From contig CAVXVB010000007.1 of assembly GCA_963765205.1 (NCBI GenBank), positions 160,001-224,000 of the forward strand: a stretch of 64,000 nt of DNA. Reading direction: 5' to 3'. Below the pieces are notes generated by a model. That model had not been told where the DNA came from. It was given only the letters and a program-made list of their open reading frames with translations, and did not search any database. How positions within the stretch are numbered: the stretch's first letter is position 1; every line of letters begins with the position of its first letter. A program made the position numbers and the translations under genes. Shown here one piece after another: positions 1-64,000 of the stretch. The DNA is from an uncultured Verrucomicrobiae bacterium. GTDB taxonomy: Bacteria > Verrucomicrobiota > Verrucomicrobiia > Opitutales > JABDGR01.

Positions 1-152
1 GACAAACATCAAATCCCCTCCGCTCATCATTCTCAGCGCCCCAGTGCCTCAGCCCCTTTGCTCCTCTGCTCCCTCCTTCGTCCCGTGTGGCGGGACTGCG
101 GAGGGCAAGCCTTTCCCTTTGCCTTCGCCGCCTGTCCTGCTAACTTCTGCAA

Positions 153-1250
153 ATGGCCGATGACGCGCTCTCCATCCTGCAAACGGCGAGGAAACCCGCC
201 TATGCCGTCAGCCCGCCGTTGCGCGATTACCTCGAACGCTGGGGGCGCGAGGCGCAGTTGCCCGTCACTTACAAGGACCTGACGGGCTTTTCCGAGGGTG
301 CGCCGCTGCTCGACCATGCCGGGCGTGACACGCTGTGGGAGTCTGTCATATACCCGCGCGAGCAGATGGCCGCGCTGCACCAGGGCCTCAAGGAGATTTA
401 CGCCCTGATGCAGGCCGAGGGCAGCATCTCCGTCATGGACCATTTGTATGTGGACCGGATTGACTACTGCACCTTCGGCAACAGCAACCCGTTCCGCGTG
501 CGCATCGTCAATTCCTATAACGACAACTTCGACCATTTCTACGTGAAGAAGGCCGACGCTTCGCGCGTGTATGGGCTGGAGCTCGAGCATTTGCTCTCGC
601 CCAACCGGCTGCATTTCCTCACCAGCGGCGGGACGCTCGTCGAGGAGCACCTGGCGGGGATTCCCGGCGACGTGTTCATTGAGCGCTGGCTGCACGACCC
701 GCACGTGTCGTCGGTGCGCCTGGCGAAGGAACTGGTCAAATTCAACGAGCGGTGCTTTGTGCGGCTGCTGGGCGACATGCGCGCGTATAACTTCGTCGTC
801 GTGCTGGTGCCGGACTTCGAGGGCGTGCAGGTGCGCATCCGCGCGATGGACTTCGACCAGCAGTCGTATAACGGCCGCCTGCGCTTTTACCTGCCGCAGT
901 TTTTCAAGGATAACTTCGCGCTGGTCGAGTATTGCCAGAAGCGGCTCAACCCGCAGACGGCGCGGCAATACCGGCGCGAGGAGCAGGCCCTCATCTTCCG
1001 CCGCGCGGAGACGGAGCGCGCGCGCATCGGGCAGCTTCTCGCCGCGATGGAACACACGGAGCTGGCCCCGCCGGAGAAAGTCGCGCAGCTCGGGGCCGAA
1101 CTGGCCGAGCACCACCAGGACGGCCGCTTTGCGCAGGCGGCCTCGATGGGCGACCTGGTGCGCGAAAACCTCGCCCTCATGTGCAAGCAGTTCGCCGAGC
1201 ATAGCGGCCACACCGGGCCGAACCCCTTTGCGGCGGAGGCGGAGAAGTAA
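153..1250 (+). CDS. Conserved hypothetical protein, probable atypical kinase (PI3/PI4-kinase/HipA-like fold)
   Basis: 365-aa ORF with normal protein-like composition. FYVKK (putative ATP-binding Lys), LLGDMRAYN (resembles the LGDRHxxN catalytic loop) and MDFD (DFG-like) occur in kinase order. The fold call is inference. Confidence 0.6.
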   Translation: MADDALSILQTARKPAYAVSPPLRDYLERWGREAQLPVTYKDLTGFSEGAPLLDHAGRDTLWESVIYPREQMAALHQGLKEIYALMQAEGSISVMDHLYVDRIDYCTFGNSNPFRVRIVNSYNDNFDHFYVKKADASRVYGLELEHLLSPNRLHFLTSGGTLVEEHLAGIPGDVFIERWLHDPHVSSVRLAKELVKFNERCFVRLLGDMRAYNFVVVLVPDFEGVQVRIRAMDFDQQSYNGRLRFYLPQFFKDNFALVEYCQKRLNPQTARQYRREEQALIFRRAETERARIGQLLAAMEHTELAPPEKVAQLGAELAEHHQDGRFAQAASMGDLVRENLALMCKQFAEHSGHTGPNPFAAEAEK

Positions 1251-1336
1251 GGGACAAAGGGACAAGGGGAAACAATCGAGACCCGGCTTACAGGAATTTC
1301 AGCATTCAGAATTTAGCAATCAGAAACCTCACCCGC

Positions 1337-2869
1337 TTACCTCCCCACTCCCGCGCAGCGGGCCATTTCGAGGGCGAGCCAGTGGGCTTCGTGCGCGTCG
1401 GGGATTTCGTCGCCGGCCGTCACCAAGCCGCCGTTTTGCCGGATGATTTGGATATTATACAATACGATGTTGTTATAAGTCTCGCCGTGAACGATGTTGA
1501 TTTCACGGATGTCCGACGCCGCCAGCGTGCGCGTGCGCCCCACCCCGCCAAGATGCTTGGCCAGGGTGAGGCCGTCGCGCCCGGCGACCACGCGGGTTGT
1601 CGCCAACCATTCGTGCAGCGTCCACAACACCAGGATGACAGCAAAGAAACCAAACACGACGGGAAAGAGCAACGGCGCGTGGTGATCAATTAAAAACCAA
1701 ACGACGCCGCTCCAGAACAGGGTGAAAAACGCCAGGAAGACCGCCGCGCCGCGGTTGCGAAACGCGGGGAAATAGAATTCCTTGCCGGCATCGGTGTCCC
1801 GCACGCGGATGCGCGAATGGGCGGGTTGCTGGAAATGGGCTTCATCGTCGCTGCCAACGAAGGGCACCGGGCGCGCCGGATCCGGCATGCCCATGGCGAG
1901 GCGCGCCTGCGCCAGCGAGGACGATTCCGAAGGCGGGCGCGGCGGGATGGGCGCAGGAGCCGAGCGCGGCGCGGCCACGACGGGGACTTCAAATTCCGCC
2001 GCGTAATCCACGCCGGGCAATTTTGCGGTGGCGTGCAGCCGCCAGAAGGTCCGGTTGTCCTTGTCGGTGGTGTCGGTGGCTTCCGCGTCCCTCGGCAGCG
2101 TAAATGCCACGGGAATGACATCGCCGAGGCTGGCATCCACCTGCTTTTCTTCCTGCCACAGAATCTCCTCCTCGACATGGCGGCCTTTGCCCGTGCCGGT
2201 GACGAGGTGATGGATGTTCGAGAGCTTGAGCGCAAAGCCCGCCGCCGGCTGGAGGGCATGGCTCAAGACAATGTTGGCCGTGAGCGGGCCGCCCAGCGCC
2301 GCCGGGGCGTCCTTCATTTCCAAAACGGATTCGCCGAATTTGAGGCGCCGCAACGTCCGGTAAGCGGGCACCGCTGCCACGGCCGCGCCGGCCACCCCCA
2401 ACGCCAACGGAAAAATCAGCATGACCGGGTTGTGGTCAAAATCGCGGACGAGCACCGCCTGGCGCGGGTCTTGCGGGTTGACGTAACAGACGGACAGTGT
2501 GCCGGGCTTGAACCGGCTCATCCCCGCCGCCCACCAATTATAGTCGCTCGTCGAACCCACCGTGAAATCGTAGTCGTTGGACTGGTAGGTGCGGTCTCCG
2601 ACCAGGTAAGCATAAGCCAGTGTCAGACTGTAAGTGGTGGAGGTGCTGCCGTGCGAGCCGTGGCTGACGTGGGTGGTGATCTGGCATTGGAGAATCCGGC
2701 AGGGAACTTGCGTCCACGCCTGCGCGGCGCGGCTTTGCTGCAACGGGCGCAGGTAGAAAAAATAATTGAGCACCACGCCGCCCGCCAACAACAGGGTGGC
2801 AATCAGCCCCAGCCCGACAATGGCGGCGCGGCGATCCAGCGAGGAGGGTATTTTGAGCGGTGCGCCCAT
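1337..2869 (-). CDS. DUF3592-like membrane protein
   Basis: 510 aa. An N-terminal TM helix is followed by W.QVPCRI...YAYLVGDRTYQS...VCYVNPQDPRQAVL (DUF3592 pattern) and a second TM, then a soluble beta domain and a C-terminal TM pair. Confidence 0.7.
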   Translation of the reverse strand: MGAPLKIPSSLDRRAAIVGLGLIATLLLAGGVVLNYFFYLRPLQQSRAAQAWTQVPCRILQCQITTHVSHGSHGSTSTTYSLTLAYAYLVGDRTYQSNDYDFTVGSTSDYNWWAAGMSRFKPGTLSVCYVNPQDPRQAVLVRDFDHNPVMLIFPLALGVAGAAVAAVPAYRTLRRLKFGESVLEMKDAPAALGGPLTANIVLSHALQPAAGFALKLSNIHHLVTGTGKGRHVEEEILWQEEKQVDASLGDVIPVAFTLPRDAEATDTTDKDNRTFWRLHATAKLPGVDYAAEFEVPVVAAPRSAPAPIPPRPPSESSSLAQARLAMGMPDPARPVPFVGSDDEAHFQQPAHSRIRVRDTDAGKEFYFPAFRNRGAAVFLAFFTLFWSGVVWFLIDHHAPLLFPVVFGFFAVILVLWTLHEWLATTRVVAGRDGLTLAKHLGGVGRTRTLAASDIREINIVHGETYNNIVLYNIQIIRQNGGLVTAGDEIPDAHEAHWLALEMARCAGVGR

Positions 2870-3134
2870 CCCTGCCGATTAACGCGCCGCGCCGGAAAAT
2901 GCCAGCCCGCAATTTGTAAAGCAATGGCTTCGCTACACAGACGGGCAGCTCCTTGCGCTGCGCCAGGTGCCCTCCATGTTGGCTTTCCCCGCCCGGTCTC
3001 CCTGGGCAAACTCATCCGCACTCATCGCCATGGCCAAAAACCTTATCGCGTCCTGCAAATCTAGGTAAAAAGGTGCAGCCTGACCTCTGCTATGAGCCCC
3101 TGCTATGAGCCCTGCGCTGAGGCGTCTCCTTTAA

Positions 3135-3218
3135 GCGTCGCGACGCGACGCGGGGAACGCCAACCAGGTTCCGTGGACTGAAGTCCACGGCTAGGTTCGG
3201 AGCCTCGCTCTGCGAGGC
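3135..3218. repeat. REP-like triple-hairpin element
   Basis: Three palindromes: GCGTCGC-gac-GCGACGC (3135-3151), CCGTGGACT-ga-AGTCCACGG (3171-3190) and GCCTCGC-tct-GCGAGGC (3202-3218). They are preceded by a 13-bp tandem repeat CTGCTATGAGCCC x2 (3087-3112). Confidence 0.65.
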
Positions 3219-3516
3219 CAAGTCACCATCCAAAAATTGAGCTGCACCCTGTGTTTCCTGCGCCCGCCCTTTTAACTCGCCCAACCTCCTCCCATCTGGG
3301 CCAAGTCATTTGGATTCATCGCCAAACCCCAAAACTTCATCGCATCCTCCACATACTCAAGTAATAAGGTGAGGCCTAATCTGTATGGGACGTCCCTGTA
3401 TTACGCGCAAAATTTACAAGTTATTTACCTAGAAAAGAAAAATGAGGATTTGCCCCCAGAAGAAAAAGGCATTAGATTGAGAGTATTCAAAAAACCCTTT
3501 CAATTGCACCACTGTC

Positions 3517-5550
3517 ATGAAAATCGTCCAAGCTCTTCGTCGGTTCTCCTCGATTCGCCCCGTGTTTGCCGCGGTGGCGGCACTCTCTGCGCTCCTTGCC
3601 GCCCCCGCCGCCTTCGCCGGCACTTCCGGTGGCGCCGGGGCGGTGACCTACAATATTCCTGAACAGATTGAGCAGGGCAATATGCCCTATACGGCGTCAT
3701 ATACGCTGATCATCACGTCGCCTGAGTATCTGCCCGCGGGCAATTACTCCGTTACCCTCAATTTGACCCTCCTGTCCGCGCCCACTGGGGTAACCACCTC
3801 CCAGGCCTTGAGCTTTGTCACCATCTCTTCGAACACGTCGTTGCTGGGCGGTCTGTTGGGCAATATCACCAATCTTCTGGGCCCGATTGTCGGCGCCACC
3901 CAAACCGGCGCGGCCACGATTGGCTTCACCGGCCCCAGCCAGCAGGTGGCGGTCACCGTGACGACGACCATCCCCGCGGGCAATTGGGCGGGCAGTTTTG
4001 GCTATGGAATTCAGACCAGCGGCTGGGCGAGCTCCTTGGGCGTTACCGACCAGGGTTGCACGATCAATGACACTGTGGCGCTGCCGCCGGGCTTGCTGGG
4101 CTTGCCCAGCGTCACCATCCTGGCCCCGATCAATAACACCCAATATGCCTTGCAGGCCGGCTCTTATGAATATGTGGCGGGGAATTCGACGGAGGTGGAC
4201 ACAGTCGAGAACGTCGAATATTCGACAGAAAATGGTTTTTTTGAGTATGTGCCGAGTGCCGGCAGTAATATCTCCATTGCGTATAATTTCACGGGAAACA
4301 CCTCGGATGGTTCACCTTTGATTGCCATGAATGGCACCGTCAACGGCATCAGCCTGGGCGTGGTGCCCACTGGCCTCAATGAGGCCAACACCACCGCGAC
4401 CGCGAAGGGGACCTTCAGCGTGTCCGAACCTGGCATTTATACGGTGACGGCGACGGACGCGAATGCCAATGGCGTGGATTCCCAATCGGTGGAGTTGGGC
4501 GTAAACATCAAAGCGGGCCCGCCGAGCGTGGTGATTGACACCCCGGCCGCCAATTCCACCTACACCTTGACGGGCAATTCCATTTCCGTGCCCTTGACGT
4601 TTACCGGCTTCAGCGAATACGGCGGCGTCACCGAATTGTCGGCGACGCTGGATGGCACTCCCATCTCCGTCTCTACAGGTGACTTGGGCAACAATACGGG
4701 TCCGGGCGGCAGCGGCACGTCCTTGGGCACGGGAACGCTGCCTTTGACCAGCGTCGGCCTCCATACCTTGGCCGTTACCGCGACGGACGACTTCGGTTCC
4801 ACGACCGCTTCGGAGCCCATCAATGTCATTCCGGGCAGTGTCATCAATCTCGGCGACGCCGCCGGCTTTTCCGTTTTGGTTTACAACGCCAGCAATAACT
4901 CGGACTCCGCCTATCAGTGCGGCTCGATTGGGGTGGTCAAGGGGAATTGGGCGCAAAGTGGCGGCCAGCAAACGAATGCCCAGGATGAGACGACCGTTTA
5001 TTTGAGCCCCGGCTATACCAGCAGCGGGCCTGCAGTGGAGACTACGGTCATTGATGGCACATTGCTGAATTCAGCGTGGACCGCGGCGGTGAATGAATCT
5101 GCCACGCTGGCGGCGATGACTCCCACCCAAACGTTTGGGAGCATTAACTTGAACAACTCGAATTTGACCATAACCGAAACGGTCGTTGGCACCTATGTGT
5201 TTGATTTTACCAATATCAGCCTGAATCACCCCGCGTCCCTGGTGTTGAATGCCCCCGCGGGAAGCACTGTGATCGTGAATATCTCCGGCTCGGTGCAGTT
5301 AAACGGCTCCTCCAATGGTGGCTGGATGGTGATTGGGGGCGGGCTGACGAGCACCAATGTCATCTATAACTTTACTGGCACCGGCAGCGTGCTGCACACG
5401 GCCGGCGGCGGCAACGGATCCGTTATCCAAGGCATTGTCCTGGCGCCCAATGGCCAGGTGCAATTGGATCCAGGCGAGGTGGAGGGTGAAGTCATCGCGA
5501 ACACGTTTTCGACTTCTTCGGGCACCCTCGTGCAGGCGCCTTGTCAATAA
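3517..5550 (+). CDS. Secreted protein with Ig-like domains and a C-terminal choice-of-anchor A / ice-binding-like beta-solenoid
   Basis: Signal peptide ends ...LLAAPAAFA. Two PSV.I..P..N..Y Ig-like repeats follow. The C-terminal domain has INLGDAAGFSVL, LNAPAGSTVIVNISG, NVIYNF and IQGIVLAPNGQV. Confidence 0.7.
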   Translation: MKIVQALRRFSSIRPVFAAVAALSALLAAPAAFAGTSGGAGAVTYNIPEQIEQGNMPYTASYTLIITSPEYLPAGNYSVTLNLTLLSAPTGVTTSQALSFVTISSNTSLLGGLLGNITNLLGPIVGATQTGAATIGFTGPSQQVAVTVTTTIPAGNWAGSFGYGIQTSGWASSLGVTDQGCTINDTVALPPGLLGLPSVTILAPINNTQYALQAGSYEYVAGNSTEVDTVENVEYSTENGFFEYVPSAGSNISIAYNFTGNTSDGSPLIAMNGTVNGISLGVVPTGLNEANTTATAKGTFSVSEPGIYTVTATDANANGVDSQSVELGVNIKAGPPSVVIDTPAANSTYTLTGNSISVPLTFTGFSEYGGVTELSATLDGTPISVSTGDLGNNTGPGGSGTSLGTGTLPLTSVGLHTLAVTATDDFGSTTASEPINVIPGSVINLGDAAGFSVLVYNASNNSDSAYQCGSIGVVKGNWAQSGGQQTNAQDETTVYLSPGYTSSGPAVETTVIDGTLLNSAWTAAVNESATLAAMTPTQTFGSINLNNSNLTITETVVGTYVFDFTNISLNHPASLVLNAPAGSTVIVNISGSVQLNGSSNGGWMVIGGGLTSTNVIYNFTGTGSVLHTAGGGNGSVIQGIVLAPNGQVQLDPGEVEGEVIANTFSTSSGTLVQAPCQ

Positions 5551-5696
5551 TGTTGTCCTCGAGGCAAACCTTCCGCTAATCCTCCGGCCTCTTGCACCCC
5601 CCTGCCAATTACCGTTGACACTTGGGCCGGCACCGGGTTTGATATCCGGTTTTCCCCCGGCCCTTCCGGGCTGGTTCACATCCTCATCCACTGGTC

Positions 5697-6020
5697 ATGG
5701 CCCTCAAAATCCGTCTGCAACGTCACGGCGCCAAAGGCGCGCCCATCTTCCGCCTGGTCGTCTGCGAGCACACCACCCGCCGCGACGGGCGGTTCATCGA
5801 GATTTTGGGCACCTACCACCCCTCGCCCACCGGCCAGGACACCAAGCACCCGCTGACCGTGCGCCTCGACCGCGTGGACCATTGGATGAAGGTCGGCGCC
5901 AAACCGTCGGACACCGTCTGGACATTGATCAAGAAAGCCCGCAAAGGCCTGGCGGAAGCGCAGGCGGCCGCGCCCGTGGAAGCCGTGGTGGCGGCGGTCG
6001 GTGTTTCGGCTACGACGTAA
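5697..6020 (+). CDS. rpsP: 30S ribosomal protein S16
   Basis: MALKIRLQRHGAKGAPIFRLVV...RRDGRFIEILGTYHP...GAKPSDTV. Confidence 0.97.
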   Translation: MALKIRLQRHGAKGAPIFRLVVCEHTTRRDGRFIEILGTYHPSPTGQDTKHPLTVRLDRVDHWMKVGAKPSDTVWTLIKKARKGLAEAQAAAPVEAVVAAVGVSATT

Positions 6021-6033
6021 CCCAGGATAGCCC

Positions 6034-6159
6034 AAGGATGAAGGATGAGGGATGAAGGATGAGAAGAACGGCGGCACGCAGGTTTGATGCTGCACAATTA
6101 TTTTTGCGTTAATCCCCGCTTTCCCGGGTTGGTTTTTTGGATTTCATCCTTCATCCTTT
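6034..6159. repeat. Inverted heptamer-repeat pair (AAGGATG)n / (CATCCTT)n
   Basis: Left arm 6034-6062 and complementary right arm 6142-6159 lie in the rpsP-trmD spacer. Confidence 0.8.
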
Positions 6160-6167
6160 TCGTAGTC

Positions 6168-6860
6168 GTGTCCGCCCGTCTTTCCATTGACCTGCTGACC
6201 CTCTTCCCCGGCATGGTCGAGGGGTTTTTGCGCGAGAGCATCGTCGGGCGCGCGCAGGAACAGGGATTGATCGCCGTGCGGGTGCATAATTTGCGCGACT
6301 GGGCCACCGACAAGCACCACACCACGGACGACCGCCCGTTCGGCGGGGGCGCGGGCATGGTGCTCAAGCCGGAGCCGGTTGCCGCAGCCATCGAAGCCGT
6401 CGCCACGCCTGGCTGCATGGTCATTTACCTTTGCCCTGATGGCGAGATGCTGAGCACCGGCCTCGCGCGCGAATTGGCGGGTGCGGGGCACCTCGTCCTC
6501 ATCAGCGGCCATTACGAAGGCCTGGATCAGCGCGTGCGCGATTTGCTGGTCCATCGCGAAGTCTCCATCGGCGACTACGTTCTGACCAACGGCACCCTGC
6601 CCGCCGCGGTCCTGATTGACTGCGTGGCGCGCCAGGTGCCCGGCGTGCTCGGCGAGGAATTGTCCTTGACCCAGGATTCCTTTCACGGCAGTTTGCTCGG
6701 TTTCCCACAATACACGCGGCCTGTTGAGTTCCGTGGCCGGCGGGTGCCCGAGGTTTTGCTCTCTGGCAACCATGCCGCCATCGCCCAGTGGCGCCGCGAA
6801 CAACAAACCGAAAAAACCCGCCAGCGCCGCCCGGACCTGCACAACCAAATTAAGAAGTAA
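6168..6860 (+). CDS. trmD: tRNA (guanine-N1)-methyltransferase TrmD
   Basis: IDLLTLFP, DDRPFGGGAGMVLKPEP, SGHYEGLDQR, SIGDYVLTNG, PQYTRP and LLSGNH are present. GTG at 6168 was chosen as start because the upstream in-frame extension is repeat-derived. Confidence 0.96.
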   Translation: MSARLSIDLLTLFPGMVEGFLRESIVGRAQEQGLIAVRVHNLRDWATDKHHTTDDRPFGGGAGMVLKPEPVAAAIEAVATPGCMVIYLCPDGEMLSTGLARELAGAGHLVLISGHYEGLDQRVRDLLVHREVSIGDYVLTNGTLPAAVLIDCVARQVPGVLGEELSLTQDSFHGSLLGFPQYTRPVEFRGRRVPEVLLSGNHAAIAQWRREQQTEKTRQRRPDLHNQIKK

Positions 6861-7037
6861 GATTTTAAGAAGTAAGATTTAAGAATTAAGAAATCAATCT
6901 CCGCCCCTTTCCTCTTTTATCTCCAGGTTTAGCCCTTCGTTCCCTTCATCTTTCTTCTTCGCCCTTCGCCCTTTCCCCCTTCACCCTATCGCCTCCTCTC
7001 TCTGACTTCTTAATTCTTCCTTCTTAATTCTTAATTT
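6847..7037. repeat. Inverted heptamer-repeat pair (AATTAAG)n / (CTTAATT)n
   Basis: The left arm (6847-6892) overlaps the trmD stop. The right arm (about 7006-7037) ends 3 nt before the rplS ATG. Confidence 0.8.
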
Positions 7038-7040
7038 CCC

Positions 7041-7553
7041 ATGAAACCCATCGTCATTGAAATCACCCGCGGGCAACTCCAGACCGGTCGCGACGTCTTT
7101 AAGGTCGGCGACGGCGTGCGCGTCCACACCAAAGTCAAGGAAGGCGACAAGGAGCGCGTCCAGATTTTCAGCGGCATCGTCATTGCGCGCAAGGGGCGCG
7201 GCGTGGCCGAGACCTTCACGGTGCGGCGCATTTCCTACGGTGAAGGCGTCGAGCGCGTCTTCCCGGTGCACGCCCCGACCATCGCCAAGATTGAAGTCGA
7301 GCGCGACGCCGTGACGCAAAAGGCCCGCCTCTATTATCTGCGCAAGCGCATTGGCAAGCAGGCGACGAGCGTCAAGGAACGCCGACTGCTTGAAGCCGCG
7401 GGCGCGATTGACGCGACGAGTTCGCCGGAAGCCGGCCTCGCCGCCGCCGAAGCCAAAGCCGAAGCGGCCGCCAAAGCGGAAGCCGAGGCCGCCGCGAAGG
7501 CGGAGGCCAAAGCCAAAAAGGCCAAGGAAGCGGAAGCCGCCGCAGTGAAGTAG
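7041..7553 (+). CDS. rplS: 50S ribosomal protein L19 with Ala/Glu/Lys-rich C-terminal extension
   Basis: FKVGDGVRVHTKVKEGDKERVQIFSG...TFTVRRISYGEGVERVFP...ARLYYLR. Confidence 0.97.
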   Translation: MKPIVIEITRGQLQTGRDVFKVGDGVRVHTKVKEGDKERVQIFSGIVIARKGRGVAETFTVRRISYGEGVERVFPVHAPTIAKIEVERDAVTQKARLYYLRKRIGKQATSVKERRLLEAAGAIDATSSPEAGLAAAEAKAEAAAKAEAEAAAKAEAKAKKAKEAEAAAVK

Positions 7554-7785
7554 CAGGGAGCAGGGAGGGCGGAAGAGATTCCTGAGTGCTGATTGCTGAA
7601 TTGAGGCAGTCGGCGTTTGTCCGCACTGTCTTCTCAAATCTGGAGCACCTCGACGATACGAACTTCTTTGACCGCGTGGTCGGTCCAGTAAGTGATGACC
7701 CAATCGTCCACCTGTAGATTTTGTAAAACACGTCCGGTATGGTCGGTGGTCGGGTAACCTCCAATCCGGTGCGGAGTCTCGGCTA

Positions 7786-8809
7786 GAGCATTTTCGATTT
7801 AGATAGACGCATATTGGGCATGACCAAAGAAGCCTTGGCAATGGGTGGAGGTGAAGGAGGCGAGGGCTGGAACCAAAGCGGTTTGGAGGTCCGTGAGGGT
7901 TCGTGCGGCGGCTTGCCGAAGATGGGCTTTGAGTTTGGCGAAGGCCTGTTCGATGGGGTTGAGATCGGGGCTATACGGCGGCAGATAGCGCACGCGGGCG
8001 CCGCGGGCGGCCAGCACCGCGGCGACGCTGGCCGTTTTGTGGGTGGCGAGGTTGTCGAGGATCACGGTGTCGCCCTCCCGCAATTCCGGGCCGAGCACTT
8101 GTTGGAGGTAGGCGGTGAACACGTCGGTGTCCACTGCGCCTTCGATCAGAAAAGGCGCAGTCACGGCGTCCACGCGCAACGCGGCGATAAAGGTGGAAGT
8201 GTGCCAGTGCCCGTGGGGCACGCGCCCGAGGCAACGCTGGCTGCGCGGGGCCCGCCCATACAGCCGCGCCATCTTGGTGTTCAAGCCGGTCTCGTCGATG
8301 AAGACCAACCGTCGGCTGTCCCAGCTGGGCTGATCCTGGCGCCACTGGTGCCGGGCCGCTTTAACGTCGGGTCGATCTTGCTCGGCGGCGCGCGTCGTTT
8401 TTTTTATAGCTCAAGCCCAGCCGCTCCAGCCGGTGCCACAGCGCGTTGAGGCCCAGCCGCACGCCGAGTTGCTCGCGGCAGCGCGTTTGCAGTTGCGCCA
8501 GCGTCAGGTCGGGCTGCGCCGCGATCCACGCCCGCACCTTGCGCTCATGCTCCGCCAGCCGGGAGCGGCGGCAGCCGCCGATTTGTTTCGGCGGCAGTGG
8601 CCCCGGCGGCGGTATTGGTTCCAGAAGCGTTCGGCGCTGCTGCGGCTGACCCCAAAACGGCGGCAGACCTCGCCCGTGCCTTCCCCGGCTTCGCGCGCCC
8701 GCACGATGCGCTGGCGCAAATCTTCCGAGAGTGGTTTCATGGTGGTGGCCTCCTTTTCCACCATTATACACCGCTTTCAGCAATACGTCTATTTAAATCG
8801 AAAATGCTC
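7786..8809 (-). mobile_element. IS630-family insertion sequence (about 1.02 kb)
   Basis: CTAGAGCATTTTCGATTTA(G/A)ATAGACG is inverted at 7783-7809 and 8786-8812 (1 mismatch in 27, target included). TA is duplicated within a CTAG target, and a DDE transposase lies inside. Confidence 0.95.
7799..8740 (-). CDS. IS630 transposase (orfA/orfB joined at an A8 slippery run; extra frameshift near 8590)
   Basis: MKPLSEDLRQRIV HTH start, QPDLTLAQL, LGLSYKK at the A8 run (8398-8405), then AAEQDRPDV...VFIDETG...ILDNL...YLPPYSPDLNPIEQAFAKLK. Confidence 0.9.
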
Positions 8810-8922
8810 TAGCAAGCGGCAGGCCTTGGCCACGCGTTTCTGTTGTCGGCGTGGGAGCCGGAACACGTATTCGCTCGCGGCTTCCGACAAAGCGTAAGTG
8901 TAACCCTCCGGCATGACGCGGG

Positions 8923-9126
8923 CTAGTTTTCGGTTAAACCAACCCGCTGTTCAAACTCCTGCTGGGTCATCTTATGGCCCGTGTCCATGCCGCGCATCCG
9001 CCGGCTCATTTCTTGCCGCCACTCCTCGTTGCGCTCCCGGCCCAGTTGCAGCAAAAACGCAGACAGTTCCCGGCGCTCCGCCTCCGGGAGTTCGATCGCC
9101 TCTCGCTTCATTTCCGCGACGGACAT
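8923..9126 (-). CDS. Putative antitoxin (addiction-module component type, 67 aa)
   Basis: MSVAEMKREAIELPEAERRELSAFL...EWRQEMSRRMRGMDTG matches the L..LP..ER..L...W..E..RR pattern and lies directly upstream of the RelE/ParE-like gene. Confidence 0.7.
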   Translation of the reverse strand: MSVAEMKREAIELPEAERRELSAFLLQLGRERNEEWRQEMSRRMRGMDTGHKMTQQEFEQRVGLTEN

Positions 9127-9307
9127 GGCTGCCAGCATGGGCCACAATTCACCCTTTGACAAGCCATTCCTTCGCCGATGCGCATGGCAAACGGTTCCTG
9201 AAATAATCACCTATTAAAAAAGGCCGCGAGCCTTGGTGGTTGGGCTTGTGGCGGGCGGGTTTTTTGCCTAAACGTCACGGGCAGGCCGTCCCGCTCGCGC
9301 CCCCCCC

Positions 9308-10150
9308 ATGCAAACCATCCCGAGCATCCCCGAGATGCAGTCGCTGGCGATTTCCCTGCGCACGCATGGCAAATTGATCGGCCTGGTGCCGACCATGGGC
9401 GCGCTGCACGAGGGCCACCTGCGCCTCATTGACGCCGCCAAGCAAAAGGCCGACGTCGTGATCGTTTCCATTTTTGTCAATCCGACGCAATTCGGCCCGA
9501 ACGAGGACTTCGCCAAATACCCGCGCACGCTCGAAGCCGACCTCGCCGCCTGCGAAAAGCGCGGCGCCGACATCGTTTTCGCCCCGAAAATGCCCGACAT
9601 CTACCCGCCCGGCTACTCGACTTACGTCAGCGAAGAACGCATCAGCAAAGGCCTCTGCGGCATCTCGCGCCCCGGCCATTTCCGCGGCGTCTGCACGGTC
9701 GTCAACCTTCTCTTCAACATCACCCGGCCCGACTTCGCCGTCTTCGGCCAGAAGGACGCCCAGCAGGTCGCCACGATCAAGAAAATGGTCGCCGACCTTT
9801 GGCTCCCCGTTGAGGTCGTCGTCGCCCCCACGCTGCGCGAGCCGGACGGCCTGGCCATGTCCTCGCGCAACCAATATCTCAGCGAGGAACAACGCGGGGA
9901 GGCGGCGAAAATCTACCGCGCCCTGCGCGAAGGCAAGCGCCTCGTGGACGAAGGCATCCGCTCGCCCGACCGCGTGCTTGCGGAAGTCACCCATGTGCTC
10001 GCCCAAAGCCGGCGCATCCGCGTCATCTATGTAGCGCTGGTGGACCGCGAGTCCTTCATCCCCGTCCGCGAAGTCGTCCCCGGCAAAGGCCTCATCGCCG
10101 TCGCCGTCTGGGTCAATGACATCCGGTTGATTGATAATTTGGAGGTGTAG
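9308..10150 (+). CDS. panC: Pantoate-beta-alanine ligase
   Basis: VPTMGALHEGH, SIFVNPTQF, RPGHFRGV, FGQKDAQQ, REPDGLAMSSRN and RLIDN motifs. Confidence 0.97.
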   Translation: MQTIPSIPEMQSLAISLRTHGKLIGLVPTMGALHEGHLRLIDAAKQKADVVIVSIFVNPTQFGPNEDFAKYPRTLEADLAACEKRGADIVFAPKMPDIYPPGYSTYVSEERISKGLCGISRPGHFRGVCTVVNLLFNITRPDFAVFGQKDAQQVATIKKMVADLWLPVEVVVAPTLREPDGLAMSSRNQYLSEEQRGEAAKIYRALREGKRLVDEGIRSPDRVLAEVTHVLAQSRRIRVIYVALVDRESFIPVREVVPGKGLIAVAVWVNDIRLIDNLEV

Positions 10151-10170
10151 ATTGTGTTTTAACGTTGATT

Positions 10171-10253
10171 TTCACCGCCAAGGCGCGAAGAGCGCCAAGG
10201 TTAAATCCCGTCAAAAAAATCCTTCTTTGCGTTCTTTGCGCCTTCGCGGTGAA
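10171..10253. repeat. Intergenic inverted repeat with about 9-nt internal periodicity
   Basis: TTCACCGCCAAGGCGCGAAGAGCGCCAAG (10171-10199) matches the reverse complement of 10225-10253 with 4 mismatches in 29. It lies between panC and nadB. Confidence 0.75.
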
Positions 10254-10271
10254 CTCTCCGCATTGCCCCAC

Positions 10272-11891
10272 GTGTCCACCGCCACCATCCCCCCGCCCAC
10301 CGACTACGATGTGCTCGTCGTGGGCAGCGGCATCGCGGGGCTGAGCTTCGCGCTCAAGCTCGCGGCGCAGGGGCGGCGCGTCGCCATCCTGACCAAGAAA
10401 GATCGCGCGGAGTCGAATACGAATTATGCCCAGGGCGGGATTGCGGCCGTCACTTCGCGCACGGATGATTTCAATTCGCATGTGCGCGACACGCTCGAAT
10501 GTGGCGACGGCCTCTGCCGTGAGGACGTCGTGCGCGCCATTGTCGAGGACGCCCCGCCGCGCATCCACGAACTCGCCGAGATGGGCGTGGCCTTCACCAC
10601 CCAGGCCGGCGGCGGCTACGCCCTCGGCAAGGAAGGAGGGCACTCGGCGCGCCGCATCCTGCACGTCAAGGACGTGACGGGCCGCGCCATCGAGGAGGCC
10701 CTGCTCCACGCCACGGCTACGTCGCCTAACATCACCACGCTCGAACATTTCTTTGCGATTGACCTCATTACGCGCGGCAAACTCGCGCGCGGCCATGCCG
10801 CTGCGCCCGACGAGGTGCTCGGCCTCTACGCGCTTGATGTGCGCGCGGGCCGCGTCCTCACGTTTCGCGCGCCCGCCGTCCTGCTCGCCACCGGCGGCGT
10901 CGGCCAGGTTTATCAATTCAGCACCAACCCCGACATCGCCACCGGCGACGGTCTCGCCATGGCCTACCGCGCGGGCGTCGCGGTGGCCGACTTGGAATTC
11001 ATCCAGTTCCATCCGACGGCGCTCTACACGACCAGTCATGAACGCTTCCTGATTTCGGAGGCCGTGCGCGGCGAAGGGGCCGTCCTGCGCAACGCCGCCG
11101 GCGCGGCCTTCATGAAAAATTACCATCCGCGCGCCGACCTCGCCCCGCGCGACATCGTCGCCCGCGCGATTGACGCCGAGATGAAGCGCTCCGGCGCGCG
11201 CCACGTCTGGCTCGATCTGACCCACTTCGCGCCCGGCGTGGCCCGCGAACATTTTCCCAATATCGTCGCCACTTGTGCGCGCCACGGCATTGACGTCGAA
11301 AAGCAAATGATCCCGGTCGTGCCCGCCGCGCATTACCTGTGTGGCGGCGTGCCAACGAACCTCCGCGCGGAAACCAGCCTGCCGGGCCTCTACGCCTGCG
11401 GCGAAGTCGCCTGCACGGGCCTGCACGGGGCGAACCGCCTCGCGAGTAATTCGCTCCTCGAAGCCGTCGTCCTCGCCCATCGGGGCGCGCTGGCCGTCGC
11501 GGATTATCTCGCGGCGCATCACGCCAGCAACCTCGCCCTGCCGGACTGGGTGGACGGCTCCGCGCAGGACCCGGACGAGCGCGTCGTTCTCACCCACAAT
11601 TCCGCCGAACTCAAGCAGGCAATGTGGGATTATGTCGGCATCGTCCGCACCACGAAACGGCTGCAACGCGCGCGGACGCGTCTTGAAGTCCTCGCGCGCG
11701 AAGTGGACGAATACTACTGGAATTTCAAAGTCGAGCCACGGCTGCTGGAGCTGCGCAACCTCGTCCTCGTCGCCAGCCTGATCGTCGAATGCGCGCTTCA
11801 GCGCAAGGAAAGCCGCGGCCTGCATTACATCCTGGACTACCCCGATAAATTGCCCGAAGCCCGGGACACGGTGGTGCGGAAAGCGAGTTGA
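10272..11891 (+). CDS. nadB: L-aspartate oxidase
   Basis: DVLVVGSGIAG, YAQGGIA, EGGHSARRI, FIQFHPT, LISEAVRGEG, HYLCGG, GLHGANRLASNSLLE and ESRGLH motifs. The GTG start at 10272 is inferred. Confidence 0.95.
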   Translation: MSTATIPPPTDYDVLVVGSGIAGLSFALKLAAQGRRVAILTKKDRAESNTNYAQGGIAAVTSRTDDFNSHVRDTLECGDGLCREDVVRAIVEDAPPRIHELAEMGVAFTTQAGGGYALGKEGGHSARRILHVKDVTGRAIEEALLHATATSPNITTLEHFFAIDLITRGKLARGHAAAPDEVLGLYALDVRAGRVLTFRAPAVLLATGGVGQVYQFSTNPDIATGDGLAMAYRAGVAVADLEFIQFHPTALYTTSHERFLISEAVRGEGAVLRNAAGAAFMKNYHPRADLAPRDIVARAIDAEMKRSGARHVWLDLTHFAPGVAREHFPNIVATCARHGIDVEKQMIPVVPAAHYLCGGVPTNLRAETSLPGLYACGEVACTGLHGANRLASNSLLEAVVLAHRGALAVADYLAAHHASNLALPDWVDGSAQDPDERVVLTHNSAELKQAMWDYVGIVRTTKRLQRARTRLEVLAREVDEYYWNFKVEPRLLELRNLVLVASLIVECALQRKESRGLHYILDYPDKLPEARDTVVRKAS

Positions 11892-12049
11892 GCTGGGGGG
11901 GCCGCCAGACCCGTCGCCGGGGCCGGAGATTCCGTGACAGGTTTTTAACCATCCGAGCCTTGCCTTTGCCGGGGCTTTGCGGCAAGAGGCAATGCCCCCC
12001 GCTCCGTTCGCGGGGGCACCGCCCTTCGATTCACTCGCCTGCTGCGCCC

Positions 12050-13794
12050 ATGAAATTTACGCTTCCCACCCCGACCGCCGGCGGACCAGGTTTAGCTGGG
12101 TGGACTTGGTCGTGCTGCTGGGTCTGTTCGGGTTGGGCTGGAGCGTTTTGCATTTCGGCCGGGGGATGCTGGTGCATTTCGATGAGAAGAGCATGCCGCC
12201 GCTGTCCATGGACTTGTGGAACATCCCCTATTACGCGGGGCGGACAATGCTGCGAATGTGGATCGCCTTTGGATTTTCGATGGTGTTCACGCTGATTACC
12301 GGCTACGCGGCGGCGAAGAACCGGATCGCCCGCGCGCTGATCCTGCCCGCGATGGATATTTTGCAGTCGGTCCCGGTGCTGGGATTTCTCTCGGCGACGG
12401 TGACCGGCTTCATGGCGTTGTTCCCGGGGAGCCTGATGGGGGTCGAATGCGCGAGCATTTTCGCGATTTTCACGGGGCAGGTTTGGAACATGGCGTTTGG
12501 TTTTTACCATTCGATGATCACGGTGCCGACGGACTTGCAGGAGGCGGCGACGACTTACGGCCTCAACCGCTGGCAGCGGTTCACGACGGTCGAGGTGCCG
12601 GCGGCGATGCACAGCTTGATTTGGAATTCGATGATGTCGTTCGCGGGCGGGTGGTTTTTCGTGGCCGCCAGCGAAGCCATCAGCGTCTATAACAAGAACA
12701 TCCGGCTGCCCGGCTTGGGCTCGTATATGCAGTCGGCGGTGGATCAGGGCAACAACGCGGCGGCCTTTTGGGCCATCATCGCGATGCTGGTGTTGATCCT
12801 CGGCAGCGACCAGCTCATCTGGCGGCCGCTGCTGGCGTGGGCGGACAAGTTCAAGATCGAGATGACGGAATCGGGCGAGGCGCCGCATTCCTGGATGTTT
12901 GACCTGCTGCGGGCGACGCAGGTGTTTACATGGGCGCGCGGACGGATCTGGGCGCCGTTTTCCGAATGGCTGCGGAACGTGACAGTGCGGGTGTCCGCAG
13001 TGTCGGGCAAAGTGGTCCGGGCGCGGCCCAGTTGGGCGAAGGTGGCGATCCGCGCGGCGGGCTGGCTGGTGGCGGCGTGGCTGGTCTATCAAATGGCCCA
13101 GGGCATTTGGGCGGGGGCGACTACGGTGCGGGACAACGTGAAGCCGACGGACTTCGCGCACATGGGCTGGCTGGGCCTGCTGACGCTGCTGCGGGTGGCC
13201 GCGGTGACCATCCTGGCCACGATTATCTGGACGCCGGTCGGGGTGTGGATGGGTTTTCATCCGAAGGTGGCGCGGTTCACGCAGCCGCTGGCGCAGATTG
13301 CGGCCTCGTTTCCGGTGAACATGACGTTTCCGTTCGTGGTCGGGTTTTACGTGGCCTGGCATGTTTCCATGAACTGGGGGAGCATCCTGCTGATTGCCAT
13401 GGGCACGCAGTGGTATATTTTATTTAATGTCATCGCGGGGGCCATGGCGATCCCGACCGACTTGAAGGAAGCCGCGCAAATCTACGGCCTGGCGGGCTGG
13501 CCGCGCTGGCGGCTGCTGATTCTGCCGTCCATTTTTCCCTTCTGGGTCACCGGGGCCTGCACGGCGGCGGGCGGGGCGTGGAACGCGAGCATCGTGGCGG
13601 AACTGGCGACCTGGGGCAACACCACCCTCAAGGCCGACGGCCTGGGTGCGTTCATCTCCGACGTGACGACCTCCGGGAACACCCCGCTGATCATTTGCAG
13701 CATTTGCATGATGTCGCTTTTTGTCGTGGTCACCAACAAGCTGCTGTGGAGGCGGCTTTACGACCTCGCGGAACGGCGCTACCGTTTGGATTGA
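12050..13794 (+). CDS. NitT/TauT-family ABC transporter permease (two BPD_transp_1 domains)
   Basis: DILQSVPVLGFL, GQVWNM, two EAA loops and GGAWNASIVAE. The ORF track starts at 11977, but the likely start is ATG 12050, which is out of frame by one base at the C4 run 12069-12072 (restored sequence MKFTLPTPDRRRTRFSW). Confidence 0.88.
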
Positions 13795-13803
13795 TTTTTT
13801 CCC

Positions 13804-15153
13804 ATGAGCCAAGATCCCACCGCGAACGGCCCGACCGGGCTGGAACCCATTGCCGAGCTGCGCCAGGTTTCCAAAAGCTTCTCCCTCGAGGGCGGGCACG
13901 AATACACCGTGCTGGACCAGATTGACCTGGCGGTGCGCGAGGGCGAGCTGCTGGCGCTGCTCGGTCAGTCGGGGTCCGGCAAATCCACCATCCTGCGCTG
14001 CCTGACCGGCCTGGCCCAGCCGACGCGCGGACAGGTCTTGTGTTACGGGCAGCCGCTGCAGGGCATCAACCCCTACGCGTCCATCGTGTTTCAAACTTTT
14101 GCGCTGTATCCCTGGCTGACGGTCGAGCAGAACGTCGCGGTGGGGTTGACGGCGAAGCGGATGACGCACGCGGACAAGGACGCGGCCGTCGAGAAGGCGA
14201 TTGACCTGATCGGGCTGCGCAATTTCCGGGCGGCCTACCCGCGCGAGCTGTCGGGGGGGATGCGCCAGCGGGTGGGCATGGCGCGCGCCCTGGTGGCCGA
14301 CCCGCGGCTGCTGTGCCTGGACGAGGCGTTTTCGGCGCTCGACGTGCTGACGGCGGAAAGCCTGCGGCAGGAAGTCATCGCCCTATGGCGCGACAAGGCC
14401 ACGCCGCTGCGGAGCATTTTCATGGTGACGCACAACATCGAGGAGGCGGTCGAGATGGCCACGCGCATCTGCATTTTGTTTCCGCGCCCGGGCCGGCTGG
14501 GGTTGGTGCTGGAAAACCATCTGCCTTACCCGCGCGACACCAAATCACCGGAATTCCAGACCTTGGTCACCACGATTCACGAGACGATCACCAAGCTGAC
14601 CCTGCCGGACCATCCGCCCGAACCGCCGCCGCAACCCGGCCAGCCGATCTCGCGGGCGAAGACGCGGATGGAGTCCATCCCCTGCGTGCCGGTGGGCCAG
14701 ATCATCGGTCTGATCCGCATTTTGCACACCACCCCGGATCTGCCGAACATCTACGACATCTCGGGGGAGATCGGCAAAGGCTTTGGCGAGACCATTTCCG
14801 TGGTCAAGGCCGCGGAAATTTTGGAATTGGTGGACACGCCGAAGAACGAGGTGTTTTTGACGGCGCTCGGGCGGGCCTTTCACGAAGCCGGCCGCGAAGA
14901 CCGGAAAAAGATGTTCGCCGACCAGCTCCACAAACTGCGGCTCTTCCACATCATTCTGGCCTACCTGAAGGAGAACGGGGAGGTGGACGCGGACATCGTG
15001 CTCAAGGACATCGCCAAGGCGCTGCCCTTTGACAATCCGGAACAAATCCTCGAAACCATGATCGCCTGGGGCCGCTACGCCGGCATCATGGATTACAGCA
15101 CCGACACCAAGAAAGTGTTCATCCCGAAGCCGGAGGAAGAACCGGCCGGGTAG
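13804..15153 (+). CDS. NitT/TauT-family ABC transporter ATP-binding protein with C-terminal AAA-associated domain
   Basis: Walker A GQSGSGKS, LSGGMRQRV, LCLDEAFSALD, VTHNIEEA and a C-terminal ...WGRYA extension. Confidence 0.92.
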   Translation: MSQDPTANGPTGLEPIAELRQVSKSFSLEGGHEYTVLDQIDLAVREGELLALLGQSGSGKSTILRCLTGLAQPTRGQVLCYGQPLQGINPYASIVFQTFALYPWLTVEQNVAVGLTAKRMTHADKDAAVEKAIDLIGLRNFRAAYPRELSGGMRQRVGMARALVADPRLLCLDEAFSALDVLTAESLRQEVIALWRDKATPLRSIFMVTHNIEEAVEMATRICILFPRPGRLGLVLENHLPYPRDTKSPEFQTLVTTIHETITKLTLPDHPPEPPPQPGQPISRAKTRMESIPCVPVGQIIGLIRILHTTPDLPNIYDISGEIGKGFGETISVVKAAEILELVDTPKNEVFLTALGRAFHEAGREDRKKMFADQLHKLRLFHIILAYLKENGEVDADIVLKDIAKALPFDNPEQILETMIAWGRYAGIMDYSTDTKKVFIPKPEEEPAG

Positions 15154-15338
15154 GCGGGTGCGGGTGGCGCGGGATTTTATTTTACCCAACAACGCAGTAT
15201 TTTGCTGCGGCTCTGGATGAAACGGGGCGGCAAAAAATGCGCGTGCGATGTAATTCAGGCTTGTGCTTCGCGTGAAGTGCGTTAACCTCGCCCTTGTGGC
15301 GGCTCTGCGCGCTGCAGGACGCCGTCCGTATTTGCTCC

Positions 15339-16934
15339 ATGCTTTCCGTTGACGACTCCCACCCTGTTCCTGCCACCCGCCTGGCCGTTCCCAAATGGCC
15401 GTTTTTCGTCGCCGACGCGACTTTGCTGGCCGTCGCACTCGGGGTGTGGATGACCGGCGGCGCGGTGGGTGTGCTGCCCCAGTTGTTTTGCCTCGGCTCG
15501 GTCGCGCTCGGCGCGGTGATCATGGTGACGCCTTTCGCGCTCGAAGCTTTTCCCCCGGGCAGTTGGCGGATTTTGGCCGGTGGCGGCGCGGGCGGTGGTT
15601 CTGCAGTTGGCGCGGAAGGCGAATGGCGCCGCCAGGCCCAGGCGGCGGCGGAGGCCGTCGAGCACGCCGCGCGAGCCAATGCGGCGCTGGAAAATTCCGC
15701 CCGCCGCTTTGACGCCCGGTTTGCGCCGTTGATGGAAGTCCACAAGGGCCTCGAGGCGGCGGTGGCCGAATTGCGCGAGGCAACGGCCGCCCGCGCCGCG
15801 GCGGTCGCCGACGAGGCGCAGGCCACCACGCGGGAATTCGAACGCCTCCGGAAGGACCAGGCGGAAAAATTTAAAACCACCGAGTCTAAAATCACCGCGC
15901 TGGAAGACACCCTCGGCCTCCTTGCCGCGCATATCCGGCCTCTTTCCGCCCCGTCCCCGTCCGCTCCGGTGGCGTCAGTCCCCGTGTCAGCGCCCGCGCG
16001 CGTGCGCGAGGTCGCGCGGGTTGAGGAACCAGTGCCTGTGCCGGCCGAGGCACCGGTTTTGGTCGCCGCCGGCGGCGCGGCGATGGAATCCAGCGAGCCG
16101 GCCTATCTCGGCTCGGTCGCGGCATTTGCGCCCGCTCCCGTGGAGGCGCCCACCCCCGTCGAAGAGCCGGCGGTGGAAAAAACACCGGAGGAGCAAACGA
16201 TGATGTCCCGGGCCTTGTCTCGCGCGCAATCGAGCAGCGAGACCCCGGCAGTGGCGGGCATCATCATGGCGCGCGCGCGCCGCCCGCGGAAATCCAAGCC
16301 GCCGATGCCGGTTGCCACCGCCGCCGCGCCAGCCGAAGCAGCTGTACCCGTCGAAGTGGAAACACCCGTCGAAGCTACCGCGAGCGTTGTGCTCGAAGCG
16401 CCAGTGGCGCCCGCCAAGGAAGTGTCCCCGGCCGAGGTTGTGGGCGAACCCGTCGAAGCTGAAACCAATTCGGAACTCCGCCGGGCGGCCCGCGCCAAGG
16501 CGCTGGCCTTGCGCGGGGCCGAAGACGAAGAGGCGAAGAAAAACACGCCGATTGTTTTCCCGCCGTCCCCGGCGGCGGAAAGCACGGTCGAAAACGGCCC
16601 GACGCAGGGCGAATTGCTCGCGCGCGAGGCCGACACCATCCGCCGCAAACGCGCCAGCCGCAGCCCGCTCAGCGCCTGCTCGCTGACGGCGAATGTGCTC
16701 ATCGGCATCGGCAACAAGCCTTTTGTGCGCGGCACCGGCCCCGGGCTTTCGCAGGACAAAGGGGTGCCAATGGAGTTTGTGGAAATTGGCCAGTGGCGCT
16801 GGGTCGCCCCCAGCGCGGGCAAGGAGCCCGTCACGATCCGCATTTTCAAGAACGACGAAATCGCCGCCACCGGCGAGGACATCGTGCTGCGCCCCGGCCA
16901 GACGATGGAGGTCAACCCGGTGTTTCCGGCGTGA
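15339..16934 (+). CDS. Hypothetical membrane-anchored protein: 2 TM, coiled coil, Pro/Ala/Glu-rich linker, small C-terminal beta domain
   Basis: PKWPFFVAD TM hairpin and C-terminal IGIGNKPFVRGTGPGLSQDKGVPMEFVEIGQWRW. The start codon is inferred. Confidence 0.75.
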   Translation: MLSVDDSHPVPATRLAVPKWPFFVADATLLAVALGVWMTGGAVGVLPQLFCLGSVALGAVIMVTPFALEAFPPGSWRILAGGGAGGGSAVGAEGEWRRQAQAAAEAVEHAARANAALENSARRFDARFAPLMEVHKGLEAAVAELREATAARAAAVADEAQATTREFERLRKDQAEKFKTTESKITALEDTLGLLAAHIRPLSAPSPSAPVASVPVSAPARVREVARVEEPVPVPAEAPVLVAAGGAAMESSEPAYLGSVAAFAPAPVEAPTPVEEPAVEKTPEEQTMMSRALSRAQSSSETPAVAGIIMARARRPRKSKPPMPVATAAAPAEAAVPVEVETPVEATASVVLEAPVAPAKEVSPAEVVGEPVEAETNSELRRAARAKALALRGAEDEEAKKNTPIVFPPSPAAESTVENGPTQGELLAREADTIRRKRASRSPLSACSLTANVLIGIGNKPFVRGTGPGLSQDKGVPMEFVEIGQWRWVAPSAGKEPVTIRIFKNDEIAATGEDIVLRPGQTMEVNPVFPA

Positions 16935-16940
16935 GGCCGG

Positions 16941-16975
16941 GAATTAAGAATTAAGAGTTAAGAATTAAGAAGTGA
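16941..16975 (+). repeat. Heptamer tandem repeat (AATTAAG)n
   Basis: GAATTAAGAATTAAGAGTTAAGAATTAAGAAGTGA between convergent stop codons. Confidence 0.8.
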
Positions 16976-16986
16976 GGGACCGCCCT

Positions 16987-18150
16987 TTACCCCTGCCGGT
17001 CATCCACCCGGGTGATGAACAAATCGTCGTCGCTGATCCAGGTTTCGCGGTCGCGGATGATGGCTTGCGGCGGGAGGGTGGGGGTGAGGGTGCCGATGCC
17101 GGGGAGGCGTTTCACCGCCGTGCCGATGGCCATGAATTCGATGAGGCCCTGGAATTCGTGGACGTGGGTGCGGATGCCGACGACGTCGTCCGCGCCGAGG
17201 GCTTCGGCCTCGCGCTTGAGGAGGCCGAGGGCGTGTTCGCGGGCGTCGTAGATGAGGGAGGTCAAGTCGCTGATTTCCCCGCGCGTGAAGGACTTGAGGG
17301 CGGCCATGAAGCCGCCGACCAGGCCGAGCGAATACACGGCGGTGCCCAGCACGAGCTTGAGCGGCGCGTAGCCCAGATTGGCAAGGTTCCACATTTCCTC
17401 GCAAGTCAGGTCGCTGGTGACGGGTTGGCCGTTCAGCAAATTCCCCGGCAGGGCGGGGTGGCGCGCGGCGGTGCCCATCATGAGCATCTCATGCACGCCT
17501 TGGAAGGGCATGATGCGCGTCTCGATGGCGAGGACGGCGTTCGCGCCGGCCGCCTGGGCCTCGCGCATGACGCGTTCGAGCGCCATGTGCCGCGTGGCGT
17601 TGAACACGTCGCTGTATTCGCGGATTTCCCCGCGCGCCATGCTCTTCAGTCCGCCCAGCAGCCCCCCGCCGACGCCGATGGCGTAGGCGATGTTGCCAAA
17701 GACGAATTTGACCGGCGTGTAGCCGGCATCCATCAGCAGGTAAAGTTCCTGGCCGTCGCAATCCGAGGTGAAGGACACTTGCTCGGGTGCGTCGCCGCTG
17801 CCGTGCAGACAGGAGCCGACGGACAGGAATTCGATGTTCCCGCGAAAATGTTTCAGTTCGCTGGTGACGCCCGCGATACCGACGCCGCCGCGGTCGGTGG
17901 CCTCCTTGGTCATGCGCACATAAGAGGCCTGCCGCCCCTCATGGATGATGTCGGTGATTTGCGTCACTTCGCCGCCGAAGACACTTTGCAGCCCCGCGCC
18001 CAGCCCGCCCAGAAAACCCATCGAGTGGACGCTGTTGCCGATGACGATGTCGCCCGGCGCCAAGCCCTTTTGGCGCAGGCAATACATTTCATTGCCGGAC
18101 AGGCCGGTGAGGACGGAGCGCAGTTGCGGGGGCTTGGAAGAGGAAGGCAT
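16987..18150 (-). CDS. YbjQ/UPF0145-like (putative heavy-metal-binding) protein with three tandem domains
   Basis: Three repeats of the form (T/S)xL(S/T)..E.....G..P...V.G...GE.......R..A...GA..V.G...G(T/S)A. Confidence 0.8.
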   Translation of the reverse strand: MPSSSKPPQLRSVLTGLSGNEMYCLRQKGLAPGDIVIGNSVHSMGFLGGLGAGLQSVFGGEVTQITDIIHEGRQASYVRMTKEATDRGGVGIAGVTSELKHFRGNIEFLSVGSCLHGSGDAPEQVSFTSDCDGQELYLLMDAGYTPVKFVFGNIAYAIGVGGGLLGGLKSMARGEIREYSDVFNATRHMALERVMREAQAAGANAVLAIETRIMPFQGVHEMLMMGTAARHPALPGNLLNGQPVTSDLTCEEMWNLANLGYAPLKLVLGTAVYSLGLVGGFMAALKSFTRGEISDLTSLIYDAREHALGLLKREAEALGADDVVGIRTHVHEFQGLIEFMAIGTAVKRLPGIGTLTPTLPPQAIIRDRETWISDDDLFITRVDDRQG

Positions 18151-18159
18151 GGGAGGGGG

Positions 18160-18187
18160 GAATTAGGAATTAAGAATTAAGAAGTGA
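18160..18187 (+). repeat. Heptamer tandem repeat (AATTAAG)n, read as (CTTAATT)n in the leader of the minus-strand gene
   Basis: GAATTAGGAATTAAGAATTAAGAAGTGA. Further degenerate (TCAGAAA)-type heptamers lie at about 18230-18335. Confidence 0.75.
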
Positions 18188-18417
18188 AGAGGGGGGAGGA
18201 GGGCGAAGGGGGGAGGAAAGTCGCAAATTTCAAAAACCCGAAGTCAGAAACCCGAAGTCAGAAATTGGAGATCAGGATTCAGAAATCGGGGTTCGATATT
18301 TAGAGATCAGCAATCAAGAAAGATTCAGAAATCAAAAGGGTAGCGCAACACTTCTTCGATTTCCCAACCGTGGGAAGTGGGTTGTCATCCCCGCCGTTTC
18401 ATGCTATTATGTTCACT

Positions 18418-19569
18418 ATGTCCTCCCATCCTGCTAATTCTTCCCCAATTTCCCATCTTTCCCATGCCCCCCGTTCCCCGGCCCCGCTACCCCCGGCCGC
18501 CTTGGCCCGTGGGCGCGGGGCGCAGGAGAATCCACGGAATCGTTTCGAGCAGGCCGTCGCCGTGTCCGACTGGGAGCAGTTGCCCGCCGAAGAATTGGTG
18601 GAAGCCCGCCGCGCCGACACCGTCTTCATTCCCGACCAGGCCCAGACCATCATCAGCCACAACGACAGCCCCGACCTGCCTTTCCGCAAGAGCATCAACC
18701 CCTACCGGGGCTGCGAACACGGCTGCATCTATTGCTATGCCCGCCCAACCCACGAATACCTCGGTTTCAGCGCCGGGCTGGATTTCGAGACCAAGATCAT
18801 GGTCAAGCACGCCGCGCCGGAATTGCTCGAGGCCGCGCTCAGCCATCCGCGGTGGGATCCGACGTGGGTGAACATGAGCGGGGTGACGGATTGCTACCAG
18901 CCGGCCGAGCGCCGTTTCGCGCTGACCCGGCGCTGTCTGGCCGTGCTCGCGCGCTTCCGCAACCCCGTCACCATCGTCACCAAAAACGCCCTGGTGACGC
19001 GCGACCTCGATCTGCTGGCCGAGATGGCGCACTGGCGCGGCGCGGCGGTGCTCGTCTCGCTCACCTCGCTCGATCCTGATTTGGCCCGGCGGATGGAGCC
19101 GCGCACGGTGTCGCCCCGGCAACGGCTGGACACCGTGGCGCGCCTGGCGGCGGCGGGGGTGCCGGTCGGCGTGAATCTCGCGCCGATGATCCCGGGCTTG
19201 AACGACACCGAGATGCCCGCGCTCATCCAGGCCGCCGCCCAAGCCGGCGCCAGTTTCGCGCATTACCAGGCCCTGCGCCTGCCTTACGCGGTCAAGGACT
19301 TGTTCACGGCCTGGCTGGACCGCGAATTTCCCGGCCAGAAGGCCCGCATTTTGCAGCGGCTCGGCGACTTGCGCGGCGGCGCGGGGCGGTTGAACGACGC
19401 CCGCTTCGGCACCCGCATGACGGGCGAGGGAATTTGGACCGAAACCTGGGCCGGGCTGTTCGCGCTGGCGTGTCGGAAGGCGGGGCTGGAGCCGCGCGCG
19501 CTCGAATTGAACCCGGGGGCATTCCGCCGCCCGGGCCCGCGCCAAGGCACCCTGCCCGGGCTGGAATGA
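18418..19569 (+). CDS. PA0069-family radical SAM protein (spore photoproduct lyase-related)
   Basis: GRGA..NP.NRF, SINPYRGCEHGCIYCYARPTHEYLG.SAGLDFETKI, TDCYQP.E and P.IPGLND motifs. The start codon is inferred. Confidence 0.92.
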   Translation: MSSHPANSSPISHLSHAPRSPAPLPPAALARGRGAQENPRNRFEQAVAVSDWEQLPAEELVEARRADTVFIPDQAQTIISHNDSPDLPFRKSINPYRGCEHGCIYCYARPTHEYLGFSAGLDFETKIMVKHAAPELLEAALSHPRWDPTWVNMSGVTDCYQPAERRFALTRRCLAVLARFRNPVTIVTKNALVTRDLDLLAEMAHWRGAAVLVSLTSLDPDLARRMEPRTVSPRQRLDTVARLAAAGVPVGVNLAPMIPGLNDTEMPALIQAAAQAGASFAHYQALRLPYAVKDLFTAWLDREFPGQKARILQRLGDLRGGAGRLNDARFGTRMTGEGIWTETWAGLFALACRKAGLEPRALELNPGAFRRPGPRQGTLPGLE

Positions 19570-20438
19570 GGCGCGCGGCGGGCTTCGCCCAACCGTCGCC
19601 GACGAGGCAGGATAAAACAGTATTTTAGACTATAAATAATAACTTTTATATATTTAAATATTATAATTAATAGAAATAATGAGTAATTACGCGATCCACG
19701 GCCCGGTCGGAGTTCATGAATAACGAACGACAAGAGGGAACATCTGAGCACCGGCATCTAGGCATTTTACCCTAGAAAATTCAAATGAAGTGGCAATGGG
19801 CGGGCTGGGTTCCAAGCAGGAAACCAAAATGTGAACAACTCATGTCTTTTGCTCTGAATCAAAGACTTGGCAGGATGGTAAACTGTGAATAAAAAGGATA
19901 AATACTACGTTTAAGAACGTTATTATTGACCCAGGCCAGTCATTTTTGGCAGGGGGGATAAAAGGGGCGGTTTTCGCTCTTAAAAAAAATGAAAAAAATT
20001 CGTAGAAATATGTTGCGCCCTACAATTTTTTTACAATAATGGAAGTTAGCTGCGATTCTTCTACCCTCACCCCCCAACGCGTGTGTTCCCGAGTTAGATT
20101 ACGGGAAGGCCGCGTTTAGGTGTTTTCGCCCGTTGCTTTCCCCCAACTCCTGATAAGGGTTATTATTCCCTTTAATTCCCCTTAAAACCCCTTAAAACCC
20201 CTTGAATGATCGTTGCCCCGCCGCCCGCCGCCGCGCGTTTTCCCCTGGGAAAGGCGTTTTTCCGCTGTGCGGCGAGCGTTGATGATGCGCCAGTCAGGCC
20301 GTTGGTTTCCACCCCACCCCCACCCCTTTAAAAATAAACCCCCCCCCCCCTTGGTTTTCCGGTCCGGTTGCGCCAGTGCGGCAACCCGGGCTGAAATCCG
20401 AGGGAAAAAATCTCACCCCCGACCGCTGTTTCTGCAAC
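19570..20438 (+). promoter_or_regulatory. Long AT-rich upstream region of the giant gene
   Basis: About 870 bp non-coding. It has a very AT-rich block at 19615-19690, A-tracts at 19982-19998 before TTGCGC...TACAATAAT (20013-20040), a 10-nt tandem CCCCTTAAAA-type repeat at 20168-20205 and a C12 tract at 20339-20350. Confidence 0.5.
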
Positions 20439-22787
20439 ATGAACGCAACCCACCAAACTCGTTGTGACCGGACGAAAGTCCGGCCTGGGATCATTTTTCT
20501 TTTTGGCGCCCTGCTGGCGGGCCTCCTGGTTCCCCTGGGGGCGAGAGCGCAATTAACCATCGTGGACAAGGCCGACAATTCGTTGAGCCTGGACCAGGCG
20601 CTCACCGACATTCAGGACATCGCCCTGAACACCACCGCCGGCAGCGGCGACGAGTTGATATTCAACGGCACGCTGGAGTCGTTCAACCAGACGATTTCGG
20701 TGGGCGGCGGGGTTTGGGTGGGCACGCTGGCGGTGCAGAATCCGCAGGGGGCCATTTTTATCACGGGCAATGCGACCAATGCCGCGGCGGCGCTGACGCT
20801 GGGCAACCTGTCGGTCACCGGCGGCGGCGGCATTGACATGAGCAACACCTCGGTGAACCTGAGCATCTCCGCACCCGTCACCCTGGCCAACAGCCTCACG
20901 TTCACGACCAGCGTCAACGGCACCATCACGGTCTCGGGGCCGATTAACGACAACGTCCTGGGCGTCAGCCAGGGTTATGGCATCACCATCGGCCAGTCCA
21001 CCACGGCGGGCGACGTTTTTCTTTCGGGCAACAACACCTTCACGGGCAACCTCACGCTCAACGCCGGCACGCTGTATTTGAGTGGAAACAACAGCGCGGG
21101 CAACGGCGCGCTGGTCATCAACTCCGGCGTGCTGGAGAACAACAGCGGCAACGCGATTGTGCTCAATATTCCCGTCGTCATCGGCACGGCCGGGAACGCG
21201 ACGAGCGGCAACTTCACGTTCGACACCCAAGGCAATTCCAGCATCGCCAACGCTTCGAACAGCATGGTGTTCAACGATGGCGTCACGCTGGCGGTAAACA
21301 CAACGGTGACGACTTCCACGAACAGCGGGTCGTATGGTGGTTCCGGGAACCTGACCTTTAGCAACGTTACCGGCCCGGGGAACCTGACCCTGAAGGGCGC
21401 AGGCCCGAACCAGTTGGTGCTGGTGGGCACCAATAATTTTGGCGGCGGCGTGAACTCGGTGACGCCGGTGCTGACCATCAGTTCGGGGTCGGTGCGGTTG
21501 GGGTCGAACGGTTCGGTAACCGGCATCCCCGCGGAAATGGGCACGATTGCGGGTAACATTAACTCCGCCGGCGCGTTGCTCATCTTTAACGAGCCCTCGA
21601 ACTACACGGTCACGAACAACATCACCGGGACGGGCGGCGTGCAGCAACTCAGCACCAATAATACACTGACCTTCGGGATCACGGAGACCTACAGCGGCAC
21701 CACGACCGCCACCGGCCCGATTCAGCTCGGCTATTTTGGCCCCAACTTCAGCGGCAATTCCGCCTTCGGCATCCTGACGGCCAGCAACATTTCCATCGGT
21801 AATGGCAGTGCCCTCACCTTTGCCGAGCCGGGCAGCACCACTTATAATGGAACCATTTCCGGCGGCAATGGAGGGACTTCAGTGACCCTGACCGGGGCCG
21901 GGGTCCTGGCGAATGCCACCTACACGACCAACCAGACGGGCGCGAACAACAATTTGACCTTTGCGGCGAACACCTCGAACGCCTCCCTGGTTGGCGGCGC
22001 GGGCGACAACATCACGGTAACCTATATATATACCGGGGCGAATGCGGCGGAAGCGGTGGCGGTCAACGGCACGGCGATTACGGTCACCCTTGGGGCCACC
22101 GGGGGCAACACCGCCAGCGTGACCACGAACCTGAGCGGGAACAAGGACATCACTTACACGGCGGTGAACGCCGGGGCGGGGGCCGGCAACATCAACATTC
22201 AGTATGCCCAAAGCTCGACCTCGAACATCACCACGGCGTCGGTCAGCAACGGCAACATCATCGTGAGCCTGGCCAACGCCACGGCGAATGCCACGGCGCA
22301 GAATGTCATCAACGCCATCATGAACAATGTGCAGACGAATGCGCTGGTGACGGCAACGCTTGCGCCGGGCAGCGCCGGCAACGGCACGGAAGTGGCCACG
22401 ACGTCCAACATCACCCTGGCCGACACCGGCCCGGTGATAACCGCCACCACCGGCCCGGGCGCCTATGTTGCGGGGGTGAACTCGACCATCACCTCGACGG
22501 CCAATTCCATCATGGCCGATTTGAACATCAACAGCACCGCCAATGCGGTGATTAGCACCTCGCTGGCGAGCAGTGACGGCGGGGTCGGCACCGGGGCCTT
22601 GACGTTCGAATCTAGTCAGCGCGCTGGTGGGCACGGCGAATCTGACGGGCGGCACGAACCCCGCCATCACGCTGACCCTGGGCAATTTGACGAATGGGAG
22701 CAGTTACAATGGCACGACGACCATCAGCGCCGGCACCATCGTGATGGCCAACTCCTCGGCCTTGGGCAATTCGACGCTCATATATAA
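20439..22787 (+). CDS. Giant adhesin ORF segment 1 (signal peptide, PATR repeats; real frame ends about 22605)
   Basis: LSGNNTFTGNLTLNAGTL. The tail after FESSQR is out-of-frame sequence. Confidence 0.75.
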   Translation: MNATHQTRCDRTKVRPGIIFLFGALLAGLLVPLGARAQLTIVDKADNSLSLDQALTDIQDIALNTTAGSGDELIFNGTLESFNQTISVGGGVWVGTLAVQNPQGAIFITGNATNAAAALTLGNLSVTGGGGIDMSNTSVNLSISAPVTLANSLTFTTSVNGTITVSGPINDNVLGVSQGYGITIGQSTTAGDVFLSGNNTFTGNLTLNAGTLYLSGNNSAGNGALVINSGVLENNSGNAIVLNIPVVIGTAGNATSGNFTFDTQGNSSIANASNSMVFNDGVTLAVNTTVTTSTNSGSYGGSGNLTFSNVTGPGNLTLKGAGPNQLVLVGTNNFGGGVNSVTPVLTISSGSVRLGSNGSVTGIPAEMGTIAGNINSAGALLIFNEPSNYTVTNNITGTGGVQQLSTNNTLTFGITETYSGTTTATGPIQLGYFGPNFSGNSAFGILTASNISIGNGSALTFAEPGSTTYNGTISGGNGGTSVTLTGAGVLANATYTTNQTGANNNLTFAANTSNASLVGGAGDNITVTYIYTGANAAEAVAVNGTAITVTLGATGGNTASVTTNLSGNKDITYTAVNAGAGAGNINIQYAQSSTSNITTASVSNGNIIVSLANATANATAQNVINAIMNNVQTNALVTATLAPGSAGNGTEVATTSNITLADTGPVITATTGPGAYVAGVNSTITSTANSIMADLNINSTANAVISTSLASSDGGVGTGALTFESSQRAGGHGESDGRHEPRHHADPGQFDEWEQLQWHDDHQRRHHRDGQLLGLGQFDAHI

Positions 22788-25700
22788 TACCGGCGGCGGG
22801 GTTTTGAGCTTCGGCACCTTGACGACGGCGAATTTGGGCGGCTTGAGCGGGAACCAGAATCTGGCGCTCACGAATGCCACCGGAACCAACATCACGTTGA
22901 ACGTGGGCGGGGACGGCGCGAGCACCACTTACACCGGCGTGCTTTCGGGCAACTTGGGCAACTTCACCAAGTCCGGCGGCGGCACGCTATATTTGACGCA
23001 AAACAACACTTACACCGGTTTCACCAACATTACGGGCGGCCAGCTTGAAATTGGCAATATAAACGCCTTGGGCGCCAACGTTGATGGCGCGGCCAATAGC
23101 AATACCAGCCTCCAAGCGGCGAGCTTGAACATCAGCGGCGGCGGCGTGGAATGGGCGCCGAATTACCTGAGCACCTCCGGGGACAATGGCGACTTCACCG
23201 GGAAACTGGGCGTCCCCTCCCCCTCGACGCCGAATATCGGCAATGCGAATTTTAACACCAATGGCAACAACATCACCCTCACCAACAATATCCTGTTCCC
23301 GAATGGTACTTACGCTCTCTCGGGCAATGTCGGCATGACGGCGGTGCCCGGCAATGCCAGCGAGACCATCACCAAGTCCGGCACCGGCACCCTGGTGTTG
23401 GCCGAACCGTTGACAATCAATGTTACGACCGGCGGCAATGGCTCCGCCACTTCCGCGACCGTGAACGTAACGAACGGGACCTTGCAATTGGGCAATTTCG
23501 CAGTGGCGGGCGGGCAGCCGGTGAGCACCGCCGTCGGCGCCACCTTCAGCATCGCCTACAACATTTCGGACAACGCGAACCTGACGATGGAGGAACCGGT
23601 TTCGGCGACGATTAGCGGCGCGATTTCCGGCAACGGCGTCCTCAACGTCAACTCGACCGCCGGGCAGGTGGCGAATTTGACCACGACGGTGGCCGGGGCC
23701 AACAATGACATTCTTTATACGGCGGCCTCGGGCGTAGGCCCGACGGGAAACAACATCACCGTCGCTTATAACACGGGGTTTACCAACAGCTCCTTGGATA
23801 GCCAATATGCCAATGGCACCGGCGCGCCGACCTTTTCGGTATCGGGCAACGCGATCACGGTGAATCTGGCGAATGACGGAACCGCGCATGGCGCCAATTT
23901 TACGACCACTTTTGGCAGCAATAATGACGTCACCTACACGGCGAACACCTCGACGGAGTTTGGGGCGGCGGGCAACGGCATCAACATTGCCTACGTCAAC
24001 CCGAACGCCACCACGACGAGCACGACCGCCGTCGTTAATGCCACGACCAACACCATCACCGTCAACCTGGCGAACACGGGCTATGCCACGGCGAACCAAA
24101 CCGTGCAGGGGCTTACTTACACGGCCAACACGACGAATTTTGGCGGCACGGCCGGCAACGGCATCAGTGTCAGCTACGTGAATCCGGAGACCAGTAACGC
24201 GCCGCTCGGCTTTGTGGTGAACGGCACGAACCTGACGGTGAATTTGGCCACCGGGAGTTTCACCAGCGCGAACTTGGCCACCGGGCCCGCCAACGGGAAT
24301 ATTACCTACACGGCCAAGGCCAACGGTACGGCGACCGACAACATTCAAGTTGCCTATGTGGTTGCCGGCAATAACACCCCCCTGACGCTAAATGTCACCG
24401 GCAACCTCATTACGGTTAATCTGGCGACGGGCCCCAGCGGCACAGTCAGCACCACGGCCGCGACGTTGATCACGACCATAAACGGCAATTCCTCGGCCAA
24501 CGCCGTGCTGACGGCGGCCAACACGACGGGCAGCACGGGTGCTTCGACGCTGACGGCGTTAAGCGCGACGAACTTGACCGGCGGCTTGAACGGCGCCTCC
24601 GCGGCCAATCTCTCCACCAACAGCACGGCCACCGGCAGCAATGTCACCTTTACGTCGGTCGGGCTGGGCACGGCGCAGGACAACATTAAAGTTGCGTATG
24701 TCATTCCGTCCACGGCGAACTCCCCGCTTTCCATCGGGGTCTCGGGCAACAACATTACGGTGAATTTGGCGACCAATGGCGCCGATGCCCCGACGACGAC
24801 GGCGGCGCAATTGGTCACGGCCATCGCTTCGACGCCCCTGGCCGCCAATCTCGTCTCGGCCAGCGACCCCATCGGCAACGGCACGGGGGTGGTCGCGCTG
24901 TCCAATGTCAGCCTGACGAGTCTGGCGAATGCCACGGATCCCTCGATTACCACGAACGCCACCGCCCTGCAGACGGCGCTGACGGCCAATCTGACCTCCA
25001 ATGCCACGTTGGGCGCCTTGCTCAGCGCCGTGGCCGGGACGGGCACGAGCAACCTGACGACGGCGGGCGCAACGGCTTTTGCGAATGGTTCCACCGGCAC
25101 GATAACGGCCAACGCGTCCCAGGTGGTCACGGCGGTTAATGCGGTGGCCAGCGCTCTGGTGACGGCGGCTGTCGCGAGTAACGAGACAGGTGCGGGGCTA
25201 ATCACGAATGGCACGGGAACCATCCTGGCCACGAATCTCACTGGCGGACTGAACCCGAACATCACGACGACGGCGGAGGACCTGCTGACGGCGATCTCCG
25301 GAAACACGAACGTGCTGAACCTGGTGTCGGCGAATCTGGCCTCCGGGAACGACGTGGGCGAGGGCTTGCTGACGGGGATGAACACCACCAGTTTGGGCGG
25401 GGGCGCGATTTCGACGGCCACCACGCTGACGCTCACCGGCAGCAACAGTTTCAACGGGACGATCAACCTCAATGGCGGCACGCTCGCCATCGCGGTCACC
25501 AACGGGACGAACAACAGCACCACCACGCTGCAGAATTCCATCCTGAACTATGCCAACGGCACGTTCAATTACGGCAACTCGACCATCGTGGATTTGGGCG
25601 GCTTGACCGGCAACCAGAACATTGCGCTGACCAACCCGCAGAATGGCAAGAATGTGCAGTTGGTCATTGATGGATTCCAAAGCCCGGCCACGAGCAGCAT

Positions 25701-28700
25701 CCTGGGCGGCACCTCGAATACCAGCACCGGCACCGGGGTGCTCTATACCGCGACCCCGAACAACACAAACGGGAACCTTTCCATTGCTTATGTGGTGAGC
25801 GGCAACAACACAGTGCCTTCGGTGACCGTCAGCGGCAACGATGTCATCACGGTCAACCTGGCCACGAATGCGACGGGCGCCGTCGCTTCGAATATGACCG
25901 CCGCCGCCGTGGCGGCGCTGATCAACGCAAATTCCGCCGCAAGCGCGTTGGTGACGGCCGCCAGCAGCGGCACGGGGGTGGTGGGGGCGTTGTCCGCGAC
26001 CACGCTGGCCAATGCGGCCAATCCGACGGCGGGCGCGGCGGGCACGGTGGTGTCGAATGGGGTTTACAGCGGCGTGTTGTTCGGCGCAGGCTCATTGTTC
26101 AAGAGCGGCGTGGGCATCTTGACCTTGAGCGGCACGAACACCTACACGGGCGGCACCGTCATCACGGGCGGCGAAGTGGATTTCGCTTCGGGGGTGAATT
26201 TCGGCACGGGCAACCTGGTGTTGTTCAATGGCGGCATCCAGTGGGCGCCGGGCACGACGACGGACATCTCGAGCCAGTTGAAGGGGCCGTTCGGCGGCCT
26301 GATCGGGAACCTCACGCAGAATTCCGGCAACGACACGCTGGACACGAACGGCAACAATGTGATTTTCAACACGCCGGTTTCCGGCAACGGCACGTTGGTC
26401 AAGGCCGGCCAAGGGATTCTGACGCTGGCGGTTCCGAACACCTACAGTGGCGGGACCATACTGTCGGCCGGCCTCATAGACTTCAGCTCCCTCAGCGACT
26501 TTGGCACGGGGCAAATTACCCTGGCGGGCGGCGGCTTGCAATGGGGGCTGAACACCAACCTTGACGTCAGCAGCCGGTTAAACCCGGTCGTCATGGGCGC
26601 GAACGCAACCTTCTCGACGCCCAACAATTTGAATCCCGCCTTCACCAACACCAACATCGGGTTGGTGATCACCGCGAACGGCAGCACCACCCTGGCGGAC
26701 GGCTCGAACGGCAACAACATCACGATAATTTTTGGGCTTTCCCCGTCCAACACCACGGGGTTGACGATTAACGGCACCACCATCAACGTGGCCCTGAACA
26801 CGACGGCGACCGCTTCAAACGTGGTCTCGCTCATCAACGGCAACGCCACGGCGGCGGCGCTCGTCAGCGCGGCCCTGGCCCCGGGCAGCAACGGCGGCGG
26901 GGTGGACAACTATTTTGGGACGTTTAAGCTCTCGGGCGGCACGGACAGCACCCTCGACACCCAGGCGAACAATGTGACGTTGAGCGCGTCGCTGACAGGC
27001 CCCGGCGGCCTGGCCAAAGCCGGCAGCGGCATCCTGACGCTGACGGGCATCAACACTTTCACGGGCCCCACGAGCGTGAACGCCGGCACCTTGACGCTGG
27101 GCAACTCGCTGGCCTTGGAAGACAGCACGCTGACGCTGACCAATGGCAGCGTTGGCACGCTCAATTTCGGCAGCCTGACCAGCGTGACGTTTGGCTCCCT
27201 GGCGGGCAACGGCACCTTGGACCTGTCCAATTCGGTCCCCTCCGCCAATGCCACCACCGGGGTCCTGAATTTGATCGTCGGCTTGAACAATCTGAGCACG
27301 ACCTTCAACGGCACCATCACGGACGTAAACAGTTACGGCGGCACGGTGACGAAAGTCGGCAACGGCACCCTGACCCTCACCACGCCGAATACCTACACCG
27401 GCCAGACGTTCCTTAATGGCGGCGCGTTTGACTTTAACAACGTCAATAACTTTGGCGCCAACGGCGACGCCAACCTGACGATCAATGGCACGCTGGGCAC
27501 CAGCGTCATCTGGGCGCCGCAGGCCACGGGTCCGAGCGCGGATATTTCGAGCATCCTCAACAGCACGGGCGGGCTGGTTACCGGGAACATCACCTTCAAT
27601 TCCAACAGCAATGAGGTGACCCTCGCCACGCCGCTGAAGGGCAGCGCGAATTTGACCGCCGCGGCGGGGACGAGCATCCTGACGCTGGCGGGCGGCGTCA
27701 GCTCCAGCGGCCTGCCCAATGTGACGATCACGTCGGGCACCCTTGCGCTGGGCAACATCGGCAGCAATGGCGGCAACACTTCCGGAAACATCGCCATCAA
27801 CAATGGCACCACGTTGTATTTTAATGAGAACACGGCGCAAACCTTCTCGGGCCTGCTTTCCGGCGGGGGCAACATTAATGTCAACCCGGGCATGCCGGCC
27901 CTGAGTGTGGCGGCCGAGTCGCCGGCGAACACGAACCTCAACCTGTTTGCGAACGTCTTTGGGCCGATTAGCAACAACATCACCGTCCAATACGTCAACC
28001 CGGAGGCCAACAACCAGGCGCTGGGCGTCACGGTCAACAACACGACGGCGAGCCTGCTCGTCGGCTCGGTGGGTGCGAACAACGGGATCACGATCACGCC
28101 GAACGCGGCGAATGCGTCGGTGGCGGGCATTTACGGCGACGGCATCACGATCCAATATGTGCAAGGCGGCGGCAACACGACCACGGCGGCCAGCAGCGGC
28201 AACGTCATCACGGTCACTTTGAAAAGCGGCGGGGACACGGCGGCTGACGTCATCACGGCCCTGGCGAACAACGCCACGGTGGCCGCGTTGGTGACGGCGA
28301 CCAACGCGACGGTGGCCAATGTCACCAGCACGGGCGCGGGAATTATCAACACGACGGTGACGACGACGGCGTCGCTGCCGCTGATGGGCGGGGCGACGGC
28401 CATCGTGGCCAGCCTGGCCACGGACGGGAACGGCACGGCGGCCAACGCGACGACCACCTTTGGCAACAACAACGACTTGGTGTTCACCGCCAACGGCACG
28501 GGAGCCACCGGCTACTTTGGTTTCGCGGGCAATAATATCACAGTGCAGTATGTGAATGGCGTGGGCAACAACACCGCCACCACGGCGTCGGTCACGGGCA
28601 ACACGATTACGGTGACCCTGGGCACGAACGGCACCGGGGTGGTAAACGCGACGGCGGCGCAGGTGGCGGCGGCGATTGCGGCCAACACCTCGGTGGCCGC

Positions 28701-31700
28701 GTTGGTGACGGTCGCCAATGCCGCGAACAGCAACGGGTTGGGTTTGGTCTCGGCGACGACCTTGAATTTGACGGGCGGCGTGGACCCGAACATCACGACG
28801 TCGGCCAGCGCGCTGCTCTCCGCCCTGAACGGCAACACGACGGTGCTCACCGCGGGATTGGGTTCGGGCAGCAACGGCTCGGGGGATGTCACCAACGGCA
28901 CCTTTACCCTGAGCGGCGGCCTCAATGGCAGCGCGACCCCGGTGACGCTGAGTGACAACAGCAATCTCTTTTCGGGCAACGTCTATTTGAGCAATGGCTC
29001 GCTCACGCTGGGCGCCCCCCTGGCGTTGCAGTATGCCACGGTCAATGACAACCTGGGCGGCGGCACGCTGAGTTTCGGCAGCTTGACGAATGCGACCTTG
29101 GGCGGCCTCACCGGCAATGGCAACCTGGCGCTCGTGACCACGGCCGGCTCGGGGAATGTGACGCTCACTTTGGGCCAGGGTAATGTCAGCAGCGCCTTCT
29201 CCGGCATTATATCCGGCAATGTCAGCACCGGCGCCGGTTCGTTGATCAAGATCGGCTCGGGCACGCTGACGCTGTCCGGCATCAACACCTTCACCGGCGG
29301 CATGGTGATTGAGGGCGGCTTGGTGAATTTCAATTCGGTGCGCAGTTTTGGCAATGGCGGGGCCAACAGCGTCACCCTGCTGGGCGGCGGCATCCAATGG
29401 GCGACCAACACGGCCACGAATGTTTCCGGCATCCTGAACCCGGTGCTGGCCAGCGGGCCGACGAACGACTTGAACACCTTCGACACCAACGGGAACAGCG
29501 TCACCTTGTCCACGGCGCTGTCGGGCGTGGGCGGCATTGTCAAGCAGGGCGCCGGCACGCTGACGCTGACCGGCAACAACACCTTTATCGGGCCGACGTT
29601 CATCAACGCCGGCAGCCTGGCCTTGGGCAACGGCACGTTGCCGGGCTTCCTGATCAATTCCGCCCTCACCAACAATTCCAGCCTGCTGTTTAACGAGCCG
29701 CTGGACACCGTTTACTCGTCGGTGCTGGGCGGCGGCGGCGGCGTGTCGCAAGCCGGCCAGAACTCGAGCGGCATTTACTCGATCACGACGGGAAATACGA
29801 CGGCCAACAACGGCCTGACCTACGTCGCGACCGTGGCGAACCCGACGGGCGCCGGCGTTACCGTCTCTTATGTGCAAGGCACCGGTTCCACCACGACCGT
29901 GGGGGTTTCCGGCAGCAATATTACGGTGACGCTCCCCGCGGGCGGCGCGAATGCGACCCAGGTGCTGACGGCCCTGACCGGGTGCAGCAGCGCGCTGGCC
30001 TTGGTGACGCCTGAATTGACGCCGGTGATTGCGCCCTCCGTCGCGGTGCCGAATAACACCGGAAATGGCAGTGTCAGCGTGACGGGACCCTTGAATATGA
30101 GCGCGCCGCTTTACCAGGCGACGATCGGTTCGGCCAGCCAAGGCACGGGCTTGACCTTTACGGCGAGCACGGCGACCGCCGGCGCGGCGGGCGGGACCAC
30201 GACGATCCAGTATCTGGCCGGCACAGTTGCGAACCCGACCGTTTCGGTTAACGCGACCAACAACACCGTCATTGTCACCTTGAGCAATGTGACCGCCAAC
30301 AACACGGCCTCGAATGTCTTGGCGGCTTTGACGGCGGCCATTAATAGCAATACCGGCGGCATTGACAATTACCTGAGCAATGTGACCCTCACGCCCGGCC
30401 CGCAGGCATTTGGCGTCACGGCTGGCGCCGGTTTGGTCACGGCGGCGTCGCCGAAATTGATTGCGCCATTTACGAACCTGGTGCTCACCGGCAACAACTC
30501 TTACACCGGCACCACCTCGATCCAGGCGGGCACGCTGGTGGTGGGCAGCACGCTGGCCTTGCGGGACACCACGCTGAACTACAACACCACGACAAGCGGC
30601 ATTCTGGCCTTCGGCTATGCGAACGCGACCGCAAGCTACCCCGTCACGGCGGCCAACATCAATATCTTCAACGGCAACACGGATTTGGCCTTGATCAACA
30701 ACCAGGGCGGCGGCGTGGCCTTCAGCATCGGCGATAATAACGGCAGCTCGAGCTATTCCGGCAACTTAACCGGGCCAGGCTCGATCTTTAAAGTCGGCAG
30801 CGGCACCCTGACGCTCGGCGGCAATCTGAGCAGCTATGCGGGCGGGACGACCGTCGCCGGCGGCACCATCCTGTTGACCTCGGCGGACGACAGCACCTCG
30901 AGCCATCCGCTGGGCACCGGCTTGATCACGATGAACGGCGGCACACTCTCCCTGCCTTCCGGCGACACCTTTGATCCGACCGCGCAAGGGTTCACGTTGG
31001 GCACGGTGACCGCCAACGTGAACGGCACCTTGACCCAGGTTGCGACGAACAGCACACTGATCACCGTTAGTAACCTGACGTTGGCAAGCCCCATCACCGG
31101 CCCCAGCAATGGCGCGGCTTCCGGTTTGGACATCCAAACCGGCAGCAACATCACCACCTTGGTGGCGACCAGCACCTACCTTGGGACGACGACGGTCGGC
31201 GCGGGCACGACCCGAGGCAACCTGACGTTGAGCAACAACGCAACCAGCACCGGCGGTCTGGCGGGGCCGATCAACTTGTCGGGTAACCTGGGCAATTCCA
31301 CCTTTTCGAATCTGACCTTTAACATCAGCAGTTCGGCGCCGGGACTCACCGCCGGCAACTATACGTTTACGCAGAACATCAGCGGCAACGGCAACTTGAG
31401 CGAAAATGGCACCGCCAGCCTGATTCTGTCCGGCACCAATACCTACGACGGCAATACGACGATAGCCGCCGGGGCCGGCAGCATCTATCTGGGAAGCTCG
31501 AATGCCTTGGGCAACAGCACGTATGCGTCCAATAGCACGACGGCCGGCACGCTCCAGTTTCTCGCGGGGGCGGGCGGCACGTTTGTCTTGGGCGGTTTGG
31601 CGGGCAACGCGAGCATCCCCTTGGTGGACACGGGGAATAATCCCGTGATTTTGGCGGTCGGCGCCAACAGCATAACCTCCGCCACGCCCTACAACGGCAC

Positions 31701-34700
31701 GCTGTCGGGGGCCGGCGGGCTGATCAAGACGGGGTCGGGCACCCTCGTGCTGGTCGGCAACCAAACTTACACCGGCGCGACGGCGATTCCCTTTGGCACT
31801 TTGCAACTGGGCAACAACACCGCGGGCCTCACGACCGTGTTGACCAGCACCTCGGGCATCAACGATGTTGGCAACCTTGCTTTTGACGAACCGGCGGGCA
31901 CGCTGACCCTCAGCACCCTGATTTCCGGCGGCGGCACCCTGGCGCAAATTGGCAACGTGGGTTCCACGCTCGTGTTCATCAATCCCAATGACGCCCTCAG
32001 CGGCGGCTGGACGGTCACCAACGGGGTCATTCAATTTGGCGACGGCACGCAGCCCAATGCGACCTTGAACACCACCCACACCACGCAGCCGGAGGGCACC
32101 CTGCACCATCACCTCCCCCGGGGTGGTGATATTCAACGATACGCAGTCCATCGTGAATGGGGCCCTGGCCAACACGGTGGTTACGACGTTTATCCAGGGC
32201 ACGGGCACTTTGGTGCAAAACGGCTACACGAACACCACGCTCGCCAATTTGACCACCGGCTCGGGAAGCACGGCGCTGACGTGGACGGCCAATGGGACGG
32301 GGAACACGACTTACGGCGGCATGTTGGGCAACAACATCTCGATTGCCTATGTGACGCCGGAAACGCCGAACTCACCGCTGAGCTTTACGCTGACGGGGAA
32401 TGCGTTGACCGTGAATTTGGCCACGAACGCCACCGGCACGGCGGCCAGCAATATTCTTGGCGGCACTTCCAATACGAGCACCGGCACCGGCGTTGACTAC
32501 AAGGCGGTCACGATTGGCTCGGCCGGGAACAACATCGCGGTGAATTATGTGGTGGCGGGCGACAACACGCCGGCATCCGTGGCGGTCAGTGGCAACACCA
32601 TCACCGTCAACCTGGCCACGAATGCGACGGGCGTGGTACTGCCGACCATGACGGCGGCCAACATTGCGGCGAACGTCAATGCGAATCCCGCGGCCGCCCT
32701 CTTGGTGACGGCGTCCAGCACCGGCACCGGTGTTCCCTCGGCCAATTTTTCGGGGACCTTGGGCCAGGCGACCGGCGGAAACAACACCCTGCAATCAGCG
32801 GGCGTGGACACGGTCTCCATCACCACCCCGGCGAACATCGCCAGCGCCTTCACGAATGGAACGGCGAACGCCACGGTCACGGGGATTCTGACGGTCGCCG
32901 GCACGGGCGCGGGCAACCTGAGCGCGCTGGCGGCCACCAATCTGGCCAACGGCGTGTCGCTCCCCGCCTCGCTGACGCTAACGAACAACAACACCATCAC
33001 CACGGTTTCCTTCAACTCCACGTCGGCGGCGGCGACGACGGCGCCGGGCGATTTGATTCTGGGCGGCTCGCTGGCCCTTGAAAACGCCAACATCACCGGC
33101 TACAACACGGGCGGGAACATCGGGAACCTCAACCTGAACGCCGTGAACGCGACCAATACGATTGCGAACGGCGGCTTGACGGCGGTGACGCTGGGCGGCC
33201 TCAACGGCAACAAGACGCTGGACATCTCGAACCTTACTTTCACGCTGGGCAACAACAACGTCAGCAGCACCTATGCCGGCATCCTTGCGAGCGCCACGGG
33301 TCCGGCCACGCTGGTCAAGACGGGCAACGGCACCCTCGTGCTGGTTAACAACAGCACCTTTAACACGTCCGCATCGGCCACGCCGCTGGGTTCGAACGTG
33401 ACGGTCAACAACGGGACGTTGCAACTGGGTAATGCCACGCTGCAAGGCATGGTGCCGGGCTCGATCCAAGTGCTCAGCCCGAACATCTCGAACGGGACCA
33501 TAGCCACGCTGACCCTGGCCGAGCCGCTGAACTTCACCTACGGCAACGTGGTCTTTGGCTCGGGCAATTTGACGCAGAACGGCAACACGCCGGCCACCCA
33601 GGCGGCGGGCACGACGGCGCTCACCAACGCCAACAGCAATATCACTTACACGGCCGTGGCCGCCGGCACGGCGGGCAACGCCTTCAACGTCAGCTATGTG
33701 AATCCGGGCACCCAGAACTCGCCGCTGAGCTTCACGGTCAACAGCACCAACCTGGTGGTGAGCCTGGCGACCTCCAACAACGGCGTGAATGCGAATGCCA
33801 CGACCAGCTTTGGCAACAATGAAGACCTGCTCTTCATGTCCGAAAAATCGGGCACGTCAAGCAACGGGATCACGGTCAGTTACGTGAACCCGGGAACTTT
33901 CCTGGCCGCGCCGACCATCGCCTCCGCCAATGCGACAAACGTGGTCGTGGACTTGGCGACGACGGCCGCCACCGCCGCCAACGCGACCATGAGCACGAAT
34001 CAGTTGAGCTTCACCGCCAAAGCGGCCGGGGCCCAAGGTGACAACATTCAGGTGGTGTTCGCCACGCCCTCGGGTGCGTCAGATACGGTCACGGTGTCAG
34101 GCAATATCATCACGGTGACGCCCAAGACCGGTGGCGACTCTCCCGCCAACATCGTCACCGCCCTTGGCAATGCGACGCTTTCGATTGCCCCGTCTTTGAT
34201 TACCGCGGCCGTGGGCTCCAATAGCACAGGCAACTTTACGACTTCGGAGGCCGCGACCACATTGGCCAACGGCACCAACCTCACGATCAATGCCACGACC
34301 AACACGGCGACGGCGATTGCAAACCTGATCAACAGCAATGCGACGGCCAATGCGGTGTTGACGGCGAACATTGCGCCAACCCAAACCGGTGCGGGCGATG
34401 TGACGACGCTGGGCACGTTCACGCTGGCGAACGGCGCCAACGCCTCGATTGCCTCGAACATGACGGCGGCGAACATCCTTGCGGCGGAATTGGCGAACAG
34501 CAGCGTCACCGGCAATGTGACGCCATCGTTGAGCGGCACAGGCGCCGGGCTGGTGACGGCGTTCGGTCCGATCACCCTGTCGGGCGCGACGGCCGCCATC
34601 GGGAACACATTAACTTTGACCGGGGCGAACACTTACACGGGCAATACCACGGTTTCACAGGGCACGCTGCAAATTGGCAATGGCACGGCGGGCAGCATCA

Positions 34701-37700
34701 GCCCCAACTCGAGCATCAGTCTGGCCTCGAGCACCAACCTGATCATTGACGAAGGCCCGACCATCACGTTGTCCAACCCCATCACCGGCGCGGGCAACGT
34801 GTTTATCCTGCAAACGAACCCCGTGACGCTGACCGCCACGAATTTCACCGGCGGAACTTACATTGGCCAGGGTGGCACCCTGGTGCTGGGCGGCAACACG
34901 GCCTTGGCGAACTCGACGCTCAACCTCATCCTCGGCAACTCCTCGGCGAATGGCGCGCTGAGTTTTGGGACGCTGACCAATGCAAGCATCGGCGAGCTGT
35001 CCGGCAACGAGAATTTGGTGCTGAGTTCGGGCTCCACTCCGCTGACGCTCACGTTGGGGAACAACACCAACGCGGCGGCGGCCATTTATACCGGCAATTT
35101 GAGCGGGTCGGTCGCCGGCACGAATTTGATCAAGACCGCCAACAGCCAGCCGCTGACCTTGGCGGGCACGCTCACCTTTAACGGCAACATCACGACCAAC
35201 GGCACCCTGACCCTGTCGGGCAATGTGCAAATTGGCGGCGGCATCAATGTCAACAACGGCACGCTGACGTTGTCCGGGCCGAATAACACCTACACGGGTG
35301 GAACGACGATCAACAGCACGGCGACGGCGCAATTCAACTCGGCGAGCAGCTTTGGCACGGGGCAAATCGTGGTGAATAATGGCACGCTGCAATGGAACGG
35401 GCCGAATGTGAGCGCCCCGAACCTGGACATTTCGTCGCACCTGACCAACGGCATCGCCACGGGGAACGTGACCTTGAACTTGGTGAACACGGGTGGGGTG
35501 GCGGAAAACGTGACGTTTAATTCGGCGATTGGCGGCAGCGGCAACCTGATCATCCAAGGATTTAATGGCACCAACGGCACCGCCGCCACCACCGGCGCGG
35601 CCAATGCCAGCATCACCTACTCGCTGCCGACCACGCTTTCGAATTTGGGGAACGGGATTCAGGTGGCCTTGGTTAATCCCGAAATCGCCAACTCGTCGCT
35701 GGGGGTATCGGTCGCCAACATTGCGGCGAACCTCGCCACGGGCAACACGGCCAGCAACAACGGCATCACCTACTCGGCCAACACGTCCACGGCCAGTGTG
35801 GCGGGGATTTTTGGCAACAATATCACCATTGCCTATGTGAACGGCAACGGCCTCAGCGTGCCGACGACGGCCTCGGTGACGGGCAACGTCATCACGGTCA
35901 CCCTGGGCACGGATGCGACGGGCAATCTCAGCGTGGCGAACACCACGGCGCAGAGCGTGATTAACGCCATCAACGCCAACAGCAGCGTGAAGGCCTTGGT
36001 CAACGCCTCGCTCACCACGGGTGACACGGGCGGCACGGGCTTGGTGATACCGCAGGCGGCGACGACCTTCACCGGCGGCGCGACGACCGTCAATGTGAGC
36101 CTGGCCACCAATACCTCGGGCACGTTAGCCAACACGACGCTGGGCACGTCGCAGCCGGACGCGGCGGTGACGTTCACGGCTCCGAAACAAGGCGCGGCCG
36201 CAGTGACCATTGCCTATGTGAACCCCGGCGTTGCCAATTCGACGCTGGGCGTGGCCAGCAACTCGACGGCCACCAACATTGTCATCAACCTGGCGACGGA
36301 TGCGAATGGCAACGTGACCACGACGGCGGCGCAGATAGCGAGTTTGATTGGCAATGCCACGGTGGCCAATGCCACTTTCAGCAACGGCACCGCGGTCAAC
36401 ACGGTGGTCTATGCGTCCCTACCGGCGACGGACAGTGTGGGCGGCGGCGTGGTGCCGGTGCAGTCGGCGACCTGGACGGCGGGCACCGCGGCGGGCATTA
36501 CTTCCAACGCAACGCAAGTCATCAGCGCGATTAACGGCAACACCAGCCTCATCGTGGCCAGCAACACGACCGGGAGCACGGGGGCGGGCCTGGTCACAGC
36601 GGCGAGCGCCAACCTAACCGGCGGCGTTAATGCCGGCGTGCTGACCCTGAACGCCGCGGACCCGAACCTGAACGGCCCGGTCAACATCACCAACGGCACC
36701 CTGTTGCTGGGCAACAACAATGCGCTGCAAAATGCGACCCTGAATTATGGGCCGGGCGCCGGCGTGCTCCAATTTGCGCCGGGCATTTTGTCGCCCAACA
36801 TCGGCACCGTGAATTTGACGGCGAACCTGCAGTTGACGACGACAGCCGGGCAATCCATCACGCTCATTGAAGGCGGGAACAACCAGACGACCACCTTTAC
36901 CGGAACTTTGAGCGGCACCACGGTCAACAATGTCGGCAACCTGACGAAGATTGGCACGGGCATTCTGTTCCTGGGGGCGAACAACACGTTTAACGGCACC
37001 ACGACGATCAGCGGCGGCGAAATCAACTTCTCGTTCGCCGGCAACTACACGACCTACACCCAAGGCGCCACGGCGACGAACTTCGGCTACCAGCCCAACA
37101 TCGTGCTGAGCGGTGGCGGGCTGCAATGGGGCGCGGGCGTGACGGTGGACCTTTCGCCCAACATCACCATCGGCGGCACCAACGCGCTCGACACCATTGA
37201 CACCAACGGCCAGAACGTGGCCCTGGCCTCGACCGGGTTCAGCGGCACGGGCGTCCTGGTCAAGGCCGGTGGCGGCACGCTGACGTTGACGCAGCCGGAA
37301 ACCTACAGCGGCGTGGCGAATGCCTCGCTCGGCCTGGGCACCACGATCATCACCGGCGGCGCGTTGCAATTGGGCAATGGCTCGACCTCCGGCATCGGCA
37401 GCGTGGCGACCGGCTCGAATATCACGGACAATGCCATATTGATCTACAACGAAGGCGTGAACACGACCGTGAACAACCTGATCACGGGCACGGGCGGGTT
37501 GGTGGAGAATGGAATCAACACGGGCCAGGCCTCGAACACCACGACCTTTGGCAGCCAGAAGGACTTGACCTTCACGGCGGTGGCCGGTGGGAATTTGACC
37601 TACAATATTTCCTACGTTGCGCCGACGGCGTTGGGCGCGACGCCGAGTGTCACTGTCAGCGGCGGCAGCAACATCACGGTGCATTTAGGCTCAGTGAGCG

Positions 37701-40700
37701 GGAACGCCAACCTGACCACGAATGTGGGCGCCAACGCGAACATCCTCTACACCGCGAAGACCACCGGCGGCGGCGGCAATAGCGACACCGTGACCTATGT
37801 GGCCGCGGGCAACAACACCCCGCTTTCCCTGGCGGTGAGTGGCAGCAACATCACCGTCAACCTGGCCACGAATGCCACGGGCGGCGTCACTTCGACGGCG
37901 AATCAGGTGCTGGCCGCCTTGGCCGCCAACACAAGCGTCACCGCTTTGGTGACGCCGACGATTGCCCCGGGGAATGACGGCACGGCCGTGGTGGCCGCCC
38001 TTTCGCAGACCCCCCTGGCGAACGGCACTTCCACCCCGACGGCGAACTCGACAGCGGAGCAGATCATGTTGTTGCTGCAGAACACGCCGGCGGCGACGAC
38101 GCTGATTAACGCGGTGCTGGCGAACGGCGAAAATGGGTCGGGGGTGTTGGCTACGACGGGGTCGCCCATCGTGGTGAGCGGCGGCAGCAGTTCGACCGCG
38201 GCCACGAGCTTGACGCTGAATGCCGCGAACACTTTCAACGGCACGACCAGCATCCAGGCGGGCACGCTGATTCTGGGCGTTCCGCTCGCGCTGCAAGACA
38301 GCACGCTTAATTATGTCACCACGGGGGGGGCGCTTTGAGCTTCGGCTCGCTTTCGGCGGCGACCCTGGGCGGCTTGACCGGCAATCAAAACCTGGCCTTG
38401 ACCAATGGGACCAGCGCGGCGGTGGCTTTGACGGTCGGCCAAAACAATGGTTCGACGGCTTATTCCGGCAACCTGACGGGCAGCGGCAGCTTGACCAAGT
38501 CCGGAACGGGCATCTTCACCCTCGGCGGGTCGGGCGACAGTTACTCCGGGGGCACGACGGTCACCGGCGGTCTGATCAACTTCAACGCCCTGGCGCAGTT
38601 TGGCTCCGGAGCGCTGGTGCTCAGCGGCGGTGGCGTGCAATACACGCTGGGCCTGACGGCGGACGTTTCGAGCCTCATCGGGGCGACGGGCCTGGGCGCG
38701 GGCAACGACACGATTGACACGAATGTCAACAACGAGACGTTTGGGACGGCGCTGGGCGGGGCCGGCACGCTGGTCAAGGCCGGCGCCGGCACGCTGTTCC
38801 TCTCGCGGCATGACACCTACACCGGCGGCACCATCATCACCAACGGCCTGATTGATTTCACCTCGGTGGCAAGCGGCTCGACCAACTTTGGCACGGGCGT
38901 CATCACGCTGGCCGGCGGCGGGTTGCAGTATTCGGTCGCCAGCACCGGCACGGACGTTTCGCCGAACATCACCCTGGGCACCGGCCTGGACACGATTGAC
39001 ACGAATGGCACGACGGAAACGTTTGCCACCTCCGTGCCGGGCACGGGCACTTTGGTGAAGGCCGGCGCCGGGACGTTAATTCTGGACGCGGTGGAAGGCT
39101 ACACGGGCGGCACCGTCATCAACGTGGGCACGCTGCAATTGGGGAATGGCGCGGTGAACGGCTCGATGAACGCCACGCTGCCGTCCTTCAGCAATATCCA
39201 GGACAACGCGGTCCTGAACTTTGACGAAGCCGGCTCGACGAGCTTTGGCGGCATCATCTCCGGCACGGGTAATCTGACCCAGGTGGCGGCGAACACGCTG
39301 ACCCTCACGGGCGCCAGCACCTTTGACGGCACGGCTTCGATTCTCTCCGGCGGCACGTTGACCCTGGGCATCAGCACCGCGCTGCAAAACGCGACGCTGT
39401 CATATACCACCACGGGCGGCGCCTTTAGCTTCGGCAGCCTGCCCAATGCGGCTTTGGGTGGCTTGAGCGGCAACCAGACCCTGCCGTTGACCAATAATGG
39501 CAGCGCGGCGGTGGCCTTGACGGTTGGCGCCAATGGCTTCAACACCACGTATAGCGGCATCCTGAGCGGCAGCGGCAGCCTGACCAAGATTGGGAACGGC
39601 ACCTTGACCCTCAATCCGACCGGGACGAATTCCTACGCCGGCAACACGACGGTTAATGGCGGCACGCTGGATCTGGCGAGCGCGGGGGCCTTGAGCAACG
39701 CCGGCACGAGTGCGCTCATCGTCAACAACGCCAGTGTGCTCAACGGTCTGGGCGGCGCCCTAAGCATCAACAACAACCAGACGTGGTCGGGCAATTTGAA
39801 CTACATTGGCAGCTTCACCTTTGGGAACGCCGCCACGCCAAGCACGTTGACCCTGGCGAGCAACTCCACGCTCAATCTTTCGGGCAATGTGCTGGTTTAT
39901 AACGTGAACCCGGCCAATGCCACCCTGGCGGGGGCGGCGGGCAACAATGTGAGCATCACCTATGTGAAGCCGGGCACGGCCAATTCGGCGGCCAGCCTGT
40001 CCGTCACGGGCAACGCGATCGTCATCAACCTGGCCACGGACGCCAACGACAATGTGAGTTCGACGGCCAACAGCATTCTCAATTTGATTGGCAATTCCTC
40101 GGTGACCAACGGCACCGCGGCGGGCAATCTCGTGACCGTGGCGCTGGGCGCGAACAGCACCGGCACCGGTTTGCTCAATGCGTCGGCCCTGGCCTCCCTC
40201 ACGGGCGGCAATGCCACCAGCAACGCGACGCTGACCAGCATTTTTGGGACGACGACGATTAATGACGCGATAGTGCAGACCGGGACGCCGGGCGAGACGC
40301 TGGCGGTCACCGGCGCGGGGAATTTGACCTTCGGGGGCAATGGCACGGCGGCGGCGAATCTCACTTCGAGCATCAACGCCCCGCACCTGTCGGTGACGGG
40401 CAATGAAGTCATCACCATTGGCACGGGGGCGGTGGTGAATGCGGGGGCGCCGAGCAACGCCACGAACCAAGGCTACAATGTGTTCGGCTTCAATCCGGGG
40501 GACAATGTCACGTTGACGCTGACCGGCAACGGCATCTTGAACAGCGGCAACGTGGAAGTGGGCTTGGGCAACACGGGCGCCCTGCAAGGCGTAATCAACT
40601 CGACGCTGAATATCGGCGGCACTTCGCAACTGACCGCGAACGACCTGTGGATCGGCGAGGGCAGCACGGGCGACTCGGTTTCCGACTTTACGACGGCGCT

Positions 40701-43700
40701 GGTCAATCAAACCGGGGGCACGGTGATTTTGACGGGGAACAGCGCCGGGGGCGGCGGGTTGCAATTGGGCGGCCAATTCTCCTATGTGCTCAGTTCGACC
40801 AACGTAACCTACAATTTCAGCGGCGGCAATTTGGAGACCACGTCGATCGTGGCGGCGAATGTCGGCACCACGGGCTCGGTGTTGTTTAACTTCAACGGCG
40901 GCATTTTGACGGCCCTGGCCAACAGCAGCATCGCGGGGGTTAATGGCGCCACCGCGAACACGACTTTCATTTCGGGCGGGGCCCTCGGGGTCAATTCGCT
41001 GGTGGACAACGCGGGCGGGGCGATCATCAACACGAACGGCTTTAACATCACGATTGCACAGAATTTGACGCACAACCTCACCTTGGGCTTAACGCTGGAC
41101 GGTGGTTTGACGAAGGTGGGCGCGGGCACCTTGACCTTCCCGATTACGCAGAACGACACTTACACGGGCAACACGACGCTGGGCAACGCCACCACGGTGG
41201 GCGGCACCTTGAATGTGTCGCAAGACAGCGCGCTGGGCGGCAATCCGAATGCGACGCTGATCTTTGGGAACACGGCCACGCTGCAACTTGGCTCGACCTT
41301 CACCCTTGGCCAGGGGCGCACGGTCAGCATCGGCAGCAGCCTCACCGGGATCATTGACACCCAGACTTACACCTTGAATTTCGGCGGCAACATTGTGGGG
41401 CATGGGAGCTTGGAAGAAACCGGCAGCGGGACGTTGAACCTGTTCGGGTTCAACACCTACAATGGGAGCACGATCATCAACTCCGGCACCCTGGAGCTCA
41501 ATTACGCCAGCCCCGGGGCGCCCTCGACGAACATGATCAATGGGACCTCGGCCTTGGTGCTGAATGGCGGAGGCACCCTCTTGCTCCAAGCCATCCCGGT
41601 GGCCCTGACCGACACGCAAAATTTCAGCAGCACGCAGATTAATGGCGGCACCGGCGTGGCCACGGTCACCATCAACGGTTCGGCGGCGGCGAGCGGCCCG
41701 ACGGTGAACCTTAACTTTGGCCCGATGTCGCGCACGACGGGCGGCGTGCTGGAACTCACGGAGGCGGGCAATGGTTCCTTGAACTTCCTGACCCCGTCGA
41801 GCGCCGGCCTGAATGCGCACGACATCACCGACAGCGATCATACACCGTTTGTGGTTTTAAGCACCGCGAACAACGGGGTGGACTGGGGCGCGTATGGCAA
41901 TGCCTCGACCACCGGGGCGCCCATTGTGCCCCTGAACCAAGTGAACGGCTACACGCTGATCACGTCCGCCGCCAATTTGAGCAATGTCAACTCGCCGACG
42001 GAAAGCGTCGCCCTGTCTTCGCCACTTCAAAAGTTCCAACTCTCCTCGAATGTGACGATGTCGGATATTTCCTACCTGACGCCGCAAAGCGTCAATCCGA
42101 TTATTGACATCAACCAGATCTATGCGATGGCCGTGGGCGGCGTGTTGGTCTCGAACGGCATCGGCAACGGTAACACCGCTGAAATCGCCGACGGCGCCAT
42201 AACCCCGGTGGCGGCGGGCGGCGACCTTCTCGTGGTCCAGGGTCAGCTTGGCGGCTCCAGCGGAGCCGGGCTAATCTTTACCAACACCATTCTTGCCAAT
42301 GTGGGCGGCCAGCCGACAAGTCTGGTAAAGATGGGGGTGGGCAACCTTGCAGTGGATGGCGGTCCGGGCTTCAACGGCTTTACCCCTTTCACCGGCAATA
42401 CCTACCTGGACCAAGGTTTCATCCAGTTGAGTCCGGTCAGCACTGAAAACGGCGCAAATGGCACGACGGTGAATTCCTTCCTGGAAAACAGTGAACTTAT
42501 CTTCCAGGGCGGCTCGCTTAATATTCCACTCAACCCCTCCGGCTTCGCCCAGGTTGGGGGTATTGCGGGCACGCAGAATATCGTCATCCTCAGCGATGGC
42601 ACGCTGGCACTCACGCCGCGCGCGGGGGTCAATGCGGTGTTGAGCGGAAACATCAACAGTCTGGCCAGCGCTGCGCAGTTTAGCCTAATCATGGCCGGCC
42701 CCGGCAGTGAAACGCTGAGCGGCAACAATTTCATTGAAGGCGGGATCATCACCCTCGAGGGCGGCACGCTCAAAATCGGCGGTGCGGCGATCTTTGGCAA
42801 CGGCACCACCAATACGGAGGACACGCTCTATCTCCAGGGTGGCAGCATTGACAGCCTCGGGTTTACGTCGGTGGTGAATAACACAACTCTCACCAACACC
42901 CTTAACCCCATACCAATTAGCTTCGTTGATCCGAATAACATCAATCCCAACGGCGCGGTGACCTATGTTGGTTCCACCACCGGGTTGACGCTGGGCTTGA
43001 ATGGCAACATAACCCTGGCCACCTCGTCGTCCTCGGCCACCAACACGATCACGGTAACCAATAACACCTTGACCTTGGCGGGGGTGATTGGCGGCAATTC
43101 GGAGATCGTCAAAGCCGGCCCCGGCGCGCTGCAATTGACGGGGAACAACGGGAACATCACCGGCGGGGTTTACTTTAATGGCAACATTCTCCTCACGGGC
43201 GGCAATCTGGTGGTGACGAACGACCTGCAATTGGGCTTGGTGCCCACGCTCACGGGCACGACGGCCTCCTCCGGCAACATCCTCATCGAGGGCGGCGCGC
43301 TCAATGCGAACTTTGCCATCAGCGGCAACCGCGTGATCGAGGTCGGCAACGCGACCCTGGGCAACGGCACGTTCAACGTGTCGACCAACACCTCGACCGT
43401 GGTGTCCGGGTATATTGAAGATGTGACGGGGAACACAGGCGGCATCCTCCAACTGGAGGGCAATGGCACCTTGGTGCTCAACGGCGGCGCGGCGAACACC
43501 TACACCGGGGGCACGGTTTTGAGCAGCGGCATCCTCAACATTATTTCGACGGCGTTGTCCACGGCGGGCACGGCGGACGGCGCGTTGGGCGCGGCGGCGG
43601 CGGGCGTCACCTTCACGGGCAATGCGACGTTGCAGGCCGGCACCACGACCGATCTGAATGCCGCCCGGTTGGTTACGGTTAGCCCGGGTGTCACGGGCAA

Positions 43701-46700
43701 CTTGAACACCAACGGCCAGGCTTTGAGCATCGAAGGCACGATTACCGGCACGTCCATCAACGCCAACCTCACCACCAGCTTTGGCACTTCCAACAGCAAT
43801 CTGATTTTGGCCGTCAACGGCACCAACGCCAGTCTGACCGGGGTGAATGCGACGGCGGGCGACAACGTCACCATCCAGTATGTGAAGGCCGCGAACGGCA
43901 CCGCGAGCACCACCGCCGCGGTGACGGGGAATGTGATTACGGTGACTTTGAGCGACACGGCCAACGGCGTCATCAATGCGACGGCGGCCAATGTCCTCGC
44001 GGCCATCAATGCGAACTCGAGTGTCGCCGCCTTGATCACGCCGAGCGAAACCTCGGGGAGCAACGGCAATGGCGTCGTGGCTTTGCTGGGCACTTCCAAT
44101 CTCTCCGGCGCGGTGTTGCCGGGCACGCTCAATGAAGCCGGCACGGGCATCCTGACCTTGAACGGCTCCAGCAATTTCACCGGGGGGCTGACCTTGAACG
44201 CGGGCACGCTGAACATCGGCAACGCGCAGGCGTTGGGCACGGGCACGCTGACCATCAATGGCGGCGCGTTTGACAACACCATCGGCGCGAACGCCAACAT
44301 CACCTATACGGCGGTCGCGTCCGGCGCGGGCGGCAACAGCATCAAAATCTCGTATGTCAACGGGGGCGCCAATAAAACCCTGGGCATTGATCCGGCTTCC
44401 AATGGGACGAACATCATTGTGGACTTGGGCACGAACTCCGAAGGCAGCGTGACTTCATCGGCCGCGCAGATTGTCAGCCTGATTGATAACACCGGGGCGT
44501 TCAGCAACCTCTCGCTCGTCAACACAGTGGTGCTGGCGCAGGATGCGGGCTCCGGCGCCGGCTTCGCCACCCCGATGGCGGCGACATCGCTGGCGGGCGG
44601 CGGGACGAACACGACGGCGGCCTTGACCACGGCCTTGGGGGTCAATGCCACCATGTCCGGCAATCCGCAGCTGCTCATCAACGGCAACTTCACCTATTTG
44701 GGGACGGCCACCAGCCTGAGCATGGGCTCGGGCAACGTCACGTTGAGCACCACGCCCAGCATCACGGTCAGCAACAATTCGCTGACCCTCGACGGCGTGA
44801 TCAGCGGGGCGGGCTTGGGCCTCACCAAGCTGGGGAATGGCACCTTGGTGCTGGGCGCGCAGAATACTTACAACGGCATTACCACGGTGGATGGCGGCAC
44901 GCTGGCCCTTGACTTCACGCAACCGGGCGCGCCGACGAACAATATTTTGAGCACGGCTTCGACCCTGGCGATGGGCGGCGGCGCCACGCTGGCCGTCATC
45001 GGCAATGGCACCGACACGCAAAGCGTGACGACGAACCCGCTGATTGGCGGCTCCAACCTCTCGCTGACGAATAACGCGACGGGGGTGCTGACCGTCAACT
45101 TGGGCACGATCACGCGCAGCCCCGGCGGCGCCGTCAACATTATCGCCCCGGGCATCGTGGACGACTTGGTGTTCGCGGCGAACACGACGAATTTCGCCGG
45201 CGCCAACGGCAACGGCATCAAGGTTGTTTTTGCCACGCCGACGGGTGCCAGCGACAATGTCACGGTGACCGGCTCCGGGAACAGCTCGACCATCACGGTG
45301 ACGCCGAAGGCGGGCGGGGACACTTTGGCCAACATCACGGCGGCGATTGAAGCCAGCGCCAACGCCACCGCGCTGGTGTCGGTGAGCAACGTGGGTCTGG
45401 GCAATGTCTCGACGACGGCCACCACCACGCTCAGTGGCGGCGCGGTGGGCGTGGCGGCGGGGAATACGACGGCTTTTGCGGCGGGTGACGTGGTCACGAC
45501 CGTCACCGGGTCGCAAGGCTTCCAGTTGGCCGACCCGAACACGGGGGCGCAGTTTGCCGTGGTTACGTTCCCGGTAAATTCCAACAACACCTTTGCCGGC
45601 ACGACGACGGACTTTGCGGCGATTGGCCCCGGCGGCACCATTGTGCCCTACAGCACGATTGGGACTTACTTTGGCGACAGCGCGGCGAACGCGACCTTGG
45701 TCGCCGTCGACGGCGAGCTGGCGCCGAGCGTGGGCAACCAACCGTTGATCAACACGGATATTCCCTCAACCTCGTCGGCCATCAATGTGACCAACAACTA
45801 CGCCATCAATTCGCTGCGCTTCAACCAGCCGAACGGGGCGCCGGGCAACGTCCTGAACATCAACGGCACCCTGGGCGTGAACGGCATCCTGGTCAGCGCG
45901 AATGTGGCGGGGGCGGGCGGGGCGGCACCGATCATCGGCGGGACGGGGAACCTGGAGGCGGCCAATCCGGGCGGTGAGCTGGCGATCTTCACCTATGGTA
46001 ATTTTGGCGCGGGAGTGTCGAGCCTGTTCATCAGCACGAACATCACCAATGACGTTCGCCGCGAGCAATCTGACCAAGGCGGGCACCGGGAACTTGAGCT
46101 TGAATGGCACGAACACCTTCACCGGCTCGTTCTATTCGGATGCGGGCAATGTGATCCTGAGCGCGCCGGGCGGCGGCACGAACAGCCTGGCGGCGGAAAA
46201 CGCGACCCTCAGCGTCAGCAACCAGGGCGGCTCTTTCCTGTTCGACTCCGCCATTCTCACGGCGAACATCGGCTCCCTGACGGGCAACGGCTCGGTGAAC
46301 CTGCAGGATATCGCCACGACCCCGAACGCGGTGACGCTCAATCTCGCGCCCTTGGCGAACACGAACAGCATCTTTAACGGCACGCTGACCGGCAACGGCG
46401 CGCTGACGATCAACGGTCCGGGCGAGCAAACCTTGTCCGGCACGAGCACTTACACGGGCGGGACGACGCTCACGGGCGGCACGCTGGCCATTGGCAGCGC
46501 GGGAGCCTTGGGCGGGGGCGGCTTGGTGATTAACGCGGGCAATCTGGACACCGTCGCGGGCAACACCACGGTGAGCCTGACGCCGGTCACCTTCGGCAAC
46601 CTCTACATCAACTTCCTCGGCACCGGCAACCTGGCCTTCGCCAACAGCAACAATCCGTTCCAGGTGGGCAACACCGACTTCAACGTCAACGTTGTCAAGA

Positions 46701-49700
46701 ACACGCTGACGATCGGCAATGCCACGAGCATCGTCTATACGGCGAAACCCGGGGTTTCGAGCGGCAACCTGTATGTCGCCTACGTCAACCCCGGCCCGAA
46801 CAATCCGACGGCGAATGTGACGGTGGCGCCCAACCCGGCGAACACCACGCAGACCAACGTCACCATCAATCTGGCGACGAACTCGAATGGTTCGATCATC
46901 AGCACCGCCTCGCAGATCTTGAATTTGATCAATTCGAACCTCACGGCCAATTCGGATCTGACGGTGGCCTTGGGCAGCGTCTACAACGACCCGAACGCCT
47001 ATTTGGGCGCGGTTGGGCCGGCCAACATCAACACGGGGGCGGGGCAGACCCAGTTCTTTGAGGGCGGCTTGGTGGGGTCGGGCAATCTGGCCCTGTCCGG
47101 CAATGGCACATTGTTCATGCAAGGCGGCAGCGTGGGCAGCAATGCGACGACCAGCTTCACGGGCAACTACTTTGTCGGCAATGGCTCGACCTTGGACATC
47201 AGCTCCAACACCTCGCTCGGCGCGAACCCCGGCGCGCTGGTCAATTACCTCAACATGGTGAATGGCTCGACGCTGGAAACCACGGGGAACACAACGCTGG
47301 CCGGGAACCAGAGCTTCAACGTTCTCAACGGCGCCAATGTCACGATTGACACGATTGGCAACGCCTCGAACCTCACGATCACCTATTGGGCGGGCAACGG
47401 CAACATCATCAAGACCGGGTCGGGCAATTTGACGTCCGCCATCGGCGGCAATGAAGGCACGACCGCAAACACGTCCTCCTTCTCCGGCAACATCATTGTG
47501 CAGCAGGGCTTCCTGATTTCGCCGAACTCCTCCGCCGCGCCCTTCGGCTCGCCGAACGTGAACGTCGTGCTGGAAGGCGCGGGCGGCGGCTTGTGGTATA
47601 ACGGCAGCGGCCAGACCTACGCCAACAACATCATCCTGGAGCCGAACCCGAACGGCGGCAGCAATTTCTCGACGATCATTCCCGTGAACTTCGCGAACAA
47701 CGGCACCACGGCGACGACGAACAACAACATCAACTCCGTCGTCTCGAGGACCAACAGCTCGGTGGTGCTGGAAGTTCTGTTCCCGACGGCGAACAACCTC
47801 ATCTCCTTTGAAGCAGGCACCAACTTTGTCGGCTACAACGGCACGGTGCTCTTCTCGGTCAGCTCGGGGAACGCCGGGGAAATCCGCCTCTTCTCCACGG
47901 TGGAGAGCGGCGGGCAGATTGCGAACGCCGGCAACGGCAGCATCACGGGCGTCCCGGCGGGGGTCACGATGAATTTCACCACGGGCTTGCTGAGCAACGG
48001 CGCGATCCCCCAGTTTACCAACGCCCCTCTTTCCCCGTCGGCGATTTATGATTTTGGCAACGCCACCCTGCTGCCCGGCGGCGCCGGCTTCACTTTGATC
48101 GAGCGCGATGCCTCGACGCAGGGGCACTTCGACGAAGCCACCATCTACATGGGGGACCTGAACGGCGGCACTTCCGCAACCACCATTGGCGATCCCAATG
48201 GGACCGCCGAGCCCGGCTTCCTGGTGACGGGAATGCTCAATCTCAACAGCACTTGGAATGGCGTCATCGAAGACGCGGGGGGCGGCAACGGCTACAACAT
48301 CACCAAAACGGGCACCGGCACCTGGACGTGGACGAACTCGCAGCTCAATTCGGGGCTGACGACGATCCAGGGGGGCACGCTGCAAATCGGCAACGGCGGC
48401 CTGACCGGCGCGCTGGGCTTCAATGCCACGAGCGCCAATGTTTACAGCACGGTGCTGGACAACGCGAACCTCAGCTTTGACTACGGCGGCAACCAGAATG
48501 TGCAGAATCCGATCACCGGCCCCGGCACGGTGCAGCAGATCGGCACCGGCATCCTGACGCTCAACGGCAACAACACCTACACCGGCACGACGATCATGAC
48601 CACGGGCACGATTCAGACGAGCTTGATTGCCAACGCCTATGTGCCCAGCCCCATTGGCGCCAGCTCGACGCTGACCGCCGGCCTCCTCTTCAACGGCGGC
48701 ACGTTGCAATACGTGGGCAATGGCACCACCAGCGACCGCCTCTTCACCATTTCGCCGAACGGCGGCTTCTTCGACGCCTCGGGTGTCAGCGGCAATTTGA
48801 CGGGCAATGTGACGAACGGCACCATTTCGATCTTGTCGGGCGGCACGGCGGCCGGCGGCGGCGCACCGGCGGCCCTGGCCACCAACACGACCAGCTTCGC
48901 GGGTGAGACGCTGTATTACACGGGCGCAGCGGCCGGCACGGCGGACAACGGCGTGGCCATCTCCTATGTGCAAGGGACTGGCGCGAACACGACGGTGGGG
49001 GTGAGCGGCAGCAACATCACGGTGACCTTGAAGGCCGGCGGCGACACGGGCAATGACGTGGCGGCGGCCATCAACAGCAACCCGCAGGCGAACGCGCTGG
49101 TCTATGCCTATAGCGGCGCGCTGGTCATGACCAACCCCGGCAATATCGGCGTCAGCGGGCTGGGCGTGGCGGAGAACCTGACGCTGACGGGCAATGGCAC
49201 CGGCGACATGTATCCCAACATTGTGGATGACGGCGCGGGCCAGACCTCGATCTTCAAGACCGGCACCGGCACGTGGACGCTGGACGGCAACCAGACCTAT
49301 TCCGGCCTGACCACGGTTTCCAACGGCATTCTCCAGATCAATGGGACCTTGGTGAACTCGAACGTCCTGGTCACGGGCAACGGCAACTTGAGCAACATCA
49401 ACAACAACGGCGTGATCAGCCAAAATGTGACGGTGCAGAACGGCGGCATGATCACCCCGGGCAACGGGGTGATCGGCATCCTGACGGCGGGCAACGTCAC
49501 CTTGAATGGCGGCGGCATTTTCAATGTGGAGGTCAATCCGGTCGGCGGCAACCTCACCTATGCGGGGACTTCGCTCAACACCAGCCTGCTCGAATTCACC
49601 CACAACCTGACGATTGCCGGCGGTAGTTTTGAATTTAGCGTGCTGGGCACCGGCGCGCCCTTCACGACGCCCGGCACCTATGCGATGTTCGAGCTGGGCC

Positions 49701-52700
49701 CCAACGCGACGATTGTCGGCGGCGCAGGCAGCTTCAACAACTTGAACTGGCAGGGCGCCCCGGTGGGCTTCACCTTCAGTCTGGCGCCGCTGGCCGGAGG
49801 GAATTCCGACATTTACGCGGCGACCGTGGCGTTTACGCCCAGCCAGGGTTTCTGGACGGCGAACACGACCTCGAGTGGCAATTGGAGCGTCAACGCCAAC
49901 TGGGATGGCAACAACAGCGTGGTGCCCAACGCGGCCGGCGCGCAAGCGGTGTTCCCGGCCATCCAATCCGGCCCTTACTCGGTGATTGTGGACGGCAACT
50001 TTACGATCGGCAACCTGACGCTCTCCGGGGCGAATGCCTACACCCTCAACACGGCCAATGGCACCCAGTCGCTGACGATGAACAACAGCGGCAACCAAGC
50101 GATCCTCTTCATCGCGGGGGGCAACCACACGGTCAATGTGCCGCTGGTTTTGGCGGCGAACATCGGCATGAATATTGATGCCGCCTCCGGCACGGGCGTG
50201 ACGTTGAACAGTCCCATTTCGGATGCGAACGGCACCGTCCACGGGAACATCACCCTGGGCGGCGCGGGCAACGTGAGCCTGTTTGGGAACAGCACTTACT
50301 CGGGCACGACGGCGCTGAACGCGGGCACGACAATCGTCAACAACGCGAACAGCCTGGGCGTGGGCGGCAATATTGTGCTGGGCGGCGGCTTGTTGGAATG
50401 GGCTTCCACGACCAATGGATTCGCGTCCAACGCCACGGGTGACATCTCGATGAATGGCAGCGTGAGCCGCAACATCACCATCGTGGGCGGCAATGCCACG
50501 TTTGACGTGCCGCCGGGCTGACGGTGACACTGGCGGGCAACATCGGCGATGGGTCCGTGGGCAACGTGACCATGACCGGCGGCGGCGTGCTGGCGCTGGG
50601 CGGCCTGAACGCGAGCAGTTCCAACGGCTACGTGGGCAACACAATTCTCAGCCAGGGCCTCATCCAGTTCTCGGCTTTGACGAACCTGGGCTTGGGCAAT
50701 ATCATCATGAATGGCGGCGGTTTGCAATGGGCGCCGGGAACGGCGACCGATGCGTCGCAGTTCAACATCTTCCTCACGGGCAATGGCATTTTCGACACGA
50801 ACGGCAATAATGTCACGCTGGCCAACCCGGTTGGCCGCGGCGGTTCCGGCAGTTTGACCAAGGTCGGCAACGGGGTATTGACCTTGGCGGCAGGGAGCAA
50901 CTCCGGCAACATCACGGGCAGCGTCATCCTTGACGCCGGCACCACGACGCTGGGCTTCGCGGGGAATACGACCAATAACGGCACCCTGACGACCACGGCG
51001 GTGATCCCCGGGACGACGGAGAATGGCGTCACCCTCAATTATATCGCCGGCAGCGGCAACACCACGACGGTCAGCAGCGTGGTGGGCACCGGCAATAGCA
51101 GCGTTGTCACGGTGACCCTGGCCGCCGGGGGCGACTCGACAACGGACATCGAGAATGCGATTCTCGCCAACAGCACCGCATCCCAGTTGGTGAGTGTGGG
51201 CGGCACCGGCAATGTGACGGGCGGCACGGTGACGCTGGGCAACGGCACGGGGATATTGAGCGGCATCGGCATCACGAATGACTTGCAATTGGGCACGGTG
51301 CCGACGACGTTCAACCCGATTTCGGTGATTTTGAACGGCGGCGCGCTGGTCGTCAACGGGAACGTCACCATTGCCGGCACGCGCGGGATCGCCCTCGGCA
51401 ATGGCTCGGCGGGGGTGTCCGGCGGCGCTTTTTACATTCCGGTCGGCGACGTGCTGACGGTTAACCCCATCATCAGCAACTACGGCAACAGCTCCGGCCA
51501 ATTGGTGATCGAAGGCGGCGGCTCATTTGTCGTCGGCACCAACGCCGCCAACGCTTACACCGGTGGCACGCTGCTGATTAATTCCATCATCAACCTCACC
51601 AACCTGGCCTCCAGCGACGTGGGCACGAGCGCCGCACTCAGCACCGGGACGATTGAAGTTAAAGGCACCTCGACGATCAATGCGGGCAATGGCATTCACG
51701 GTTTGAACAGCCAAAATCTGCAGATTGACCCCGGCGCGACCGTGACCTTGATCAGCGGCGGCAAACAATTCAGCGGGATCAACGTGACCGGCTCGGGCAA
51801 CTATGTTTTCGACGGCAGCAACGTCGTCGAATACACGGGCACGGCCGGGAGCTTCACCGGGAATGTGTTTCTTAACGGCGTATTCGAATGGGAGCCGCAA
51901 ACCGGCCAAGGCGGCAGTTTCACCAATGCCACCGTCTATCTCGATGCGGGCGTGCAATTCGCCCCGCGTGACAATGGCAACGGCACCGTCTGGAACATGG
52001 GCGCCTTGAACGCCGCGCCGGGCGCCAATCTTACCTCGGTCCTGGTCGCGTCCACCAATTCCGGGAATGTGACTTACAATATCGGCCTGCCGAACACGAC
52101 CTCGACATTCTCCGGCAACATCGAGAACTCCTTCGGCGCCAACATATCCTCGAACACGGGCAATGTCACCTCCATCAACATTGTCGCCGGCCGGTTCATC
52201 TTTGACGGCACGGACAGCGCCTTCCTCGGCACGACGACCATCAACCCGGGTGCGGTGCTGCAAATTGGCGACAATTCCGTCGCGGCGTTGGGCATGGGGA
52301 ACCATACGGCGGGCAACATGCACGACAACGGCTTGCTGGTGCTGGCCATGAACACCACGGGTAACATCACCGAGACGGCCATCCTGAGCATGAATGGCGG
52401 CGCCTCGAATGGGGCCGGGGTCACGGCCACGTCGGCGGGTCTGGCGTCCGACATCGAAGGCAACGGCAGCGTGCAGGACCTGATTGCCGGGAATTTGGTG
52501 ATGAACCAAAACAACGATTCCTACACCGGGTCCACCGAAATTGACGGCGGCACCATGAGTGTGGCGTTCCTGGCCAATGGGGGGCAGAACAGCGGCATCG
52601 GCGCCGGCAGCGCGAACGCCAGCAGTTTGGTGCTCAATGGGGGCACCCTCGCCTATACAGGCAGCTCGACCACGTCACCGGCCGGCGTCACGACGGATCG

Positions 52701-55700
52701 CCTCTTTACCATCGGCAATGCCACGAGTGACCTCGGCGGCGACATTGTGGCGGACGGCACGGGCGCCAATGGCGCGCTGAACTTCAGCTCGACGGGGAAC
52801 ATCGTGGCCACGGCCACGACGACTTCGCCGACGCTGAGCTTCGACGGCAATTTCGATGGCATCAACAACTTCGCGCCGACCATTACCGACGTGAACACGA
52901 CGGTTCCCACGAACGTCAGCATCGTGGGGAGCACCTCGTGGAACTTCAATGGCACCAACACCTACACGGGCGCGACGAATATTCTGAACGGCAATTTGGC
53001 GGTGACGGGGCCCTTCATGACCTCGAGCGTGGTGAACGTGAATGGCGGCAACCTGGTCTCCAACAGCACCATCCAGGGGACGGTCAACTTGATGAATGGC
53101 AACTTGATGCCGGGCTTTAATGTGGTGACGGACAGCACCGGCGGCCAGGCGCCCATCGGCGGCCCGCTGAATACGGGCGGCGTGCTCACGCCCAACAACT
53201 TGAACGTGAATGCGATGAATGTGACGGGTGGCATCATTGACATCACGTTCAATGGGGCGGGGGGGAACACCCAAATCAGAACCGTGGACATGTTCAATTC
53301 CATCAATGTCGGCGCCGCGAACGGCCTGACACTGGGGAATGGGACAACCTTCAACTTCTACACGTTCAACCCCAATGCCACGGTGAGCGTCAACCTGGGC
53401 ACGCCATGGTCCACCACCGGGTTCTACAACTTGTTCGAATACACGGGCACGGCGGGCGGCGTGTATGGCCTGAACCCGAACCTGCTGAATTCCTCGAACG
53501 TGCTCAATGCGGTCACGGGCGTGGATTACATCTTCGGCGAGAATCCGGTCACGGTCGGCAACATCACCGACAACTACTTCTATGTGGACATCACCACGCC
53601 GCCGGACAATTTCGACTGGACGGCCTCGGCCAGTGGCAATTGGAGCAATGCGGCCAACTGGAACTACGGAATTCCGGGCATTTCCGCGAACATTTCCGGC
53701 AACATCATCAACGGGGTGGGCGCGGTGGCGGAATTCGGGCCGTTCAACATTCTGGCGCAGGGCGCGAACGCGACCAACGTTACGCTGGATGTCAACCCGC
53801 ACATTAGCGGCCTGCTGTTCACCAGCGGTACGCCCTATGACATCGTGGGGACCACGGGCAATATCCTGACCTTCAGCAATGGCGGCACGAATGCGAGCAC
53901 GATCACGGACGCCAAGGGCAACAACACCGTCCAGGCGAACTCCGTGATGGACGCGGGCGGCATTCTGGTGGACGTGGCCCCGAATTTGACCCTCAGCCTC
54001 GCCGGCAATATCGGCCAGAGCAGCGGGACGGCGGCGGTGACCCAGCAAGACAGCGGCACGTTGGTGCTGTCCGGCCTCAACACCTTTGCGGGCGGCTTCA
54101 CCGTCAATAACGGCAACCTGGACCTGAATGCGGGCGGCAACAGCACGGCGTCGCCGCTGGGCACGGGCCTCTTCACGATTAACGGCAGCATCAACCTGGA
54201 CAACACCAGCGGGAGCCCGGTGACCATCGCCACCAACAATCCGGTCAAGATCAATGATTCCTTCAGCTTCACGGGCAGCAGCGACCTGAACCTGGGCACG
54301 GGCGCGGTGACCTTGAATACGACCACCCCGGTGATCACGCTGGTGGGTGCGAGCAATCTCACCTTCGGCGGTCCGATTGGCAGCAGCAGCGCGGCCAACT
54401 TGACCGTGACCGGCACGACGACGACGAGCGGCAACCTGGTGCTGAACGGCGCGAGCACCTTTGCCGGCAACCTAATCTTGACCAGTGGAAACCTGAACTT
54501 GGGTGGCAGCCTGGCCGCCAACTTGGTGGTAAGTGGTAACACGGATGTTATTACCCTCCCCGCCGGCACGCAGACCACCGGAGCGGCGACATTCACCGCG
54601 AACACGGCCACCATCGCGGGCAGCGGCAATTTCTCGCCGGCCAGCGTCACCATCAGCCCGTCGAACGCCACCAATGGCACCAGCAACACCACCATTTCCG
54701 CCAATATTGTCGGCAGCGGCTATGTGAACATGAACAGCGCGAACTCGACCCTCACGCTGAACGGCACCAACACGTTTAACGGCACGGGCTTGGCGGCGTC
54801 GAACACGACGAATGTCGCCGGTGACGCGCTGAGTTTCACGGCCGCCTCGCCCGGTTCGGCGGGCAATGTCATCACCATCCAATATACCGTGGGGAACAGC
54901 TCCGTCACGAACACGACGGTGACCAGCGTGAGCGGGAACACGATTATCGTGACGATGAAGAACGGGGGCGACACGGGGGCGGACGTGGCGGCGGCGATCC
55001 AGGGCAACTCGGCGGCTTCCGCCCTGGTCAACGTGGTCAATGTGGGCAGCGGCGTCCTGGCCCTCAGCAATGGTTCCCTCACCGGCGCCGGCAACTCGAC
55101 GCTGAGCGGCGGCGCCCTGGGAGTGGCGGCAACGAACACGACGCTATTTGATTCCAACGCGGGCAGTGTGGTTTATACCGGCACCTCGAACGGCACGGCG
55201 GACAATGGCGTCTCCATCGTTTATGTGACCGGTACGGGCGCGAACACGACGGTGAGCAGCGTGGTGGGCAATGTCATCACGGTGACGCTGGCGAATGGCG
55301 GCGACACGGTGGCGAATGTGACGGCGGCGATTGCGGCCAACGCCACGGCGGCCTCGTTGGTGAACTTGGGCACGAGCGGCAACAGCGGCGTGATTGCGGT
55401 GAACGGCACCTCGACCCTGGCGGGCGGCGGCACAAATGTGAATTTGGTCTCCGGCACCCTCAACGTGGGCAGCGCGGGCGCGTTGGGCAGCGGCCCGATC
55501 ACCATTATCGGCGGACACTTGGTCAACACCAGCGGCAGCGCGATAACGTCCCTGACCTCGAACAACGCCATCAACCTGAACGGCACCCTGACCTTCGGCG
55601 GTTCCACGAATCTCGATACCGGCACGGGCGCGGTGACGCTGCTCAATAACTCCGTGATCAACCAGGCGGGCACCTCGGTCAGCGTGCTGGAGTTGGACGG

Positions 55701-58700
55701 CAATATTTTGGGCAACGGCTTCACGTTGACGACGAATGGCACCGGGCGCTTGAATTTGGGCGGCACGTCCTACGTCTTCAACAACACCACCTTGAACGGG
55801 CCGGTATTGACTTTGGGCGGAGTGGTCAGCTTCACCAACAACGCGATTATTTCGGCCAACAACAGCGGCACGGGCGCCGCGGTTCGAGTCAATGGCACCG
55901 TGAGCATGGGCGGATCGAGCGCGCTCTCGACCAACGCCGAGGTGGACGTGGGCAATGGCACGGTCGGCGTGTTGACCTTCAATAGCACCGGTAACATCAA
56001 TGCCAATGACCTCTACGTTGGGGTAGGGAACACGGCCAATAGCAGCGTGAGCGCCACTGGCACGGTGAACCAGACCTCAGGTACAATAGACTTGAGCGGA
56101 ACCAACGGAACTTATGCCTTGATTCTGGGCAATGGCACCGGCGGCACCGGTTCCACCAGCAGCAGCTATGTGCTGGGCAACGGCACGGCCGGCAGCGCCA
56201 CGTTGATTGCGACCAACATTGGGCAGGGTGGCTCAGGCACCGGCACTTCGACACTCACGCTTAATGGCGGCGTCATCGTTCCGACGGGCAATTCGACGAA
56301 CTTTATCGCGGGCCTGACCAAGGCGCAGATCGGGCTGGGCGGCTTTACCCTGAATACGGCCGGCGACACAGTTACGCTCATGCAAAACCTGACTTCCGAC
56401 ACGGGGAATACGGGCGGGGCGACGGATGGCGGCTTCACCATCAACGGCGGCGGCGTTTTGGACCTGGGCTTTAATGCGACCACCGGGGTGGCGGTCACTG
56501 AATCTTATACGGGCAACACCAACATCAGCAACGCGACCGTGTTCCTGGGCAATGTGACGGACACCAGCGTGAGCATCACGGGCGGCAATGTGGTGGTGGG
56601 GGCCAATGGCACCTTGGACACGGCGAGCAAGAGCCTGACCGTCCCCGTCTTCGTCAACAATGGCGGCGTGCTGAAAGTGGAGGCGAACTCGATCACGACC
56701 GACGCGAGCATCACGATCGCCAATGGCGGCAAGCTGATCAGCAACGGCGGCGGCGCGACCCTCAATTCGGCGGTGACGATAAGTTCGGGCGCGACGTTCC
56801 AGCCCGGTGTTCCCACCGGCAACGGCATCACCACCATCAATGGTTCCTTGAGCCTGGCCGCCGGCGCGCTGGTGCCGATTTACTTCGACACATCCGCCCC
56901 CGCCAACCCCGACAAAATCGTCCTGACGGGAACCGGGTTCACCAATTTCAGCGGCAACCTGGTGGATTTCGACCTGTATCAGAGCAATGGCGACCAATTC
57001 TTGAGCACAAACGGCACCGCCAACTACACCTTGATCACCTCCGTGGGCGGGGTGGGCAATGTGTCGAACTTCGTTTGGGCGAACGCACCCACGTTCGGCA
57101 ACTTCTCGGACAGCTTCAGCATCGTCAACGGCGACAATGTGCAGATTTCGATCACCAGCAGCCTGGCGCCGAACCAGTGGATTCTCGCGACGGGCGGCTC
57201 CTGGGGCAATGCGACGGCTTGGAGCTTTGTGACACCGAGCTCGAACGAGACGGTGCTGCCGCCGAATGGCGCGGGCGCCAACTTCACCGTGACGCTGGCC
57301 GATGGCTTTATCTCCAGCCCGAGCACCATCACACTGGACGGCAACCGGACGGTGGGCGGGATCAATTTCCTGAGCACGGTGCCCTTCACCATCGCCGCGG
57401 GGAACGCGACCACGAACACGCTGACGTTCGACGACGGCAGCGGGATCGCCGCGACGTTGCTGGTGCCGCAAGGCAATGACACCATTAGCGCGCTGGTGGC
57501 GCTGACCAGCAACAGCGTGCTGTCCGCCAATATCAACACCGGCTCGACCCTGACCCTGAGCGGCGGGGTGCTCAAGGCGGCCTCGGGCACGGACAAGGGC
57601 ATTACCGTGATTGGCACGGGCACCTTGATTCTCTCGGGCAACGACACCTATGTGGGCAACACGACCATCAACGCGGGCACGCTGGTGCTCTCGGGTAATG
57701 ACACCGCGACCACCGGTGACGCCATCCTGAATGCAGGCAACCTCGACATCAACAATGCGACGGCGCTGGGCACCGGCCCGGTCATCATCAACGGCGGCGC
57801 GATTGACAACACGAGCGGCGCGAACCTGACGCTCACGGGAACCAACACCTTCACGATTAACAACAGCTTCGAGTTTATCGGGTCGGGGAATCTCGTGTTG
57901 GGCACCGGCAATGACACAATCACGCAGTCGGTCAGCCTGGACGTAAATGCCGACAGCCTGACTTTGACCGGCAATCTGCTCGACAGCACGTCCGGCTCTT
58001 CGCTCTTTAACAAGACGGGCAACGGCACCCTGATCTTGAAGGCGGCCTCCTCCAATATTTCGACGATTGAGATTAGCGCGGGCACGGTGATCCTCTCCGG
58101 CGGCGCCAACCGCCTGACGACTTCGACCTCTTCCAGTTTGGAATTGGGCAACGGCGCAACGGGCAGCGGGCTTTTGATCCTGGGTGACAACAATGGGGTT
58201 GCGAACCAGACGCTGACCAGCCTGGTGGTCGAGGGCAACGGCACCGCCAATGCGATTGAGGGCGGCGCCGCCACCGCGTCCCTCCTGACGATCAACCTTG
58301 CGAGCAATACGACGACGGACACCTACTCGGGCCTGCTGGGGTTGGGTAACGGCAACTTCACCGTCACCGCGGCGAACGAGCTGGCGCTGACCAAGATTGG
58401 CAACGGCACGCTGGTGTTGACCGGCAACAACAGCTACCTGGGCAACACGACGGTCAGCAAGGGCATCCTGGTGATCAGCTCGGACAGCAACTTGGGTGCG
58501 CCAACGTCGGTCCTGGTGATGGGCAACAATACCGCCCCGACGAGCAACACGCCCACGCTGGAACTCGCGTCCAACAACTCGATGACGAGCAACCGCCAGT
58601 TTGCGTTCAACAGCACCGTTGCCAACCTCACGGTGGAGGCCAACTCGACGCTGACCTTGGGCGCCAACGCAAGCATCACCTCCAACAACACCGGGGACGG

Positions 58701-60405
58701 CGTGAATTTCAACGGCAACGGCACCATCATCCTGGACCGTGCCACGCCCTACACTTACAATGCCACGGCGACCAACATCCTGGGCGGCACGGTGCAACAG
58801 GACACCGCGAACATCCTGCCCGCGAACACGGCGGTGACGGTTGCCGCGGGCGCCACCTATGCCATGAACGGCTTGAACGCCAGCTTCGGCTCACTGGCGG
58901 GCGCGGGCACTGTGGCGATGAGTTCCCTGACCGGGAATGGCAACTTGACCGTGGGCAACAACAACACCTCCACGACCTTCACGGGCATTATTAGCGGCAA
59001 TGTCAGCGGCCCGAACGGCACCCTGCCCACCACGGATGCGAACTTCGTGAAAGTTGGCACGGGCAACCTGACCCTGGGCGGCAACGACACCTTCACCGGC
59101 CAGACCAACATCACGGCGGGCACCCTGACAGTGAACAGCAGCCTCGCTCTGCAGTTCAGTGATGTAAACTACAACACGGGCGGCGGCAACCTGGTCTTTG
59201 GCTCGGGCGTCACGGCGGTGACGATGGCTGAACTCCAAGGGAATGAAAGCATCGCGCTGACCAATGCGAATGGAACCGCCCAAGGCGTCGTGCTGACGGA
59301 AGGCGGGGACAATGGGACCAACGATTACACCGGTGATCTGACGGGCCTTGGTTCCTTGGTGAAGGCGGGCAATGGCTCGCTGACTTTGTCGGGCAACGCC
59401 GCCTACAATGGATCCACCACGGTGAGCAACGGCTCCTTGACTTTGGATGGCACGGACAACACCTACGCGGGCGGCACGACGATCGCCAGCAACGCGACCT
59501 TTACGTTGGATGGCGAGTTCTCCACCGCCCCCAGCCTGGCCGGCAACGTGTCCAACAACGGCACGTTCAACTACGACGAGGCGGGCACCACGACCACCTA
59601 TGCGGGCGTCATCAGCGGCACCGGCATCACGAATGTGGTTGGCGAAGAAGGCGTCACGGTCGCCGAGACAACGACCGGCAAAGCGACCAATATCACCAAC
59701 GTGTCGGTGACGGGTGACATTCTCGTGTTGACAGGAAATAACACCAACACGGGCAGCTTGGTTGTAAGCAGCAGCGGACTGATCGTGAACGGGACGGTGC
59801 AGTCGGCCATCACCGTTGGCTTCGGCTCCTATCTGGGCGGCAATGGCAACATTGATGCGAATGTGAATGACGAGGGCGGCGCGCTGGCACCCGGCTTAAC
59901 GTCAAATCTGAGTTACAGCAACTCGGGCAAATATGCCATCGTCACCGCGGCGACCCTCGATACGCTGGTTATTACAGGCAACCTGATCTGGAGCCCCTCG
60001 CCGGGCGTGGCCAATGTTTTCCACCTCAGCAACTCGGGCAACACCTCCGACCGGATAAATGTCCTGGGCACCGTGACCACCGAAAACGATGACACGATCG
60101 AATTCGACTTCATGGATACGGGCACCCTGGGTGATACTTACACGTTGTTGACCTCCAGCGGCAACATGGAGAACTTGGGCTTGTCGCTGAGCCAGCTCCA
60201 GGCCGTAAATGTCTGGGAAGGCGGCCGGGGCGACGAGGGTAGCTACTTCATCTTTGCCAACGGCGGCACGGCGCTCGACTTTGTCGTGGTGCCCGAGCCT
60301 TCGACGTGGGGCCTGCTGGCGGGTGGCGCGATGCTGTTGGTCGGCTGGCGCCGCAAGCGCGCCCTGGCCAAGGCCGCCCCGGCCGAGCGCAACACGCAGG
60401 CGTAA
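20439..60405 (+). CDS. Giant (about 13,300 aa) PEP-CTERM-anchored surface protein with autotransporter-associated beta-strand (PATR) repeats; joined across 5 frameshifts
   Basis: The only signal peptide is at the first ORF (IIFLFGALLAGLLVPLGARA) and the only PEP-CTERM is at the last (VVPEPSTWGLLAGGAMLLVGWRRKR). The repeat pattern continues across single-base shifts at about 22605, 32104, 38323-38330, 46055 and 50510-50517. Confidence 0.85.
22627..32496 (+). CDS. Giant adhesin ORF segment 2 (PATR repeats plus nested insert domains; real frame ends about 32104)
   Basis: Many LxKxGxGTLTLxGxNTYTG repeats. The tail after EGTL is out-of-frame sequence. Confidence 0.8.
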   Translation: MGTANLTGGTNPAITLTLGNLTNGSSYNGTTTISAGTIVMANSSALGNSTLIYNTGGGVLSFGTLTTANLGGLSGNQNLALTNATGTNITLNVGGDGASTTYTGVLSGNLGNFTKSGGGTLYLTQNNTYTGFTNITGGQLEIGNINALGANVDGAANSNTSLQAASLNISGGGVEWAPNYLSTSGDNGDFTGKLGVPSPSTPNIGNANFNTNGNNITLTNNILFPNGTYALSGNVGMTAVPGNASETITKSGTGTLVLAEPLTINVTTGGNGSATSATVNVTNGTLQLGNFAVAGGQPVSTAVGATFSIAYNISDNANLTMEEPVSATISGAISGNGVLNVNSTAGQVANLTTTVAGANNDILYTAASGVGPTGNNITVAYNTGFTNSSLDSQYANGTGAPTFSVSGNAITVNLANDGTAHGANFTTTFGSNNDVTYTANTSTEFGAAGNGINIAYVNPNATTTSTTAVVNATTNTITVNLANTGYATANQTVQGLTYTANTTNFGGTAGNGISVSYVNPETSNAPLGFVVNGTNLTVNLATGSFTSANLATGPANGNITYTAKANGTATDNIQVAYVVAGNNTPLTLNVTGNLITVNLATGPSGTVSTTAATLITTINGNSSANAVLTAANTTGSTGASTLTALSATNLTGGLNGASAANLSTNSTATGSNVTFTSVGLGTAQDNIKVAYVIPSTANSPLSIGVSGNNITVNLATNGADAPTTTAAQLVTAIASTPLAANLVSASDPIGNGTGVVALSNVSLTSLANATDPSITTNATALQTALTANLTSNATLGALLSAVAGTGTSNLTTAGATAFANGSTGTITANASQVVTAVNAVASALVTAAVASNETGAGLITNGTGTILATNLTGGLNPNITTTAEDLLTAISGNTNVLNLVSANLASGNDVGEGLLTGMNTTSLGGGAISTATTLTLTGSNSFNGTINLNGGTLAIAVTNGTNNSTTTLQNSILNYANGTFNYGNSTIVDLGGLTGNQNIALTNPQNGKNVQLVIDGFQSPATSSILGGTSNTSTGTGVLYTATPNNTNGNLSIAYVVSGNNTVPSVTVSGNDVITVNLATNATGAVASNMTAAAVAALINANSAASALVTAASSGTGVVGALSATTLANAANPTAGAAGTVVSNGVYSGVLFGAGSLFKSGVGILTLSGTNTYTGGTVITGGEVDFASGVNFGTGNLVLFNGGIQWAPGTTTDISSQLKGPFGGLIGNLTQNSGNDTLDTNGNNVIFNTPVSGNGTLVKAGQGILTLAVPNTYSGGTILSAGLIDFSSLSDFGTGQITLAGGGLQWGLNTNLDVSSRLNPVVMGANATFSTPNNLNPAFTNTNIGLVITANGSTTLADGSNGNNITIIFGLSPSNTTGLTINGTTINVALNTTATASNVVSLINGNATAAALVSAALAPGSNGGGVDNYFGTFKLSGGTDSTLDTQANNVTLSASLTGPGGLAKAGSGILTLTGINTFTGPTSVNAGTLTLGNSLALEDSTLTLTNGSVGTLNFGSLTSVTFGSLAGNGTLDLSNSVPSANATTGVLNLIVGLNNLSTTFNGTITDVNSYGGTVTKVGNGTLTLTTPNTYTGQTFLNGGAFDFNNVNNFGANGDANLTINGTLGTSVIWAPQATGPSADISSILNSTGGLVTGNITFNSNSNEVTLATPLKGSANLTAAAGTSILTLAGGVSSSGLPNVTITSGTLALGNIGSNGGNTSGNIAINNGTTLYFNENTAQTFSGLLSGGGNINVNPGMPALSVAAESPANTNLNLFANVFGPISNNITVQYVNPEANNQALGVTVNNTTASLLVGSVGANNGITITPNAANASVAGIYGDGITIQYVQGGGNTTTAASSGNVITVTLKSGGDTAADVITALANNATVAALVTATNATVANVTSTGAGIINTTVTTTASLPLMGGATAIVASLATDGNGTAANATTTFGNNNDLVFTANGTGATGYFGFAGNNITVQYVNGVGNNTATTASVTGNTITVTLGTNGTGVVNATAAQVAAAIAANTSVAALVTVANAANSNGLGLVSATTLNLTGGVDPNITTSASALLSALNGNTTVLTAGLGSGSNGSGDVTNGTFTLSGGLNGSATPVTLSDNSNLFSGNVYLSNGSLTLGAPLALQYATVNDNLGGGTLSFGSLTNATLGGLTGNGNLALVTTAGSGNVTLTLGQGNVSSAFSGIISGNVSTGAGSLIKIGSGTLTLSGINTFTGGMVIEGGLVNFNSVRSFGNGGANSVTLLGGGIQWATNTATNVSGILNPVLASGPTNDLNTFDTNGNSVTLSTALSGVGGIVKQGAGTLTLTGNNTFIGPTFINAGSLALGNGTLPGFLINSALTNNSSLLFNEPLDTVYSSVLGGGGGVSQAGQNSSGIYSITTGNTTANNGLTYVATVANPTGAGVTVSYVQGTGSTTTVGVSGSNITVTLPAGGANATQVLTALTGCSSALALVTPELTPVIAPSVAVPNNTGNGSVSVTGPLNMSAPLYQATIGSASQGTGLTFTASTATAGAAGGTTTIQYLAGTVANPTVSVNATNNTVIVTLSNVTANNTASNVLAALTAAINSNTGGIDNYLSNVTLTPGPQAFGVTAGAGLVTAASPKLIAPFTNLVLTGNNSYTGTTSIQAGTLVVGSTLALRDTTLNYNTTTSGILAFGYANATASYPVTAANINIFNGNTDLALINNQGGGVAFSIGDNNGSSSYSGNLTGPGSIFKVGSGTLTLGGNLSSYAGGTTVAGGTILLTSADDSTSSHPLGTGLITMNGGTLSLPSGDTFDPTAQGFTLGTVTANVNGTLTQVATNSTLITVSNLTLASPITGPSNGAASGLDIQTGSNITTLVATSTYLGTTTVGAGTTRGNLTLSNNATSTGGLAGPINLSGNLGNSTFSNLTFNISSSAPGLTAGNYTFTQNISGNGNLSENGTASLILSGTNTYDGNTTIAAGAGSIYLGSSNALGNSTYASNSTTAGTLQFLAGAGGTFVLGGLAGNASIPLVDTGNNPVILAVGANSITSATPYNGTLSGAGGLIKTGSGTLVLVGNQTYTGATAIPFGTLQLGNNTAGLTTVLTSTSGINDVGNLAFDEPAGTLTLSTLISGGGTLAQIGNVGSTLVFINPNDALSGGWTVTNGVIQFGDGTQPNATLNTTHTTQPEGTLHHHLPRGGDIQRYAVHREWGPGQHGGYDVYPGHGHFGAKRLHEHHARQFDHRLGKHGADVDGQWDGEHDLRRHVGQQHLDCLCDAGNAELTAELYADGECVDREFGHERHRHGGQQYSWRHFQYEHRHRR
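32123..38338 (+). CDS. Giant adhesin ORF segment 3 (ends at G8 tract)
   Basis: PATR repeats. It stops at NYVTTGGAL and continues as LSFGSL in the next frame. Confidence 0.8.
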   Translation: MVIFNDTQSIVNGALANTVVTTFIQGTGTLVQNGYTNTTLANLTTGSGSTALTWTANGTGNTTYGGMLGNNISIAYVTPETPNSPLSFTLTGNALTVNLATNATGTAASNILGGTSNTSTGTGVDYKAVTIGSAGNNIAVNYVVAGDNTPASVAVSGNTITVNLATNATGVVLPTMTAANIAANVNANPAAALLVTASSTGTGVPSANFSGTLGQATGGNNTLQSAGVDTVSITTPANIASAFTNGTANATVTGILTVAGTGAGNLSALAATNLANGVSLPASLTLTNNNTITTVSFNSTSAAATTAPGDLILGGSLALENANITGYNTGGNIGNLNLNAVNATNTIANGGLTAVTLGGLNGNKTLDISNLTFTLGNNNVSSTYAGILASATGPATLVKTGNGTLVLVNNSTFNTSASATPLGSNVTVNNGTLQLGNATLQGMVPGSIQVLSPNISNGTIATLTLAEPLNFTYGNVVFGSGNLTQNGNTPATQAAGTTALTNANSNITYTAVAAGTAGNAFNVSYVNPGTQNSPLSFTVNSTNLVVSLATSNNGVNANATTSFGNNEDLLFMSEKSGTSSNGITVSYVNPGTFLAAPTIASANATNVVVDLATTAATAANATMSTNQLSFTAKAAGAQGDNIQVVFATPSGASDTVTVSGNIITVTPKTGGDSPANIVTALGNATLSIAPSLITAAVGSNSTGNFTTSEAATTLANGTNLTINATTNTATAIANLINSNATANAVLTANIAPTQTGAGDVTTLGTFTLANGANASIASNMTAANILAAELANSSVTGNVTPSLSGTGAGLVTAFGPITLSGATAAIGNTLTLTGANTYTGNTTVSQGTLQIGNGTAGSISPNSSISLASSTNLIIDEGPTITLSNPITGAGNVFILQTNPVTLTATNFTGGTYIGQGGTLVLGGNTALANSTLNLILGNSSANGALSFGTLTNASIGELSGNENLVLSSGSTPLTLTLGNNTNAAAAIYTGNLSGSVAGTNLIKTANSQPLTLAGTLTFNGNITTNGTLTLSGNVQIGGGINVNNGTLTLSGPNNTYTGGTTINSTATAQFNSASSFGTGQIVVNNGTLQWNGPNVSAPNLDISSHLTNGIATGNVTLNLVNTGGVAENVTFNSAIGGSGNLIIQGFNGTNGTAATTGAANASITYSLPTTLSNLGNGIQVALVNPEIANSSLGVSVANIAANLATGNTASNNGITYSANTSTASVAGIFGNNITIAYVNGNGLSVPTTASVTGNVITVTLGTDATGNLSVANTTAQSVINAINANSSVKALVNASLTTGDTGGTGLVIPQAATTFTGGATTVNVSLATNTSGTLANTTLGTSQPDAAVTFTAPKQGAAAVTIAYVNPGVANSTLGVASNSTATNIVINLATDANGNVTTTAAQIASLIGNATVANATFSNGTAVNTVVYASLPATDSVGGGVVPVQSATWTAGTAAGITSNATQVISAINGNTSLIVASNTTGSTGAGLVTAASANLTGGVNAGVLTLNAADPNLNGPVNITNGTLLLGNNNALQNATLNYGPGAGVLQFAPGILSPNIGTVNLTANLQLTTTAGQSITLIEGGNNQTTTFTGTLSGTTVNNVGNLTKIGTGILFLGANNTFNGTTTISGGEINFSFAGNYTTYTQGATATNFGYQPNIVLSGGGLQWGAGVTVDLSPNITIGGTNALDTIDTNGQNVALASTGFSGTGVLVKAGGGTLTLTQPETYSGVANASLGLGTTIITGGALQLGNGSTSGIGSVATGSNITDNAILIYNEGVNTTVNNLITGTGGLVENGINTGQASNTTTFGSQKDLTFTAVAGGNLTYNISYVAPTALGATPSVTVSGGSNITVHLGSVSGNANLTTNVGANANILYTAKTTGGGGNSDTVTYVAAGNNTPLSLAVSGSNITVNLATNATGGVTSTANQVLAALAANTSVTALVTPTIAPGNDGTAVVAALSQTPLANGTSTPTANSTAEQIMLLLQNTPAATTLINAVLANGENGSGVLATTGSPIVVSGGSSSTAATSLTLNAANTFNGTTSIQAGTLILGVPLALQDSTLNYVTTGGAL
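38335..46377 (+). CDS. Giant adhesin ORF segment 4 (real frame ends about 46055)
   Basis: PATR repeats. The tail after NITND is out-of-frame sequence. Confidence 0.8.
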   Translation: MSFGSLSAATLGGLTGNQNLALTNGTSAAVALTVGQNNGSTAYSGNLTGSGSLTKSGTGIFTLGGSGDSYSGGTTVTGGLINFNALAQFGSGALVLSGGGVQYTLGLTADVSSLIGATGLGAGNDTIDTNVNNETFGTALGGAGTLVKAGAGTLFLSRHDTYTGGTIITNGLIDFTSVASGSTNFGTGVITLAGGGLQYSVASTGTDVSPNITLGTGLDTIDTNGTTETFATSVPGTGTLVKAGAGTLILDAVEGYTGGTVINVGTLQLGNGAVNGSMNATLPSFSNIQDNAVLNFDEAGSTSFGGIISGTGNLTQVAANTLTLTGASTFDGTASILSGGTLTLGISTALQNATLSYTTTGGAFSFGSLPNAALGGLSGNQTLPLTNNGSAAVALTVGANGFNTTYSGILSGSGSLTKIGNGTLTLNPTGTNSYAGNTTVNGGTLDLASAGALSNAGTSALIVNNASVLNGLGGALSINNNQTWSGNLNYIGSFTFGNAATPSTLTLASNSTLNLSGNVLVYNVNPANATLAGAAGNNVSITYVKPGTANSAASLSVTGNAIVINLATDANDNVSSTANSILNLIGNSSVTNGTAAGNLVTVALGANSTGTGLLNASALASLTGGNATSNATLTSIFGTTTINDAIVQTGTPGETLAVTGAGNLTFGGNGTAAANLTSSINAPHLSVTGNEVITIGTGAVVNAGAPSNATNQGYNVFGFNPGDNVTLTLTGNGILNSGNVEVGLGNTGALQGVINSTLNIGGTSQLTANDLWIGEGSTGDSVSDFTTALVNQTGGTVILTGNSAGGGGLQLGGQFSYVLSSTNVTYNFSGGNLETTSIVAANVGTTGSVLFNFNGGILTALANSSIAGVNGATANTTFISGGALGVNSLVDNAGGAIINTNGFNITIAQNLTHNLTLGLTLDGGLTKVGAGTLTFPITQNDTYTGNTTLGNATTVGGTLNVSQDSALGGNPNATLIFGNTATLQLGSTFTLGQGRTVSIGSSLTGIIDTQTYTLNFGGNIVGHGSLEETGSGTLNLFGFNTYNGSTIINSGTLELNYASPGAPSTNMINGTSALVLNGGGTLLLQAIPVALTDTQNFSSTQINGGTGVATVTINGSAAASGPTVNLNFGPMSRTTGGVLELTEAGNGSLNFLTPSSAGLNAHDITDSDHTPFVVLSTANNGVDWGAYGNASTTGAPIVPLNQVNGYTLITSAANLSNVNSPTESVALSSPLQKFQLSSNVTMSDISYLTPQSVNPIIDINQIYAMAVGGVLVSNGIGNGNTAEIADGAITPVAAGGDLLVVQGQLGGSSGAGLIFTNTILANVGGQPTSLVKMGVGNLAVDGGPGFNGFTPFTGNTYLDQGFIQLSPVSTENGANGTTVNSFLENSELIFQGGSLNIPLNPSGFAQVGGIAGTQNIVILSDGTLALTPRAGVNAVLSGNINSLASAAQFSLIMAGPGSETLSGNNFIEGGIITLEGGTLKIGGAAIFGNGTTNTEDTLYLQGGSIDSLGFTSVVNNTTLTNTLNPIPISFVDPNNINPNGAVTYVGSTTGLTLGLNGNITLATSSSSATNTITVTNNTLTLAGVIGGNSEIVKAGPGALQLTGNNGNITGGVYFNGNILLTGGNLVVTNDLQLGLVPTLTGTTASSGNILIEGGALNANFAISGNRVIEVGNATLGNGTFNVSTNTSTVVSGYIEDVTGNTGGILQLEGNGTLVLNGGAANTYTGGTVLSSGILNIISTALSTAGTADGALGAAAAGVTFTGNATLQAGTTTDLNAARLVTVSPGVTGNLNTNGQALSIEGTITGTSINANLTTSFGTSNSNLILAVNGTNASLTGVNATAGDNVTIQYVKAANGTASTTAAVTGNVITVTLSDTANGVINATAANVLAAINANSSVAALITPSETSGSNGNGVVALLGTSNLSGAVLPGTLNEAGTGILTLNGSSNFTGGLTLNAGTLNIGNAQALGTGTLTINGGAFDNTIGANANITYTAVASGAGGNSIKISYVNGGANKTLGIDPASNGTNIIVDLGTNSEGSVTSSAAQIVSLIDNTGAFSNLSLVNTVVLAQDAGSGAGFATPMAATSLAGGGTNTTAALTTALGVNATMSGNPQLLINGNFTYLGTATSLSMGSGNVTLSTTPSITVSNNSLTLDGVISGAGLGLTKLGNGTLVLGAQNTYNGITTVDGGTLALDFTQPGAPTNNILSTASTLAMGGGATLAVIGNGTDTQSVTTNPLIGGSNLSLTNNATGVLTVNLGTITRSPGGAVNIIAPGIVDDLVFAANTTNFAGANGNGIKVVFATPTGASDNVTVTGSGNSSTITVTPKAGGDTLANITAAIEASANATALVSVSNVGLGNVSTTATTTLSGGAVGVAAGNTTAFAAGDVVTTVTGSQGFQLADPNTGAQFAVVTFPVNSNNTFAGTTTDFAAIGPGGTIVPYSTIGTYFGDSAANATLVAVDGELAPSVGNQPLINTDIPSTSSAINVTNNYAINSLRFNQPNGAPGNVLNINGTLGVNGILVSANVAGAGGAAPIIGGTGNLEAANPGGELAIFTYGNFGAGVSSLFISTNITNDVRREQSDQGGHRELELEWHEHLHRLVLFGCGQCDPERAGRRHEQPGGGKRDPQRQQPGRLFPVRLRHSHGEHRLPDGQRLGEPAGYRHDPERGDAQSRALGEHEQHL
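45902..50521 (+). CDS. Giant adhesin ORF segment 5 (real frame begins about 46055)
   Basis: AASNLTKAGTGNLSLNGTNTFTG onward. The first ~50 residues are out-of-frame sequence. Confidence 0.8.
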   Translation: MWRGRAGRHRSSAGRGTWRRPIRAVSWRSSPMVILARECRACSSARTSPMTFAASNLTKAGTGNLSLNGTNTFTGSFYSDAGNVILSAPGGGTNSLAAENATLSVSNQGGSFLFDSAILTANIGSLTGNGSVNLQDIATTPNAVTLNLAPLANTNSIFNGTLTGNGALTINGPGEQTLSGTSTYTGGTTLTGGTLAIGSAGALGGGGLVINAGNLDTVAGNTTVSLTPVTFGNLYINFLGTGNLAFANSNNPFQVGNTDFNVNVVKNTLTIGNATSIVYTAKPGVSSGNLYVAYVNPGPNNPTANVTVAPNPANTTQTNVTINLATNSNGSIISTASQILNLINSNLTANSDLTVALGSVYNDPNAYLGAVGPANINTGAGQTQFFEGGLVGSGNLALSGNGTLFMQGGSVGSNATTSFTGNYFVGNGSTLDISSNTSLGANPGALVNYLNMVNGSTLETTGNTTLAGNQSFNVLNGANVTIDTIGNASNLTITYWAGNGNIIKTGSGNLTSAIGGNEGTTANTSSFSGNIIVQQGFLISPNSSAAPFGSPNVNVVLEGAGGGLWYNGSGQTYANNIILEPNPNGGSNFSTIIPVNFANNGTTATTNNNINSVVSRTNSSVVLEVLFPTANNLISFEAGTNFVGYNGTVLFSVSSGNAGEIRLFSTVESGGQIANAGNGSITGVPAGVTMNFTTGLLSNGAIPQFTNAPLSPSAIYDFGNATLLPGGAGFTLIERDASTQGHFDEATIYMGDLNGGTSATTIGDPNGTAEPGFLVTGMLNLNSTWNGVIEDAGGGNGYNITKTGTGTWTWTNSQLNSGLTTIQGGTLQIGNGGLTGALGFNATSANVYSTVLDNANLSFDYGGNQNVQNPITGPGTVQQIGTGILTLNGNNTYTGTTIMTTGTIQTSLIANAYVPSPIGASSTLTAGLLFNGGTLQYVGNGTTSDRLFTISPNGGFFDASGVSGNLTGNVTNGTISILSGGTAAGGGAPAALATNTTSFAGETLYYTGAAAGTADNGVAISYVQGTGANTTVGVSGSNITVTLKAGGDTGNDVAAAINSNPQANALVYAYSGALVMTNPGNIGVSGLGVAENLTLTGNGTGDMYPNIVDDGAGQTSIFKTGTGTWTLDGNQTYSGLTTVSNGILQINGTLVNSNVLVTGNGNLSNINNNGVISQNVTVQNGGMITPGNGVIGILTAGNVTLNGGGIFNVEVNPVGGNLTYAGTSLNTSLLEFTHNLTIAGGSFEFSVLGTGAPFTTPGTYAMFELGPNATIVGGAGSFNNLNWQGAPVGFTFSLAPLAGGNSDIYAATVAFTPSQGFWTANTTSSGNWSVNANWDGNNSVVPNAAGAQAVFPAIQSGPYSVIVDGNFTIGNLTLSGANAYTLNTANGTQSLTMNNSGNQAILFIAGGNHTVNVPLVLAANIGMNIDAASGTGVTLNSPISDANGTVHGNITLGGAGNVSLFGNSTYSGTTALNAGTTIVNNANSLGVGGNIVLGGGLLEWASTTNGFASNATGDISMNGSVSRNITIVGGNATFDVPPG
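50524..60405 (+). CDS. Giant adhesin ORF segment 6 with C-terminal PEP-CTERM sorting signal
   Basis: PATR repeats, then VPEPST, a hydrophobic helix and RRKR. Confidence 0.88.
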   Translation: MTLAGNIGDGSVGNVTMTGGGVLALGGLNASSSNGYVGNTILSQGLIQFSALTNLGLGNIIMNGGGLQWAPGTATDASQFNIFLTGNGIFDTNGNNVTLANPVGRGGSGSLTKVGNGVLTLAAGSNSGNITGSVILDAGTTTLGFAGNTTNNGTLTTTAVIPGTTENGVTLNYIAGSGNTTTVSSVVGTGNSSVVTVTLAAGGDSTTDIENAILANSTASQLVSVGGTGNVTGGTVTLGNGTGILSGIGITNDLQLGTVPTTFNPISVILNGGALVVNGNVTIAGTRGIALGNGSAGVSGGAFYIPVGDVLTVNPIISNYGNSSGQLVIEGGGSFVVGTNAANAYTGGTLLINSIINLTNLASSDVGTSAALSTGTIEVKGTSTINAGNGIHGLNSQNLQIDPGATVTLISGGKQFSGINVTGSGNYVFDGSNVVEYTGTAGSFTGNVFLNGVFEWEPQTGQGGSFTNATVYLDAGVQFAPRDNGNGTVWNMGALNAAPGANLTSVLVASTNSGNVTYNIGLPNTTSTFSGNIENSFGANISSNTGNVTSINIVAGRFIFDGTDSAFLGTTTINPGAVLQIGDNSVAALGMGNHTAGNMHDNGLLVLAMNTTGNITETAILSMNGGASNGAGVTATSAGLASDIEGNGSVQDLIAGNLVMNQNNDSYTGSTEIDGGTMSVAFLANGGQNSGIGAGSANASSLVLNGGTLAYTGSSTTSPAGVTTDRLFTIGNATSDLGGDIVADGTGANGALNFSSTGNIVATATTTSPTLSFDGNFDGINNFAPTITDVNTTVPTNVSIVGSTSWNFNGTNTYTGATNILNGNLAVTGPFMTSSVVNVNGGNLVSNSTIQGTVNLMNGNLMPGFNVVTDSTGGQAPIGGPLNTGGVLTPNNLNVNAMNVTGGIIDITFNGAGGNTQIRTVDMFNSINVGAANGLTLGNGTTFNFYTFNPNATVSVNLGTPWSTTGFYNLFEYTGTAGGVYGLNPNLLNSSNVLNAVTGVDYIFGENPVTVGNITDNYFYVDITTPPDNFDWTASASGNWSNAANWNYGIPGISANISGNIINGVGAVAEFGPFNILAQGANATNVTLDVNPHISGLLFTSGTPYDIVGTTGNILTFSNGGTNASTITDAKGNNTVQANSVMDAGGILVDVAPNLTLSLAGNIGQSSGTAAVTQQDSGTLVLSGLNTFAGGFTVNNGNLDLNAGGNSTASPLGTGLFTINGSINLDNTSGSPVTIATNNPVKINDSFSFTGSSDLNLGTGAVTLNTTTPVITLVGASNLTFGGPIGSSSAANLTVTGTTTTSGNLVLNGASTFAGNLILTSGNLNLGGSLAANLVVSGNTDVITLPAGTQTTGAATFTANTATIAGSGNFSPASVTISPSNATNGTSNTTISANIVGSGYVNMNSANSTLTLNGTNTFNGTGLAASNTTNVAGDALSFTAASPGSAGNVITIQYTVGNSSVTNTTVTSVSGNTIIVTMKNGGDTGADVAAAIQGNSAASALVNVVNVGSGVLALSNGSLTGAGNSTLSGGALGVAATNTTLFDSNAGSVVYTGTSNGTADNGVSIVYVTGTGANTTVSSVVGNVITVTLANGGDTVANVTAAIAANATAASLVNLGTSGNSGVIAVNGTSTLAGGGTNVNLVSGTLNVGSAGALGSGPITIIGGHLVNTSGSAITSLTSNNAINLNGTLTFGGSTNLDTGTGAVTLLNNSVINQAGTSVSVLELDGNILGNGFTLTTNGTGRLNLGGTSYVFNNTTLNGPVLTLGGVVSFTNNAIISANNSGTGAAVRVNGTVSMGGSSALSTNAEVDVGNGTVGVLTFNSTGNINANDLYVGVGNTANSSVSATGTVNQTSGTIDLSGTNGTYALILGNGTGGTGSTSSSYVLGNGTAGSATLIATNIGQGGSGTGTSTLTLNGGVIVPTGNSTNFIAGLTKAQIGLGGFTLNTAGDTVTLMQNLTSDTGNTGGATDGGFTINGGGVLDLGFNATTGVAVTESYTGNTNISNATVFLGNVTDTSVSITGGNVVVGANGTLDTASKSLTVPVFVNNGGVLKVEANSITTDASITIANGGKLISNGGGATLNSAVTISSGATFQPGVPTGNGITTINGSLSLAAGALVPIYFDTSAPANPDKIVLTGTGFTNFSGNLVDFDLYQSNGDQFLSTNGTANYTLITSVGGVGNVSNFVWANAPTFGNFSDSFSIVNGDNVQISITSSLAPNQWILATGGSWGNATAWSFVTPSSNETVLPPNGAGANFTVTLADGFISSPSTITLDGNRTVGGINFLSTVPFTIAAGNATTNTLTFDDGSGIAATLLVPQGNDTISALVALTSNSVLSANINTGSTLTLSGGVLKAASGTDKGITVIGTGTLILSGNDTYVGNTTINAGTLVLSGNDTATTGDAILNAGNLDINNATALGTGPVIINGGAIDNTSGANLTLTGTNTFTINNSFEFIGSGNLVLGTGNDTITQSVSLDVNADSLTLTGNLLDSTSGSSLFNKTGNGTLILKAASSNISTIEISAGTVILSGGANRLTTSTSSSLELGNGATGSGLLILGDNNGVANQTLTSLVVEGNGTANAIEGGAATASLLTINLASNTTTDTYSGLLGLGNGNFTVTAANELALTKIGNGTLVLTGNNSYLGNTTVSKGILVISSDSNLGAPTSVLVMGNNTAPTSNTPTLELASNNSMTSNRQFAFNSTVANLTVEANSTLTLGANASITSNNTGDGVNFNGNGTIILDRATPYTYNATATNILGGTVQQDTANILPANTAVTVAAGATYAMNGLNASFGSLAGAGTVAMSSLTGNGNLTVGNNNTSTTFTGIISGNVSGPNGTLPTTDANFVKVGTGNLTLGGNDTFTGQTNITAGTLTVNSSLALQFSDVNYNTGGGNLVFGSGVTAVTMAELQGNESIALTNANGTAQGVVLTEGGDNGTNDYTGDLTGLGSLVKAGNGSLTLSGNAAYNGSTTVSNGSLTLDGTDNTYAGGTTIASNATFTLDGEFSTAPSLAGNVSNNGTFNYDEAGTTTTYAGVISGTGITNVVGEEGVTVAETTTGKATNITNVSVTGDILVLTGNNTNTGSLVVSSSGLIVNGTVQSAITVGFGSYLGGNGNIDANVNDEGGALAPGLTSNLSYSNSGKYAIVTAATLDTLVITGNLIWSPSPGVANVFHLSNSGNTSDRINVLGTVTTENDDTIEFDFMDTGTLGDTYTLLTSSGNMENLGLSLSQLQAVNVWEGGRGDEGSYFIFANGGTALDFVVVPEPSTWGLLAGGAMLLVGWRRKRALAKAAPAERNTQA

Positions 60406-60433
60406 GCTTGCGGGGTATCAACCGATCTTCTTC

Positions 60434-60474
60434 ATCGTCCGCCCAAGCGTCCGTTTGGGCGGACGATTTTTTTT
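60434..60474 (+). terminator. Rho-independent terminator of the giant gene
   Basis: Stem ATCGTCCGCCCAAGCG / CGTTTGGGCGGACGAT followed by a T run, 28 nt after the stop. Confidence 0.88.
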
Positions 60475-60488
60475 GGCCTCCAGAAAAG

Positions 60489-60561
60489 TGGGCCTGGCCG
60501 GATTTGAACCGGCAACCAAAGGATTATGAGTCCTCTGCTCTAACCGTTGAGCTACAGGCCC
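60489..60561 (-). tRNA. tRNA with CAT anticodon, probably tRNA-Ile2 (lysidine type); CCA not encoded
   Basis: GGGCCTGTAGCTCAACGGTTAGAGCAGAGGACTCATAATCCTTTGGTTGCCGGTTCAAATCCGGCCAGGCCCA forms a cloverleaf. G1-C72 pairing and the absence of three G-C pairs in the anticodon stem rule out the initiator; the sequence resembles ileX. Confidence 0.92.
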
Positions 60562-60952
60562 GCAAATCAGCGCAAATCCAGCCACGCCATCAGGCAAATC
60601 TGGCCGGCGAGGAAGGCGCCCAGCACCCAAAAGGCTGCTTCCTGAAAGCGGTCGCGCCCCAGCAAGCGCTCCTTGGGCGCGGGTGGCGCGTTGGGCGGCA
60701 TGGTCTCGCTTGACATGGCCAATGCCTAGCGACCTCAGGGGGTCAAAGCAAGCCCGCTTGATTCCCTGCATCGCTAATACCCCAGCGCCGATTAGGAAGC
60801 CTAATTGTAACCTAAAGTCCCCCATAATTTAATCTTAAGGAGTCAAAATCCGATTGACGGGGCGGGGGCGTTGCCGCCATCGTCTCCTCTCCCCATTTCC
60901 ATCCCAGGCTCCCTGGGTTGGAAGACGGCGGTTTTGGCTGCTTTCTGCCACC

Positions 60953-61879
60953 ATGATTTTGCGTTCCCTCCGTTGGAAGAAATACGCCCTGCTGGCGCCC
61001 GTGCTGGCGCTGGCGGGGGCCACGCCTGCCTTTGGCGCCGAGGGCGTGGCCCCGCAGGCCTCCGTGATTTACAGCGTCGGCGGCTTTCCGATTACGAATT
61101 CGATGGTGACGACTTGGTTTTTCTCGCTGGTCCTCATCCTTCTGGTGCGCTGGGCGGTGGGTCGCCCGCAACTGGTGCCCTCGCGCGGCCAGACGGTCAT
61201 CGAAACCGTCGTCATCAGCCTGCGCGACATCTTTGAACCGATTGTCGGCCAGCGCATGATTGGCAAGGTTTTTCCCCTGTTGATCAGCTTCTTCATCTTC
61301 ATCCTGATGATGAATTGGGGCGGCTTGCTGCCTGGCGCCGGTTCGATTGGGCTGATTCATCATGATGGTACCTTCACCACGATTTTCCGCCCCGCGGACT
61401 CCGACCTGAACACGACGCTCGGCCTGACCATCGTCTCATTCACCGCCTGGCTTTATTTCGTCCTGCGTTACGCCGGCATCGGCGCGCTGGCGAAAGACAT
61501 TTTTGGCAACAAGGCCAACAAGAAGGAAGTGCATATCCTGCTCTACTTTGCGCTTTCACCGGTGTTCTTCCTGGTGGGCTTCGTGGAAATTATTTCCATT
61601 CTCTCCCGCCTGCTGTCCCTGTCCTTCCGTCTCTACGGCAACGTCTTCGGCGGGGACAGCCTGCTCGACGCGATGTATAACATCTGCCCTTGGGTTTTGC
61701 CGGCGATTTTCTATTTCATGGAGCTGCTGGTCGGCATCGTTCAAGCCTTTGTGTTCGTGGTGTTGACGGCCGTATATATCGGCCTCATCTGCAACCATGA
61801 AGGGGGAGACCATGACCATGCCGAGGAAGACCATGGCGACGCCGCCCACGGCGACGCCAAACCCGCAAACGCTCATTAA
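60953..61879 (+). CDS. atpB: F0F1 ATP synthase subunit a
   Basis: ITNSMV, PADSDLNTT, LSLSFRLYGNVFGG and ELLVGIVQAFVF motifs, with a His-rich tail. The start codon is inferred. Confidence 0.95.
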   Translation: MILRSLRWKKYALLAPVLALAGATPAFGAEGVAPQASVIYSVGGFPITNSMVTTWFFSLVLILLVRWAVGRPQLVPSRGQTVIETVVISLRDIFEPIVGQRMIGKVFPLLISFFIFILMMNWGGLLPGAGSIGLIHHDGTFTTIFRPADSDLNTTLGLTIVSFTAWLYFVLRYAGIGALAKDIFGNKANKKEVHILLYFALSPVFFLVGFVEIISILSRLLSLSFRLYGNVFGGDSLLDAMYNICPWVLPAIFYFMELLVGIVQAFVFVVLTAVYIGLICNHEGGDHDHAEEDHGDAAHGDAKPANAH

Positions 61880-61982
61880 ATCCTCCCAAACTCTTTTTCC
61901 CTGCTCCTCGCTATATAATCTTTCGCCCTCCGGGACCATGCTACGCGTGGACGGAGAGCACGCAACAAACACCAACACTACC

Positions 61983-62252
61983 ATGATCAACGAAATCGCC
62001 CACCTCGCCAGCCACATCACTCCGATGCTGGTTGCTCAAACGGCTCCCGAAGCCGTCAGTCCCTTCCTCGCCTTCAAAGGCGGCCTCGCCTGCCTGGGTG
62101 CGGCCATCGGCGTCGGTCTGGTCGGCTCCAAGGCGGCGGAAGCCGTCGGTCGCAATCCGAACGCCTTCGGTAAAATCATCGTCATCGGCATTCTCGGCAT
62201 GGCCTTCGCCGAAGCCGTGGCCTTCTACGGCCTCCTCGTCCCGCAGAAGTAA
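61983..62252 (+). CDS. atpE: F0F1 ATP synthase subunit c
   Basis: GLACLGAAIGVGLVG, GRNP loop and AFAEAVAFY with the conserved carboxylate. The start could be 62025-62027 instead. Confidence 0.93.
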   Translation: MINEIAHLASHITPMLVAQTAPEAVSPFLAFKGGLACLGAAIGVGLVGSKAAEAVGRNPNAFGKIIVIGILGMAFAEAVAFYGLLVPQK

Positions 62253-62337
62253 CCCTCCCGGCGCATCGCCGCCGTCCCGGCCAGTGCCGGGCGGCGGCGG
62301 ATTCGCCATTCCTTTTCCCACCCAAAAGATTTTTGCC

Positions 62338-62889
62338 ATGCACGACGCCTTCCACTTTCTCGCCGCCGACGGCCCCCTGGACCTGGTGACCAAAATCTTC
62401 GGTCCCTTTGGCGTGAAGCCCGTGCTACTCATCGCCCAAATTATCAACTTCGCGATCGTCTCCGTCATTGTTTACCGCTTTGCCATCAAGCCCATCCTCG
62501 TCACGGTGGATGAACGGAACAAGAAAATCGCCGATGGGTTGAAATTCACCGAGGAAGTTAAGAAAAAACTCGCTGACACGGAGACGCAGCAGGCCGAAGT
62601 CCTCAAGCAAGCCTCCCTCGAAGGCAAAAAAGTCATCGCCGAGGCGCGCGACACGGGCAAGGCCCTCGTCGAAAAGGCGGCGCAGGACGCCACCCGCTCG
62701 GCCGAGGACATTATCAAAAAGGGCCACGAAGCCGTCACCCTCGAACGCTCGCAAATGCTCAACGACCTGCGCCGCGAAGTCGCCCAGCTCGTTGTCACCA
62801 CCGCCAACCGTGTCCTCGCCCGCGACCTCACCGCCGACGAACGCGCCCGCTTTAACACCAGTGCGGCGCAAGATTTATCGAAGAACTAA
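62338..62889 (+). CDS. atpF: F0F1 ATP synthase subunit b
   Basis: LIAQIINFAIV...FAIKPI...DERNKKIADGL followed by a long coiled coil. Confidence 0.93.
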   Translation: MHDAFHFLAADGPLDLVTKIFGPFGVKPVLLIAQIINFAIVSVIVYRFAIKPILVTVDERNKKIADGLKFTEEVKKKLADTETQQAEVLKQASLEGKKVIAEARDTGKALVEKAAQDATRSAEDIIKKGHEAVTLERSQMLNDLRREVAQLVVTTANRVLARDLTADERARFNTSAAQDLSKN

Positions 62890-62995
62890 TAATGGAAGAT
62901 GGAAAATTAAAAATGGAAAAATCCAGCCACCGTCTTTCGAGCTATTGAACTCGTCTTAACTTCATTCATTTTTTCCATTTTCCATCTTCCATTAT
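62889..62995. repeat. Inverted heptamer-repeat pair (ATGGAAA/G)n / (T/CTTCCAT)n
   Basis: ATAATGGAAGATGGAAAAT (62889-62907) is the exact reverse complement of 62977-62995. Confidence 0.85.
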
Positions 62996-63001
62996 CCCCC
63001 G

Positions 63002-63400
63002 ATGACCCTCGACCGCCAGTATAAGGATTTTGCCAAGAAACTGGCCCGGCTCTCCTTGGACGCCGGCAGCCAGTTGGACCCGGCGCGGGTGGACGCCGTC
63101 CTCTCCTCCCTGCGCGGCCATCCACCCCGCGTCCAGCGCGCCATTCTCAAAGCCTACCTGCGCTACCTGCAAATTGAAGACCGTCGCGGCCGCATCCTCG
63201 TCGAGCACGCCGGCGACGCCAGCCCCGCCGACCTCGACGCGCTCCGCAACCGCCTCGAGAAAAAATATGGCCGCGCCCTCCGCCTCGAAGCGCGGGAAGC
63301 CCCCGCCCTCATCGCCGGCCTGCGCGCCTCGGTGGCCGACGACATCTACGAAGCCTCCCTCTCCAGCCGCCTGACCGCGCTGCAAACGGCGCTCATTTGA
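63002..63400 (+). CDS. atpH: F0F1 ATP synthase subunit delta (short form)
   Basis: Lies between atpF and atpA. C-terminal PALIAGLRASVADDIYEASL..RL is the OSCP/delta pattern. Confidence 0.88.
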   Translation: MTLDRQYKDFAKKLARLSLDAGSQLDPARVDAVLSSLRGHPPRVQRAILKAYLRYLQIEDRRGRILVEHAGDASPADLDALRNRLEKKYGRALRLEAREAPALIAGLRASVADDIYEASLSSRLTALQTALI

Positions 63401-63537
63401 ATTAAGAACTAAGAATTAAGAAACAACCCGCCCTCGTTCTTATCTTTCACCACACCTAAAAATCTTTCCAATCCCTGCCGGGAAATTCCTAATTCTTATT
63501 TCCCGTTTCTTAATTCTGCCCTCTTAATTCTTAATTC
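63399..63537. repeat. Inverted heptamer-repeat pair (AATTAAG)n / (CTTAATT)n
   Basis: The left arm (63399-63423) overlaps the atpH stop. The right arm (about 63485-63537) ends 9 nt before the atpA ATG. Confidence 0.8.
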
Positions 63538-63546
63538 CACCTTCCC

Positions 63547-64000
63547 ATGCCCTCCGTTCTCGAACAAATCCAGCAGGAAATCGCCAAGCTTGAAACCGGC
63601 TCCACGCAACGCAACGTGGGCCGCATCGTCACCCTCGCCGACGGCGTCGCCAAACTCGATGGCCTCTCCGCCGTCATGTATAACGAAATGATCGAGTTTC
63701 CCGGCGGGGTCTTTGGCATCGCCCTGAACCTCGAGGAAGACGAAGTCGGCGCCATCATCCTGGGCGACTACGCCCACCTCAAGGAAGGCGACGAAGGCAA
63801 GACGACCGGGCGGCTCCTCTCCGTGCCCGTCGGCAAGGCGCTGCTGGGCCGCGTGGTGGACGCCATTGGCCGGCCCATGGACGGCAAAGGCCCCATCGCC
63901 ACTTCTGAAACTTATGCGGTGGAGAAAATCGCCCCCGGCATCATCGCCCGCCAATCCGTGGACCAGCCCCTCGCCACCGGCATCATGGCCATTGACTCGA
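63547..64000 (+). CDS. atpA: F0F1 ATP synthase subunit alpha (5' part, runs off the window)
   Basis: Manual translation: [12 protein letters not shown]...[17 protein letters not shown]...[18 protein letters not shown]...[23 protein letters not shown]...[22 protein letters not shown]. Confidence 0.96.

What the first reader, a model, noticed from the sequence alone, without database searches (positions are those of the whole stretch)
23671..25404. Recursively nested (Russian-doll) domain insertions forming a branched arm on a beta-helix: D1(D2(D3(D4,D5)))
Seen: a ~100-aa module has an opening half (AN.T...NND(L/I)TYTA...GNNITV.YV...VSGN.ITVNLAT) and a closing half (ITT.A..(L/V)..AI.....LV.A...G.G......L.GG). 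Here three opening halves come in a row (ANLTTTVAG.., ANFTTTFG.., ANQTVQG..). Two complete modules follow (ANLATGP..LTGG, ANLSTNS..LANA), then exactly three closing halves (ITTNATALQTAL.., ITANASQVVTAV.., ITTTAEDLLTAI..). The chain then resumes the PATR repeat it left (...TLTLTGSNSFNG). The halves balance like parentheses. Inference: each module is inserted into a loop of the previous one, giving a four-level arm with a two-domain tip projecting from the solenoid. I know of no described PEP-CTERM/PATR protein with this recursive layout, but cannot search.
Basis: partly seen in the sequence, partly recalled or inferred. Interest (0 to 1): 0.92.

Follow-up and report, generated by a model that had tools for sequence, protein, structure and literature searches.

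The report
Self-nesting modules on giant surface protein
A huge bacterial surface fibre protein carries side arms built from one small phage-type module inserted repeatedly into copies of itself; the same nesting rule turns out to be common in phage and flagellar proteins, yet the module has no name in the family libraries searched here.

Summary
Residues 349-926 of the 3289-aa frame 22627-32496 read O O O (O C)(O C) C C C with my own half-module HMMs. The third closer, C3, is the weakest half.

The gene is a ~13,300-aa signal-peptide/PEP-CTERM beta-strand-repeat protein (about 20439-60405), cut by five frame changes. It carries about 19 such arms.

Arms that contain adjacent openers or closers and have equal counts of each are properly nested in 6 of 6 cases in the window, 10 of 10 in congeners and 53 of 54 in database relatives. 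About 20.6 of these 70 would be expected from random order.

AlphaFold2 of the four-level arm itself failed (pLDDT 46). A sister two-level arm with a 40-row alignment gave pLDDT 92.9 and pTM 0.76, with the split outer halves as confident as the inner module.

The module resembles the inserted outer domain of contractile-tail sheaths (Z 8.1). It also occurs in phage virion, tail-sheath, flagellar-hook and FlgL-type proteins, nested up to five levels.

The nested reading is well supported but not directly shown for this arm, and the layout is not unique to it. I class it as a new variant of a known kind.

The parts
20439..60405 (+). Giant surface protein gene, about 13,300 codons, read in six frames (20376-22787, 22627-32496, 32123-38338, 38335-46377, 45902-50521, 50524-60405) with five frame changes
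   Evidence: ORF lists and translations. It is collinear with the unbroken 13,111-aa frame of congener G003 contig 8 by tblastn, 41-52% identity over eight pieces.
20439..20552 (+). Putative N-terminal signal peptide (basic stretch, hydrophobic core, ARAQ)
   Evidence: Read directly from the translation. Not tested with a predictor.
22960..23055 (+). Nearest upstream TIGR02601 beta-strand (PATR-type) repeat
   Evidence: NCBIfam TIGR02601, E 3.3e-8, 33.2 bits against cut-off 19.85, residues 112-143 of 22627-23670.
23680..23880 (+). O1, opening half of the outermost module D1
   Evidence: Own O-HMM iE 3.0e-14. Whole-module profile A1 positions 1-61, E 1.5e-5.
23902..24081 (+). O2, opening half of D2
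   Evidence: O-HMM iE 9.4e-15. A1 profile positions 2-67, E 5.0e-8.
24088..24258 (+). O3, opening half of D3
   Evidence: O-HMM iE 6.8e-18. A1 profile positions 4-69, E 6.4e-11.
24283..24591 (+). D4, contiguous tip module (O4 24283-24432, C4 24451-24591)
   Evidence: A1 profile positions 2-111, E 3.3e-30. pLDDT about 75-88 even in the poor model of the whole arm.
24616..24939 (+). D5, contiguous tip module (O5 24616-24780, C5 24793-24939)
   Evidence: A1 profile positions 1-112, E 2.9e-30.
24949..25095 (+). C3, closing half assigned to D3; the weakest half
   Evidence: First C-HMM iE 1.9e-6, but it was a seed. Missed by the refined C-HMM and by profile A1. The apparently orthologous arms in G003 have a detected closer at this place.
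25105..25254 (+). C2, closing half assigned to D2
   Evidence: C-HMM iE 3.0e-8. Refined HMM iE 2.2e-7. Not listed by profile A1.
25264..25407 (+). C1, closing half assigned to D1; the beta-strand repeat region resumes after it
   Evidence: C-HMM iE 3.2e-14. A1 profile positions 46-110, E 1.4e-5.
21924..22604 (+). Arm (())
27919..28926 (+). Arm (()()). Here the first inserted module sits before the last strand of the outer opening half, a second insertion site
   Evidence: and the sequence read. The same site is seen in P0064, P0075, P0082, P0086 and P0130.
32252..32956 (+). Arm (())
33611..34591 (+). Arm ((()))
35588..36631 (+). Arm (()())
   Evidence: It reads (at the stricter threshold.
37538..38161 (+). 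Arm (()), the one folded with confidence
   Evidence: AlphaFold2 of 37502-38203 gave mean pLDDT 92.9 and pTM 0.76.
60289..60360 (+). PEP-CTERM sorting signal
   Evidence: TIGR02595, 22.4 bits against cut-off 16, residues 764-787 of 58000-60402. The VPEPSTW...GWRRKR motif is read.

Best explanation
The arm is a stack of one ~110-residue module that has been inserted repeatedly into itself.

The module consists of four beta strands (the opening half), then two short helices and two strands (the closing half). Its two ends lie together, and the loop between the last opening strand (ITVNLAT) and the first helix (TAAQV..AI) tolerates insertions.

A whole module placed in that loop leaves the host module split into a distant opener and closer that still fold together. 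Repeating this gives D1(D2(D3(D4,D5))). The result is a rod about three modules long with a two-module tip. The chain runs out along the openers and back along the closers, so the arm enters and leaves the beta-strand-repeat solenoid at one point.

Shown:
- the order and balance of the halves;
- the same grammar in 69 of 70 testable arms;
- differences of one innermost module between the window and its ortholog at three matched arms;
- a confident fold of a sister two-level arm;
- likeness of the module's fold to the inserted outer domain of contractile-tail sheaths.

Inferred:
- the physical pairing of O1-C1, O2-C2 and O3-C3 in this particular arm;
- that the arms project from a cell-surface fibre sorted by the PEP-CTERM/exosortase route;
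- that they act as exposed decoration or binding surfaces, as such domains do on phage sheaths and flagellar filaments;
- that the module reached this genus from a phage.
For: 1. Ten halves lie in the order OOO(OC)(OC)CCC.

2. All 32 module matches in the 4.02-Mb genome lie inside this one gene.

3. Grammar: of 122 arms that contain '((' or '))', 70 have equal counts of openers and closers, and 69 of those 70 are proper nestings. That is window 6 of 6, congeners 10 of 10 and database representatives 53 of 54. About 20.6 would be expected if order were random. Depths reach 4 in the window and congeners and 5 in P0012 and P0044.

4. The ortholog in G003 contig 8 has arms at matching positions (484/495, 1070/1028, 3927/3971, 4380/4411, 5039/5081, 5689/5597, 6469/6505). 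Three pairs differ by one innermost module only: ((())) against ((())), () against (), and () against ().

5. AlphaFold2 of the (()) arm 37502-38203 with a 40-row alignment gave mean pLDDT 92.9 and pTM 0.76. Mean pLDDT per block of ten residues is 87-96 over residues 11-70 (outer opener) and 95-97 over 181-220 (outer closer). The order of elements is the same in both modules:
- outer: E22-26, E33-39, E49-53, E57-61, then H185-193, H196-199, E202-206, E223-226;
- inner: E81-88, E96-100, E109-113, E116-120, then H133-142, H144-149, E150-154, E167-171.
Two connecting strands, E64-72 and E176-181, lie at the junctions.

6. VIA-align found only 27 of 48,161 chains at Z 2 or more. The top three are tail sheaths: phiCD508 (Z 8.1, rmsd 2.9, 97 residues, model 67-176 against chain 99-203), 3hxl (Z 6.8) and 9ezm (Z 6.2). 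Below them come phiKZ, T4 gp18, P1, A-1(L) and Mu sheaths and FliD D2-D3. In T4 gp18, domain I is an insertion into II, which is inserted into III (PMC3004832, passage read).

7. The module sits inside other host proteins: an FlgL-type protein (P0021), FlgE-type hook proteins (P0043, P0114), a tail sheath (P0149) and PATR proteins (P0110, P0144, P0005, P0051, P0061).
Against: 1. AlphaFold2 of the arm itself with a 9-row alignment was unusable: mean pLDDT 46.2 and pTM 0.28. Only D4 and D5 were confident, and the closer region was drawn as long low-confidence helices.

2. I saw no coordinates or error map for the good model, so contact between outer opener and outer closer is inferred from pLDDT, pTM and secondary structure.

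3. C3 is found only by the HMM it helped to seed.

4. Of the 122 non-trivial arms, 52 have unequal counts at iE 0.01 or below: window 2 of 8, congeners 8 of 18, representatives 42 of 96. I attribute these to diverged halves, truncated metagenomic proteins and the second insertion site, but checked this only for some. For example, the window's '((' at about 54800-55440 is two whole modules by profile A1.

5. A test of shared history was only weakly positive. It asked whether a split opener and its nested closer resemble the same contiguous modules. The nested partner ranked first in 22 of 43 cases, against 16 expected by chance.

6. The fold matches are moderate. The tool's own note says best Z values of 7-8 are common for models without a clear relative, and Foldseek found nothing at E 0.001 or below in the PDB.
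Confidence: 0.8

Rival explanations
1. Openers and closers are separate small units. On this view the runs of openers form one beta-rich body and the runs of closers form a separate helix-strand body, with no pairing across the sequence.
For: In the poor model of the arm, the closers C3 and C2 were drawn as long helices apart from the openers (pLDDT below 50). Series of lone openers occur in some relatives (P0017, P0028, P0148 and the G003 contig 23 protein).
Against: Interleaved forms such as () and ((())) are not expected from blocks. Counts balance, and 69 of 70 equal-count arms nest properly. The contiguous module is one domain that matches the sheath domain over opener plus closer (model 67-176). 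The split halves of the () arm are as confident as the inner module, with pTM 0.76. The 'lone' openers in the window at 48878-49192, 54802-55098 and 55150-55437 are whole modules with diverged closers by profile A1.
Confidence: 0.07
2. The halves do pair, but not as nested pairs within one chain. The pairing would be crossed (O1 with C3, and so on) or exchanged between neighbouring chains of a fibre (domain swapping).
For: None from my calls. All closers are alike, so sequence alone cannot assign partners, and the shared-history test was weak (22 of 43 against 16).
Against: This is an inference from geometry. Linkers between successive halves are only a few residues long. C3 starts right after the tip module, so it must lie near the end of O3 if a module's two ends are adjacent. 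The sister arm folds as one body within a single chain (pTM 0.76).
Confidence: 0.05
3. In this genome the gene is a decaying pseudogene, so the arm is a relic and no such protein is made here.
For: There are five frame changes within 40 kb. Three congeners carry unbroken frames of 15,328, 13,111 and 14,016 aa.
Against: Each of the six pieces is open for 800-3300 codons, and the pieces keep 41-52% identity to the ortholog throughout. One change lies in a run of eight G at about 38322-38329, a typical site for an assembly error or slippage. This rival concerns expression, not the architecture.
Confidence: 0.2

Closest known systems
Outer inserted domain of contractile-tail sheath proteins (T4 gp18 domains I in II in III in IV; sheaths of phiCD508, DSY3957 and H. 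borinquense)
   Same: The fold is alike: Z 8.1, 6.8 and 6.2 for the top three chains, and T4 gp18PR scores Z 3.0. There are weak sequence echoes: the 8fop sheath at E 0.099, and PF17481 at E 1.5e-4 to 4e-3 for relatives. The domain is exposed and inserted, and the nested chain topology is described for gp18 (PMC3004832, passage read). One relative, P0149, is itself a tail sheath carrying two modules.
   Different: In gp18 the nested domains have different folds and a fixed depth. Here one module is nested in copies of itself, to variable depth and with branching. The host is a beta-strand-repeat solenoid with a PEP-CTERM signal, not a sheath core. No Pfam sheath family reaches its cut-off on the window's modules.
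Recursive insertions in the Si3 region of cyanobacterial RNA polymerase beta-prime
   Same: Recursive domain insertion gives multi-level nests, six levels according to the survey PMC13114784 (abstract and passages read).
   Different: The fold is unrelated and the host is a cytoplasmic enzyme, with one insertion site in one conserved protein. The present module nests in many unrelated host proteins and also forms side-by-side tips. That the Si3 domains are all of one family is my recollection, not something from a call.
Outer (variable) domains of flagellin, FlgL, hook FlgE and cap FliD
   Same: The module occurs between Flagellin_N and Flagellin_C in P0021 (named FlgL by its source) and in the FlgE-type P0043 and P0114. 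FliD D2-D3 gives weak fold matches, Z 2.4-2.6. The out-and-back chain path of flagellin domains is my recollection, not something tested here.
   Different: The window protein has no flagellar terminal helices. None of its pieces scanned against Pfam or NCBIfam gave such a hit, and not all pieces were scanned. Its host is a solenoid.
Phage virion structural proteins of phrog_8757, and head-decoration-like proteins
   Same: Small proteins made almost only of nested modules match phrog_8757: P0064 (7.3e-13), P0035 (2.3e-14), P0020 (1.5e-10) and P0073 (1.4e-9). They are 25-41% identical to the window's () arm.
   Different: They are short (250-750 aa), rich in acidic residues as read, and lack both the solenoid and the sorting signal.
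PATR / autotransporter-associated beta-strand repeat proteins with PEP-CTERM (TIGR02601, PF12951, TIGR02595)
   Same: The host protein meets both models above cut-off.
   Different: These family descriptions do not cover the inserted arms. Pfam and NCBIfam give no hit on 23590-25720.

Membership tests
PEP-CTERM-sorted beta-strand-repeat (PATR type) surface protein | Repeats matching TIGR02601 / PF12951 above the curated cut-off | tested here: met
   TIGR02601 scores 33.2, 56.3, 59.2, 62.1 and 59.8 bits against cut-off 19.85 on five pieces of the gene. Pfam PATR gives only 18.5 bits against 27 on the first piece.
PEP-CTERM-sorted beta-strand-repeat (PATR type) surface protein | C-terminal PEP-CTERM domain | tested here: met
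   TIGR02595 scores 22.4 bits against cut-off 16 at the last residues. The motif VPEPSTW...GWRRKR is read.
PEP-CTERM-sorted beta-strand-repeat (PATR type) surface protein | N-terminal signal peptide and an exosortase in the genome | not tested
   A signal-like N-terminus is read. No predictor was run and no exosortase search was made.
Contractile-tail sheath outer domain (Pfam PF17481 Phage_sheath_domII and relatives) | Sequence match above Pfam's gathering score | tested here: not met
   There are 0 Pfam families on 23590-25720 even at E 1 or below. Relatives reach only 18.0-22.6 bits against 31.4.
Contractile-tail sheath outer domain (Pfam PF17481 Phage_sheath_domII and relatives) | Same fold as the inserted outer domain of solved sheaths | tested here: inconclusive
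   VIA-align gives Z 8.1 (rmsd 2.9, 97 residues) to phiCD508 sheath residues 99-203. Sheaths fill most of the 27 rows at Z 2 or more. Foldseek finds nothing at E 0.001 or below. The tool notes that Z 7-8 can be a common arrangement.
Contractile-tail sheath outer domain (Pfam PF17481 Phage_sheath_domII and relatives) | Sits in a protein with the sheath core (Phage_sheath_1C) | tested here: not met
   No sheath-core family appears on the window pieces scanned. Relative P0149 does have it.
Recursively nested domain insertion (host domain split by a guest, repeated) | Equal numbers of opening and closing halves in properly nested order | tested here: met
   This arm reads ((())). 69 of 70 equal-count non-trivial arms are proper nestings.
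Recursively nested domain insertion (host domain split by a guest, repeated) | The split halves of a host module fold together around the guest | tested here: inconclusive
   The sister () arm gives pLDDT 92.9 and pTM 0.76, with the outer halves at 87-97 per block and module-like secondary structure, but no coordinates or error map were seen. The arm of the finding itself gives pLDDT 46.2.
Recursively nested domain insertion (host domain split by a guest, repeated) | Relatives differ by gain or loss of whole guests inside an unchanged host | tested here: met
   Window against G003 contig 8 at three matched arms.
Flagellin / hook family | Terminal helical regions (Flagellin_N/C or Flg_bb_rod/Flg_bbr_C) | tested here: not met
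   None on the window pieces scanned. They are present in relatives P0021, P0043 and P0114.

The most novel reading that the evidence does not exclude
This is a still unnamed ~110-residue module of phage origin that acts as a general self-nesting building block. It has two fixed insertion-tolerant loops, so copies can be placed inside copies without limit, giving rods and branched arms whose shape is written as a bracket string.

One bacterial genus captured the module and amplified it to about 45 copies in a 13,000-residue exosortase-sorted fibre. There, arm topology evolves by gain and loss of whole modules.
Probability: 0.45. Interest if true: 0.7.

Novelty: new variant of a known kind. Interest (0 to 1): 0.6.

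Why it matters
It shows that a common module is absent from the domain libraries searched. There are 4129 relatives at E 0.001 or below among 1.84 billion representatives, yet Pfam and NCBIfam give no match on the arm, and weak Pfam hits on relatives stay below cut-off.

The work gives the module a simple, checkable grammar. That grammar would help in several ways:
- It would let annotators parse the otherwise opaque 'low-complexity' stretches of giant surface proteins, phage virion proteins and flagellar outer regions.
- It links phage decoration domains to bacterial surface fibres.
- It offers protein engineers a natural scaffold with a loop that accepts whole domains repeatedly.

For this organism, it predicts a fibre bristling with side arms that differ between close relatives.

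Tried and rejected
- **Folding the arm itself.** AlphaFold2 of 23629-25461 with 8 other nested arms as alignment gave pLDDT 46.2, so it gave no verdict on pairing. A VIA search with that model gave only Z 4.9 to the phiCD508 sheath over D4.
- **Complex prediction of O1 and C1.** The opener (74 aa) and closer (52 aa) were submitted as two chains, each with a 70-row alignment. The score was 0.29 against a mark of 0.32. There was no verdict and the controls were not run. I count this neither for nor against.
- **Word-indexed homologue search.** Residues 330-950 found only a protein of the window itself.
- **The search for related loci in genome contigs.** With the arm as query it found 187 pattern matches, none confirmed. 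I therefore have no organism names.
- **PDB sequence search with profile A1.** The best hit was a tail sheath at E 0.099, not significant.
- **Foldseek of the good model.** Against the PDB nothing reached E 0.001 or below. Against BFVD there were 3 hits at E 0.001 or below, all to unnamed or uncharacterized phage proteins with low TM-scores of 0.23-0.47.
- **Shared-history test.** The nested partner ranked first in 22 of 43 cases against 16 expected, too weak to use.
- **ESM Atlas.** The nearest clusters are unnamed hypothetical proteins, and DUF3383 appears only at 0.81.
- **Earlier notes of this scan.** There were none near this place.
- **Literature.** Six full-text searches found nothing describing nested modules on PATR or PEP-CTERM proteins, or self-nesting of a sheath-like domain. 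Subscription journals are not covered.
- **Rejected idea: compositional artefact.** I considered whether the pattern comes from an N/T/G-rich sequence. The halves match profiles built from acidic phage proteins of quite different composition, so I rejected this.
Full report
**What is at the locus.**
The + strand from about 20439 to 60405 is one giant gene read in six frames: 20376-22787, 22627-32496, 32123-38338, 38335-46377, 45902-50521 and 50524-60405. It starts with a signal-like N-terminus and ends in VPEPSTW...GWRRKR. That ending matches the PEP-CTERM model TIGR02595 (22.4 bits against cut-off 16). The body matches the autotransporter-associated beta-strand repeat TIGR02601 on every piece I scanned (33-62 bits against cut-off 19.85), including both sides of the finding.

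Its product would be about 13,300 residues. The composition is T 15.2%, G 14.5%, N 11.8%, A 10.8% and S 9.2%, with only 5.3% D+E+K+R. The flanking genes are housekeeping genes: trmD, panC, an ABC transporter and ATP synthase subunits a and b.

Three congeners carry unbroken frames of 15,328, 13,111 and 14,016 aa. The 13,111-aa frame is collinear with the window gene at 41-52% identity. One of the window's five frame changes lies in a run of eight G. They may be assembly errors, slippage or decay, and I cannot tell which.

**The observation.**
The finding's 23671-25404 is residues 349-926 of P0001. I built HMMs for the opening half (O, 55 positions) and the closing half (C, 48 positions), seeded on the ten halves and iterated on the whole gene. 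They place the halves as follows:

| Half | Window coordinates | iE |
|---|---|---|
| O1 | 23680-23880 | 3.0e-14 |
| O2 | 23902-24081 | 9.4e-15 |
| O3 | 24088-24258 | 6.8e-18 |
| O4 | 24283-24432 | 7.4e-18 |
| C4 | 24451-24591 | 3.5e-12 |
| O5 | 24616-24780 | 3.5e-18 |
| C5 | 24793-24939 | 9.0e-11 |
| C3 | 24949-25095 | 1.9e-6 |
| C2 | 25105-25254 | 3.0e-8 |
| C1 | 25264-25407 | 3.2e-14 |

Because the seeds match their own model, I looked at less circular evidence.
- HMMs rebuilt from 135 O and 114 C halves of the window and congeners find 9 of the 10 halves and miss C3.
- Profile A1, built from 17 contiguous modules only, finds all three split openers and both tip modules. Of the three split closers it finds only C1.
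- C3 is thus the weakest element. The two G003 arms that look orthologous by sequence parse as ((())) with all four closers found.

**The pattern is a rule, not a one-off.**
Along the window gene the HMMs define about 19 arms. They include () at 21924, 32252 and 37538, (()) at 33611, and () at 27919 and 35588, plus many single modules. All 32 whole-module matches in the 4.02-Mb genome lie in this gene.

I parsed the window, six giant frames of congeners and 148 of the 150 best database representatives, leaving out P0002 and P0013 because they are the window's own pieces. This gave 314 arms.
- 122 arms contain adjacent openers or adjacent closers.
- 70 of those have equal counts of openers and closers.
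- 69 of the 70 are proper nestings: window 6 of 6, congeners 10 of 10, representatives 53 of 54.
- About 20.6 would be expected if the order within each arm were random.
- The other 52 have unequal counts at iE 0.01 or below. Some are demonstrably missed diverged closers. Others may be truncated proteins or cases of the second insertion site. I did not resolve them all.

Depth reaches four in the window and congeners. It reaches five in the 686-aa P0012 and the 1063-aa P0044, and P0027 opens at least seven times.

**Comparative evidence for insertion.**
The arms of the window protein and of its G003 contig-8 ortholog sit at matching protein positions: 484/495, 1070/1028, 3927/3971, 4380/4411, 5039/5081, 5689/5597 and 6469/6505.

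At three of these positions the arms differ only by one innermost module: ((())) against ((())), () against (), and () against (). Gain and loss of whole modules inside an unchanged outer pair is what nesting predicts.

There is also a second insertion site, before the last opening strand. It appears in the window at 27919-28926, in G003, and in P0064, P0075, P0082, P0086 and P0130.

**Structure.**
AlphaFold2 of 23629-25461 with a 9-row alignment gave mean pLDDT 46.2 and pTM 0.28, and only D4 and D5 were confident.

I then folded the two-level arm 37502-38203 with 39 other () arms as alignment. This gave mean pLDDT 92.9 and pTM 0.76. By my HMM coordinates the model divides as follows:

| Part | Model residues |
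|---|---|
| Outer opener | 13-63 |
| Inner opener | 72-125 |
| Inner closer | 130-176 |
| Outer closer | 183-220 |

The outer halves are as confident as the inner module, with block means of 87-96 and 95-97. They also show the same succession of four strands, then two helices and two strands. Extra strands at 64-72 and 176-181 lie at the two junctions.

A pTM of 0.76 over 234 residues is hard to reconcile with three unattached pieces. However, I had no coordinates or error map, so contact between the outer halves is an inference. Extending it to the four-level arm is a further inference, resting on homology and on the very short linkers between halves.

**What the module is.**
Pfam and NCBIfam give nothing on the arm. 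Profile A1 nonetheless finds 4129 proteins at E 0.001 or below and 1923 at 1e-10 or below among 1.84 billion representatives.

Among the 30 hits scanned against Pfam, the module sits in several kinds of host:
- an FlgL-type protein, between Flagellin_N and Flagellin_C (P0021);
- FlgE-type hook proteins (P0043, P0114);
- a tail sheath (P0149);
- PATR or PEP-CTERM proteins (P0110, P0144).

P0005, P0051 and P0061 are further PATR proteins, two of them with nested arms. Small proteins made almost only of nested modules match phrog_8757, a 'virion structural protein' family.

The inner module of the good model matches the inserted outer domain of tail sheaths. The top rows are phiCD508 (Z 8.1, rmsd 2.9, 97 residues), 3hxl (Z 6.8) and 9ezm (Z 6.2). 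Below them come phiKZ, T4, P1, A-1(L) and Mu sheaths and FliD D2-D3. Only 27 of 48,161 chains reach Z 2.

Foldseek alone was not significant, so I call the sheath relationship probable rather than shown.

Within the window's phylum the module was not found in 300 other genomes of 148 other genera at E 1e-8 or below. In the first sample of relatives it was in 3 of 6 other congeners and in none of 34 genomes of 33 other genera. That patchiness, together with the phage relatives, suggests capture from a phage. I did not test this with a tree.

**Comparison with what is known.**
- A 2026 survey reports recursive insertion up to six levels in cyanobacterial RNA polymerase (PMC13114784, abstract and passages read). 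The words 'sheath' and 'flagell' do not occur in that survey.
- My six literature searches found no account of this module's self-nesting, or of such arms on PATR or PEP-CTERM proteins. Subscription journals are outside the library.

**Verdict.**
The nested reading is the best explanation (0.8), though it is not directly demonstrated for this arm. The layout is a family trait rather than a singular oddity of this protein. I rate it a new variant of a known kind, with interest 0.6.

Noticed in passing
window 22600-22700, 32150-32260, 38300-38370, 45930-46060, 50480-50560: The giant gene has five frame changes. The one near 38322-38329 lies in a run of eight G. Congeners have unbroken frames of 13,111-15,328 aa. 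The cause could be assembly error, slipped-strand switching or decay.
   Followed up: partly
window 20439-60405: N-x-S/T motifs number 625, against about 370 expected from composition. Charged residues (D+E+K+R) are only 5.3%, whereas phage relatives of the module look rich in D and E. This could reflect glycosylation or simply the repeat motifs.
   Followed up: partly
window 27919-28926; also L010:16880-18328 (-) and P0064, P0075, P0082, P0086, P0130: There is a second insertion site. The guest module sits before the last strand of the host's opening half, so that strand follows the guest.
   Followed up: partly
window 46703-46996, 48878-49192, 50965-51132, 54802-55437, 57187-57306: In the distal third of the gene the opener HMM hits stand without detected closers. 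Profile A1 shows at least four of these to be whole modules with diverged closing halves. Long series of such lone openers occur in the G003 contig 23 protein and in P0017, P0028 and P0148.
   Followed up: partly
G003 (L009-L017): One congener has three giant paralogues (15,328, 13,111 and 14,016 aa) with 106 module matches. Arms there are as complex as ((())((())())) and (()(()(()))).
   Followed up: partly
window 3517-5550 (+): A 677-aa ORF has a pAdhesive_15 'ice-binding-like adhesive' domain (E 1.3e-16), making it a second putative surface protein 15 kb upstream.
   Followed up: no
genome-wide (genome search): The module was found in 3 of 6 other congeners but in none of 300 other genomes of the phylum at E 1e-8 or below. 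The patchy distribution is compatible with acquisition from a phage.
   Followed up: partly

Follow-up and report, generated by a model that had tools for sequence, protein, structure and literature searches.

Forked self-nesting of a protein domain is already known from SI3 of the cyanobacterial RNA polymerase beta-prime subunit, which the available portions of two reports describe as a recursive self-insertion with six levels and bifurcating nodes (PMC13114784) and as containing nine SBHMs (PMC10120043). The locus presented here resembles SI3 in that a small domain is nested recursively in its own copies and one host takes several inserts. As far as those portions describe it, SI3 is an all-beta SBHM of rather constant layout, confined to a single enzyme of the cytoplasm. 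The present locus builds many trees from an unrelated alpha/beta domain on one predicted extracellular protein; their layouts vary among congeneric species, and the module moves among flagellin, hook, phage and adhesin-like hosts. An SBHM/HABAS identity was rejected, since a central helix is present in the first AlphaFold model and in the covariation, while the SBHM is described, in the same portions, as wholly beta.

Three other systems bear comparison. Giant PATR PEP-CTERM proteins share both hallmarks with our host, whose genome has two exosortases; unlike them, its shaft bears 33 inserted modules arranged in trees, and no autotransporter barrel was matched. In phage sheaths, nesting joins different domains in a linear series and is not known to give a forked tree of a single one. 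As in flagellin outer regions, where variable domains are nested between the D0/D1 ends, the module is an inserted one; the available text of a flagellin survey (PMC11532411) clusters whole outer regions, has no occurrence of the word "nested" and does not describe the module. The literature search yielded neither this domain in this setting nor the combination of a PATR PEP-CTERM shaft with module trees.

The host protein and its assembly

The window, i.e., the whole 64,000-nucleotide stretch analysed, carries on its plus strand a giant surface-protein gene (20439..60405) for about 13,300 aa, with PATR repeats, 33 inserted modules and a PEP-CTERM end. In the window assembly the gene is split into six overlapping ORFs; at three of the five breaks the short-read contigs differ by one base, and relatives of 13,111 and 15,328 aa have no breaks. 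The start of the protein is signal-peptide-like. PATR repeats (PF12951; also TIGR02601) are detected in all six ORFs, above the cut-off in five, and a PEP-CTERM sorting motif lies at 60289..60357 on the plus strand (PF07589, 23.3 bits against a cut-off of 20.7; TIGR02595). Together with the exosortases of the genome, these features indicate that the host is most likely a PATR/PEP-CTERM surface protein, surface placement and exosortase processing being predicted from sequence. Export would proceed via the signal peptide, followed by anchoring through PEP-CTERM and exosortase, with the modules placed in the loops of a beta-helical PATR shaft. No autotransporter barrel family matched the host in a Pfam-type profile scan, and the C-terminus is occupied by the PEP-CTERM motif; a classical type Va autotransporter, which ends in a C-terminal beta-barrel translocator, was therefore rejected.

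Indel errors of the assembly sit in the very same gene as the forks described below, which might suggest that the forks are themselves artefacts. Mis-assembly is unlikely because the repeats listed are not near-identical (identity at most 79% where listed, among the largest 20 of 53 direct-repeat families) and because short-read contigs of run X1, possibly the window's own sample, cover the region. X1 contig depth is present in 30 of 30 bins of 20200-40100, and one contig of this possibly identical sample shows zero differences from 28251-29359. Moreover, orthologues in independently assembled genomes carry the fork and refute the artefact, to which we give practically no credence.

Two forked parents in the window

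The unit is an unnamed alpha/beta domain of about 110 aa in which five strands (A-B-C-D-E) precede a helix, a sixth strand (F) and a closing tail. A parser that automatically excises and rescans detects 33 modules in the window. Of the 13 that are nested, two are inserted at column 51 and the other 11 within columns 59-69. The same parser, with its composition-corrected profile, finds none in reversed window sequences.

At 27904-28923 and again at 35582-36628 a parent module consists of three pieces interrupted by two complete daughter copies, of which the first occupies the D-E hairpin (column 51) and the second the E-to-helix loop (column 64 or 69); all parts are on the plus strand. In the first fork, profile and parser place parent strands A-D at 27904..28038, followed by daughter 1 in the hairpin at column 51 (28039..28392; 118 aa, 67.1 bits, core pLDDT 74-82), the 14-aa parent strand E that separates the daughters (28393..28434, profile), daughter 2 in the E-to-helix loop at column 64 (28435..28782; 116 aa, 90.0 bits, core pLDDT 73-77), and the parent helix, strand F and closing tail (28783..28923, profile). 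Analogously, the second fork comprises parent strands A-D (35582..35716, profile and parser), daughter 1 at column 51 of the hairpin (35717..36079, 76.2 bits), strand E (36080..36121, profile), daughter 2 in the E-to-helix loop (36122..36487, 42.9 bits), and the parent helix with closing tail (36488..36628, profile). Both layouts had been proposed in a sequence-only reading at about 27900-28925 and 35585-36625; the peptides it quoted are all in frame, on the plus strand and in their places, and the second region is likewise confirmed. The parser recovers exactly these two forks and no further ones.

The remaining plus-strand nests use the E-to-helix loop: a four-level nest of five modules at 23659..25419, whose innermost site holds two tandem daughters; two-level nests at 32231..32968 and 37517..38197; and a three-level nest at 33590..34603. 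A further two-level nest of this kind, at 21903..22668, spans the first reading-frame break and was parsed with an X at the break. It was not caught as a parent in a later re-parse and was left over in the D-E pairing analysis.

The excised parents were scored against a 111-column profile built from 18 unbroken window modules, with both fork regions left out. Rejoined parent 1 scores 43.7 bits over columns 12-110 and parent 2 scores 37.0 bits over columns 8-110, both in the lower part of the leave-one-out range of the 18 stand-alone modules (30.9-83.6 bits). None of 200 full shuffles equalled either parent. Shuffling the middle 14-aa strand alone cost 7 bits in fork 1 and 14 bits in fork 2, equalling the parent score in 3/200 and 0/200 trials, respectively. 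The four daughters match almost the entire profile, with 42.9-90.0 bits, so that each is a complete domain. Of the features that define a bifurcating node in PMC13114784, the forks show a discontinuous host that is complete after excision, complete inserts and the use of two loops; a further one, host pieces that fold as a single domain, is supported by covariation, whereas AlphaFold left the parent below pLDDT 50. Direct alignment of the rejoined parents to one single module (25693-26019, within the stand-alone module 25687..26031 on the plus strand, 64.6 bits), which the sequence-only reading had proposed as a check, was marginal owing to the low complexity of the sequence: shuffles equalled the score in 40/1000 and 48/1000 cases.

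Fold and branch geometry

Structure prediction, the other check proposed in the sequence-only reading, did not resolve a folded parent. With shallow alignments, the two AlphaFold models have mean pLDDT of 50.3 and 48.5; their folded parts are daughter cores only, and the N-terminal piece and strand E of the parent fall below 50 in both. The second model, with no alignment depth over daughter 1, draws this daughter as all-beta, with the helix absent. Since AlphaFold did not fold the parents, we infer the three-dimensional fork from covariation.

Contacts across the E-helix split were learnt from 572 unsplit modules and scored separately in 113 split parents. The top 20 contacts score 0.72. Random pair sets reach 0.01 +/- 0.09, and re-pairing of the same columns gives 0.07 +/- 0.10 (0/10,000 for each). 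Across the D-E split, native pairing exceeds pairing swapped between parent and daughter in 18 of 20 parents (p = 5e-5), although the sequences are related and p-values therefore overstate independence; four of the 20 fail to beat their own chimeras. In fork 1 the native pairing scores 15.4 versus 4.9 and 2.0 for the swapped ones, and in fork 2 15.3 versus 10.3 and 6.5.

These couplings also bear on what the module is. That the region merely continues the host beta-solenoid, its modules being low-complexity repeats, might be argued from composition (T, G, N and A make up 54% of residues), from a profile that drifted onto the solenoid when run without a guard, and from the beta rungs drawn for daughter 1 in the second model. 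This reading is largely refuted, and we regard it as very improbable: the composition-corrected profile matches discrete modules only, covariation reveals i,i+4 pairs of a helix and a mixed sheet, and solitary copies of the module are found in phage and flagellar proteins.

A more serious alternative is that the nesting is historical and the parent is now unfolded, serving as a flexible, possibly glycosylated tether or having its pieces swapped with daughter strands. Consistent with such decay are the lack of a resolved parent in both models, the late start of the parent 1 match (column 12) with its shortened helix segment, and parent scores below those of daughters, both in the profile and in coupling (11.4 versus 15.5 for held-out daughters). 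Against it, the register and hydrophobic pattern of all three pieces are kept in at least four genomes, shuffling the middle strand is costly, native pairing wins in both window forks as it does overall, and parent 1 has an intact relative with 59% identity. We therefore consider decay improbable and think it likely that one parent folds from three pieces and bears two daughters at different loops; the separated pieces would assemble into a single domain.

Both termini are coupled to column 31 (ranks 21, 31 and 33 of 5,671 pairs). The module, its two ends lying side by side, would thus fit any surface loop, the loops of its own copies included. A domain inserted in two loops of its own copy most likely makes one chain grow tree-like side arms, and flagellins and phage proteins show this design as well. 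The two insertion sites are opposite ends of strand E, and contact-graph distances to the module termini are 22-29 for the D-E hairpin versus 42-47 for the E-helix loop. From this covariation, the hairpin branch probably lies near the module base, as a side spur and not a tip fork: the E-to-helix daughter would extend the arm outward from the far pole, and the hairpin daughter would leave nearer the base. Of the Y shape proposed earlier, one parent with two daughters holds, while a symmetric Y at the tip is improbable.

Relatives and probable remodelling of the trees

Among 127 other modules, the closest relative of parent 1 is G003:C11 module 38313 (59% identical) and that of parent 2 is G003:C8 module 24309 (53%); each groups with its parent in the tree (support 95, starred, and 91, respectively). 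Both relatives, from a same-genus genome, have an empty D-E hairpin. P0017, which comes from a different organism, has the same fork, and forks with deeper branches are found at G003:C8 32937-31185 and G003:C11 26277-24150. Deeper trees are present in relatives, with as many as six levels and 52 modules in a single 15,328-aa protein. The claim that one parent has at least two permissive insertion sites is thus upheld by the profile test, the empty-hairpin relatives, forks elsewhere and covariation across the splits.

It should be noted that, as regards the hairpin site, the two forks of the window do not count as separate events: their first daughters share one starred clade (98), although their parents belong to different lineages. 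This bears on a further reading, in which the fold is as described but each filled loop is an independent insertion at a tolerant site, without copying between modules. D-E inserts in unrelated hosts with differing linker lengths (P0013, P0080, P0097, P0122, P0153 and P0164) and the four changes needed for D-E bearers on the tree speak for it. Against it stand the common register of D-E junctions within the genus, the shared clade of the first daughters, the daughter from another lineage in the orthologous fork of G003:C8, and the fact that starred branches force just two changes. We regard independent insertion as possible but rather unlikely. We read the species differences as remodelling of the trees, in which whole daughters are gained, lost and swapped, most plausibly by recombination between copies with the same flanking strands.

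The module family

No Pfam or NCBIfam family exists for the module, which was found in 4,330 clusters, including flagellins, hook and phage tail proteins. Across the family, at least five loops, not two, serve as insertion sites. Phage tail sheaths (P0008, P0012; phage ZRG1), flagellins and FlgE carry single copies as optional inserts; the module is present in many flagellins, often nested, some of them named Planctomycetaceae or Bryobacteraceae. The Flagellin hook IN motif (PF07196) was rejected as its identity: the profile has no match in ten window proteins, and in flagellin P0122 its match (204-250) falls outside the parsed modules. Membership of PF17481 (Phage_sheath_domII) was likewise rejected. 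The best foreign homologues, two of 59 proteins scanned, reach 24.3 and 20.3 bits against the Pfam cut-off of 31.4, and window modules do not match. Module matches to contractile tail sheath outer domains (PF17481, phage Milano gp20, the phiCD508 tail) are all weak or below cut-off; in Milano gp20 a helix-like motif ahead of the matched strands hints at a circular permutation.

The window protein is rich in N-X-S/T sequons (666 of 1,666 Asn versus 385 +/- 16 expected), whereas no such enrichment is seen in homologous modules of smaller foreign hosts (342 versus 377 +/- 15). STT3 oligosaccharyltransferase was not found in the 92%-complete genome, and GT41 gave a partial match alone, at a contig end, so that no enzyme was identified for glycosylation. 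The sequon excess suggests that the brush is probably N-glycosylated. The arms would form a branched, almost uncharged and putatively N-glycosylated brush, which may provide a larger surface for adhesion, for building a matrix or for shielding.

Implications

Repeats of cell-surface proteins usually follow one another like beads on a string, whereas those described here nest and fork. This changes how such giant proteins must be parsed, as well as certain flagellins and structural proteins of phages: domain scanners pick up fragments only, and standard aligners stack the daughters on top of each other. As a natural, genetically encoded branching unit, the module may be of use in protein design.

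We propose, tentatively and at somewhat less than even chances, that the module is a widespread "dendrimer brick" that accepts itself at five or more loops and forms self-similar trees on bacterial surfaces as well as on flagella and phage particles. Since the flanking strands are common to all copies, recombination could transfer a filled loop into the empty loop of any other copy. Tree shape would then change rapidly, in the manner of a cassette system for the architecture of the surface. The family supplies hundreds of natural cases showing which loops tolerate whole-domain inserts, and close relatives with filled and empty versions of one loop allow direct tests of how nested domains evolve and fold.

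Forked self-insertion in the sequence

The observation of forked self-nesting is real. An unnamed alpha/beta module of about 110 aa (strands A-B-C-D-E, helix, strand F, closing tail) is split in three by two daughters of its own kind at 27904-28923 (fork 1) and 35582-36628 (fork 2), the first daughter lying in the D-E hairpin (column 51) and the second in the loop from strand E to the helix. Every peptide quoted for both regions by the sequence-only reading is present. Against a test profile of 18 unbroken modules, from which both fork regions were left out, the four daughters score 42.9-90.0 bits. The parents, rejoined after excision of the daughters, score 43.7 bits (columns 12-110) and 37.0 bits (8-110); stand-alone modules score 30.9-83.6 bits in leave-one-out scoring. 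No full shuffle of 200 reached the rejoined-parent score, shuffles of the middle strand only reached it in 3/200 (fork 1) and 0/200 (fork 2) cases, and removal of that strand lowers the scores to 31.1 and 17.6. Pairwise, the rejoined parents match the single module at 25693-26019 only marginally: 40/1000 and 48/1000 shuffles do equally well.

Automatic parsing, in which modules are excised and the remainder is rescanned, counts 33 modules across the window and none in reversed sequences; a second parse yields 32, missing the parent of the first nest. Of the 33, 13 are nested: 11 occupy the E-helix loop and 2 the D-E hairpin, the latter solely in the two fork regions. The proposal of two insertion sites is supported. 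Tandem module pairs at one insertion site (24250-24948, 29764-30474, and 54784-55443) are a third branching mode beside nesting and forking.

Does the split parent fold?

AlphaFold was run on shallow alignments (10 and 7 rows), with mean pLDDT of 50.3 and 48.5. Neither model folds the parent; the first folds the daughter cores (strands B-C-D-E, helix, strand F; pLDDT 73-82), and the second renders an unaligned daughter 1 as beta strands alone. Covariation is the better fold test here. In unsplit modules it recovers the D-E hairpin, strand C parallel to E, a helix packed on D and E, and a tail touching C and E. The 20 strongest contacts across the E-helix split are recovered at 0.72 in 113 split parents analysed alone, compared with 0.01 +/- 0.09 for random sets (0/10,000 reach it) and -0.07 for permuted halves (25 runs); 4 of the 20 rank poorly. 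For 20 D-E-split parents, whose daughters were kept out of training, native pairing exceeds parent/daughter swaps in 18, both window forks included; covariation p-values are inflated, the sequences being related. In our opinion, a forked fold of parent and daughters is probable.

Both module termini couple to column 31, and in a rough contact graph the D-E turn is closer to the termini than is the E-helix loop. Thus, the arms envisaged as Y shapes would still fork: the E-helix daughter would lengthen the arm, and the D-E daughter would branch off as a spur closer to its base.

The host gene

Both forks belong to a giant surface-protein gene (20439-60405, + strand) read as six overlapping ORFs. 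It opens with a signal-peptide-like stretch (judged by eye) and closes with a PEP-CTERM motif, and each of the six pieces carries autotransporter-associated beta-strand repeats (PATR; PF12951, TIGR02601). The genome encodes two exosortases. Of the five frame breaks, two lie near 46.05 and 50.5 kb; short-read contigs reach the other three and show one-base differences at 22605, 32104, and 38322 (one contig each, depths 3.6-7.1), each fitting the frame change. Uninterrupted frames of 13,111 and 15,328 aa, ending in the same C-terminus as the window giant, also exist in same-genus genomes, so the six ORFs are most likely a single gene of about 13,300 aa.

Fragments of this gene are stored as separate database proteins (P0021, P0030, P0109), and the sequencing runs containing the window are soil metagenomes of a single study. 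The module was found nowhere else in the window's genome, in which 25 PEP-CTERM-like ends and, on contigs C9, C10, and C12, several further long frames (2,000-4,200 aa) were noted. Elsewhere in the window, the 677-aa product of 3517-5550 bears a putative ice-binding-like adhesive domain (PF20597). Two ORFs at 15294-18180, 546 and 402 aa long and without Pfam match, closely precede a radical SAM gene and the giant gene.

Filled and empty loops in relatives

Fork 1 is matched in three of six same-genus genomes and in 0/54 other genomes searched. P0017, a protein of a different organism, has exactly the fork 1 layout and is 51% identical to the window protein across 1,431 aa. Daughter 2 has at least four confirmed relative loci (L032-L035, 49-69% identical) in the species-genome scan, an uncultured Opitutales bacterium being the only source among the matches listed. 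Two contigs of the relative G003 carry 31 modules (C8; 2 D-E nests, 12 E-helix nests, one fork) and 52 modules (C11; 9 D-E and 21 E-helix nests, two forks, six levels). On C11, two trees are very large (33075-28884 and 44805-42363; L025, L026): they include a tree of six levels that bears tandem daughters as well as D-E spurs, and a second-level module that carries an internal fork.

At the position syntenic to fork 1, G003:C8 carries this fork, its second branch being three levels deep. In G003:C11 that place is taken by the module most similar to parent 1 (59% identical), and its hairpin is empty; the hairpin is likewise empty in the closest relative of parent 2 (G003:C8 24309, 53% identical). 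In a tree of 128 modules and 114 columns, many of whose forks are unresolved, one starred clade unites the first daughters of the two window forks, whereas the second daughters share none, and the first daughter of the orthologous G003:C8 fork belongs to another lineage. Therefore, whole daughter cassettes are gained, lost, or exchanged; we infer that they spread by recombinational copying between modules with common flanking strands.

The module in other proteins and known systems

Foreign proteins use further self-insertion sites: the A-B hairpin, the C-D loop, and the positions that follow the helix and strand F (P0018, P0020, P0024, P0034, P0049; P0046, P0100, P0105; P0092; P0037). P0161 forks through A-B plus C-D. 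In the Milano sheath (PDB 8fop chain T, residues 128-220), the matched strands B-E come after a helix-like motif, a hint that the sheath outer domain and the module are related by circular permutation. In an uncultivated phage (L036, 2722-4083), a single module lies within a probable tail tube protein, with head-tail connector-like genes on one side and a tape-measure-like gene on the other (roles by eye).

The principle is already known: a single domain type inserted recursively and with bifurcations is described for cyanobacterial RNA polymerase SI3 (PMC13114784, PMC10120043), which the window forks resemble, and outer domains are added in loops of sheath proteins and flagellins (PMC9230969, PMC11532411, PMC11948020). 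The literature searched yielded neither the module itself or its many-loop use, nor variable module trees on giant surface proteins, nor the module's occurrence in flagella, phages, and adhesin-like proteins alike.

Proposed role

Both forks break a beta-helix rung, with a 'GGGNINVN'-type strand before and a 'TL(S/N)' strand after, so the trees should protrude from the shaft. They are cysteine-free and hold few charges (10 and 8 per about 345 aa in forks 1 and 2), and roughly half of their Asn lie within N-X-S/T sequons. The whole giant contains 666 sequons (40% of Asn), where 385 +/- 16 are expected; a strong excess, at 1.6-1.7 times the shuffled expectation, is common to it and the giants of G003:C8, G003:C11, G004:C5, and G005:C1, and is absent from foreign modules. 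Sequons of this kind on adhesins are substrates of GT41-type enzymes. The window's genome yielded one partial GT41 match (contig C7, 420372-420745) and no STT3.

The trees would project from the beta-helix shaft of an exosortase-anchored surface protein and form a brush. That this branched, probably glycosylated brush serves adhesion, matrix, or shielding is a structural role to which we give about an even chance.
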